Shown here one piece after another: positions 1-34,206 of a stretch of 34,206 bases of DNA. The DNA lies in contig JAUCBJ010004905.1 in NCBI GenBank assembly GCA_032718475.1, positions 1 through 34,206 on the forward strand, in the 5' to 3' direction. The position numbers and the translations under genes are program-made. Origin of the DNA: Nemertoderma westbladi. Lineage: Eukaryota; Animalia; Xenacoelomorpha. The notes under the pieces are model-generated. The model saw only the letters and a list, made by a program, of their open reading frames with translations, made no database searches and had not been told where the DNA came from. How positions within the stretch are numbered: position 1 is the first letter of the stretch; each line of letters begins with the position of its first letter.

Positions 1-1
1 G

Positions 2-852
2 AAATCCTGCAAGTACCTAACTGATCTAGACTTTGCTGATGACTTAGGAGTACTCTCAGAATCATTAGAGGGAGCCCAGCGGCTCCTCAGCTCATTAGAA
101 CATGCTGCTTCTAGTGTTGGTCTTTTTATTAACTCCAGAAAGACCAAAATTCTGACAGTTAACTTTGAAAGTCCTCAGCAAGTCTCTGATCGGATGAGCA
201 TAAGCTCAAAGGATGGTATGCTTGAGCATGTGGACGACTTCTGTTACCTGGGATCATGGATCCGGAAGTCAGGTGAGGACCTTCGAATACGTAAGGGAAA
301 GGCATGGGCAGCCTTGAATAGGCTTTCCAGGATTTGGAAGTCACCTAGAATTAATCGGAAACTTAAGGTCCGATTATTTAGAGCAGCAGTAGTTCCAGTA
401 CTCCTCTACGGGAGTCCATGCTGGGCTCTAACTGCTGAGGACACCAAATCTCTGGATGGCACATTCACAAGAATGCTACGCCGGGTACATTGTGTCAAGT
501 ACAATGCACACATCTCCAACCAGACACTATATAACATTGGAGGTGTCTCATTGGTTCCCCCAAGCTTGACACTAGAACAAAATCGCCTCCGCTTTGCAGG
601 ACATTGCTTTCGCCGTGAGGACCAGCCAGTGCATAATCTTGTACTTTGGCAGCCTCATGGAGTGAATAAGCATGGTGGACAGCCCATGACTTTCTTGGGA
701 CGCATCTTAAAGGACACTGGCCTTAAAGATGCGGATGATCTAGCAAATGTCATGGGTAATAGGGAGTTGTGGCGGTGCAATTTTGTTGACAAGCCGGCAC
801 AGCATTCTTAAAAATGCAGCTGCAATGCAGCATGCCGATTCTAGTAGTATAG
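2..852 (+). mobile_element. 3' part of an RTE-clade non-LTR retrotransposon (RT C-terminal half); runs off the left edge of the window
   Basis: The frame is open from nt 2 to the stop at 811, extending upstream of the listed ATG at 194. It reads KYLTDLDFADDLGVL (RT catalytic FADD), GLFINSRKTK, VDDFCYLGS, LLYGSPCW and RLRFAGH, all typical of RTE-clade ORF2. A very short 3' UTR ends in tagtagtatag. Confidence 0.9.
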
Positions 853-1127
853 ATTCATAAATGACCGCACATGTTGTTTGTTTCTAAGTTATCGCCTGTG
901 TTATGGAACTAAACTAAATTATTGCCAGTCATAACTAAACTTAACTATCATAACGGAAACACTGTAGCTGGTTGTAAATTCGCCTGGGGAGTATTTTTCG
1001 AATGGCAATTACACAAAATTATTAATGATACCGATGGATGTACTGTATCTATCGTAAGTCTTGGTCATAAGACGGATTTATTGAAGACAATCAATCATCC
1101 ATATTATTATTACATACTCAAATCACA

Positions 1128-1740
1128 TTTGGCCCTCTAGCGGCAGACTGGAGAACTGCAGATGGATTCGCCTCCTTTGAAAGTCACAGCTAATGGTCTA
1201 ATACATATCTGCCAAGTTTCAGCTTAAACGGATTAAAAGCAAAGAAATGGGAGGGCATTTAATGTTTAGACATGTGGCCCTCTAGCGGGAGACCATTGCA
1301 CTGATGGTGTCTGAAAGTCTCTCAAAAATCTCAACTTTAGCTCATATTGATACCTACAAATTTTCAACTTGGCAGCTTTAAATCCGACAAAGTTATTAGC
1401 ATGTCAAAATCGTAACGACGACAACGATTTCACTTTCAGACCTTTGGCCCTCTAGCGGCAGACTGGAGAACTGCAGTTGGATTCGCCTCCTTTGAAAGTC
1501 ACAGCTAATGGTCTAATACATATCTGCCAAGTTTCAGCTTAAACGGATTAAAAGCAAAGAAATGGGAGGGCATTTAATGTTTAGACATGTGGCCCTCTAG
1601 CGGGAGACCATTGCACTGATGGTGTCTGAAAGTCTCTCAAAAATCTCAACTTTTGCTCATATTGATACCTACAAATTTTCAACTTGGCAGCTTTAAATCC
1701 GACAAAGTTATTAGCATGTCAAAATCGTAACGACGACGAC
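1128..1740 (+). repeat. Two near-identical tandem copies of a 315-bp unit, each made of two related subunits starting tggccctctagcgg
   Basis: tttggccctctagcggcagactggagaactgcag occurs at 1128 and 1443. The second subunit tggccctctagcgggagacc occurs at 1275 and 1590. Confidence 0.95.
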
Positions 1741-1787
1741 GATGACGACGACAACGACGACGACGACGACAACGACGACGACGACAA
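1729..1787 (+). repeat. (GAC/AAC)n microsatellite closing the 315-bp array
   Basis: acgacgacgacgatgacgacgacaacgacgac... seen directly. Confidence 0.95.
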
Positions 1788-1884
1788 CTATTTGCATAAA
1801 TTGACCCACCCCCTAACAGTGTCAATTCGCTAAGGCTCCGCCAACTTCGTGGCTCGCCCCACCGCCAAATTAGTGGCTCGCCCC

Positions 1885-3240
1885 ACAGCCTACCCCGCTT
1901 GCATTAAAGATAATACTGAGGTCATCGACGTAGATATTATAGAATATCGGAGAAATAATTCTCCCCTGTCCAGTGCCATTGGTTACATGGAATGAGGTAG
2001 AGAGCACACCGTCCCAGCATACCTGCAGTAATTGAGTAACAGAACTCAGAATAGGTACCAGAACTTAATCAGACAAACTATATAAACAGGTACACCACGG
2101 TTAAGTAGTTTGTTGAAAAGGTAATAATGGTTAACGCGGTCGAATGCCTTGGAGGCATCGAGCATACAGACATAGACACACGAGTTGTGGGCCAGATAAT
2201 AATTTACAATCTCCTTTAATGTGTACAGACACATTTCGGTACCTGACTTTGGTTTAAAGTCGAATTGATTATTCGCGGTGGCAAGACACTCTATGCATCG
2301 AACCAAAATAACCTTTTCAACAAGCTTGCTGAATATAGTAGAAAGGGCAATGCCCCGATAATTATCCTTACTGGTAAGGTCACCGGTTCTGTCCTTAACT
2401 AATGGTATAAGAGTTGACTCCATCATTGCTGACGGCAAATAACTGTGAATGAATACGGCATTAACTAAAATGCAGATTGCACATACTAGATTATAGCCGA
2501 AGCCATATAAGAAATGTTCAGCAGACAGTCCATCAGGGCCAGTGGCCTTACCAGTAGGAAGGCTGTTTATAGCATCAACAACTTCCTTAAAAGATACCGA
2601 AGAGAAACCAAACTTAGAAAAGTCACCTAAACGGCTATCAACTGATGCACTGCCGGTATCATCAGCCACACAGTTATGTAACTCTTTGAAATGATTCATC
2701 CAAATATTGCTAATATCAGTAGAGCCACAGCAACCGCCTACCTTATTAGGAAGGGGCGTTTTAGTGTCCTTGTTGCTACGGATTTGAGACCAAAAGTCTT
2801 TGGTTGAAGAGTCAGAAATCAAACTTTCAGCAATTTTTTCATTCCGAATAATAGATTCGTTTTTCTTGCATTGTCGCAGAGCAAGTTTAAAGCGAGCTTT
2901 GCAACATGCGTACTCATCAAGAATACGTCCCTGCCGAGGGGCCCCACAGTTGCGCCACAGGGTAAAGGCTGACCTAGATTGATTATATTTATCTTTCACA
3001 TGGTCATTCCAACCAGGAATGTGTTTGTGCCCATGGGATGAATCATTTTTATTATTTTGTTTAATAAATGTTTCACTGGATTGAAGAAGAACTTTAACAA
3101 TTTGCTGATAAAGATCATCAATGTCCGACTGATGAGACTGGCAGGACGGCTCTTTACAGTTAAATAGATTATTATTATTAATAACAGCACCAAGTAACTC
3201 ATTTACTCTGCCTGCATAACCATTAATATCGTATCGATAA
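1885..3240 (-). pseudogene. Fragment of an RTEX-like LINE ORF2 (RT domains 0-4), frameshifted and truncated at both ends
   Basis: Motifs HIPGWNDHV..SRSAFTLWRNCGAPRQG, TGPDGL, DNYRGIAL and LDASKAFDRVNH. After a frameshift near 2040 it continues QVCWDGVLSTSFHVTNGTGQGRIISPIFYNIYVDDL..SGVGC and stops at about 1885, before the YADD motif. Confidence 0.85.
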
Positions 3241-3254
3241 TACTATTTTAAAAC

Positions 3255-3433
3255 GGCAGTGATTTTTTATGTCCTTTTATTTGACTTTTTTGTCCTCCTT
3301 TTTTAACGAATTGTGCATAATGACTTTTGTTGTCCCTTTAATGACTTTTGTTGTCCTTTAATGAGTTTTTATGTATGTATTTCTTCAAACTGTCAGGGTG
3401 CTGATTTCTGGACTGTCAGACAGTTGGTTTCTA
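3255..3433 (+). repeat. Dispersed repeat or possible left TIR; inverted copy at about 22675-22851
   Basis: ggcagtgattttttatgtccttttatttgac...ctggactgtcagacagttg is the reverse complement, at high identity, of 22675-22851, which ends aaatcactgcc. Confidence 0.85.
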
Positions 3434-4076
3434 CTAGTTTGTAACACGTTGGTCTTTCGAGGTGAAAATTTCAGAATATGTTTGGAAAAATAACCTCCTC
3501 ACTTGGTAGAAAGATTATTACGATCGAACCATCGAACTCTGATATTTTGACATCTAACCATATTTATTTTTAAAATTCTCAAAAAACGGCGTTTTTTAAA
3601 CAAAAAATGTTAAATTACTCAATTTAATTTAAGTTTTTCCAAAACATTTTTCTACCAACTGACCAGGGTACATTTACAAACCGATCTGGAAAGTTTCATC
3701 CACTTTGGTGGAAAAATAGCGGAGCCTTAGCCTTTAGAAGTTAAAAAACATGAAACTGAGAAAAACAACAACAAAATTGTATATAAAACTTAATAATTTA
3801 TAAAGACCGATCGATTATATTTCAAAGCGTTTGTGTTGTATATGCATAAGTGTCAATTTCAAAGTTTTAGATTTTCCCTTTTGACTTATTTCATTGCAAG
3901 CACCCAGTATTTGAGTGCTGGAATGCTACATTTTAAGCTATATCAATGTTCAATAACAAGTCTGTCCGTCTGTCTGTACTGGCCTCCAAATCTGCACTTT
4001 TACTCCGCCTTCCCCCACCACGCTGCCCTTCTTTTTTCCTCTTTGTTGGCCTTGGAATTATTGCATTATAGAAATA

Positions 4077-4258
4077 TAGCAGTAGTACCAGTATACAGTA
4101 GTTTAGACTATTATCAAATCTATACATATATATAAGTACTACTGATATAGACCTATCTGCATATAAGACACAATTGTAGCAGTATACTGTAGTTTAGACA
4201 ATTATCAAATATATACTTTACATAAATACTATACTGATATAGGCCTATCTGCATATAA
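4077..4258 (+). repeat. Degenerate two-copy tandem duplication, about 100 bp unit
   Basis: gtagtttagac.attatcaaat.tatac...tactgatatag.cctatctgcatataa occurs twice. Confidence 0.75.
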
Positions 4259-4295
4259 TGCAGAATAGGTAATTTAACTACGCAATAATTTTTAT

Positions 4296-5348
4296 GAGTA
4301 TAACTTTTCGCCGTATCCGTATCCGTATGCATTTGCCGTATCCGTTTGCACATACGCGTATGTGCGTATGTAATGGATTCCTATGGAGAATAATCCGTAT
4401 GTGATTTTAAAGATTAGGCATTGCGGACCAGTAAGAAGTGCACAACACGCATGCAGACTGAAGACAGGTAGGCTTACTTAAAGCTAAGTGATTTAAAGAG
4501 TGTGGCTGCCGCAACCTTATGTCAATTAAACAATGCAGGACAGGTCCAGGATGATTGACAGATGATGTCCTTCAGCCCCGGCTGCCCGGGATGCGCCACA
4601 GCGCTTGTTTTATTGTACTAACTCACACCTGGCCGCCCGGTTGGACTTAGATTAATTACTGGCACTCGTGTTGGACTCGCTGACACGTGGTTTGACTAAG
4701 TATGGCACTAGTTGGACTTGTTGGCACTTGCCCGCATATGGTTAACTATATAATGGCCCCGAAACAGCGAAAGTAAAGGTATATTATATGTTAATAAATT
4801 CACAAAGTAGGACAGACTGGCACGCCGGTTTTCAATATCTGTGCGAATGTTTATTCCCTTAGCATTCTCATTGCTGCCTCTATCATCTATACTATACTAC
4901 TGTATGTTAGTGCCATATACTGTAGCAACCAACAACATTCTATAGCCAGTTTGGTGGAAAAACAGTTCAAAAATAAATCACGGTTGGTTAGTTTTCCAAG
5001 CGGCGTCAAGTAGAGTTAACTGGTTAATAGGTACTGCACTGCTGGCGCATCCCGGGGCTGGCGGACACCGGCTGTCACTCATCCTGGACCTGTCCTGCAT
5101 TGTTCTGTTGTTTATTTGACATAAGGTTAGCGGCAGCCACACTCTTTAAATCACTTAGCTTTAAGTAGGCCTACCTGTCTTCAGTCTGCATGTGTGCTGT
5201 GCACTTCTTACTGTTCCGCAATGCCTAATCTCTAAAATCACATTCGGATTATTCTCCATAGGAATCCATTACTGCATTACATACGCACATACGCGTATGT
5301 ACATATGGATACGGCGAATGCATACGGATAAGGCGAAAAGTTATACCC
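4296..5348. mobile_element. MITE / foldback-like non-autonomous DNA transposon, about 1.05 kb with about 310-bp terminal inverted repeats
   Basis: The left arm g(a)gtataacttttcgccgtatccgtat...cgggatgcgcca (4296-about 4605) is the reverse complement of the right arm tggcgcatcccg...ggcgaaaagttataccc (about 5036-5348). No clean TSD found and no coding capacity. Confidence 0.8.
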
Positions 5349-5382
5349 AATTTCATTGTCCGTTTAAATCACTCATGATATC

Positions 5383-5590
5383 CTTTTTTTTACTTTTTAC
5401 GTCCTCCAGAAATTTACCGTTAGGTTAACCATGCTACCATGCTACCGGTTTCTCTACTGCTGTTCTCTCAGGCTCAGTACCGGTATTAGTTTTTTTTTAC
5501 TTTTTATGTCCTCCAGAAATTTACCGTTAGGTTCCATGCTACCGGTTTCTCTACTGCTGTTCTCTCAGGCTATCAGTACCGGTATATTAG
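5383..5590 (+). repeat. Two-copy tandem duplication, about 107 bp unit
   Basis: ttttttttacttttta.gtcctccagaaatttaccgttaggtt...ctctcaggct...cagtaccggtat occurs twice. Confidence 0.9.
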
Positions 5591-5750
5591 TATATAGAGC
5601 ACTATTTTGCAGTATTGCTGTATTGTACAGTTGTATGTACAGATATAGGTATAAAGCAGGTATTTTAGTACCGGCACCGGTACTGCTGTAGGCCTACTGT
5701 GTAGCCTACCATTTAAATACGGTAATATGGTAGGCCTACCGGTTGACCGG

Positions 5751-6022
5751 TTGTTTTGGTTAGAAAATCCCGCCTCTGAAACCTGCTCCTTTCCCTGATT
5801 TGGTAAAGTGACCGTTTATTGTTTTGGTTAGAAAGGCCCGCCTCTGTAACCTGCTCCTTTCCTTCATTTTGTAAAGTGACTGTTTATTGTTTTGGTTAGA
5901 AAATCCCGCCTCTGTAACCTGCCCCTTTCCCTTAATTATAGTTAAATGATCGTTTATTGTTTTGGTTAAAAATCCCGCCTCTGTAACCTGCTCCTTTCCC
6001 TCAATTAGATAAGTGATCGTTT
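5751..6022 (+). repeat. 68-70-bp tandem array, left half (4 units), interrupted by the LTR element
   Basis: Unit ttgttttggttagaaaatcccgcctctgtaacctgctcctttcc...aaagtgaccgttta starts at 5751, 5819, 5887 and 5957. Confidence 0.95.
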
Positions 6023-7102
6023 TGTAAAAGCTTTTGCGGACTTATCTAGTCATTTTCACGCAATGCGCAGAATACTCTAAAATAACCCTAAAATTGTTCA
6101 ACTACGTGCTGACGAAATCTGTCAGCTGATTCTTTGTATATGTGGAACTCTTTGTCCTGGCTTGTTGGGCCAATCAGAGCAATCTTCTCTGTTATACTAA
6201 CGGAGACCTACCTGAGAACTAGCGCAATGCATTATGGTTATTATTTTTCTGAGAATTAGATTCAGCTCAGAATTCTGTGCTTCTGTACAGAAGTTTCAGA
6301 CTTTAGCCCAAGGAACATCTGATGGCTTTAGTTATAAGAATGTAAATCTATTAACTACCTGCTGGTCATACACTTATTTCATATGACTCTCAATTCGTAC
6401 GACTGGAACTGGACTTGTAACACATATTGACTGTTCACCGCACTGTTTTACTTCTGTTTTATATTGTATTAATTGTTGTTTATATTAGTGGATGTTATAT
6501 TTGGAGAATACCGATAAATAATCATAATCCCCTCAATCTTATTGATTACTGAGGTAAGTGGAGAAAGAGTCTACCGGTAGCAACTGCGACTTAAATTATA
6601 GTGGTTTTGTGTGAATTAAATGCTATTTCATAATCCCTATGTGTGTCAGTTACAATCCTCCTTTTATATATGATCAAATTCAGTGACTGTCGGCAAATTA
6701 GTGTGAAGTCGTGTGAAGGTTAATAAAGCATCTCCTAAAGAATGCGCTATTTACGAAACTTTGTGGCCATCTAGTTGTGATTAGTATAAGTCATAACTCT
6801 GTTTTTATACTTAAAGCGCCACGTCCTAAAGGAACTGTTAATATTTCCCCGAAAGTAAATATAGTTGTCAGAGATTATATAGTAGCGATCAATCGAATAA
6901 TACAAAGTAGCTTACACCGCAATACTTCCTAAGGAACCCGAATCCAGTCTCCCTCACCGTGGGTCATACGCCGCGCACGGACTGGCTTCGGCAGATATAA
7001 CTTCAGTACACCAGGTAATTGGTAAGGGCTAAAGTCGATTCATAAACAAAAGGACAATTAAAATTGGCAGGTTAAACTGCTAAAGGTCTGAAAGCGCGAA
7101 CA
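6023..7102 (+). repeat. 5' LTR (1080 bp)
   Basis: Starts tgtaaaagcttttgcgga and ends aaagcgcgaaca. It matches 21129-22248 with about 23 substitutions and 3 indels (manual count). Confidence 0.97.
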
Positions 7103-7116
7103 TTAATAGATTTACG
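7103..7116 (+). promoter_or_regulatory. Non-tRNA primer-binding site complementary to an LTR-internal sequence (self-priming type)
   Basis: ttaatagatttacg is the reverse complement of cgtaaatctattaa (3' LTR 21469-21482, 14/14) and of tgtaaatctattaa (5' LTR 6341-6354, 13/14 plus a G-U pair). It does not start with TGG as a tRNA PBS would. Confidence 0.7.
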
Positions 7117-8935
7117 ACTCTTTATTGCGCAGTAGGCAATAAATAGATTTTGTCTAATGTTCTGGTAGAACATTAATATATTTCATTCTTTATTGCTCAG
7201 TAGGCAATAAACCCAAAACGTACCGGTAGGGCGGTAAACTGTAGGCCTGATCCGAACCGGTACTTACAGGTACAACAGTATTATTTGATTGTGATATATT
7301 GTATATTAGTAGGCTGTTTAAGAGAGTAGGGACTGTACACCCCTTATTTCTTTTAGAGCTTACTTATTTCTGTCAGTTTTATTTATCTGTAAGTGTAATA
7401 TTGAGCAGAAGGCGTGTAAGCCTGCTCAGATTGTGTAAATAATTTGTAGGCCGGATTGTTGTCTAACTATTGTTAGGTCTGAGGCGATTGCAGTGTATGT
7501 AGAGTGTCTGTCCGATAAAGTGCTAGTTAGGAAGGTAGAGGCATCGAGTGCTGTAAGGTAAATCCTCCACGAAAGAATAAGTCGTACTACGTAGTTAGAA
7601 CGCCTACTAACTAACCATTTCGGAGTTTGCATATACTGTAGTTTATTTAGGCTTGACAGTAGTCTGCCAACATTTGGTCTGTATTTTGTTTGAATAGTCT
7701 GTACGGGTAGCCTAATATTTATAATTCAGAGTCAATGCAAGTATTCGCAACCTTCAACTCCCCAAGTTAATTCCTTACAGTAATTGTGCTTGTTATGCAT
7801 ACCGTTATAGGTAAATTAACCCTGGTACTACATCAGGGCTGCTTGGCGTAGGTAAAGACTGGTGATTTTGTGCTCCGGTCACTCCAGCAGATACCGTGGT
7901 TCTTTTGGCTGTTCACGTATATTTAACTGCTAGTTATTTGTTGTATAAGTACTTGTACCTAATTTAGGGTTTAGAGTACAGTGCTTTCCTGAAAGTAATA
8001 TAGTGTGTAGGCAGTATACTTGTGTTGTAATGTGGTTAATAGGTCCGTTAGCTCTGGTTGGCTTCGATAATTAACCTCTAGGTATAGGACACTCCGGGTA
8101 CATAACGTAGTACTTATAGTTTAAGACTATAAGTCGTCAGACGGTGGTATTTCCTTATCTGGACAATGCAACTTACTTACTACTACTTTATTGGTTTAAA
8201 ATACTGTAATTTCCTGTCAGTTTGTAAGAACCAGAAATTCTAACTCACTGTTAGTCTGGTTTGTAGATTTCTTGATAAATTACCCTAAAAAATTGTACGT
8301 GTAACTTGTTTACTGTTTATTTAGAGATTGTGTAATCTCAACCCGATTCGTAAGTAATTTGTAGTAATAAGTAACTTAGTTAAGTAGAATTATCAGTATT
8401 AGTGTCTAACAAGTAGCGCTCCACTGAGAGCGTTCAGCTTCTGTGTAGTGACTTCTTATCCAGAAATAATAACATTTATTTCAAATATTGTCAAAACCCA
8501 TTACGGGTATATATATATATTTATAAATTAATTCAATCAGATTTATAAATTAGTAGGCCTGTTATACATCATTTAGGTCTTAATATCAGTTGAACTACTG
8601 CTTAAATATCAGTAATAAAGTAAAAGGGAAGTAATCCCTAAAATTCAGAAAATCAGTTACTATTAAATAATTGACATTACCGGTATTTACGATAAGCTTA
8701 TTATATTTATATAAATTAGGTTAAACTTATATACTGGTATTCTGTGACTGATCCTAGTCTGTAATAATACTTATATATATACTATAAGTGTATACCGGTA
8801 TTTTAATATTAAATATATACCACGTTACACTGAGTAGCGATATCGGTAACTACTAGGTTGACAGTTGATACTGATTTTCCCTAGACTTGCTTCAACTGTC
8901 ATTATAGTAGTAGGCATTCAACTGTAAAATAAATT

Positions 8936-11350
8936 ATGTCTGATACAAAACAAACACTGTCAGATAGTCTCCTGGAAAGAACGATCTGTGACACAGATCA
9001 AAGTATAGAACATCTCAGACCGAAGTCTAAGTCCCCTCCTACTGTAAGAAAGGTTATCCCTACAGTAGTGGTATCGGACCCTAGGCTAGTAAAGCACCAT
9101 AGGTCTATTATAGGCACTAGGGCTCAAGTTAAGCGAGACCAAGAGATGGCTGCCAAACAACAACAGTACCCGAACCGAGAACTTATTTCCCAACTGCGTA
9201 GCAACTCTAGTTCCAACACTGAAGGGTTAACGCCCGAGATCGGAGCAAGGATGGAAGAAGCGGTTTATCCAGACCCACTTCTAATTCTTCCTGGGGCCGT
9301 ACTCACTAGAGTACTTATAGCTGTGGAGGAACATCAAGCGGATTGGATGAGAAATAAGAGATCGACCAGGGACAGTTATGCAGGATACCCGATGGAAGAA
9401 CTAAGGTCTATTGCAGAGACTCAATGGAACTTCCCCGGATCCGGAATCCCGTTTAACTTATCGGAAGCTGCCTGGGAAGACTTATACCGAATGGGGGTAG
9501 TAAGGATCACCCAAGATCCCGCTGTATGGAAGAGGTCAGCAGCAGGATATGTCCAGGGATTCTTCAACTCCTTGGAACGACTAGAAGAACATTTATTCCA
9601 ACAACCACAAGGACCTCAAGAGCAGGGAGAGCTGCTTTATCAAGTGAGAGAACGTATCTTGCAGATCAGATTAGTCCTTTCAGCCTTTGAGGAAGCCTCG
9701 AAGAGAAGCCAAGACACGTCGTTGCAAGTGGCTGTAAAGACTTGGTTCCAACGAGTGAATGTTAAGGTCCAGGGAACGACACAATGGAGGGTTCAGCTAA
9801 CTGAACACATAACCCACGGAGAATCAACAGATGCCACCTTTTCTCATGTGGAAGGCGAAGCGATATCCGAAAAACCTCAGAAGAAGGATGCTATTGACAT
9901 CTATCTGTCGGATTATCAACGATTTATAGGTGACAAAGATATAGGTTACCTAATTTACCTCCTGCGGTGAGAAGGGAACTAGCCAATGTAGACTTAAGTA
10001 ATCAAGGACCGACAGACCAAATTATGAGAGTAGAAAGACTCCCTACTATAGTAGATGAGCCCGAAATAATTAGGCCTGTTAACGAAGCCACTCCTTTGAT
10101 AGAGACCCCTTTACTTCCAGAACCTAACTCTAAATTCCCTTTGCACAGTACTAAACTACCTGTGCCCAGTAGACAACTGCCGGAATCCCAAACAGATCTG
10201 ATAATAATCCAAGAAATTTATATACCGATAATTCGATATTAAATAATACGATGGCTCAAGAAAGTTTTACACGTCAAATGGCTAGAACTGAAGCCCGTCA
10301 AGCGGTAAAAGTGGGAGAGGTCGTCAAGTTCAATGGAGATGAGATGAAATGGTTACCTTTTAATGAATATTATAAAGATAACATACAGAACTCCGTACTA
10401 TCCAACGGAGAGAAACTAAGATTCCTCATCGAGTGCTTGGAAGGACCTCCCAAGTTAATGGCGTTAAGGTTTATTGGACATCCGGACGGATTGAGACAAG
10501 TTTGGGATACACTAAACATCAGGTATGGTAACAGGACTAACATAGCTAGGTATCTGTATGCGAAATTAGTGGCGCCCCGAAAGTTTCTTAGCAGCGGGAT
10601 TATAGAGTTTTCCGATAAGATTCAGGATCCGATAGGATTCATTCTGTAGACAGCTAGACTGGTTAGGTAAGTCCCAGGAATACCAGAGTTCTATGGTTGT
10701 TGAGCCGTAGCCTCAACTTTGCCAAAGGGTTTAGTAGGTACTCGCTGGGACAAAAAGGTTCTCTATTTGATGGACCAACAACATAGAGACCCTACCATGG
10801 CTGATCTCATGTCGTTTTTAAACGGAGAGGTAAGATTACAGCTCTTAAAACAGTCTAGAGAGAAGACACCGGAAAGTAAGGTAAGTGAAAAACCCATTAC
10901 TAGGAGAAAGGTAACACCAGTGTGTTATACAGATGATGGCGAAAGCCAAACGTCATATGACGAGAACAGCGGCAAGGACACCGAAAGATCTTATTATGTC
11001 AACAACTATTAGGAAAGACGTAAGTAAATCTAAGTCTCGAACCAGTGACAGGAGAGAACAGGTAACAACTCCCCCTACATCTCCTAAGAGAATTCATGGA
11101 AGGAAGCCTGAAGAAAGAGCTAGCATACACAACACGATGCAGGTTAAGGCAAGTAACATCAAACCTAAGTGTGTATTGTGCGACGGGCCACATCGCTTGA
11201 GTGGGTGTGATGAATTCTTAAAGAAAACGCTGAAGGATAGACGTGATGTCATGTGGGATAAACGGTTGGGCTATAATTGCCTACAAAGAACCTGTTACTC
11301 GGACGCGAGGTGCGCTAAGTGCGGCGCGAAACATCATATTCTGCTGCACA
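8936..11350 (+). pseudogene. gag: Bel/Pao gag region, broken by stops and frameshifts
   Basis: DUF1759-like FNGDEMKWLPF..LSNGEKLRFLIECLEG..WDTLNIRYG (10251-10649). Bel/Pao zinc knuckles CVLCDGPHRLSGC, a degenerate YNCL, and CAKCGAKHHILLH. Confidence 0.9.
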
Positions 11351-11599
11351 CCGAATTTGACAGGACACGTACGAGTCAGGTAAGTGAGCCCGAACTACAT
11401 GTCCTATTCAGTGATGTGAACGACACTGACCACAGTTCAGAGATGGAAGGATTTTACACGGATGAATTCTCAGATGAAAATGAATCCTGTTATATGATTA
11501 ACACAACTGTGTATCGAGCACTTACGTATGAGACCGAAACGGAGGGAGAAGAACCCCTACTGTCTATTCCAGATCGACAGCTCTCTGGTAAAGCGCCAA

Positions 11600-13082
11600 C
11601 ATCATCTGTCGGTATCCGAGAGTTTCCCGTAGTGCAACTGAGAGTCCACAGGATAGGGAAGAGCTTAATAGTGAACGCCCTCCTTGACTCCGGCAGTACA
11701 GGCACTTTTATCGACAAAGACCTAGCCGAAGATATCTTTGCTGGTCAACCAAAGTTCCGAATCAAACTAAACCTTTCCGGAATTATGCAGGTTTGGAAAT
11801 CCACAGTATCAACAGATTACTATGTGGGATCATTGTCCACTCCCCAGGATGAACTAGGAGAAAATAGTGTAAGGTCAGTTAAGATGGTGGCGATAAAGAA
11901 CTTTGCTACTAGCCAAGTGGAGCCTTACAACTGGGATGAAGATCATTTTACCCAGCAATATAACATACCTAGTTTCAGTACCGATTATCCAGGGGTACAG
12001 ATATTGCTCGGCCAAAATGCGCACGAGGCACTTGAGACAATAGAAAAATGGCCTGCTCGACCACGACCACTCCAGACTTATGCGGGAAGAACAAGAGTAG
12101 GTTGGTACTTCACTGGTCCTTCCCATAGGACTTTGCAAGAAAGACTCAAGTCCATCAAGTGAATAAGTGGGAGGAAGATATAAGTGAAGAAGAAATTCCA
12201 GCTGAGGAAACTCCATACTCCTCAGATAACGACGACGTGAGTAACTTATATGACGAGGAAAATACCATTGATCTCCTCACTGAGAACCAAACTTGGTTAA
12301 ACCAAGCCAACTTATGTAATCTTATTAGGCAATATAGCGAACAATTGACGTATAACGATGAATTAAATGAAGTGGTAGAGCGATATAATAATAAAATACG
12401 CGATGAACATGCCGTACGATTCTTCACTCAAGAAGCCATAGAACCTAATTCCTACGACAAAGCATTATCGGTCGAGGAAGAGAGAGCCAAGCAGATTCAG
12501 GAAACGACCACACGTTATCTGAAAGATGAAGGTTGTTACGAGATTGGTTTGCTGTTCCGGCGGAGAGAACCCAGCTTCGTGAATAACCGACCTTTAGCGG
12601 AAAAGAGAATTGCGCAACTTCATCGTCGTTTGACGGCTAACGATCGAGCCAAGGAAATGTATAAAACTCAATTGAAGAAGTTTATAGACAAGGGATATGC
12701 GGAGCGAGTTCCGGAAGAAACACCCATAACGGAGAGAACGTATTATTTGACACATCATTACGTTCCCAAGCCCGGTAAACCGAACGAAGTCCGGGTAGTG
12801 TTTGATGGCTCCGCCCTTTATATGGGACAATCCCTAAATTCCGAACTATTGCCGGGACCCAACTTACTCTAATCTTTGTTGGGGATATTACTACGACTGC
12901 GGCAATATTCGATCGCCTTCGCTTCGGACATCGAAGGCATGTTTCTACAAGTCAAAGCAAGGGATCGAGATAGCCTACGATTTCTGTGGTGGCCTGAAAG
13001 AGACCTCAACCGAAAACCGGTGGAGTACTGGATGACCATCCAGGCTTTCGGGATCATCTCGAGCCCCTCGAACGCTAGATAC
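11600..13082 (+). pseudogene. pol: Aspartic protease and N-terminal half of reverse transcriptase; RT truncated by a deletion at about 13082
   Basis: ALLDSGS (Asp at 11686), VQILLGQN, YYLTHHYV, RVVFDGSA, SLNSELLPGPNLL*, SDIEGMFLQV, LRFLWW and FGIISSP. No YVDD motif follows. Confidence 0.92.
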
Positions 13083-15021
13083 TCCAGAATGGTTAGGTGG
13101 ACCCGATTTCCTGAGTAAAGAAGGGGAGGAATGGCCCCCTCATCTCACCACGGTGGAGATTAGACAAGCCAAGGGAGCAGAGAAAGTCAAACCTAAAACC
13201 CGGACGAGTAAATCAAAGTTATTTAAACCAGTGATAGATCTGTCTGTGCTACACACCTCCGGCGACGACGCTGTGGACCTAAACTCACCCATGGATGTTA
13301 CCCAAAATACAACTAAATCCGTTATAGAAATCAGGGAAAGAGACTGGAAATCTGGGACACCAGACGTCTCACAAGGACTCTCTCATCTCTTACAAAGAGC
13401 AATAGATCATTATAGCTCCTGGAATCGTCTTTGCAAGGCCGTTGTGTATTTGAAAAGATGTTTCCATCATCACTATTCCAGGACGAAGATCGCTAATGAT
13501 ACTGCTCTAGTAGTATCTGAAAAGGTCCATGCTACTAAAGACCTTCCCACTTATAGAATGTCTGATAGGTTCCTGACTGAGAAGATCAGTTACCAAGAAC
13601 ATGATGATAACAATAAGCAGATACTGAGACTCCTGCAATGTTACGAGGATTCCGATAAGTATTTCCTGTTGTTGAGAAATCCACAGATGCGCTTAAGGGA
13701 TCGTTTCTCTAGCACAATGATAGATGGGTTAATACGTGTCGGAGGGAGATTAACTAATGCTCCACTGTCCTTTGACACTAAGTTTCCCATACTCATTAGA
13801 AATCTTGAAATACAGATCAAGATGATTGTAGATGTTCACAGTAAGCTTTACCATACTGGTAGAGAACGAGTTCTTAGCGAAATTCGAACTCGCTATTATT
13901 TCCATAAGCCCCGTAGAGCTCTAAACCAAGTTCTTAGGAACTGTATACCCTGTAGGAAAACATTTAGTAGGCCTTTAACACAGCGAGAGGCAGAATTACC
14001 TAGGGAACAAGTAAGCTTTTATGAACCACCCTTTACTAATACTGGTGTGGATTTATTTGGCCCTATTGAAGTATATTGTGCTAGGACTATAGTCAAGCGA
14101 TGGTGCGTCATCTTTGTCTGTATGACTTGTAGAGCGATCCATCTAGATATGGTGAACGATCTATCTACCAACAGCTTCATACTGAGTTTACGCCGACAGA
14201 TCGCTCGTTTTGGGACTAGCAACACTATGAGATCTGACAAGGGAACAAATTTCATTGGTGCCAATAACGAGATCAAAGTTTATGTGAAGGATTGGAACCA
14301 AAGACAGGTGGACGATCAGCTAAGAGTAACAGCATCTAGCTGGACCTTCAACGCCGCCGACGCCCCTTGGTGGGGAGGAAGTTGAGAGAGACTCATACGA
14401 AGCGTGAAGACTGCATTTCACTTTATAGTGCCATGCCGCGCGTATCTCACTGACGAACTTTTGCGGATGTTAATGGAAGAAATCGCCGCCTATCTCAACG
14501 AGAGACCGCTCATGCCAGTCTCATCTAGTCCTGACTCCCTAGAAGCACTAACACCCGTGCATTTCCTACTAAAGAAACCTGTAGTCATGCTCCCGCAATC
14601 GGAAATAACAGACGGAGACGAATACTGCCGACAAACTTGGCAACTTATGCAGTTATTATCCCGTCATTTCGCTGACCATTTCGAAAAACATTATCTTCCT
14701 ACACTACAACTTCGAACAAAATGGTTTGCGCAGTAAGAAAACGTCAGCGCCGGAGACATGGGCCTTATCGTGGAATCAGATCTTCCCCGTAAGAGGTGGC
14801 AGACAGGTCGTATCATCGAGACTCATATTTCCGATGATGGTTTGGTGCGATCGGTAGAACTCGTCGTCATGCGATGTAACTTTAAGAAACCTGGAATTGT
14901 GTTCGAAACACAACAACTTAATCGCCCAGTTGGTCGTTTATGTTTACTGGAAAGAGACCAAGAGTTGTCCGGTAACTATGGAAGGCAAGAGACTCTTCCC
15001 ACGACCACCTCCCTAATCTAA
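13083..15021 (+). pseudogene. pol: Pol C-terminal part: linker, HHCC zinc finger, DDE integrase, DUF5641-like tail
   Basis: WLGGPDFL..WP at about 13090, GLIRVGGRL, H..LYHTG...CIPC, PFTNTGVDLFGP, RAIHLD, SDKGTNF, APWWGGS*ER (probably TGG>TGA at 14383-14385), YLPTLQLRTKW and DGLVRSV. Confidence 0.93.
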
Positions 15022-15632
15022 CAAACATCTAGGGACTCCTCAATGTAACAACGTTTGGAGTGGGTTATCTACATTATTTTTATTTTTTTTATTTTTATAT
15101 TTGTGTGTGTATTATTATGTAATTTTAATTATTATAATCGTTTTCTTTAATTTTATTTAGTAGAATAATATTTTAACGATTATTCAGTAGATTAGTGCAA
15201 TATATTCGTATTTTATTACTTAATTACTTAGTATAATATATTTCGTTTAATGGCGAGAAATAATTCATTTTCTCTTTCCTTACTGTCCGTATCATACTAT
15301 AAATACGTGACTACAGTAAGATGTAATGTCAGTACTAATTAAAGTACAATATACCGCCCCTACTATACTCAAGTATTATTGGTAAGTAGAGTATTAGGAA
15401 TGCAAAGTTCAGATCCTCTTGTCTCGGCTAAACCAAGCTCTGGGTAGACCTTGGAAACGACTTGCCTCTTCTCACTGACATTGCTTCTTGCAATATTGCT
15501 CTCATACCGTATCTTAAATAATACATATAGTAGAATGATGTCCATTCAACAGTAGCGTTGAAACTCAATACATTAACAAATACTATTAATATTATAATAT
15601 TATTAAATAAATCTGTTAATAAATCTTCAAAT

Positions 15633-15980
15633 AAATCTGTTAAACCCTTTGACCATCTGAAATTCTAGTCGATTAGGATATCGCGGCACCCACCGATATA
15701 CTTGAAAGACAAAATTCTAGAAACAGTGGTTAACGTCCCCAGACATGTTCTGGAATAAACCGGTGCCCATCCTAAATGTTAAATATTAAATATTTTATAA
15801 ATATCTACAACGTTTGTTATAACAAATGTTAAAATATGGAAAATTTATAAATCAAATCTGTTAAAAATTTTAGATCCTCTAAAATTCTAGTCGATTAAGA
15901 TATCGTAGTACTTACCGATACTCTTAAAAGACATCTGGAATTAAGGTTCCTAGTCTCCAGACATGTCCTGGAATAAAATT
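15633..15980 (+). repeat. Diverged two-copy tandem repeat (222-bp period) in the pol-ORF2 spacer
   Basis: aattctagtcgatta.gatatcg...ccgata...ccagacatgt.ctggaataaa, with starts at 15661 and 15883. Confidence 0.8.
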
Positions 15981-16798
15981 GTGTCTATTTAAATATCGAA
16001 TAATAAAATTCACGGGAATAAATTTTAAATTCATATCCTCTCATGAATTTGATAAATTGTCATTTTATACAATTTATAACATTCCCAAAATTCCATCAAT
16101 TAATAGATCATGGGAGCGGAGATTCGCCCTATCAAGTATATTAGTGTGAGAGAATCTCCAGTGTACAGTCAATAGCCGATAAAATTCATAAAATCATGTA
16201 TAAAGGGAATATTGACAATTAAAGAATCGCTATTAAATAGCATCCCAGATCTGTATGCATGAGAATTACTCTAATTCTACCGCTAGCTTTCCATAATGTC
16301 ACCATAGTAACAACCACGCTAGAATTAGAAGCGAGTTAAAGAACAATAGAAAGCTTGCCCCACTGAATACCATGCGGAATAAATAGCACCTTGCTAGTAT
16401 CTAGGGATACATAATAATAATGTGGCATTCAGGAAGGCATTTGACTAACGGACAAATGGCCCTAATTTGTACAAATTGTGGCAGGAATGTGGAATTTGTG
16501 TATTTATAGGTGAATGTTACTACTAAAGTGTGTTTACAGTAGCGAGTCGCAGTTGTGAAAGTTACCCTGCCTCTGTAGCAAGTACCTCCAGTATATCCAA
16601 GCCCTTGGGACGGACAGTGGAGTGACTCGCGCTGGTTATTGTTGTCGTTGTGTAGCTACTACGTTGGCGAGAGGCACAGCGACGACAGTACATCAGCGCT
16701 GAGGATCTCACGGTGTCCGGGGGCATAGAGGGGGAGGCAGCGACGACCGCTAGCCTGATTATTATTAACTATAATATCGATAAACTCATATAGCAGCT

Positions 16799-19700
16799 AT
16801 GACTGAGTTGATAGAAGATGATCTTGGTATCAGGGAGCGATATACCCTACCACTGCAAGCGTTTGTCGATAGTTTGATAAGCGGCGACGCTAGTCAACAT
16901 ACTACGGAAGACGATGGCCTTTATATCGAACCGCCAATGTCAAAGGAACAGCTCAAGCGTGAATTGGACTATTGGAAATTCACCGCTCGCTATATGCATC
17001 ATAATGGTACGTATATGGACTTCTTAACTAGTGGTCATCCTATTGATTTACACGATACGGACGATATAGATACCGAAAGGGAAATGATTCTCTTTAAATA
17101 TCATGCACAGTGGAGTCGGAATGATAAACTGAGAATTGAACATGAAAATTATATTCGAAACCGACTCGAAAGAGAAGATGTTGAAGAGCCGGGTAAACGC
17201 AGTGACTTCAACGAATATTTAAAATTCTTGAGAGAAACTTATCTCAATGTAGCCAGTCAACAAAATCTAGAAACTCGATATCCTCAAGGTATACATCATA
17301 ACCCTATGATAGAACTCAAACGGCTCTATTTTACTATGATGTATCTTACCGCCGATCGACCGCTACCTGTTGTACCGGATAGCTTCGAACAGATGGAGGA
17401 ATTTGTAAAACTGGAGAAAGATCACCAGCGTTTCCCCTACAAGACGTGTGTCTTTGGTATTACTGCGATGAATGCCCTAGACCCAACCATCAAACGGAAA
17501 GACGTAAACATCCGCGGAGACGTTGTGCTAAACACAGTTTTACTCGCTATACTTACGGGAGTTTTGAGCGTAACCTATTCGACGTATCACCTACGCTCGC
17601 TCGACTCAAACGCTCCTTAAATAAACCTATGATCAGAGTTCCGGAATACTTGGTCAGACCTCCTCATTCCCTAGTGCGACCTCAGACTCTTGATCCTAAT
17701 AGTATGACAGATCCTCGTGAACTGTACTCATTGTTCAAAGATCTAGTGTTACCCGAACAATTAGTCGGTGGCACTCCGGTTGTGGGCTCCCTAGATATTC
17801 GCCCATCATACCTAGCCGGATTGGGACGCGGACATCTAATATTGCCGTTCAACCCATATAATTGTCCCAGTTTAATTCCGATACAACCTGTCACCGAGGT
17901 GGAGGAAAGTGTTGTACGAAATGCGCTAGATACTATTCGGCAAAAGATCGGAAAAGGAACTTACGATTGTTTAGACAAACGTAAATTGCAACAACAAGTC
18001 CAAGCGGTAAAGGAATTGGCTTTACCTCAGTTTGATCGGGAAATCCAGAATCTTGAGGAAGATATCGAACTTGGACGAACCTACTCTCTACAAGAGTTCT
18101 TGGACGAATGCTTCCAACGACAAGCGGAGGAGAATCAGCTCGAGGAGAAGCACATCGAAATGGATGAGAGAGAGGAAGCAGCTTTAGCCCAACCAGAAGC
18201 TCAAATCCTTATGACGGATCTCTATTCCAAAACCATCATTCATCCTTCGATGGTTCCCCCTTTCGGAGATAAACTCTTCGCCATGGTACAACCCCAACCG
18301 GTTGATATCAACTTAAGATCTAGAGATTTTATCGCTGACGCTCCTATGTTACAACGTCCGCCAATCGAGGCCGCTCGTGTTGACGGTATACTCGTTGAAC
18401 CTCCGGACAATCGAGCGGATCTTGTCCGTCGTATGGTACACGAGGTCAACCTATGCGCTAGACCTTTACCGAACTCATTTTATGGGATCAAAGACCACCC
18501 CTATTATGTCAATTTAACTCAATATTATATGGTGAAACCGGAAGATCCTACACACAGTTTAAAGTTTCTACCATTGATAAATCCTCTTGATCTTGTTGAA
18601 CTCGAACAACTACAGAAACATTTAGACCAATTGATTAAGGTAAACTCATTCAGAAAACGTTATAATGTTTCAAGAATAGAAAAGGACATAATACCTCCGT
18701 ATAATCTCGATGGATTTATTAAAACTCGATTAGTCCAGTGGAATCTCGACGTATTATTCGAGGAAGAGAGAATACAGCGATACGGAAATGCAGATACTTA
18801 TACCACGCATTATCTGAAGTATAGCGATCTACCTAACGCAAGCGAACGTGCAACTTTATGACATCCAGTGGGTATGACCATAGAAAACGCCACCAAAGAG
18901 TGGAACGAAACTCTTAACGTTATTGAAATGTATAGAGTTGTCACTTACGATAATGAAGGTAGCGTTCCGGTTGGGGAACTGGGAACTACGCGAATGATAC
19001 ACATACGAGGACTAGCTGGTTCTACGCATGTATTTACTCGAGCGTGTTCCAGCGTGATCGATTATTCTTTTGAGACTCTCACAGAGATACAAAAGAAACT
19101 CCGACATGGACAATTCGAACTCGCGCAGCGTTATGTTACCGATACCGAGCACAAACCGGCCATGGGTATAGATGGATCTATGCTACCCCAGCCAGTGCTC
19201 GAGATGCTGTTTGACGAGAGAATCCTTAAAATCGGCTCAGCTGTTTATGGAGATCTCCAAAATGACTTCAGAAACATGGAGAATATCCCATATCCTTTCG
19301 TAGACACCCAGCTGATTGCACCATGGGCAGAAGGCCGAGGTTTCTTCCGAACTATGTATGCCAATACATCAAGCGGAATCAATAAAGTACAAAGAACCTC
19401 TATCGGACATCTTGCCTTCCAAGACTATGGATGGAATTTCAAAGTTGGAAATCCCGTCAGTTATCAACAAATATATGGAGACCATTATTCTCGATTATAT
19501 TTTGACGGACCATTAACCGCACCTGGAGTCGTCTATAGCTTTATGAGTGTTCCACTCCGTCCCTCATTAGCTATATACACTATCTTCAAGAACGCCGCAC
19601 TTGCCAGTTGGCTAGCCGATGTGTGCAGTCGCACTATACGCGCTCATCCCTTAGTGCTTGGAACCAAACTCGCCAAGCTAGATGAACACAATAAATTCAT

Positions 19701-21102
19701 CTGATTCGAATGCTTTAGGCGCTTTCTGACTCCGTTCCGCAATGTTGAAAGTCAGTTCAAGGACTGCGCTTTGTCTAAGCTCAGCTTAAGAGACTCAGCT
19801 GCTGAGAAGTTGGACAGCGCTGGATTCGCCATTTTTAAGGACGTTTGTACACAGAACCTACATTCATCTGTCATACAAAGAACCCGAATCCCCACAGGTT
19901 ATTCTATTATGGAAGTTCAAACAGTGGGTTCACTTGAAGAAACAGCTGCACCTATCTCAGCTATGCAAGTGGAAGAAGAACCAGTTTGCTTGGAGTCCGA
20001 GGAGACTCAACCCACAGCGCCCAGGAGCAGCGACAATGATTATGTGTTGGAATGGTATCAGGGTCCACAATGTCTTACGGCATATGATTATCGGCATGCC
20101 AATTACATTTCTAGGAAACGTTGCCGATTATGTGCATCACGAGACCACTTTACCCCGGTGGACTCCAGCGAACCCTGCTCCTACTTTAAAGATCAACCTA
20201 TTATGGAGATTTATTGTGCGTATTGTAGACTCAACAATCTACACATCTTCGCCGCCTGTCCTCAATTTATGACTCAATGTCACCATTGTCAGTACAAAGG
20301 ACACGCAAGTTTCGATTGCCCTTTCAACTGAGATCTGGAGAGCGTAGACGAAACAGTTACCCTGCGCTACATCAGAGCTTGGGAAGCTAACACAGATCTC
20401 CATTGCGAATCACGTCACCGATACTATCCAGGACGTGCGTATGAAGGAGTCTATGCATTTCGCCCATACCTCTTTGCATCCGTCGGACAAAATTCTCGCA
20501 TTCCCAGTTACGAACTGATGAAGCGTGTTGGTGAGAACATTTCCACTAAATATGTTCGCAAATATCTTAGGAATATTAACCCCAATAACCTGAATTCCTA
20601 TAACTTGATCAACTTCATCCATCAAGATCAGGAATACGGCGACTTGTTCATAAACTCGCATCCTGAATTACAAGAAATTCATAGATGACCCTATGAATAT
20701 AAAGCCAGAGAACGCGAATTAGAGAGAATAATTAAACCGCGGAAATTTCTCACTATACACGGTCAACCTACCGCTGTCGTACAAACAACCCATCAAGGAC
20801 CGGTAAGAGCTGCCGTCCTGAAACGAGCTCTAAAGGTTGTTAGACCTCGTTCCACCGATGCTGATATAGATCAACCGGGTACCTCGACCGGCGGATACAC
20901 CTACCATAATCCAAAACCTTCTGATGCAATCGTATTGCACCCTTCCCCCAGGAGTTATAGCCCTCCTGGTAAAGTGGCTCGCCCCAAAGAGAAAAAGACT
21001 CTCACTGGTCTCAAAAGGCTTCGTAAACGCCGTTCACGAAGAAGGACTAATAGTTTAGAGTATTTTTGTATTTTAGAAACTGTGATTTTTTATATTTTAT
21101 AG
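16799..21102 (+). pseudogene. Extra ORF2 of the LTR element, about 1430 codons when reconstructed: unknown N-terminal region, DEDDy 3'-5' exonuclease-like domain, three zinc knuckles, basic C-terminus
   Basis: ORFs 17446-18861, 18868-19704, 19771-20331 and the unlisted continuation to TAG 21100-21102 are one frame interrupted only by four TGA codons. ORF 16799-17620 joins through one -1 shift near 17530. Motifs VVTYDNEG, LPQPVLEMLFDERILKIGSAVYGDL, FVDTQ, SIGHLA, PLTAPGVVY, CHHCQYKGHASFDC and KRLRKRRSRRR. Confidence 0.8.
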
Positions 21103-21119
21103 ACTTTAATCCCATTTTC

Positions 21120-21128
21120 TGGGAGCGG
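21120..21128 (+). promoter_or_regulatory. Short polypurine tract
   Basis: tgggagcgg lies directly before the 3' LTR TG and is preceded by a T run. Confidence 0.65.
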
Positions 21129-22248
21129 TGTAAAAGCTTTTGCGGACATAACTAGTCATTTTCACACAATGCGCAGAATACTCTAAAATAGCCCTAAAAT
21201 TGTTCAACTACGCGTCGGAAAGAAATTAGAACCAAGATGACGAAATCTGTCAGCTGATTCTTTGTATACGTGGAACTCTTTGTCCTGGCTTGTTTGGCCA
21301 ATCAGAGCAATCTTCTCTGTTATACTAACGGAGACCTACCTGAGAACTAGCGCAATGCATTATGGTTATTATTTTTCTGAGAATTAGATTCAGCTCAGAA
21401 TTCTGTGCTTCTGTACAGAAGTTTCAGACTTTAGCCCAAGGAACATCTGATGGCTTTAGTTATAAGAACGTAAATCTATTAACTACCTGCTGGTCATACA
21501 CTTATTTCATATGACTCTCAATTCGTACAACTGGAACTGGACTTGTAACACATATTGACTGTTCACTGCACTGTTTTACTTCTGTTTTATATTGTATTAA
21601 TTGTTGTTTATATTAATGGATGTTATATTTGGAGAATACCGATAAATAATCATAAACCCCTCAATCTTATTGATTACTGAGGTAAGCGGAGAAAGAGTCT
21701 ACCGGTAGCAACTGCGACTTAAATTATAGTGGTTTTGTGTGAATTAAATGCTATTTCATAATCCCTACGTGTGTCAGTTGCAATCCTCCTTATATATGAT
21801 CAAATTCAGTGACGGTCGGCAAATTAGTGTGAAGTAGTGTAAAGTCGTGTGAAGTCGTGTGAAGGTTAATAGAGCATCTCCTAAAGAATGCACTATTTAC
21901 GAAACTGTGTGGCCATCTAGTTGTGATTAGTATAAGTCATAACTCTGTTTTTATACTTAAAGCGCCACGTCCTAAAGGAACTGTTAATATTTCCCCGAAA
22001 GTAAATATAGTTGTCAGAGATTATATAGTAGCGATCAATCGAATAATACAAAGTAGTTTGCACCGCAATACTTCCTAAAGAACCCGAATCCAGTCTCCCA
22101 CACCGTGGGTCATACGCCGCGCACGGACTGGCTTCGGCAGATGTAACTTCAGTACACCAGGTAATTGGTAAGGGCTAAAGTCGATTCATAAACAAAAGGA
22201 CAATTAAAATTGGCAGGTTAAACTGCTAAAGGTCTGAAAGCGCGAACA
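21129..22248 (+). repeat. 3' LTR (1120 bp)
   Basis: Direct repeat of 6023-7102 with +22, -2 and +20 nt indels; followed by the TSD cgttt. Confidence 0.97.
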
Positions 22249-22525
22249 CGTTTATTGTTTTGGTTAGGAAATCCCGCCTCTGTAACCTGCTCCTTTCTCT
22301 CAATTGGTAATTTTATCGTTTATTGTTTTAGTTAGAAAAGACCATCTATGTAACCTGCTCCTTTCCTTCATTTGGAAAAGTGATTGTTTATTGTTTTGGT
22401 TAGAAAATCCCACCTCTGTAACCTGCTCCTTTCCCTGATTTGGTAAAGTGACCGCGTTTATTGTTTTGGTTAGAAAGGCTAGCCTCTGTAACCTGCTCCT
22501 TTCCTTCATTTGGTAAAGTGACTGT
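22249..22525 (+). repeat. 68-70-bp tandem array, right half (4 units)
   Basis: Units start at 22255, 22323, 22391 and 22461. Removing the element and one TSD restores aagtgatcgtttattgttttggttag. Confidence 0.95.
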
Positions 22526-22584
22526 TAGAGTCTTTTACCACAGGCGCATATGGAAATCTATCTCATAGTCTATAAATCATGGAA

Positions 22585-22851
22585 TTTTGAATGTTTTGGA
22601 ACAGGCATAGTGAAACCAACTGTCCGACAGACCAGAAATCAACAAATTTTGAATGTTTTGGCATAGGCATGTTGAAATCAACTGTCTGACAGTCCAGAAA
22701 TCAGCAGTCTGACAGTTCGAAGAAATACCTTGATAAAAAGTCATTAAAGGACAACAAAAGTCATTAAAGGGACAACAAAAGTCATTATGCACAATTCGTA
22801 AAAAAAGGAGGACAAAAAAAGTCAAATAAAAGGACATAAAAAATCACTGCC
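22585..22851 (-). repeat. Inverted copy of the 3255-3433 repeat with an internal duplication of about 62 bp
   Basis: Ends aaaaaatcactgcc. ttttgaatgttttgg..aggcat..gaaa.caactgtc.gacag.ccagaaatca occurs twice. Confidence 0.85.
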
Positions 22852-24859
22852 ATTTAACTAGCTAAAAGGCATTTCAAATTTCTCGCCAAAGCTGTTACCA
22901 CTACATATACTTGTTTTGACTGTATGGTGTGTTTATAGCTGCACAAAAAGGAAAATGTAACTAAATATTGCAATTTCCGTTTAAAAATTTCAAATTTGCT
23001 CTCAAGCACGTCTTATAAAGTGTCAGATATTTCAAGAACTGATAACAAAAAACGGATTTCATTTTCAAATTCAGCGGAAAATTGTGATTCAGAAACAACA
23101 ACAAAATTTTTTTTGATTTTATGAACCCCCTGACCTGACATTCCCCTTAAGTGATTGGTGTCGATTCAGTATTCCTGTCAAGGGATTTATGATAGAACAT
23201 AAAATCGGCACCTAAAGTCTACAATGTCAGGAAGAAAACTAAATGCCTTTTCGGCAGCGAGAATTAACTTATAGTATCTGTTAGTCCAACTTAGGGCTGG
23301 GTTTAAGTAAAAACCGCCAACATCCACAGCCGACAATGACAAATATGAAACTGTAACCTGTACTCTTGACTCGTGTTTATTGCTATGTTTTTTTTTTGTT
23401 TTTTTTTATTATCCGGACTTTCGGCGGCTATATTTAAAATGGTCTGGCGATATTTAAAAATGTTAGGTTTACATTTACACGTTACAAATGATACAGTATG
23501 CGCCCACTGCGCGGAATAAAAGAGTCTGTCACAAGTGATGCTAAGCACGTTAGAGTAAAACGGTATGATAACGGTATAGTATATAACTGTATGGTATGTG
23601 ACCATGGAGCAAGTGGTAAATATCAGATCAGTTAAGATTATATAGGATAGGTATTACCATAAAATTAATGCACCAATCGATATGTGTTCATTAGTTCTAG
23701 TAAGGTGTGGGGATTCGAGAAAATGTTTATGATACATTTCCCAGGTAACCTGTTCCCAATTGACATGACATTTGTAATGCATACAGTATAATAGATGACT
23801 TTACATTTAGTACCCACATTGTCGTAGAGGATTTATTCCGCTTCCTTTTATTGGCTTATCTGGGTCACCACAGGGGTGAGCGAAGTTCCAAATGAATTCT
23901 TTCAAAGGAGTAGTAGGGCCTACTGTAGATAGACAGTTCTAATCTATGCTCAGTATAACTAAATGAGTATCAGTATCCCCTGGGGAGTATAGTTCCAGGT
24001 AAATTGCACTGGAACTAAGACGTCAGACATTGTGCATAAGCATAATTACTATAGCCAAACGACGAAGAAAACTTTTACAATTGACCTGGAAAAAAGCTAA
24101 TTTTTACGTGAGATTCTGTCTTACAAAGAAGCACTGTATAAGTGTAGAATTCAAGTCAATTCTGTTGCATATACAGTATTATACTTTCAACTCCAATGCA
24201 CACATTTGAATGACTCAAAATCACCTATAAATAAATTCTATCCGATAAAAAAATATTGCCATGTTGTTAATGTTTTTAGCAGTTATGGAAATTAAATTAA
24301 AATTATCAAGTATTTGATGTAACAATTTATAAAAAATAAATAAATAGCAAAAACTCAGAAAATGTAGGCCTAGTACTTAGGAGATATTCAAAACTAACTG
24401 TACAGTACCACTCATTGAGATCTTAATAATTTTTATTTAACTCTATTTGTCTCGGGGGGGGGGGGGGGGGGGGGGGTGTCACTTTAGAAATTTTTTTAAT
24501 TTATCTGTATCTTTGAGTGAGGTTTTTTTTCCCCTCTTTAGTAGGCCTACGTATATTATTCATATTTACAATAATGAAATAACTAATGAACAGGTTACAA
24601 TTTATCATTATGAATTCGGTTTGAACCCGAATTTCCAGCACAAGAGTGACAAACGAATCAACAAAAATCTAAAAAATAACAAATACCAGAATACTGTAGA
24701 ATAAAATATAGAACTCAATAAGTAACAAAATATACATCCACCGATTGTGGAAACCGTTGTTTGGGTAAACCGAGATTTCGTGGCTTTTCCTAAAATTTAA
24801 TGGGCTATGCAACAGAGCAAATGCCATTTACATTGCTAAGATAGCTTTCGTGCTATGGT

Positions 24860-25775
24860 CCCTCTCTAGGACCTATCTCCAGTACTTTTGGTGCTAAAAA
24901 TTTTAAATTTTTTGATAATTCACTAAAATTAATTTATTTGTGGTATATAGCGGTTTTTTGGATGGTGATCACGATTATATACCGTAAATTCACGATTATG
25001 GAACTCAAATATAACATTCCGGAAAATTTTTGGTGATTTTGTATACAGTACGTACCATCTGGGGCACGAAAAAAAACAAGTAGTGCAAATACGATAATGA
25101 AAAATCACCACAAAATCAAATTAATTTTATGACCATATAGGTTTTTGGGATGCTGTTCACGAATATGATACTGAAATATATCACATATTGTTGATTAGGG
25201 CATTTTTGGATATATACTGTATGTGCGGCACTTAAAATACAATTAGTACAAATTTGATAATCATTACCAAATCAAACTGATTTTTAGACATTATGGGTTT
25301 TCTGGGACGCTGATCACGAATATGACACTCATAAATATCGCATTATCCAATCAAATTCGATTTACTGTTAGAAATGTTATGCTACTTGTATTTTTCGTCC
25401 CACCTGACAAGCACCAAAGGCGATAGTTGCGTTACCACATATGATTTTTAACGAGTTGTATCGTGATGAGCGACCTTGAAAACCAGAATAGCTTCAGAAT
25501 TACCAAACGGAAGGCAACATTAACAGTTTATTATTTTGTGCTAACTTGTGATTTTTCGTTCTGGGGCACCAGATTGTCACCTAAATTAGGTTTGCATTAC
25601 CAGAAATATAGTACTAGTAAATACTAGTTTCATCGTGATCAGCGACATCGAAAACCCTTAACGTTCAGAATTATCAAACCAAACACAACATTTTTTAGTT
25701 TGACATTCTTTTACTTGTACTTTTCGTTCTGGGAGACGAAAATAGCAACAAATGGGCGGGCCAGATAGGGTTATC
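24860..25775. mobile_element. Decayed non-autonomous DNA transposon with inverted subterminal repeats of about 160-190 bp
   Basis: ggtttt..gg.ygctgatcacga occurs three times on the plus strand (about 24952, 25141, 25297). Its reverse complement tcgtgat.agcgac.t.gaaaacc occurs twice (about 25461, 25633). Termini and TSD are not resolved. Confidence 0.55.
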
Positions 25776-26397
25776 TGTTTAATCTTAATCTGTTTGGTCT
25801 GGTTATATCTGTAGTGGTCTACTTACAGTATGTTTATTTCGCCTTTAATACATCTGTTTAGAAGCATTAAATACATTTAACATTTGTTTACCATTCCACA
25901 TATTTATAAGTACGACGCTCTGCTCCCCTTTATATAATTTCAACCTGCTAATCTGTCCTCATTTTCAATTAATTATACTGTATCTAAAGTAGGGCCTACT
26001 TGAATTCTAATGGTATTTATTTCTATTTCTATATGACTTTAAAAACCAAAACGTCATTTGTGTTATTTAGTTCTAATGGAGTTTAGTCCAAATGAAATCG
26101 TACCTTAGTTCTAAAGCAAACATTAGTTGTTATAATCAATGTGTCAGTGGTTATAAACATGAAACCATACAGGATACAATATCGTCTATAGCATGTTTGA
26201 TAGTACTAGTTTATAGATACGTGGGTTTTGTACACTTGCAACTTACTATGAATTATTTGGCTTATGCATTAGCTGGAGAAAGTCCCATCAAAATATAATT
26301 GGCGAATGTAATAATTCGTTGAATTTCCCTCCCATTTAATGCAAAATTATTATAAAACACAAGAATGTTATATTTGCGATGTAAACTATATAATATA

Positions 26398-26638
26398 CCC
26401 GTTGGACGTTGCCCGTTGGACGGTGCCCGTTAGACGGTGCCCGTTGGACGGTGCCCGTTGGACAGTGCCCGTTGGACGGTGCCCGTTGGACGACAGTGCC
26501 CGTTGGACGTTAGACGACAGTGCCCGTTGGACGTTGGACGACAGTGCCCGTTGGACGACAGTGCACGTTGGACGTTGGACGACAGTGCCCGTTGGACGGT
26601 GCCCGTTGGACGACAGTGCCCGTTGGACGGTGCCCGTT
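26398..26638 (+). repeat. GC-rich minisatellite, variant units of 7, 14 and 17 bp
   Basis: gtgcccgttggacg, gtgcccgttggacgaca and gttggac are repeated. Confidence 0.97.
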
Positions 26639-27407
26639 TCACGTTTTTATAATGTCTGCAGTACTGCAGTGCAGAAGGGCACCGCCCGTCAGCGTTCTAT
26701 GTTTACAATGTCGATTTTCTACGGCTTTGCATCTCAAAGATGTACAATTTTCCTTATTACCAGAATTTTGTCGTCCTTTCTCGTATTTTTCATACTCCCT
26801 TTTTGTTCCCAGTGGTGCTGCATCCCACCCCATCAGTGAGTACGCCTATGAACAGAGAACAGCAGAAAGTAACCAGCTGAAAAATGCAGGTAGATTATTT
26901 TCAGCCAATGATAAACATTTTCCTAGACTAATAATGCATATTAGGTTCGCGACCAGCATCCTTGGTAAACAATATAAAGTATAGGAAGGAACTCAATTAA
27001 GGAACTCTGTGGAACCAACTGAACTGCGCCTTGATTTTCAATTTAACTCTAATATAATTAAACGACATCGTTTCCGATTTTGTAATCAGATTTTATGAAT
27101 ACAAATAAATAATGCGGAATGTACAAAACTAATGTATCTTGAGTTAAATTATAAAGGGTTCATTCAATATCTTGTTTTTAAATATTAAAACTACCTCGTA
27201 TACTGGCTTAGGGTGTCAGTCAATAAAACCAGTTAATCTTCCTGAATTTATATAGGGATTTGTTTATTGACTTCTGTCAATTAGTTGGTAATAGTTGGTA
27301 TTGCTGTCAATTAAGGCTACACCTTCCTCTGAATAGCTAATCACCATTCATTGGCAACAAACTCCGGTAAAGTAAAAGTAAACTATAGTACAGTATATGT
27401 ACAATAT

Positions 27408-27628
27408 AATTAAAGTTAAGTTATCGGTAATCATAAAACATGAACTAACAGTGGCAACCCTAAGGCTGGTCTCTCTTGGCTGTTACCTGTGAGGCCACAC
27501 CAACTCCTAATGGTGAACATTCGATAATTATCCAACCTGTTATTTACTATCCCAGATTCCCATTGTACGTCGCTGGGTTTGGTAAGGTCTAACGCCTAAG
27601 GTTTCTTTCTTAGGGACACAACAGAGCG
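27408..27628 (-). mobile_element. 5'-truncated SINE copy
   Basis: The minus strand reads gttgtgtccctaagaaagaaacctta...aggtaacagccaagagagaccagccttagggttgcc...cgataacttaacttta; its 3' part matches the adjacent plus-strand copy. Confidence 0.65.
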
Positions 27629-27639
27629 AAATTTATACA

Positions 27640-27900
27640 GCGTTAGAGCGTCGGTCTACCAACCGGAAGGTCGAGACCTCGAGCCCCAGAAAAATAGCAG
27701 TCCAGCAGCTTCAGCCCACCCACCCGCTGGAATGGGAACTAGATATATGCTGGGTGTATAAAGAAAAGGGTTAAATAGGGAGAGTATTAAAACTTGGGAG
27801 TACGTTTCCCTGCCTTAAAGGTAATAGCCAAGAGAGAGGAGACTTAGGGTTGTCTCTGGTGTTCGCTGTGTTTTACAATCAACGATAACTTTACTTTACT
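27640..27900 (+). mobile_element. tRNA-derived SINE
   Basis: tRNA-like head gttagagcgtcggtctaccaaccggaaggtcgagacctcgagcccc, body aggtaatagccaagagagaggagacttagggttgtc, and tail cgataactttactttact. Confidence 0.7.
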
Positions 27901-28060
27901 GTTACAAAACACACTATTTTCATTACATAAATAAACCGAACCATACTAAGTGAATTGTGAGATCTTTAACAAACAATATTGTTTATTATTTAACTTAAAA
28001 CCCAATTCTTGAATGAAAACAAAAATAAAATTCCGTCTCTGAACTAATAAAAATATATCC

Positions 28061-29398
28061 CTACATGTAAAATGCAGGGTTGTCTTCTCCATCCTCTTCA
28101 ACAACGTTTTTTTCCATTAGAGATGTCAGTTTCCGAGACAAACAATAGACACTTGTCCCGTCCCAAAAGTATTCTAAACATTCAATGATAGTCACCATAC
28201 TCATACCAACCCATAATCCCAAACATCCACCGATATTACTCAACAAATCCTGCCACTCGTACTTGGGTACTTCTCTTGTTGTTCGCCGTACTGTATCCTC
28301 AACAAATACGTTAACCTGCAACACATCCTCTGGCAAATTAAAGTATTCATCAATAATGTAATCCGACAAGTTATATTCTCCGAATTGCACTGAGTATTTG
28401 GCTATCTTGGGATACGCAGGCAAATTTGGAGGTTTCTTTAATTCGCGAGTCATCTTCTTGAAAAGATGCGACCGAATTGGGTCAGAAATTAGTCTGGAGA
28501 GATACCAGGAGAACGGCGTAGTGAGTACAGACAGAAGACTAGTTTCTCCCCCCAACTTTGGGTGGTAAACATTCTCTTGTAAAGGGTATCGAATGTCCGT
28601 TACTATATCGTAGTCAGTTATATTGCATCGAATAGGACAGTTAGTTTCTCCGCAGTCTAAATGATTTTCACTTTCTTCTAAAAACACCCGATAGCACAAT
28701 TCGTCTGCTGTCGAACATATTCTCCTATCGCCTGAGAATAATAATTCAGAAACGCAACCGCATTGTGAGTAGAGAATACTTTGTAAACATAATTGCTTGC
28801 AGGCTTCGAAAGAGTATATTACCGTAGTCTCGGGTATTTTAAAATTCTGACGTTGCTCATCTGTAAATGTCTGCAAACAGTTCGAATATGGATCCGGCTT
28901 TTTGATAAAGTCCGTGACTCCAATTCCCAGGGTTATGGTGTCATCTGTACTGTAATCTCTCCCGGTCACTCGAGGCACAACCATTGGTTTATAGTCACCA
29001 ATGATTATTCGGTACCCAATAACTGGACTTAACTGATCGATGTGCTCAAACTTATCTTTATGTAGAAAAAGTTTCAACCCTTTGCCTTTTGTTATCCAGG
29101 ATGGTCGGGGTGGATTGAATGTGTAGCAGTTGCCGTAGGTCTGATCACGAACTATTTTAAAGTCGCGAGTCATATTGCAATCTTGGTTATCGAATTCGCA
29201 CAATAACACTAAGTCCTCGAGATGATAGCCATATTTGTCGAGTTCGGCCGCATCCATGTTTCCCTGTAGAGGTGATTCGCCTTCACTATACTTAAAGATA
29301 TTCGGATAGCTATCAATACCTTCTCTGAGTTTTTCAACTTGTTCAATGTCGTTGGATGATGTACCTCCAATTTCTACGCAAAATAACTTGGCTTCAAC
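28061..29398 (-). CDS. DEG/ENaC (ASIC/degenerin-family) sodium channel subunit, last coding exon
   Basis: Acceptor ttttcgttttag|GTT at 29399/29398 adds 47 open codons before the listed ATG. Motifs LLCEFDNQDC, YGNCYTFN, GLKLFL, the Cys-rich thumb, and TM2 DLLSNIGGCLGLWVGMSMVTIIE with a GxS filter. Confidence 0.93.
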   Translation of the reverse strand, partial: VEAKLFCVEIGGTSSNDIEQVEKLREGIDSYPNIFKYSEGESPLQGNMDAAELDKYGYHLEDLVLLCEFDNQDCNMTRDFKIVRDQTYGNCYTFNPPRPSWITKGKGLKLFLHKDKFEHIDQLSPVIGYRIIIGDYKPMVVPRVTGRDYSTDDTITLGIGVTDFIKKPDPYSNCLQTFTDEQRQNFKIPETTVIYSFEACKQLCLQSILYSQCGCVSELLFSGDRRICSTADELCYRVFLEESENHLDCGETNCPIRCNITDYDIVTDIRYPLQENVYHPKLGGETSLLSVLTTPFSWYLSRLISDPIRSHLFKKMTRELKKPPNLPAYPKIAKYSVQFGEYNLSDYIIDEYFNLPEDVLQVNVFVEDTVRRTTREVPKYEWQDLLSNIGGCLGLWVGMSMVTIIECLEYFWDGTSVYCLSRKLTSLMEKNVVEEDGEDNPAFYM

Positions 29399-30246
29399 CT
29401 AAAACGAAAAATGATCTGTGTGCAAAATTGGAACACTATAATAATTGTACAATTAAATTATGTCCTACAATTACTGTATTATTTTATTGTCACAGACATT
29501 TCACATCAAGGCCTATTCAGTATTCATGTGATGTATGGCCTATTGGGTGTTTGACTGAATGATTGTGGTTGGCATTTGGATATGCCGATAGGAGGGGGCT
29601 CATTATTAGTTGCCTATATAGATATGACGCAGCTGAGAGAGCAGCAGACGAGAGCATGAAAAAGCTAAAGTAGGTTATCAAGTAGTCGGCATACCGAGAA
29701 TCACTTCTAGAGGAAAATATTGCCCTATAGACTTGCTTGACTTCCAGTACTAATTATTATGTATAATATGTAATATGTATTAATTTTCTGTGAGAGAGAT
29801 GATAATTTTTTTAAATATTATGTAATATATACCGTACGGTATTATGTACTGTATAAATATAATATTAATTACTTTTAATTTTTACCTATTTTTAACTTTT
29901 AAATTACTTAAGTACGGTGACCAGACCAACAATAACTGTCTCTAATGTACAAAGAAAAACTCACGGCTAAAAGCGCCGTATATACTGAATGTACGAATAG
30001 AGAGGAACTTATTTACACTTCAAATATAACAGAAATATAAAAAGTATCAGTCTGATTCTATGGAGCCGTTGAAATCAAAAGGTGAGAAGACCAAAAAGTG
30101 AGTTAGGTTAGTGTATGTTCATTTTAAGCCACCCCCCCCCCCCCCCCCCCCCCCCCCCACCACCCCACCCTCTCTCTCCTTAGAAGCTATCAACATAAGT
30201 ACATATTGAATTATTAATTAACAATAAGATGGTATTAGTATCTTAC
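29399..30246 (-). other. Phase-0 GT-AG intron (848 bp) of the DEG/ENaC gene
   Basis: Donor ACG|gtaaga and acceptor ttttag|GTT join the two ORFs in frame, giving 498+445 = 943 aa. Confidence 0.85.
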
Positions 30247-31740
30247 CGTCCGTTCTCGAACTATATCTTCTGGGCGGCGGATCCAATGGATTAGCAAACT
30301 CGTCCCGGTGCTTTTCAGACTCTCTGTCTCGATGCTCAGGGGTATAAGGGGTGACTCTATGGTGGGCCCATCGTAAAGAAACAACCAGCCGTCGTATTGG
30401 CTCAGGAAAGATTGGGCTTCTTGAATTTGTTCTGGCGTATTACTGGGGGAGCGTTTAATTGTAAATTTATCTTCAGGAAGACCTCGCAGTTTCAAATTTA
30501 AAACTGCTGTATAGCCAAGAGGAGCAATAATATGATAAAAAACTTCAGAAGCGTCACTGAGCATTGGTTCGTAGCCTACCAATCGGAATACGGGATGGAC
30601 GTAAATAGGAACTTCGTAAACCTTGACGTATTCGATCATAAAACTAACTGCGCCGATCGCGACTACATACTTCCCATAGTTTCCGCGACAATCCGTCTTC
30701 CTTTCCACGCTATCGGCATCTTTCTGATCTATTTTTCCACAAAACTTATCTGTGGCCGGGTAATCGTGATTTGTCTTTAGGTTGGGAACCACGTAAATGT
30801 CCATCTGTGATAACGTTATGGAGTTGGCGAAGTCGAATTTGATTCTAAAGAGATGCCTGGCATCTCCAGTCTCCCAATCCGCGATGCGGACCCAGAAGTA
30901 GTGCGGTGTTGATGATTCCTTCTTACTGGCTACCGAGGTTCCTGACTTGTGATCGGTTGCGGGACTAATATTCTCTGTTCCCATGGTATCGCTGGTTTCT
31001 TGAAACATGGCGATATCGTTTTTATCGAAATTGGGGCCTCTAAGAATCCCATTGTCCGCTTCAAAAATCATATGAAACCTCGTCCCTAAAATTTCCGACT
31101 TTTTCATTTTGTTAAGATTGCATATCGTAACTGCCGGGAAGTCAATGCTGTTATTGTTGGCTATCCCGGCTATTAGACTAACTGGGTTGTCATAGTAATC
31201 GGAGAGGAGTCGATAGAGTTGGTAGCTGAACCCACAGAAAGCACCGATGGTGATAAGAAGCCAGATAGCAGCTCGAGGTCGGGACACCTGGACAGCGCTG
31301 ATAGCTCGCGGTAGACCGTGCATGCTAGACTTACCGAAGTGGTGCGAGGTGAAAAACCATAAAGACGATAGGATGACAGAGGCTTTACCTTGCGATTTGC
31401 GATTGCGACGTAAGGTGGCGGGAGATATGTTGCCAGATCTCCGGCCAGTTACTGCGGCGTTATTTAAGAAGTTATGAGTAGCGATTCCATTCGATAAAGT
31501 TCGTGGATGCGGAGAAACACTTCTCCATCCGTTGGACGTGGTAAGTCTGATCGTAGAGTATCGGCGCGGCCCACCGGAATGGTCACCGATGTTACTAATC
31601 ACCGGCGTGATCACCGGATCGTCATCGATATCGATGGGGGTCATGCTAATACCGGGATGATCCCCTGATGATGGTCTTCTTGATGTGTCATGGGTCTGTA
31701 GGTCGGATCGTCTGACACTTTTTATTACTGACGTTGGCAT
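30247..31740 (-). CDS. DEG/ENaC sodium channel subunit, first coding exon
   Basis: Pre-TM1 SSMHGLPR (HG motif), TM1 AAIWLLITIGAFCGFSYQLY and DFPAVTICNLN, followed by a large extracellular insertion. Confidence 0.93.
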
Positions 31741-31781
31741 TTTAAAGTTTACTTGATAAGAACATCTAATATGTTGGACAT

Positions 31782-32183
31782 CTGAAATAAAATTTTAAAA
31801 TAAAATTAAGAAAATATACCGTCACATAATGATTTATATAGTTGTTTAGTTCATTAGCTATTTAGTATTTTAGTTGTTTAGTTTATTAGCTTGATTTAGT
31901 TACATATTTATGTATTAAAATATTTCAAGAATCATTAATATATATAAGGGGGTATGATTGGGGTTATAGACAGATAGATTTATTTAAACATTATGTAAAA
32001 CATTAACAAATACACCAAACAATCTAAACCTCGCATTCGTATAATATTGAAAAATATTAGCAAAATAAACATTACAGAAACAAATGCTTTTTATTAAGTA
32101 AATTTTAGGTCTGATTAGTAAAGTATAGGACTCATAAATTATTGTGGATTACTTGCAAAAAAAAACGAAACTATAAATCTTAC
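31782..32183 (-). other. Putative 5'-UTR intron of the DEG/ENaC gene
   Basis: Acceptor ttttatttcag|atg lies 41 nt upstream of the start codon. A candidate donor ccg|gtaaga is at 32184/32183. Confidence 0.45.
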
Positions 32184-33764
32184 CGGCGTGCTATGTATTT
32201 CAAGTTAAGGTACATTTTAATGTACCTTAACCTTTATTCTTCTTAACCTTTATTCTTGAGTACCAAATGAAGGATCGTGGTTCCTCAAAGTTATGTAAAT
32301 ACAGTATCTAGATGAATAATTATTAGTCATTGTTGATAAAATTCGAAATTTTTTGAATACTTAAACTGAAATAAACAATGCATAATCAGCAATAAATTCC
32401 GAAATAAACATTAAATAAATTTAAATTAAATTTTTAAAGATAGAGATAGATACTAGAATAAATACATTGCGAGTAAACATGTTGAGCGTAAAAAAATGTT
32501 GTGAGTAAATAAATACATTGATATGATAACATTTTTATTTTAGTTGGAGATATGCGCCTTATCAATGAGGAAAATTTACCTATGGAAATCTGAAACAATC
32601 TGATTGGCTGAACATAAACGGAGCTTCTTCACCAGGTGTACACTAGTCCACTTAGCCATCAAAATTACATGAAGTTGCATTATGTGCAACCTCTATTACT
32701 TATTGCTCTAAGAATGAGAAAATTTAAAAGAAGTGAAATTGGAAAATTAACAATTGAATATAATTAATTCCAACTAAAAAAAATTCGCGAAGTAGATCAT
32801 TGAACATTCCGATTTTAGTGAAAACATGTTGGTTGCGGTTAACCGTTCATAGTTTATATTGATTTCTAGCCAATCAACATAACGTGGCGGAACAAGATAA
32901 AAGTTCGGAATAGATAGACGGTCGATAAAATAATAGGAAGGAAGCCTCTTGCTTCCTCTTATCGTTTTATTACCCAAGGGGCATCAGGTAATTAAATGAC
33001 GGCTGAAATTCTATGTCTCTGCGGGTGATATTAGGGAATAGTTGCTTTATTGGAGGTGGGGGTTACAGTAACCTATAGGATAAGAAACAAGGATGGCCTC
33101 TGACCCTACTTAATCCATCTCCATATGGACCTATTGTTTGCCCAGCTTTGTACTGCAAACGCCTACAAGTCATTTCAGATCAGCAGGGCGGCATCCCAAT
33201 AAGGGGAGACAATCGATATGGGATCTGAACATGGAAAAGCTAAAGTGTCGCCATTCCTTCTGGCCATTCAATAAATTCATTAAGTAGAGAGGCCCAATTT
33301 CCTCCACTATATAATATTGTAATGATATAAACTCGAAAGTATAGGTAGATATATTATATACATGGTTAAAAAATTAACAATTAATTATTTTAAGAAAACA
33401 CAGCCCATGTGAAAAATACCAGGATTTCATTTTTCGGTCGACTTTTTATCGGAATTTTATATATGAAGATTTTTATTTTTTTTAATTTATTATTATTAAG
33501 TGTTTAATAGCGCTTATTTCTGTCTTATAACCTGTACATATACTAATATGTTTATTGTTTTGGTTAAATTAAATTCTGTTACCTGTGTTTTTGGTGAAAA
33601 CCTGGTATTCTTCACACGGGGACAATTGCAAAATGAAATATAACGGCAGAAAGTCTGGTTTCTTCACATGGGCCCTCAAAGATAGGGCCAGGCGTGTTTG
33701 TGACATTTATGAATAATCACTTATAACTTTGAATTATATTTTATATAAACAAGTCGAATATTCA

Positions 33765-33860
33765 TTAAATTTAGTTTTTGTTTAAATTGGTAAATAGTAG
33801 GATGCCGGCGAAGTGACATTTTAGGAGTTGATTCCAGTGTAACGGACCTTGATAACTCGC
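33765..33860 (-). mobile_element. Tiny relic of the 3' end of a CR1/L2-group LINE
   Basis: The minus strand encodes YQGPLHWNQL, then after a frameshift TIYQFKQKL, resembling the GP..WN.LP...FK..L terminus of these ORF2 proteins. Confidence 0.4.
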
Positions 33861-34206
33861 ACCATGACCTACTATAATAGGTCATGGTCGCACTATAGAC
33901 TGGGTTGATGATTTTCGATACAGAGGAGAGGGAGATCCACACAAAGATTACCATTGACTGATTGACTTCCTGAGTGGCCTAGACGTTATCGCATCTTTAA
34001 CTCAATAAGAGACAGGTCAGGTCAGAGTTGTAAAAATGTTTGACCTCATACTGTCCAACGATTCACAAAGCCAATAAGTCAAGCATTATTATGATATGGA
34101 CTTTCTAATACTAAATCATTTATATCCTAATAATAGCTGAAAAATGCGCTGTAGTTAACATTATTGCGACGCTATGGCGCATCTGCCATCAATCTAACGG
34201 CCATCT

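Follow-up and report, generated by a model that had tools for sequence, protein, structure and literature searches.

The LTR retrotransposon at 6023-22248 of the window (the whole 34,206-nt stretch of Nemertoderma westbladi DNA analysed here) probably belongs to a Bel/Pao family that primes minus-strand DNA synthesis with a piece of its own 5' LTR RNA (6341-6354) rather than with a tRNA. That the family is self-primed, whether from this 5' LTR piece or from the U3 variant discussed below, is a broader claim and can be held with good confidence. Self-priming was proposed in an earlier note on this DNA, and three observations uphold it: the absence of a tRNA-type site, a non-random complement at the primer-site position, and self-pairing in 20 of 28 relatives without a TGG versus 0 of 7 with one. 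The element is a long, unplaced branch with a best identity of about 42-44% to its homologues; thus, the relatives support self-priming by analogy only.

A damaged Bel/Pao element

The element, 16.2 kb in length and the sole LTR element in the window, has LTRs with TG...CA ends, a target-site duplication, and a polypurine tract, as is typical of Bel/Pao (Table 1). The two LTRs differ at 25 of 1078 aligned positions, and 8 of these 25 mismatches are transitions at CpG. Its insertion interrupts a 68-bp tandem repeat (5683-6022 and 22249-22509); other tandem repeats in the window have units of 315 bp (1125-1739) and 14/24 bp (26384-26660). Inverted copies of an interspersed repeat (3251-3434 and 22612-22855) flank the element, 19 kb apart. 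Only one copy, a damaged one, has been seen: the exact 24-nt junction pattern has 0 matches in metagenome contigs, and a scan of viral contigs for relatives gave 0 confirmed cases.

Table 1. Features of the element and of related loci (window coordinates)
Feature	Position	Strand	Description
Left target-site duplication	6018..6022	.	5 bp, inside the 68-bp tandem repeat
5' LTR	6023..7102	+	TG...CA, 1080 nt
CCAAT box-like motif	6170..6174	+	171 nt before primer motif; putative promoter role
Initiator-like (6328-6333) and TATA-like (6332-6337) hexamers	6328..6337	+	overlapping; the one used decides the RNA start
Predicted self-primer motif, 5' LTR	6341..6354	+	13 Watson-Crick pairs and 1 G-U (6341); pairing extendable to 6336
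5' splice-site-like motif	6554..6559	+	strong, predicted; 3' of primer motif, in both LTRs
Predicted primer-binding site	7103..7116	+	flush with LTR end, no TGG, complements LTR motif
Hairpin after primer site	7121..7143	+	8-bp stem, predicted from sequence
Diverged duplicate of LTR end, primer site and hairpin	7168..7211	+	primer site 7173-7190, hairpin 7189-7211
Decayed gag-pol	8933..14960	+	DUF1759 (capsid region), zinc knuckles, protease, RT start, integrase (H2C2, DUF5641); stops and frameshifts
Internal deletion	13030..13060	+	approximate junction, from translations; RT catalytic region and nearly all of RNase H gone
Extra decayed ORF(s)	16784..21102	+	possible DEDD-type 3'-5' exonuclease-like region, then zinc knuckles (weak)
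Polypurine tract	21121..21128	+	directly 5' of 3' LTR
3' LTR	21129..22248	+	TG...CA, 1120 nt
3' LTR copy of primer motif	21469..21482	+	14/14 complementary to 7103-7116
Right target-site duplication	22249..22253	.	5 bp, same five bases as 6018-6022
Related loci with split partner	L001, L006, L019, L021, L034, L035, L039, L046, L052, L055, L056, L067, L070, L086, L087, L089, L098		GT-AG intron inside LTR, 10-15 nt

A search with the coding region returns 465 homologues; the best 120 listed are Bel/Pao polyproteins with identities of at most 43%, and nearly all of these 120 contain PF05380 and/or DUF5641. Within the element itself the DUF1759 match is clear (E 2.8e-8) and that to DUF5641 is weak and below the cut-off (E 0.0017). 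Its Gag and integrase are of the Bel/Pao type, as are its nearest homologues, ruling out membership of the Tf1/sushi chromoviruses (Ty3/gypsy). The domains follow the Bel/Pao order (protease, RT start, RNase H end, integrase) with the middle deleted: near 13040 the frame jumps from early RT to the last part of RNase H, and with the sequence in between the copy has lost the catalytic region of RT and nearly all of RNase H. Neither PF05380 nor RVT_1 finds a match in the element's pol, though the homologues carry both. Judged by its sequence, this copy is a non-autonomous Bel/Pao retrotransposon.

An AT-rich spacer with a diverged 64-nt direct repeat (15648-15711 and 15870-15933) separates pol from the extra ORF. 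This ORF region and its homologue P0121 (E 1.4e-5) have an exonuclease-like part and zinc knuckles in common, and the sole basis of the exonuclease call is a Pfam 3'-5' exonuclease match at E 0.2 in P0121 only. There are four in-frame stops between 17383 and 21102, all of them TGA. A single-sequence fold of the ORF gives no usable structure (pLDDT 31), a PDB sequence search with it yields chance matches only, and a search with P0121 returns P0121 alone.

Elsewhere in the window are a ~1.05-kb element with long nested terminal inverted repeats, MITE- or foldback-like (4295-5349), a reverse-transcriptase fragment on the minus strand that is probably from a non-LTR element (2046-3242; RVT_1 E 1e-9), and, also on the minus strand, two long frames matching the amiloride-sensitive sodium channel family (28061-31794), host gene(s) with unusually long exons that point to an animal host.

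The proposed primer site and its partner in the LTR

The earlier note read the bases that follow the 5' LTR as a primer-binding site that pairs with the LTR itself, and this pairing stands base for base. Read as their reverse complement, positions 7103-7116 match 21469-21482 at all 14 nt and 6342-6354 at all 13, and 6341 adds a G-U pair; the two LTR copies of the motif differ once, by a transition at a CpG. The TGG of a tRNA-type site is absent, as claimed: there is none in 7103-7113, and the first lies at 7163, 60 nt past the LTR end. The pairing also ends at the last base of the LTR; a start one base earlier yields just 7 nt, and those elsewhere. A chance match had been called unlikely, and base composition puts its probability at 1.9e-5. 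In dinucleotide shuffles of the 3' LTR, 0 of 5000 reach 14 nt (the best reaches 13, once), and the site at 7103 is the only one among 14,007 start positions in the internal region to have a complement of at least 12 nt. In both LTRs the motif is the best duplex site, with energies of -15.1 and -16.8 vs -10.5 kcal/mol elsewhere, and its margins over the next site are 4.6 and 6.3 kcal/mol. The further pairing of about 10 nt described in the note is real and weak: past a small internal loop, 6336-6339 form 4 additional pairs with 7119-7122, and the stretch 7121-7143 can fold into a local hairpin instead. An 11-nt perfect complement upstream of the motif (6299-6309 with 7026-7036, in U5) would form a helix crossing that of the primer; as a possible chance match it was left out of account.

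The element shares with the Tf1 type a primer site complementary to its own LTR and the absence of a tRNA site, and it lacks an 18-nt site of the ICTV type for tRNA-Arg or tRNA-Gly. Its partner is not formed across a splice junction: the 14 nt are contiguous, and the best split alternative is 10 nt at another offset. Cer7, a Bel/Pao element of C. elegans, is said to encode its own tRNA-like primer. Neither ARAGORN (tRNA genes) nor Rfam (E up to 1) gives a match in the whole window, so no element-encoded primer of that kind is seen.

The leader (7103-8935) extends 1.8 kb before the first gag ATG; it is rich in donor-like motifs, and an acceptor-like tract within it ends at 7356. It also contains a diverged second copy of the primer site, whose best partner in the 5' LTR is the same primer motif (17 pairs over 6336-6354; -10.5 vs -7.7); in the 3' LTR the motif is not its best partner. 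Because the duplicate pairs with the same motif, the pairing would be older than this insertion and would once have reached at least to 6336. The predicted donor at 6554 could either shorten the distance between the motif and the LTR end or remove the primer site from the mRNA; used with the tract ending at 7356, it could give an mRNA without the primer site.

Priming by the 5' LTR piece would proceed as follows. By analogy with Tf1, the RNA would start upstream of 6354, and the motif at 6341-6354 would fold onto the primer site at 7103-7116. A cut by RNase H near 6354, at the end of the duplex, would free a 3'-OH, from which RT would extend through U5 and on into the R sequence that lies 3' of the cut. 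The primer would later be copied back into the primer site during plus-strand synthesis, so that site and motif would stay complementary as their letters drift. The copy in the window lacks RT and RNase H, so both would need to be supplied by an autonomous helper.

Where the RNA starts bears on this scheme. The initiator-like hexamer lies where the earlier note placed it, at 6328-6333, but it is not unique and overlaps the TATA-like hexamer at 6332-6337, which is imperfect, is present in both LTRs, and lies 9 nt before the motif. Folding of the natural 5' region pairs motif and site with a probability of 0.87 when the RNA begins at 6330 and 0.95 when it begins at 6341, but starts at 6200, 6262, and 6296 bring it down to 0.22-0.39; this lends weak support to a start at 6330-6341. 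The CCAAT-like box at 6170 points to initiation farther upstream; the TATA-like hexamer at 6332, by contrast, could place it just past the motif, which would then lie in U3. Since priming needs just a 3' end, nothing requires the RNA to begin with the motif; the same follows from relatives whose partner lies across an exon junction or 49-135 nt past a TATA-like box (49 nt in L005; 135 nt, and across an intron, in L034). In Tf2, according to the accessible text of PMC5341516, an alternative downstream start gives an RNA that cannot support reverse transcription; thus, several starts may coexist in the Bel/Pao element as well.

If the motif is in U3, with the RNA starting near 6360-6370 under the TATA-like hexamer, the element would still be self-primed: the source of the primer would be the 3' LTR copy (21469-21482), cut either from that RNA itself or from one packaged with it, or else a minor RNA with an upstream start. 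The presence of the hexamer in both LTRs, the perfect match of the 3' LTR copy, and the long distance from motif to LTR end are all consistent with this arrangement. It is nevertheless unlikely, because the hexamer is an imperfect TATA, the CCAAT-like box would better fit an upstream start, the partners in relatives are downstream of their TATA-like boxes, and a cut in U3 would lose the 3' R that is needed for strand transfer on that RNA.

Primer sites in related loci

Loci for comparison were fetched with an integrase alignment: metagenome contigs supplied 80, the best of 557 confirmed, and prokaryote genome records the other 21. An unanchored scan for complements was too noisy and was replaced by a score anchored at the LTR junction, which compares each primer site with its own LTR and allows the match to be either contiguous or interrupted by a GT-AG intron. 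An LTR end was called in 35 of the 101 loci; 63 without a callable end (short, lacking a 5' end, or degenerate) are uncounted. The junction was set by eye in 23 of these 35, in some after the pairing scan had been seen, which makes the score partly circular. Added loci are L001 (the best integrase match; split, 11 nt), L081 (contiguous, 11 nt), and L047 (TGG). L016, L022, L068, and alternative junctions of L001 and L081 were discarded because they fall within coding sequence or away from the LTR end, and L088, a candidate split case of 13 nt, is left out of the counts.

A TGG is found within a few bases of the LTR end in 7 of the 35 loci, and these pair with their own LTR over just 4-5 nt. The other 28 lack it, so the tRNA-site feature does not hold across the group sampled. 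Own-LTR pairing of 10-15 nt is present in 20 of the 28, across an intron of 71-697 nt in 16 and contiguously in 4; the remainder score 5-8 nt (7 loci, with only LTR ends present) or 9 nt (one locus, its junction set one base late). When primer sites are matched to the LTRs of other families, at least 10 nt is reached in 11 of 987 trials. In the 12 loci whose LTR end is fixed by the repeat in the other LTR (the end of L039 was refined by eye, and L019 and L021 are one family), 8 of 8 without a TGG pass and 0 of 4 with one do.

Most split-type primer sites start with GT after 0-5 unpaired bases. In 16 of the 20 loci no partner exists until a GT-AG intron has been removed, which means that these sites can pair with RNA alone; a primer site that matches such a junction would most simply be a DNA copy of a spliced RNA primer. 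The earlier note had looked to covariation between site and motif; letters do vary by family while pairing is kept, which is covariation at the superfamily level and not at the family level. Its argument that a primer 3' end must sit at the CA boundary is weakened in part: the flush boundary fits, but relatives with 0-5 unpaired bases after the CA indicate that this is not required. In one locus (L087:5072-5776) the LTR repeat runs TA...AA rather than TG...CA, and the splice-junction pairing is still 14 nt. Two complete tRNA-type Bel/Pao elements with target duplications (L091:5473-11452 and L099:5439-11499) are present in a 1.44-Mb record titled Wolbachia chromosome; they may be a genuine transfer or host sequence that entered the assembly. 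Contamination by host DNA is the probable source of the remaining relatives in prokaryote genome records.

A tree of 28 rows built on the RT fragment and integrase unites 18 self-complementary relatives in a 99/99 clade; contiguous and split forms are intermingled in it (4 changes; 115 of 500 shuffles are as low). Outside this clade are two further split elements and the window element (branch 1.55, placement unsure). A 93-row integrase tree, run in quick mode with 9 short-coverage loci left out, gives a similar picture. Geometry sets the window element apart from 17 relatives: its motif lies 748 nt from the LTR end, theirs 46-225 nt, and its paired stretch terminates in AA, theirs without exception in AC or AT. 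Thus described from sequence, the window element is the plainer, contiguous form, and the splice-built form is that of its relatives. A wider picture can be offered tentatively, at somewhat less than an even chance: much of marine-animal Bel/Pao would be self-primed, mostly with a primer built by the spliceosome across an LTR intron, and intron-less LTRs would have arisen repeatedly; the window element would be a separate, deep-branching contiguous lineage whose primer site has been duplicated and whose extra, exonuclease-like ORF may act in trimming the primer's end.

The survey also bears on whether the LTR-leader helix could instead be regulatory (a packaging, dimerisation, or translation switch), the primer being some host RNA such as a tRNA fragment. 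Half-tRNA primers without a TGG are described for copia lineages in the accessible part of PMC6317226, and the ICTV describes the family as tRNA-primed (PMC8742986). This reading is improbable, given that the helix sits exactly at the primer-site position, where it would block another primer, that it is absent from TGG-type relatives, and that a host RNA could not match ~19 family-specific sites, each following its own LTR. The notion of a one-off, in which an aberrant template switch copied an inverted LTR piece beside the LTR end to no effect, draws on a single damaged copy, AT-rich sequence, and a duplicated leader unit that shows rearrangement, and it is very improbable against a P of about 2e-5, the same design in many relatives, and precise ends with a target duplication, which indicate that this copy was reverse-transcribed without any TGG site.

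Comparison with known systems

A literature search found no published case of self-priming in Bel/Pao; subscription papers, Repbase/GyDB entries, the full ICTV report, and supplements lie outside its scope and may mention it. The terms PBS, primer, tRNA, and self do not occur in the text of a Bel/Pao survey (PMC3118150), nor do PBS, tRNA, and priming in that of the Sinbad paper (PMC554778), and no Bel/Pao self-priming is reported in the accessible portions of PMC5443660, PMC3601003, PMC8220671, PMC13524379, and PMC5408684. Self-priming is itself a known mechanism, and the Bel/Pao form here is likely a new variant of it. If the pairing is the primer, self-priming would be present in all three large LTR superfamilies and may be the prevailing mode across a broad sampling of Bel/Pao (20 of the 35 called loci vs 7 with a TGG). 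It would bear on whether hairpin or tRNA priming is ancestral in LTR elements, a question raised in the part of PMC3601003 available. Self-complementary sites would also explain why tRNA-based annotation would miss Bel/Pao primer sites, and in the relatives, whose primer would be assembled by splicing, reverse transcription would be coupled to the host's splicing machinery. The predicted RNA ends have exact coordinates and are testable by small-RNA, degradome, and strong-stop sequencing.

According to the ICTV profile of the Belpaoviridae, tRNA-Arg or tRNA-Gly binds a primer site of 18 nt, the genome measures 4-10 kb, and Bel/Pao replication is tRNA-primed and poorly understood (PMC8742986). 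Like these viruses (Semotivirus), the window element has TG...CA LTRs, a 5-bp target duplication, the protease-RT-RNase H-integrase order, DUF1759, DUF5641, and an extra ORF in the 3' position. Unlike them, the copy in the window has no tRNA site, a length of 16.2 kb, a 1.8-kb leader, and an extra ORF that is not env. This ORF weakly resembles the DEDDy ORF3 of Juno and Vesta, LTR elements of bdelloid rotifers (PMC5408684, accessible text), which are not Bel/Pao.

Self-priming is described in Tf1/sushi and predicted in Tcn1 and the copia TAR lineage (PMC6317226, PMC4600332, PMC6934838, as far as their accessible text goes). In TAR, Houba, and Osr-1 the prediction likewise comes from sequence and lies outside Ty3/gypsy (PMC6317226, accessible part); these elements differ from the window element in being Ty1/copia and of plants. 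Since self-priming thus appears to have arisen in more than one superfamily, a third is less surprising. The closest likeness is to Tf1 and Tf2 of Schizosaccharomyces pombe, Tj1 of S. japonicus, Tf1/sushi, and Tcn1, in which the primer site after the 5' LTR complements the element's own LTR and not a tRNA. As given in the text available of PMC7175516, Tf1 RNA pairs with the primer site through its first 11 bases, and RNase H cleaves it immediately after the last of them. The duplexes of these elements (for Tj1, PMC4600332, accessible part) and of the window element are similar in length, 11 nt in Tf1 and 14 nt here. The Tf1 group is Ty3/gypsy, whereas the window element is Bel/Pao; the Tf1 primer is the first 11 nt of the RNA, whereas the predicted primer here need not be the RNA's 5' end; and a partner built by splicing, which the accessible Tf1 literature does not describe, is common among the Bel/Pao relatives surveyed here.

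Follow-up and report, generated by a model that had tools for sequence, protein, structure and literature searches.

In bdelloid rotifers, the LTR elements Juno and Vesta carry a third open reading frame (ORF3) of the DEDDy exonuclease type (Rodriguez et al. 2017, PMC5408684), and Athena/Terminon Penelope-like elements also bear DEDDy-type ORFs (PMC5408684; Arkhipova and Yushenova 2019, PMC6431247). The rotifer DEDDy ORFs required sensitive profile methods for their detection, have an acidic set DEED and are of unknown function, and the rotifer families consist of 1-2 full copies each (PMC5408684). In Dada DNA transposons, a DEDDy domain is found inside the transposase and is thought to process the 3' ends arising in transposition, as stated by Kojima and Jurka 2013 (PMC3706591). 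Our literature search retrieved DEDDy genes in LTR elements from rotifers only, and no report from Bel/Pao elements. The first-pass annotation of the locus described here had considered a DEDDy gene in an LTR element as a possible novelty, for which Juno and Vesta (PMC5408684) provide a precedent, and had mentioned RNase D-like domains in some nematode Cer elements; a search of the literature on Caenorhabditis LTR elements found none in the titles and abstract openings listed. Such a gene is already known in kind.

The window, i.e. the whole stretch of 34,206 nucleotides that was analysed, contains a 16.2-kb LTR element which encloses a third ORF and carries Bel/Pao gag, pol and integrase markers (Table 1). 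As in Juno and Vesta, a putative RNase D-like DEDDy ORF is located between pol and the 3' LTR. The rotifer ORFs and ORF3 also have in common that they are detectable by profiles only, that their acids vary and that they display no transmembrane or coiled-coil features of an env protein. The window element differs from the rotifer clades by its Bel/Pao markers, and the two are likened by description. ORF3 is far longer (~1,440 codons) than the rotifer ORFs described, with ~690 unexplained codons upstream of the exonuclease-like domain and CCHC knuckles downstream, and it belongs to a very high-copy family, whereas the reported rotifer families are low-copy, with 1-2 full copies. Dada resembles the ORF3 element in being mobile and in having a DEDDy exonuclease and a CCHC motif in the same protein; unlike ORF3, which stands as an ORF of its own in a retroelement, Dada is a DNA transposon, and its domain, which retains the complete DEDD set, is part of a DDE transposase.

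Table 1. Coordinates of the features of the LTR element in the window and the evidence for each.
Feature	Position	Strand	Evidence or remark
Target-site duplication CGTTT, left copy	6018..6022	+	Identical 5 bases beside both LTRs
5' LTR, TG...CA ends	6023..7102	+	BLASTN self-match to 21129-22248
gag region, DUF1759	10329..10577	+	Pfam 29.3 bits, cut-off 25.4
gag CCHC-like knuckle CVLCDGPHRLSGC	11170..11208	+	Translation
Aspartic protease motif LLDSGSTGTF	11680..11709	+	Translation; weak Asp_protease_2 match, E 0.011
N-terminal reverse-transcriptase motifs VRVVFDGSA ... LRFLWW	12789..12992	+	Translation
Integrase_H2C2, integrase zinc-binding domain	13819..13962	+	Pfam 29.7 bits, cut-off 25.5
DUF5641, C-terminal part of pol	14635..14943	+	E 1.7e-18, 67.1 bits, cut-off 23.1
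AT-rich non-coding spacer, pol to ORF3	15022..16783	+	GC 0.30; small repeats
ORF3 region, ~1,440 codons	16784..21102	+	Between pol end (15021) and 3' LTR (21129)
Exonuclease-like domain, DEDDy-type	18862..19704	+	Profile matches with controls; language-model leads
Candidate ExoI VVTYDNEG (D30, E32)	18937..18960	+	D at 18949, E at 18955
ExoII core with the next strand, LPQPVLEMLFDERILKIGSAVYGDL ... FVDTQ	19183..19311	+	Aligned to RNase D positions 60-110
ExoIII by register, IYTIFKN (Y239, K243)	19573..19593	+	Alignment to P0002 and family profile
Two zinc knuckles, CX2CX5HX4C and CX2CX4HX4C	20215..20319	+	Translation; collinear BLASTP match to P0002, E 2e-4
Short spacer ending in purine-rich tract GGGAGCGG	21103..21128	+	Adjoins 3' LTR
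3' LTR	21129..22248	+	BLASTN self-match to 5' LTR
Target-site duplication CGTTT, right copy	22249..22253	+	Pairs with left copy

The two LTRs are 94.1% identical over 1122 columns (BLASTN, self-comparison). DUF1759, DUF5641 and Integrase_H2C2, which we take to be Pfam families typical of Bel/Pao polyproteins, all exceeded their Pfam cut-offs, and the DUF5641 match crosses one in-frame stop. The pol region contains the protease motif, the N-terminal reverse transcriptase (RT) motifs and the integrase, in this order; VRVVFDGSA ... LRFLWW were taken as RT motifs on the basis of Bel/Pao RT patterns. Downstream of these motifs, the window copy lacks both the RT palm and RNase H, and a search of all + frames of 8901-15103 gave zero Pfam matches to RT or RNase H at E <= 0.01. 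The + strand of the spacer between pol and ORF3 is devoid of any ORF of at least 80 codons. By its Pfam markers and its LTR/TSD structure, the element carrying ORF3 is a Bel/Pao-type LTR retrotransposon, in agreement with the earlier assignment of the domain to such an element.

ORF3 is read in frame 2 to about 17402, the site of a one-base length difference between copies, and in frame 1 thereafter. In-frame TGA codons were found at 18859, 19702, 20329 and 20686; the ORF terminates with a TAG at 21100 and its end is 26 bases away from the 3' LTR. The purine-rich tract GGGAGCGG in this interval is likely to be the polypurine tract. Following the unexplained codons, ORF3 comprises the exonuclease-like domain in its middle, the two CCHC-type knuckles and a basic tail. 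No membrane-spanning segment was found in the ORF3 pieces (top 19-residue hydropathy 1.17), nor did ORF3 have a Pfam match to a viral glycoprotein family; judged by hydropathy and Pfam, it does not present as an env-like protein (fusion glycoprotein). With four in-frame stops, one frame change and a truncated pol, the window copy is decayed. The stops, together with a Lys at the ExoIII acid position described below, indicate that this copy is inactive. A code in which TGA is a sense codon was considered, since all four in-frame stops of ORF3 are TGA, and was rejected: the DUF5641 match in pol is interrupted by a TAA in frame, other copies do not have the first ORF3 stop, and two runs each include one contig with a sense codon in place of the second stop.

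The family carrying ORF3 is very high-copy, with 15,848 contigs of run X1 mapping onto ORF3 at 80-99% identity. Changes between copies were synonymous at 25 of the 40 listed sites (those at which 40% or more of the other copies depart from the window copy), in a test that covers 40 of the 63 between-copy sites, picked by support. Random placement would be expected to give 11.2 +/- 2.7 synonymous changes, and none of 1000 trials reached 25. This excess of synonymous changes indicates that the ORF3 frame had been under selection.

The domain at 18862-19704, a stop-to-stop ORF of 280 codons in frame 1 of the + strand, contains all the motif strings quoted by the first-pass annotation. When a profile of the window domain and P0002, the sole relative detectable by an exhaustive phmmer search, was compared with 50 PF01612 domains, hhalign returned a probability of 93.4%, an E-value of 2.6e-7 and a score of 51.6 over 100 columns; the 50-domain alignment is bacterial, drawn from 61 proteobacterial genomes. 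Among 150 column shuffles the maximum was 23.2, and reversing the alignment gave 14.3. The window domain without P0002 still matched the 50 domains (E 3.3e-5), and the comparison with E. coli RNase D gave an E-value of 7.8e-5. Two NCBIfam models matched the window protein, both of them RNase D models (E 0.0017 and 0.012, residues 108-152). Among PDB sequences, two only were found at E <= 10, one being RNase D 1yt3 (E 1.9), and PHROGs returned a single weak 'exonuclease' family (E 0.13, residues 6-82). In a language-model atlas, whose matches are leads without alignment or E-value, 29 of 30 matches of the window protein fell in PF01612-bearing cluster sets, and the top three matches of P0002 were PF01612, the first also with zf-CCHC. 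In agreement with the earlier proposal of DEDDy-type homology, 18862-19704 is very probably homologous, though divergent, to the DEDDy 3'-5' exonuclease domains of the RNase D/WRN type (PF01612). Significant similarity is limited to the part from ExoI to DTQ, and it is for the ExoII/DTQ core that the alignments demonstrate the homology. We infer a DnaQ fold for the ORF3 domain; the AlphaFold2 models were unusable, with a mean pLDDT of 29.8 for the window domain (2-row alignment) and 27.2 for P0002.

Alignment with E. coli rnd (RNase D, 1yt3; PF01612) matched the Asp of the ExoII helix and the DTQ strand residue for residue. The Asp of IGSAVYGDL (19231-19257), D131 at 19252, is aligned with the ExoII Asp both in RNase D and in the 50-domain PF01612 profile, as the first-pass annotation had it; FVDTQ corresponds to 19297-19311 and SIGHLA to 19399-19416. 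Counting the candidate ExoI, the order ExoI, ExoII, ExoIII with its Tyr is common to RNase D and the ORF3 domain. The latter differs by having no HRDC domains, by ~25-40 additional residues that separate the first sheet from the ExoII helix, and by the ExoIII acid, which is a Glu in the family and a Lys in the window copy. Other proteins for comparison are WRN-exo, Mut-7, Nibbler and EXD1-like proteins; an EXD1-like cluster was the second atlas match of P0002 (0.77), a lead without alignment or E-value. The top match (0.86), a PF01612 and zf-CCHC cluster mostly from Euglenozoa, combines an exonuclease with knuckles.

The D and E of the proposed ExoI motif VVTYDNEG are present, and neither codon has a row among the 40 of 63 between-copy differences listed; at codon 31, between D30 and E32, the change between copies was synonymous only. 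The placement of ExoI itself is ambiguous. A rival register, VIDYSFE (19054-19074, D67, without the Glu), was also accepted by MAFFT and hhalign and scored 51.7 versus 51.6 for VVTYDNEG, and in pairwise Smith-Waterman comparisons of the two placements 291/500 and 397/500 shuffles reached the observed score. VVTYDNEG plausibly fits the expected pattern of a helix, a DxE strand and a beta-hairpin. YSFMS (19534-19548), previously read as ExoIII, was superseded by IYTIFK (19573-19590) in the alignment to P0002 and the family profile. IYTIFK was the top local match for ExoIII but scored 13.0 alone (hhalign), which is not significant, as shuffles reach up to 18.8. In this register Y239 corresponds to 19576-19578 and K243, which replaces the acid, to 19588-19590. 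The canonical Y-x3-D was not found: ExoIII reads Y-x3-K in the window copy and Y-x3-E in nearly all other copies compared and in P0002. The first base of the K243 codon differed in 38 contigs of run X1 (depth 14265/14326) and in 13 contigs of run X3 (58640/58640), and the Lys is, by this comparison, a change private to the window copy. The earlier statement that the fourth acid is missing therefore holds for the window copy but not for nearly all other copies compared, and the suggestion to look for the ExoIII Asp in other copies revealed an acid there, as Glu and not as Asp. The acidic set of the family is likely to be D-E-D-E.

P0002 is 30% identical to the window domain. Its matches to the exonuclease (E 2e-13) and to the knuckles (E 2e-4) are collinear, indicating that the domain order is common to ORF3 and P0002. 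The motifs of P0002 are in register with those of the window family: DxE (IDVE), the ExoII D, DTQ and Y-x3-E. Protein searches, which were confined to 'near' lengths so that fused or split forms could escape, examined 983 candidates with the window domain (zero at E <= 0.01), 7989 with P0002 (self-match only) and 4868 with the 2-row profile (zero at E <= 10). A scan of IMG/VR gave 291 pattern matches, of which 0 were confirmed, and tblastn against phages gave no match. In the JGI metagenomes, one 1.2-kb contig had a 25-residue match; it was rejected as a relative, resembling an ordinary exonuclease gene split across two frames.

Could the motif order have arisen by chance in an ORF unrelated to exonucleases? 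The window protein had no Pfam match at E <= 1 and P0002 scored 11.9 bits against PF01612, under the cut-off of 23.6; phmmer of the PDB gave 9 matches at E <= 10, with no exonuclease among them, and the seeded protein database searches gave no named relative. The profile check proposed in the first pass thus had a split outcome, in that the Pfam gathering score was not reached but the hhalign comparison with PF01612 domains was significant. Independent libraries indicated RNase D over the same residues, and the window protein and P0002, only 30% identical, both yielded PF01612 leads. Because the profile match far exceeds the shuffled and reversed controls, we regard a chance resemblance as refuted and leave it next to no credence. 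It is very improbable, too, that ORF3 is functionless foreign cargo, either a captured fragment of a host gene or a nested mobile-element insertion. This would be consistent with the 1.76-kb AT-rich non-coding spacer parting pol from ORF3 and with P0002, the only relative, being known apart from its genomic context. Against it, ORF3 ends beside the purine-rich tract close to the 3' LTR, the repeat depth of the domain region matches the remainder of ORF3, and deletion derivatives retain both ORF3 ends and join them. The synonymous excess points to selection during the spread of the family, and no internal repeat or duplication indicative of a nested insertion was found.

The exonuclease fold might instead serve as a catalytically dead RNA-binding module, binding or carrying the RNA of the element together with the zinc knuckles; EXD1, Maelstrom and Egalitarian are such modules. 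The strong divergence of the domain, below the Pfam threshold, the Glu that stands in for the ExoIII Asp in P0002 as well as in the family, the ambiguous placement of ExoI and the EXD1-like atlas lead are all compatible with this explanation, and Rodriguez et al. raise the same option for the rotifer ORFs (PMC5408684). In the majority of the family and in P0002, however, acids are kept at ExoII, at ExoIII and at the candidate ExoI, together with the ExoIII Tyr, which argues against a mere binding module, since such a module would gain nothing from them; we consider it unlikely. A counter-defence role, in which the exonuclease would act on host small RNAs aimed at the element (piRNA, siRNA or the precursors of either), degrading or trimming them, would help to explain the high copy number. 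The cellular relatives of the domain, Mut-7, Nibbler and EXD1, act on small RNAs. Extreme abundance and purifying selection on the ORF3 frame are in line with such a role, but knuckles of the nucleocapsid type point to the element's own nucleic acid as their ligand, and none of the 6 runs with matching sequence was recorded as RNA. We regard counter-defence as distinctly unlikely. Longer odds still apply to its most specific form, in which a Bel/Pao lineage gained an active DEDDy exonuclease and nucleocapsid-like knuckles independently of rotifers and used them to destroy or trim piRNA or siRNA guides or precursors. If true, this anti-silencing nuclease would explain the rise to thousands of copies, and with ORF3 a counter-silencing gene based on a nuclease would be known for the first time from an animal retrotransposon.

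We propose that the ORF3 domain is probably an active exonuclease in intact copies. The zinc knuckles would hold the ORF3 protein on single-stranded nucleic acid, and the exonuclease would act within the replication complex, where it would shorten the element's own RNA or cDNA at the 3' end. That the exonuclease acts in the element's own replication is a tentative suggestion for its substrate and role, and may well prove wrong. The first-pass annotation had put forward primer maturation, proofreading and counter-silencing as candidate roles. The reading as a whole, a divergent DEDDy homologue with knuckles which is active in intact copies and trims the element's own 3' ends, is one that we favour slightly. 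It builds on observations demonstrated here: the ExoII/DTQ core homology, the place within the LTR pair, the domain order of P0002, the coding constraint and the decay of the copy.

Accessory enzymes are rare among retrotransposons. A second DEDDy case, in another LTR superfamily and with another architecture, suggests a recurrent advantage of a 3'-end nuclease. P0002 is a natural intact relative that can be used in biochemistry, and the family, with its high copy number and coding constraint, gives evolutionary studies thousands of natural copies to work with. For the large ORFs found in the "env position" of Bel/Pao elements, an envelope identity should not be presumed.

Database searches indicated that the 280-codon stop-to-stop frame (residues numbered from 18862) encodes a highly diverged RNase D-like domain. 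Pfam, one of the checks proposed in the first-pass annotation, returned no match to this protein at E ≤ 1, and phmmer against the PDB gave 9 matches at E ≤ 10, with no exonuclease among them. An exhaustive phmmer search over 1.84 billion representatives produced a single match at E ≤ 0.001, the 648-aa protein P0002 (E 1.4e-5, 32% identity, residues 106-254); three word-seeded protein searches found no relative beyond it. NCBIfam yielded two matches, each to a model of RNase D (E 0.0017 and 0.012), pairing residues 108-152 with profile positions 60-104/110. P0002 aligned with PF01612 at the same place (E 0.2, 11.9 bits, below the cut-off of 23.6). A two-row profile retrieved just two PDB sequences at E ≤ 10, including RNase D 1yt3 (E 1.9), again at this place, and hhalign matched it to E. 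coli RNase D with a probability of 61.6% (E 7.8e-5). In a language-model atlas, whose matches are leads only by the tool's own warning, 29 of 30 matches fell in cluster sets with PF01612 (top score 0.93; 169 of 256 features shared, just below the tool's mark of 170); the top three for P0002 were PF01612 clusters at 0.86, 0.77 and 0.77, the first also with zf-CCHC.

The window domain and P0002 were aligned with 50 PF01612 domains (RNase D, small exonucleases and one Pol I) from 61 proteobacterial genomes. hhalign matched 100 columns, spanning ExoI, ExoII and the DTQ strand, with a probability of 93.4%, E 2.6e-7 and a score of 51.6; either protein singly reached a probability of ~72-75% (E ~3e-5). 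The best of 150 column shuffles scored 23.2 (probability 4%) and the reversed alignment 14.3, far below 51.6, which argues that the homology is real. On this sequence evidence the domain is very probably homologous to DEDDy exonucleases, as the first-pass annotation had claimed. Positions 644-1088 of L001, a 1.2-kb metagenome contig, hold an ordinary-looking exonuclease over two frames (intron or frameshift) with the motifs LDAES and then FKIGSAIKGDL, 52% identical to the window ExoII region over 25 residues.

All motif strings quoted in the first-pass annotation were found in place. D131 of ExoII aligned securely to the RNase D and PF01612 profiles. P0002 has, in family register, IDVE (ExoI), KADL (ExoII), LDTQ and PL-x3-Q-x2-Y-x3-E (ExoIII), the last keeping Tyr and replacing Asp by Glu. 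D30 and E32 of the proposed ExoI are present and are followed by what appears to be the usual hairpin (RMIHIRG / THVFT), but MAFFT and hhalign pair P0002 IDVE with window VIDYS (D67, no Glu). By hhalign these alternatives are level (51.7 and 51.6), and pairwise alignments in either register did not beat shuffles. Placing ExoI at D30/E32 requires ~25-40 additional residues ahead of the ExoII helix; we favour the D30-N-E32 placement on structural grounds. ExoIII had been assigned to YSFMS, whereas the alignments place it at IYTIFK, read as PL-x3-L-x2-Y239-x3-K243. This position is supported by BLASTP against P0002 (E 2e-14, 45/150 identities) and, for the C-terminal part, by its top local match in the family profile; that match scored 13.0, within the range of shuffles (top of 100, 18.8; hhalign), so the register rests on order and pattern rather than statistics.

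Features of the LTR element and its surroundings
Feature	Position	Strand	Detail
68-base tandem repeat array	5683-6022 and 22249-22526		either side of element
LTRs	6023-7102 and 21129-22248
Protease motif LLDSGSTGTF	11680	+	upstream of integrase
N-terminal RT motifs	12789-12992	+	upstream of integrase
AT-rich spacer	between pol and ORF3		1.76 kb, GC 0.30
ORF3 coding region	16784 to TAG at 21100	+
Exonuclease-like stop-to-stop ORF	18862-19704	+, frame 1	280 codons
VVTYDNEG	18937-18960	+	D30 at 18949, E32 at 18955
IGSAVYGDL	19231-19257	+	D131 at 19252
FVDTQ	19297-19311	+
SIGHLA	19399-19416	+
YSFMS	19534-19548	+
IYTIFK	19573-19590		ExoIII by alignment
Two zinc knuckles	20215-20259 and 20278-20319	+	downstream of exonuclease-like segment
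RVT_1 fragment	2-811	+	E 1.5e-5
RVT_1 fragment	2046-3242	-	E 1e-9
PF00858 open frame	28061-29398	-	E 1.4e-44
PF00858 open frame	30235-31794	-	E 2.7e-18

The domain lies within an LTR retrotransposon, as had been proposed: an LTR pair, with CGTTT (5 bases) flanking both LTRs, encloses it together with gag-pol Pfam families. The LTRs share 94.1% identity over 1122 columns (self-BLAST), start with TGT and end with ACA, and delimit an element of 16,226 bases, which interrupts the array of 68-base tandem repeats. Between them a decayed plus-strand gag-pol, searched against Pfam as a read-through with stops as X, matched DUF1759 (29.3 bits), Integrase_H2C2 (29.7 bits) and DUF5641 (67.1 bits, E 1.7e-18), all above the cut-offs. 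These families are typical of Bel/Pao polyproteins, and on these markers the element is assigned to Bel/Pao. None of the plus-strand frames of gag-pol gave a Pfam match to the RT palm or RNase H, and the frame with the N-terminal RT motifs runs almost straight into the pre-integrase segment (about 12990-13075). This copy has therefore probably undergone an internal pol deletion near 13040-13075, and ~1.5 kb of pol seems to have been lost.

Elsewhere in the window, the RVT_1 fragments belong to other retroelements, one with DUF6451. The two PF00858 (amiloride-sensitive sodium channel) frames are long and resemble a pair of large exons from a single DEG/ENaC gene, suggesting an animal host. At 26398-26656 there is a degenerate tandem array, spaced at ~24 bases (GTGCCCGTTGGACG...), and the open frames enclosing it (26315-26984) had no Pfam match. 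Inverted repeats (3251-3434 versus 22671-22855, ~185 bases, 93.5%; 4298-4581 versus 5052-5346, ~300 bases, 87%) and a 304-base tandem duplication (1125-1743, 98.7%) probably represent additional small repeats that flank the element.

ORF3 ends 26 bases short of the 3' LTR, adjoining a purine-rich tract. In the window copy it is interrupted: the frame changes near 17402, and in-frame TGA stops occur at four sites (18859, 19702, 20329 and 20686); of its six pieces, the exonuclease-like segment forms the third, and a basic tail (K+R 0.21) lies downstream. The ~690 codons upstream of the domain had no meaningful Pfam match. No piece contained a membrane-like hydrophobic stretch (top 19-residue hydropathy 1.17) and no viral glycoprotein family in Pfam matched ORF3, which by these sequence signs is not env-like. 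Of all stop triplets in the window, 28% are TGA; since pol contains a TAA in frame and the first ORF3 TGA is private to the window copy, a TGA-as-sense code is unlikely.

Other copies were counted in assembled contigs from DNA sequencing runs of one organism. Run X1 alone yielded 15,848 contigs on ORF3, 1745 at ≥99% identity, 4559 at 95-99%, 6687 at 90-95% and 2857 below 90%; the family is very high-copy. At the first ORF3 stop every covering contig has another letter (15 in X1, 9 in X2, 16 in X3, 3 in X5), the second is a sense codon in one contig each of X1 and X3, and 14 contigs of X1 (about half of the depth) show a one-base length difference at 17402. Some copies carry internal deletions joining 18160 to ~20889-20903 or 18584 to ~20636-20641, losing the exonuclease and knuckle parts and keeping both ORF3 ends. 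Depth over 19829-20843 is ~10x below the rest of ORF3. At K243, 38 contigs of X1 (depth 14265/14326) and 13 of X3 (58640/58640) depart from the window copy in the first codon base; with a frequent third-base difference, the codon reads Glu in other copies, as in P0002. The loss of the fourth acid, which the first-pass annotation had noted at YSFMS, falls in this register at Lys243 of IYTIFK; it is therefore private to the window copy, and the other copies compared have Glu in place of the expected ExoIII Asp. With these two corrections the main interpretation of the first-pass annotation stands. The window copy itself is inactive (Lys at ExoIII, four stops, frame change, truncated pol), and its LTRs are 5.9% diverged.

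Within 18900-19720, 63 sites set the window copy apart from 40% or more of the other copies; the 40 sites analysed were those chosen by the tool by support. Among these 40, 25 single-site differences are synonymous, against 11.2 ± 2.7 when the same base changes were placed at random (0/1000 trials reached 25). By codon, 22 are synonymous and 14 non-synonymous (codon positions 13/5/22); none falls in the D30, E32 or D131 codons, and codon 31 shows synonymous differences only. The synonymous excess at these support-chosen sites therefore shows purifying selection on the frame during diversification of the family.

BLASTP of the window read-through (18862-21099) against P0002 gave two collinear matches, one over the exonuclease part (E 2e-13) and one over the double zinc knuckle (E 2e-4, 13/43 identities), so the two proteins, only ~30% identical, share one arrangement in which a linker joins the exonuclease to the CCHC knuckles. 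The third ORF thus fuses an exonuclease-like domain to predicted nucleic-acid-binding knuckles. With the shuffled and reversed controls so far below the observed score, a chance resemblance to exonucleases is scarcely credible; that ORF3 is useless cargo or a nested insertion is very improbable, given a frame under purifying selection.

The family majority and P0002 share an acid at ExoII and ExoIII, the ExoIII Tyr and a candidate ExoI DxE. The window copy has Lys at ExoIII, and a dead RNA-binding module seems unlikely for the family. Intact copies more likely than not encode a 3'-5' exonuclease that is active and metal-dependent. Its hold on single-stranded RNA or DNA would come from the knuckles and the basic tail, and it may, tentatively, trim 3' ends of the element's RNA or cDNA in the replication complex; a counter-silencing nuclease directed at host small RNAs is a distinctly doubtful alternative.

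Bdelloid rotifers have RNase D-like DEDDy ORF3s in two families of LTR elements, Juno and Vesta, as well as in Athena/Terminon elements (Rodriguez et al. 2017, PMC5408684). In that paper they were detected by HHpred only, show DEDD changed to DEED, contain neither TM nor coiled-coil segments and have no assigned function; DEDDy exonucleases in retrotransposons are called previously unreported. A 2019 opinion citing it treats the DnaQ-like exonuclease as a known LTR-element accessory domain (PMC6338049), and Terminons are summarised in PMC6431247. Dada DNA transposons have a DEDDy domain too (PMC3706591). "Exonuclease" has no occurrence in the available text of the survey "BEL/Pao retrotransposons in metazoan genomes" (PMC3118150). 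Full-text literature, with Repbase and most subscription journals outside its coverage, yielded no report of a DEDDy domain in Bel/Pao or nematode Cer elements, the latter having been named as a possible precedent in the first-pass annotation. Like the rotifer LTR families, the present element carries a DEDDy ORF3; unlike them, it belongs to another superfamily and has a much larger ORF with CCHC knuckles, in a very abundant family with coding constraint on the frame. A predicted DEDDy ORF3, of a kind already known from rotifers, thus occurs in a second type of LTR element.

What the first reader, a model, noticed from the sequence alone, without database searches (positions are those of the whole stretch)
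16799..21102. Giant non-env ORF2 (about 1430 aa) in the env position, with an unrecognised N-terminal half
Seen: the listed ORF pieces and an unlisted tail form one reading frame apart from a single -1 shift, possibly a lost A in ctaaacac near 17530. It has no signal peptide, Cys-rich ectodomain or C-terminal membrane anchor. The first roughly 690 aa are charged and include a coiled-coil-like stretch (about 17920-18190) that I cannot assign. The C-terminal KRLRKRRSRRR resembles a nuclear localisation signal. It may hold further uncharacterised domains.
Basis: partly seen in the sequence, partly recalled or inferred. Interest (0 to 1): 0.7.

Follow-up and report, generated by a model that had tools for sequence, protein, structure and literature searches.

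The report
Retrotransposon gene with exonuclease, not envelope
A broken copy of a very large Bel/Pao-type jumping gene carries, where a viral envelope gene would sit, a long extra gene whose second half likely encodes an RNA-trimming enzyme with zinc-finger grips and whose first half matches nothing known, an arrangement so far found in print only in a different retrotransposon group in rotifers.

Summary
Largely confirmed and partly explained. The window holds a 16.2-kb Bel/Pao LTR retrotransposon (6023-22248) whose RT/RNase H is largely deleted. Its extra ORF (16799-21102, about 1,434 codons) is broken by one frameshift and four in-frame TGA stops. It is not env. Residues at about 18900-19620 are a divergent DEDDy-type 3'-5' exonuclease domain (ESM Atlas 0.93, HHalign 91%). 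CCHC zinc knuckles follow. The only homolog among 1.84 billion representatives, P0003, has the same exonuclease-linker-knuckle layout. The family is multi-copy. Variants among copies at the end of the exonuclease domain are mostly synonymous (20 of 25), while the changes that set this copy apart look neutral. The frameshift most likely lies near 17400, not 17530. The N-terminal ~690 aa matched nothing in any search, yet stays open and looks constrained. Only one of the four stops was shown to be absent from other copies, so a single full-length protein is likely, not proven. Closest known case: DEDDy ORF3s of rotifer gypsy-like elements. Verdict: a new variant of a known kind; function untested.

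The parts
6023..7102 (+). 5' LTR (TG...CA, 1,080 bp), preceded by a 5-bp target-site duplication inside a 68-bp satellite array
8939..15021 (+). gag-pol of Bel/Pao type, broken by stops and frameshifts; RT core and RNase H largely deleted near 13080
   Evidence: DUF1759 E 2.8e-8, Asp protease 0.011, Integrase_H2C2 7.5e-8; DUF5641 5.5e-20; translation
15022..16798 (+). 1.8-kb non-coding spacer, AT-rich in its first kb, with TATA-like words and a 64-bp direct repeat; possible internal promoter (inferred)
16799..17402 (+). ORF2 N-terminal piece, 201 codons, acidic (20% D/E), no family match
17383..17620 (+). Zone in which both frames are open and the -1 shift lies; best-supported site near 17400; the downstream frame holds a small Cys/His cluster (17449-17530)
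   Evidence: indel in contigs of 4 of 4 runs; codon scan ambiguous; CEBP_ZZ E 0.005, below cut-off
17404..18858 (+). ORF2 unassigned region, 485 codons, with a charged, probably helical stretch at about 17917-18192
   Evidence: no hit; gap-free diverged contigs
18892..19620 (+). DEDDy-like 3'-5' exonuclease domain: Exo I candidate D-x-E at 18949-18957, Exo II Asp at 19252-19254, Exo III Tyr at 19576; the last catalytic position is non-acidic in this copy
19705..20110 (+). Acidic linker; an acidic, low-complexity linker is also present in P0003
20122..20319 (+). Zinc-knuckle cluster: one looser Cys/His motif and two tandem CCHC knuckles
   Evidence: HIV-1 nucleocapsid E 2e-4 and Air2 E 0.3 with the two-sequence profile; zf-CCHC_3 E 0.002; P0003 match
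20332..20685 (+). Post-knuckle region with weak similarity to the C-terminal part of P0003; unassigned
20689..21102 (+). Basic tail (21% K/R) with an NLS-like or RNA-binding run at 21013-21045; terminal TAG
   Evidence: function untested
21129..22248 (+). 3' LTR (1,120 bp), 2.3% diverged from the 5' LTR, preceded by a short purine-rich tract

Best explanation
This is a decayed copy of an accessory gene of a multi-copy Bel/Pao LTR retrotransposon family, which likely encodes one large nucleic-acid-processing protein: an unassigned N-terminal half, a DEDDy-type 3'-5' exonuclease domain, an acidic linker, CCHC zinc knuckles and a basic tail. Shown: the position, the breaks, the domain matches, the spread across the family and purifying selection at the end of the exonuclease domain. 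Inferred: the gene is expressed from its own subgenomic RNA; the knuckles and basic tail grip single-stranded RNA and feed 3' ends to the exonuclease; the N-terminal half is a scaffold that oligomerises or targets the enzyme. The role I think most likely (about 0.4, no direct evidence) is counter-silencing, that is trimming or destroying host small RNAs or their precursors. Next come 3'-end processing in the element's own replication cycle (about 0.3) and non-catalytic RNA binding (about 0.2).
For: ESM Atlas: top hits 0.93 to DNA_pol_A_exo1 clusters, 10 of 10 best family-bearing hits in one family or clan. NCBIfam RNase D E 0.003. A profile of PF01612 domains from 31 bacterial loci scores the domain at 10.6 bits; the best of 200 shuffles scored 2.1. 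HHalign of the window + P0003 pair against that profile: probability 91.5%, E 9e-7; the best of 50 column shuffles gave 1.7%, and 4 other ORF2 windows gave at most 0.2%. P0003, the single hit among 1.84 billion representatives (E 7e-6), has exonuclease, linker and three Cys/His knuckles in one chain, with acidic residues at all four catalytic columns. Family: 30 of 30 bins covered in 4 of 4 runs (3 samples), 298 to 17,446 contigs laid. At 19575-19695, 17 of 23 variable places are third positions and none is second (binomial p 8e-5); 20 of 25 changes are synonymous against 7.6 expected. The 40 best-supported differences from this copy split 14/12/14 over codon positions 1/2/3, as expected of neutral decay. 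The first stop and the non-acidic Exo III residue are not shared by nearly all contigs that cover them.
Against: No curated family reaches its cut-off; Pfam finds no exonuclease in the window's own sequence, and the window sequence alone gives only 42% in HHalign. Exo I is ambiguous: the pairwise alignment puts it at D-x-E 18949-18957, the family alignments at 19054-19071, where the second acidic residue is missing. AlphaFold did not resolve it (pLDDT 34 and 52). Stops 2-4 were not tested in other copies. The indel near 17400 is in only about half to four-fifths of the depth. Selection was measured on 121 bp only, and counts places, not independent events. The genomic context of P0003 is unknown. 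There is no evidence at all on substrate or role.
Confidence: 0.7

Rival explanations
1. The region encodes two or more proteins: a 273-aa ORF (16799-17620) ending in a membrane-spanning helix, then a separate ORF from the ATG at 17629; or the TGA codons are real ends or read-through signals.
For: The upstream frame stays open to 17617 and ends with a 19-residue hydrophobic stretch (hydropathy 2.0); an ATG in the other frame follows the stop after 8 nt. Codon usage is neutral between the two frames over 17402-17560. All four internal stops are TGA, whereas gag-pol stops are mixed. Rotifer elements carry small transmembrane ORF3s (PMC5408684).
Against: Contigs of all four runs carry a one-base indel near 17400. 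The first TGA is not shared by other copies. P0003 joins exonuclease and knuckles in one chain across the positions of the second and third stops. No slippery heptamer of the usual form lies in the overlap.
Confidence: 0.17
2. The exonuclease-like domain is catalytically dead throughout the family and serves as an RNA-binding module, like Egalitarian or EXD1 (recalled; EXD1 also in PMC5408684).
For: Exo I placement is uncertain, and one placement lacks the second acidic residue. The domain has insertions of about 30 aa relative to bacterial members. P0003 has Glu rather than Asp at Exo III.
Against: The other placement gives D-x-E in a predicted beta strand after a helix, followed by two more strands (at low confidence, 72). 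The Exo II Asp and Exo III Tyr are invariant in 22 of 22 rows. The non-acidic Exo III residue is private to this copy.
Confidence: 0.2
3. It is a recently captured ordinary host gene (EXD2, mut-7/Nibbler or WRN-like) riding passively in the element.
For: With a model guided by bacterial sequences, WRN and EXD2 exonucleases rank first in Foldseek, though not significantly (E 0.04-0.15).
Against: No cellular exonuclease scores at E<=0.001 among 1.84 billion representatives or at E<=10 among PDB sequences, which a recent capture of a conserved host gene would give. The domain is under purifying selection inside the element family.
Confidence: 0.06
4. It is a highly diverged env.
For: Position between pol and the 3' LTR, where nematode Bel/Pao elements carry phlebovirus-like env (PMC9094657).
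Against: No signal peptide, no transmembrane segment in the long frame; Cys residues form CCHC knuckles; exonuclease match.
Confidence: 0.02

Closest known systems
DEDDy exonuclease ORF3 of the bdelloid rotifer LTR retrotransposons Juno and Vesta, and of Terminons (Rodriguez et al. 2017, PMC5408684)
   Same: A non-env ORF downstream of pol with a DEDDy-like 3'-5' exonuclease domain; a separate reading unit; function untested in both.
   Different: The host element here is Bel/Pao-type; the rotifer families listed there are Juno, Vesta, TelKA and Mag. About 1,430 codons, with a ~690-aa unassigned N-terminal half, tandem CCHC knuckles and a basic tail; the text of the paper mentions only a Cys-His-Cys motif in some ORF3s. 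No sequence comparison with the rotifer proteins was possible.
Belpaoviridae (Bel/Pao) env-bearing elements such as Cer13, Tas and Atlas virus (PMC8742986, PMC9094657)
   Same: Same element family and same gene position.
   Different: No fusion glycoprotein features; the element is 16.2 kb against the 4.2-10 kb given in the ICTV profile, even with RT/RNase H partly missing.
Cellular DEDDy exonucleases (RNase D, WRN, EXD2, Nibbler/mut-7, Rrp6 with Air1/2 knuckle cofactors)
   Same: Exo II region and Exo III Tyr; pairing of a DEDDy nuclease with CCHC knuckles recalls Rrp6 working with Air2 (recalled).
   Different: Under 25% identity, no HRDC or helicase domain detected, nuclease and knuckles in one chain, carried by a mobile element.
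Burro giant gypsy-like elements of planarians (PMC6431247)
   Same: Oversized LTR element with several captured domains.
   Different: Gypsy-like; extra domains mostly inside the gag-pol polyprotein; no exonuclease named in the section read.

Membership tests
Bel/Pao LTR retrotransposon (Belpaoviridae) | LTRs with TG...CA ends and target-site duplication | tested here: met
   1,080 and 1,120 bp, 2.3% diverged, 5-bp duplication
Bel/Pao LTR retrotransposon (Belpaoviridae) | gag then PR-RT-RH-IN order with Pao-type domains | tested here: met
   DUF1759, protease, partial RT, Integrase_H2C2, DUF5641 in order; that DUF1759 and DUF5641 mark Bel/Pao is recalled
Bel/Pao LTR retrotransposon (Belpaoviridae) | RT phylogeny inside Belpaoviridae | not testable with these tools
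   RT core is deleted in this copy; no reference set at hand
Bel/Pao LTR retrotransposon (Belpaoviridae) | tRNA primer-binding site after the 5' LTR | tested here: inconclusive
   The sequence after 7102 does not begin with TGG; no tRNA comparison made
Bel/Pao LTR retrotransposon (Belpaoviridae) | Genome of 4.2-10 kb | tested here: not met
   16.2 kb against PMC8742986; a descriptive range, exceeded here because of ORF2 and long spacers
DEDDy 3'-5' exonuclease (PF01612-like) | Profile-level homology | tested here: met
   below every curated cut-off
DEDDy 3'-5' exonuclease (PF01612-like) | Exo I D-x-E | tested here: inconclusive
   present at 18949-18957 in the pairwise alignment; other alignments choose 19054-19071
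DEDDy 3'-5' exonuclease (PF01612-like) | Exo II Asp | tested here: met
   invariant in 22 of 22 rows
DEDDy 3'-5' exonuclease (PF01612-like) | Exo III Tyr-x3-acidic | tested here: inconclusive
   Tyr invariant; the acidic position is lost in this copy, a change private to it; P0003 has Tyr-x3-Glu
DEDDy 3'-5' exonuclease (PF01612-like) | RNase H-like fold | tested here: inconclusive
   single-sequence model pLDDT 34; guided model pLDDT 52 with best Foldseek E 0.04, and circular
DEDDy 3'-5' exonuclease (PF01612-like) | Metal-dependent 3'-5' exonuclease activity | not testable with these tools
   needs an assay
Retroelement env (fusion glycoprotein) | Signal peptide, Cys-rich ectodomain, transmembrane anchor | tested here: not met
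   hydropathy scans; no env family
Rotifer-type DEDDy ORF3 lineage | Groups with Juno/Vesta/Athena DEDDy ORFs in a tree | not testable with these tools
   those sequences were not returned by any search

The most novel reading that the evidence does not exclude
A lineage of giant Bel/Pao elements encodes a ~1,430-aa active exoribonuclease-zinc-knuckle protein that suppresses host small-RNA silencing, and its ~690-aa N-terminal half holds one or more undescribed domains; with P0003 it marks an old, unnamed family of retroelement counter-defence nucleases.
Probability: 0.25. Interest if true: 0.8.

Novelty: new variant of a known kind. Interest (0 to 1): 0.52.

Why it matters
Bel/Pao elements are described with gag, pol and sometimes env. 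A large, selected, non-env gene with a nuclease and RNA-binding knuckles extends the rotifer observation to a second retrotransposon family. It offers a concrete protein on which to ask why retroelements keep 3'-5' exonucleases, a question left open in PMC5408684. The ~690 unassigned residues are a candidate source of new domains. At 16.2 kb the element exceeds the 15-kb upper bound for known full-length elements quoted in one metazoan survey (PMC3118150), so relatives may have been overlooked.

Tried and rejected
No whole genome is held for this window, so copies could not be taken from an assembly and no formal dN/dS was computed. Word-index protein searches found nothing. Locus scans of metagenome, viral and prokaryote collections with ORF2, P0003 or their alignment found no relative. 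tblastn against phages and plasmids gave only E 4-10 rows. The single-sequence AlphaFold model and its Foldseek search were uninformative. No RNA holder was listed; this says nothing on expression. The absence of listed variants at the second stop first looked like a conserved stop. I rejected that reading: the listed variants begin and end 35 bases inside the stretch, the stop lies 26-28 bases from its end, and contigs there have more differences than the table lists. A non-standard genetic code was rejected: gag-pol ends in TAA, its internal stops are mixed, and the first TGA is not shared by other copies. A programmed -1 frameshift found no slippery heptamer of the usual form. The first 201 codons were not given to the two large phmmer searches or to the Atlas, and the N-terminal half was not folded. 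Depth differences along the ORF were not used as copy numbers. Five of six look-ups of earlier findings returned nothing.
Full report
The element. The finding lies in an LTR retrotransposon at 6023-22248. Its LTRs are 1,080 and 1,120 bp, begin TG and end CA, differ at 25 of 1,078 aligned bases with 3 gaps, and are flanked by a 5-bp duplication inside a 68-bp satellite. gag-pol (8939-15021) matches DUF1759, an aspartyl protease (weak), Integrase_H2C2 and DUF5641. I recall DUF1759 and DUF5641 as Bel/Pao markers. RT breaks off in the middle and joins the end of RNase H, and gag-pol has several stops and frameshifts. The copy is dead. At 16.2 kb it is well above the 4.2-10 kb in the ICTV profile (PMC8742986, whole text).

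The observation. After a 1.8-kb spacer, an ATG at 16799 opens 201 stop-free codons up to 17402; the other two frames have 16 and 18 stops there. From 17403 to 21099 a frame shifted by -1 has only 4 stops in 1,232 codons, all TGA (18859, 19702, 20329, 20686), against 80 and 60 in the other frames and about 68 expected. The total span is about 1,434 codons. There is no signal-like stretch at the N-terminus and no 19-residue window above 1.17 hydropathy in the long frame. The last 13 residues are hydrophobic, but they lie in T-rich DNA where other copies show indels.

Where the frame breaks. Both frames are open from 17383 to 17617, so the shift could be anywhere there. Contigs from four public DNA runs (3 samples, 3 studies, one species label) cover 30 of 30 bins of the ORF, with 298 to 17,446 contigs laid per run. 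A one-base indel near 17400 is present in 14, 14, 7 and 2 contigs, about 49-80% of local depth. None near 17530 is among the 12 indels shown of 25. A codon-usage model (120 of 126 cross-validation windows correct) favours the upstream frame up to about 17400, the downstream frame from about 17560, and neither between. So about 17400 is the best site, but a two-ORF reading (a 273-aa protein with a hydrophobic C-terminal helix, then an ATG at 17629) is not excluded. The first TGA is not shared by the contigs that cover it in any of the four runs. Stops 2-4 are untested: they were not among the 40 rows shown of 1,221, and the second stop lay too near the end of the stretch for variants to be listed.

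What the C-terminal half is. Pfam finds no family over its cut-off in any piece of ORF2. ESM Atlas places 18862-19701 at 0.93 with DNA_pol_A_exo1 clusters, with 10 of the 10 best family-bearing hits in one family or clan; the tool notes that shuffled proteins reach 0.9 in 4-10 of 100 cases. NCBIfam gives RNase D at E 0.003. phmmer of 17629-21099, with X at the stops, against 1.84 billion representatives returned one protein, P0003 (648 aa, E 7e-6, an unnamed singleton on a 9.4-kb contig). It matches the exonuclease region at 30% over 150 aa and the knuckles at 29% over 48 aa, with an acidic linker between. I built a profile from PF01612 domains of 31 bacterial loci. It scores the window's domain at 10.6 bits; 89 of 200 shuffles were reported at all and the best scored 2.1; the reversed ORF was not reported. 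HHalign of the window + P0003 pair against it gives 91.5% (E 9e-7); 50 column shuffles gave at most 1.7%; the window sequence alone gives 42%. In a 22-row alignment (20 of the 31 bacterial domains, those with a clear Exo I word) the Exo II Asp and Exo III Tyr are invariant. Exo I is ambiguous. The pairwise alignment puts it at D-x-E 18949-18957, and the low-confidence single-sequence model has helix-strand-strand-strand there. The other alignments choose 19054-19071, where the second acid is missing. A model guided by the bacterial alignment was confident only around Exo II (mean pLDDT 52); Foldseek ranked WRN and EXD2 first at E 0.04-0.15, which is weak and partly circular. The last catalytic position is non-acidic in this copy, and nearly all covering contigs differ from it there. 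The Cys/His cluster at 20122-20319 holds two tandem CCHC knuckles that match HIV-1 nucleocapsid (E 2e-4, two-sequence profile) and, weakly, Air2.

Selection. In 19575-19695 (end of the exonuclease domain and just after) one search lists 25 changes at 23 places: 17 third positions, 6 first, 0 second (binomial p 8e-5); 20 are synonymous against 7.6 expected for the same change types. These count places, not independent events. The 40 best-supported differences over the whole ORF, mostly where this copy differs from nearly all others, fall 14, 12 and 14 on positions 1, 2 and 3, with 25 non-synonymous. That fits a constrained family and a decaying copy. For the N-terminal half I have only indirect evidence: the open frames, and three long contigs of run X5 over 17679-19050 with 135, 92 and 105 differences and no gap. 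Those rows are the longest kept of many, and gapped contigs may be split, so the comparison with 3 gaps per 25 changes between the LTRs is suggestive only.

The N-terminal half. 16799-18858 matched nothing over cut-off in Pfam, PHROGs or NCBIfam and nothing in PDB sequences. 17404-18858 gave no usable Atlas hit. The part from 17629 on contributed no hit. A small Cys/His cluster near 17449-17530 has a sub-threshold ZZ-finger match (E 0.005) and exists only if the shift is near 17400. The 17917-18192 stretch is charged, but heptad order is weak by a crude score. It remains unassigned; it was not folded.

How it most likely works. Shown: domain order and constraint. Inferred: a separately expressed protein in which knuckles and the basic tail bind single-stranded RNA and a DEDDy domain trims 3' ends, with the N-terminal half as scaffold or targeting part. 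I favour counter-silencing (about 0.4) over 3'-end processing in replication (about 0.3) and non-catalytic RNA binding (about 0.2), because the gene is optional, large and kept under selection in a high-copy family. None of this was tested.

Comparison with print. Rodriguez et al. 2017 (PMC5408684; parts 1-3 of 5 read, covering results and discussion, plus passages with the figure legends) describe DEDDy ORF3s in rotifer Juno and Vesta elements and Terminons, with function unknown. PMC6338049 (passages) lists a DnaQ-like exonuclease among known accessory domains of LTR elements. PMC6431247 (passages and section 7) covers giant elements. The word exonuclease does not occur in the main text of PMC3118150 (Bel/Pao survey; passages) or PMC9094657 (Atlas virus; passages). 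Eight library searches (listings and abstract starts only) showed no Bel/Pao element with such a gene. The phrase 'BEL Pao' had zero occurrences in every paper listed, so those three did not really test the family. Repbase, subscription journals and supplements (for example the element sequences of PMC3118150 and the alignments of PMC5408684) were not seen and may hold relatives. Unchecked notes of this scan report exonuclease ORF3s, one with a zinc knuckle, in gypsy-type and other LTR elements of other genomes; they suggest that the kind is widespread and lower the surprise.

Verdict. A real, constrained accessory gene in a dead copy; a new variant of the exonuclease-bearing ORF3 kind, here in a Bel/Pao element, unusually large, with about 690 unexplained residues. 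Interest 0.52.

Noticed in passing
window about 13040-13100: pol jumps from the middle of RT to the end of RNase H; this copy is non-autonomous.
   Followed up: partly
window 18160-20903 and 18584-20641: Contigs join across these stretches (the first in 3 of 4 runs, the second in 4 of 4): the family has internally deleted derivatives that lack the exonuclease and the knuckles.
   Followed up: no
window 5751-6022 and 22249-22526: The element sits inside a 68-bp tandem satellite, split by the insertion.
   Followed up: partly
window 17383-17617: Two frames are both open over 78 codons and both read like protein (one ends in a hydrophobic helix, the other has a Cys/His cluster); codon usage favours neither.
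   Followed up: partly
window 18859, 19702, 20329, 20686: All four internal stops of ORF2 are TGA, while gag-pol stops are mixed; probably chance, unexplained for three of them.
   Followed up: partly
window 7103-8938 and 8939-9970: A 1.8-kb 5' leader with no obvious tRNA primer site, and a 345-codon N-terminal gag region with no Pfam match.
   Followed up: no
window 28061-31794 (minus): DEG/ENaC (ASC) channel coding sequence in two very long open stretches of 445 and 519 codons.
   Followed up: partly
window 2-811 (+) and 2046-3242 (-): Fragments with reverse transcriptase matches (RVT_1), apparently from other retroelements.
   Followed up: no
window 4295-5349; 3251-3434 and 22612-22855; 26384-26660; 1128-1743: A MITE-like inverted repeat, a dispersed repeat in inverted orientation, a 14-bp minisatellite and a 315-bp tandem duplication.
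   Followed up: no
window 18862-19701: The three best ESM Atlas clusters are viral, commonest Nucleocytoviricota; a lead for the origin of the domain, no evidence of transfer.
   Followed up: no
whole window: CpG observed/expected is 0.75-1.09 in element and flanks, which suggests a host with little CpG methylation (inference).
   Followed up: no
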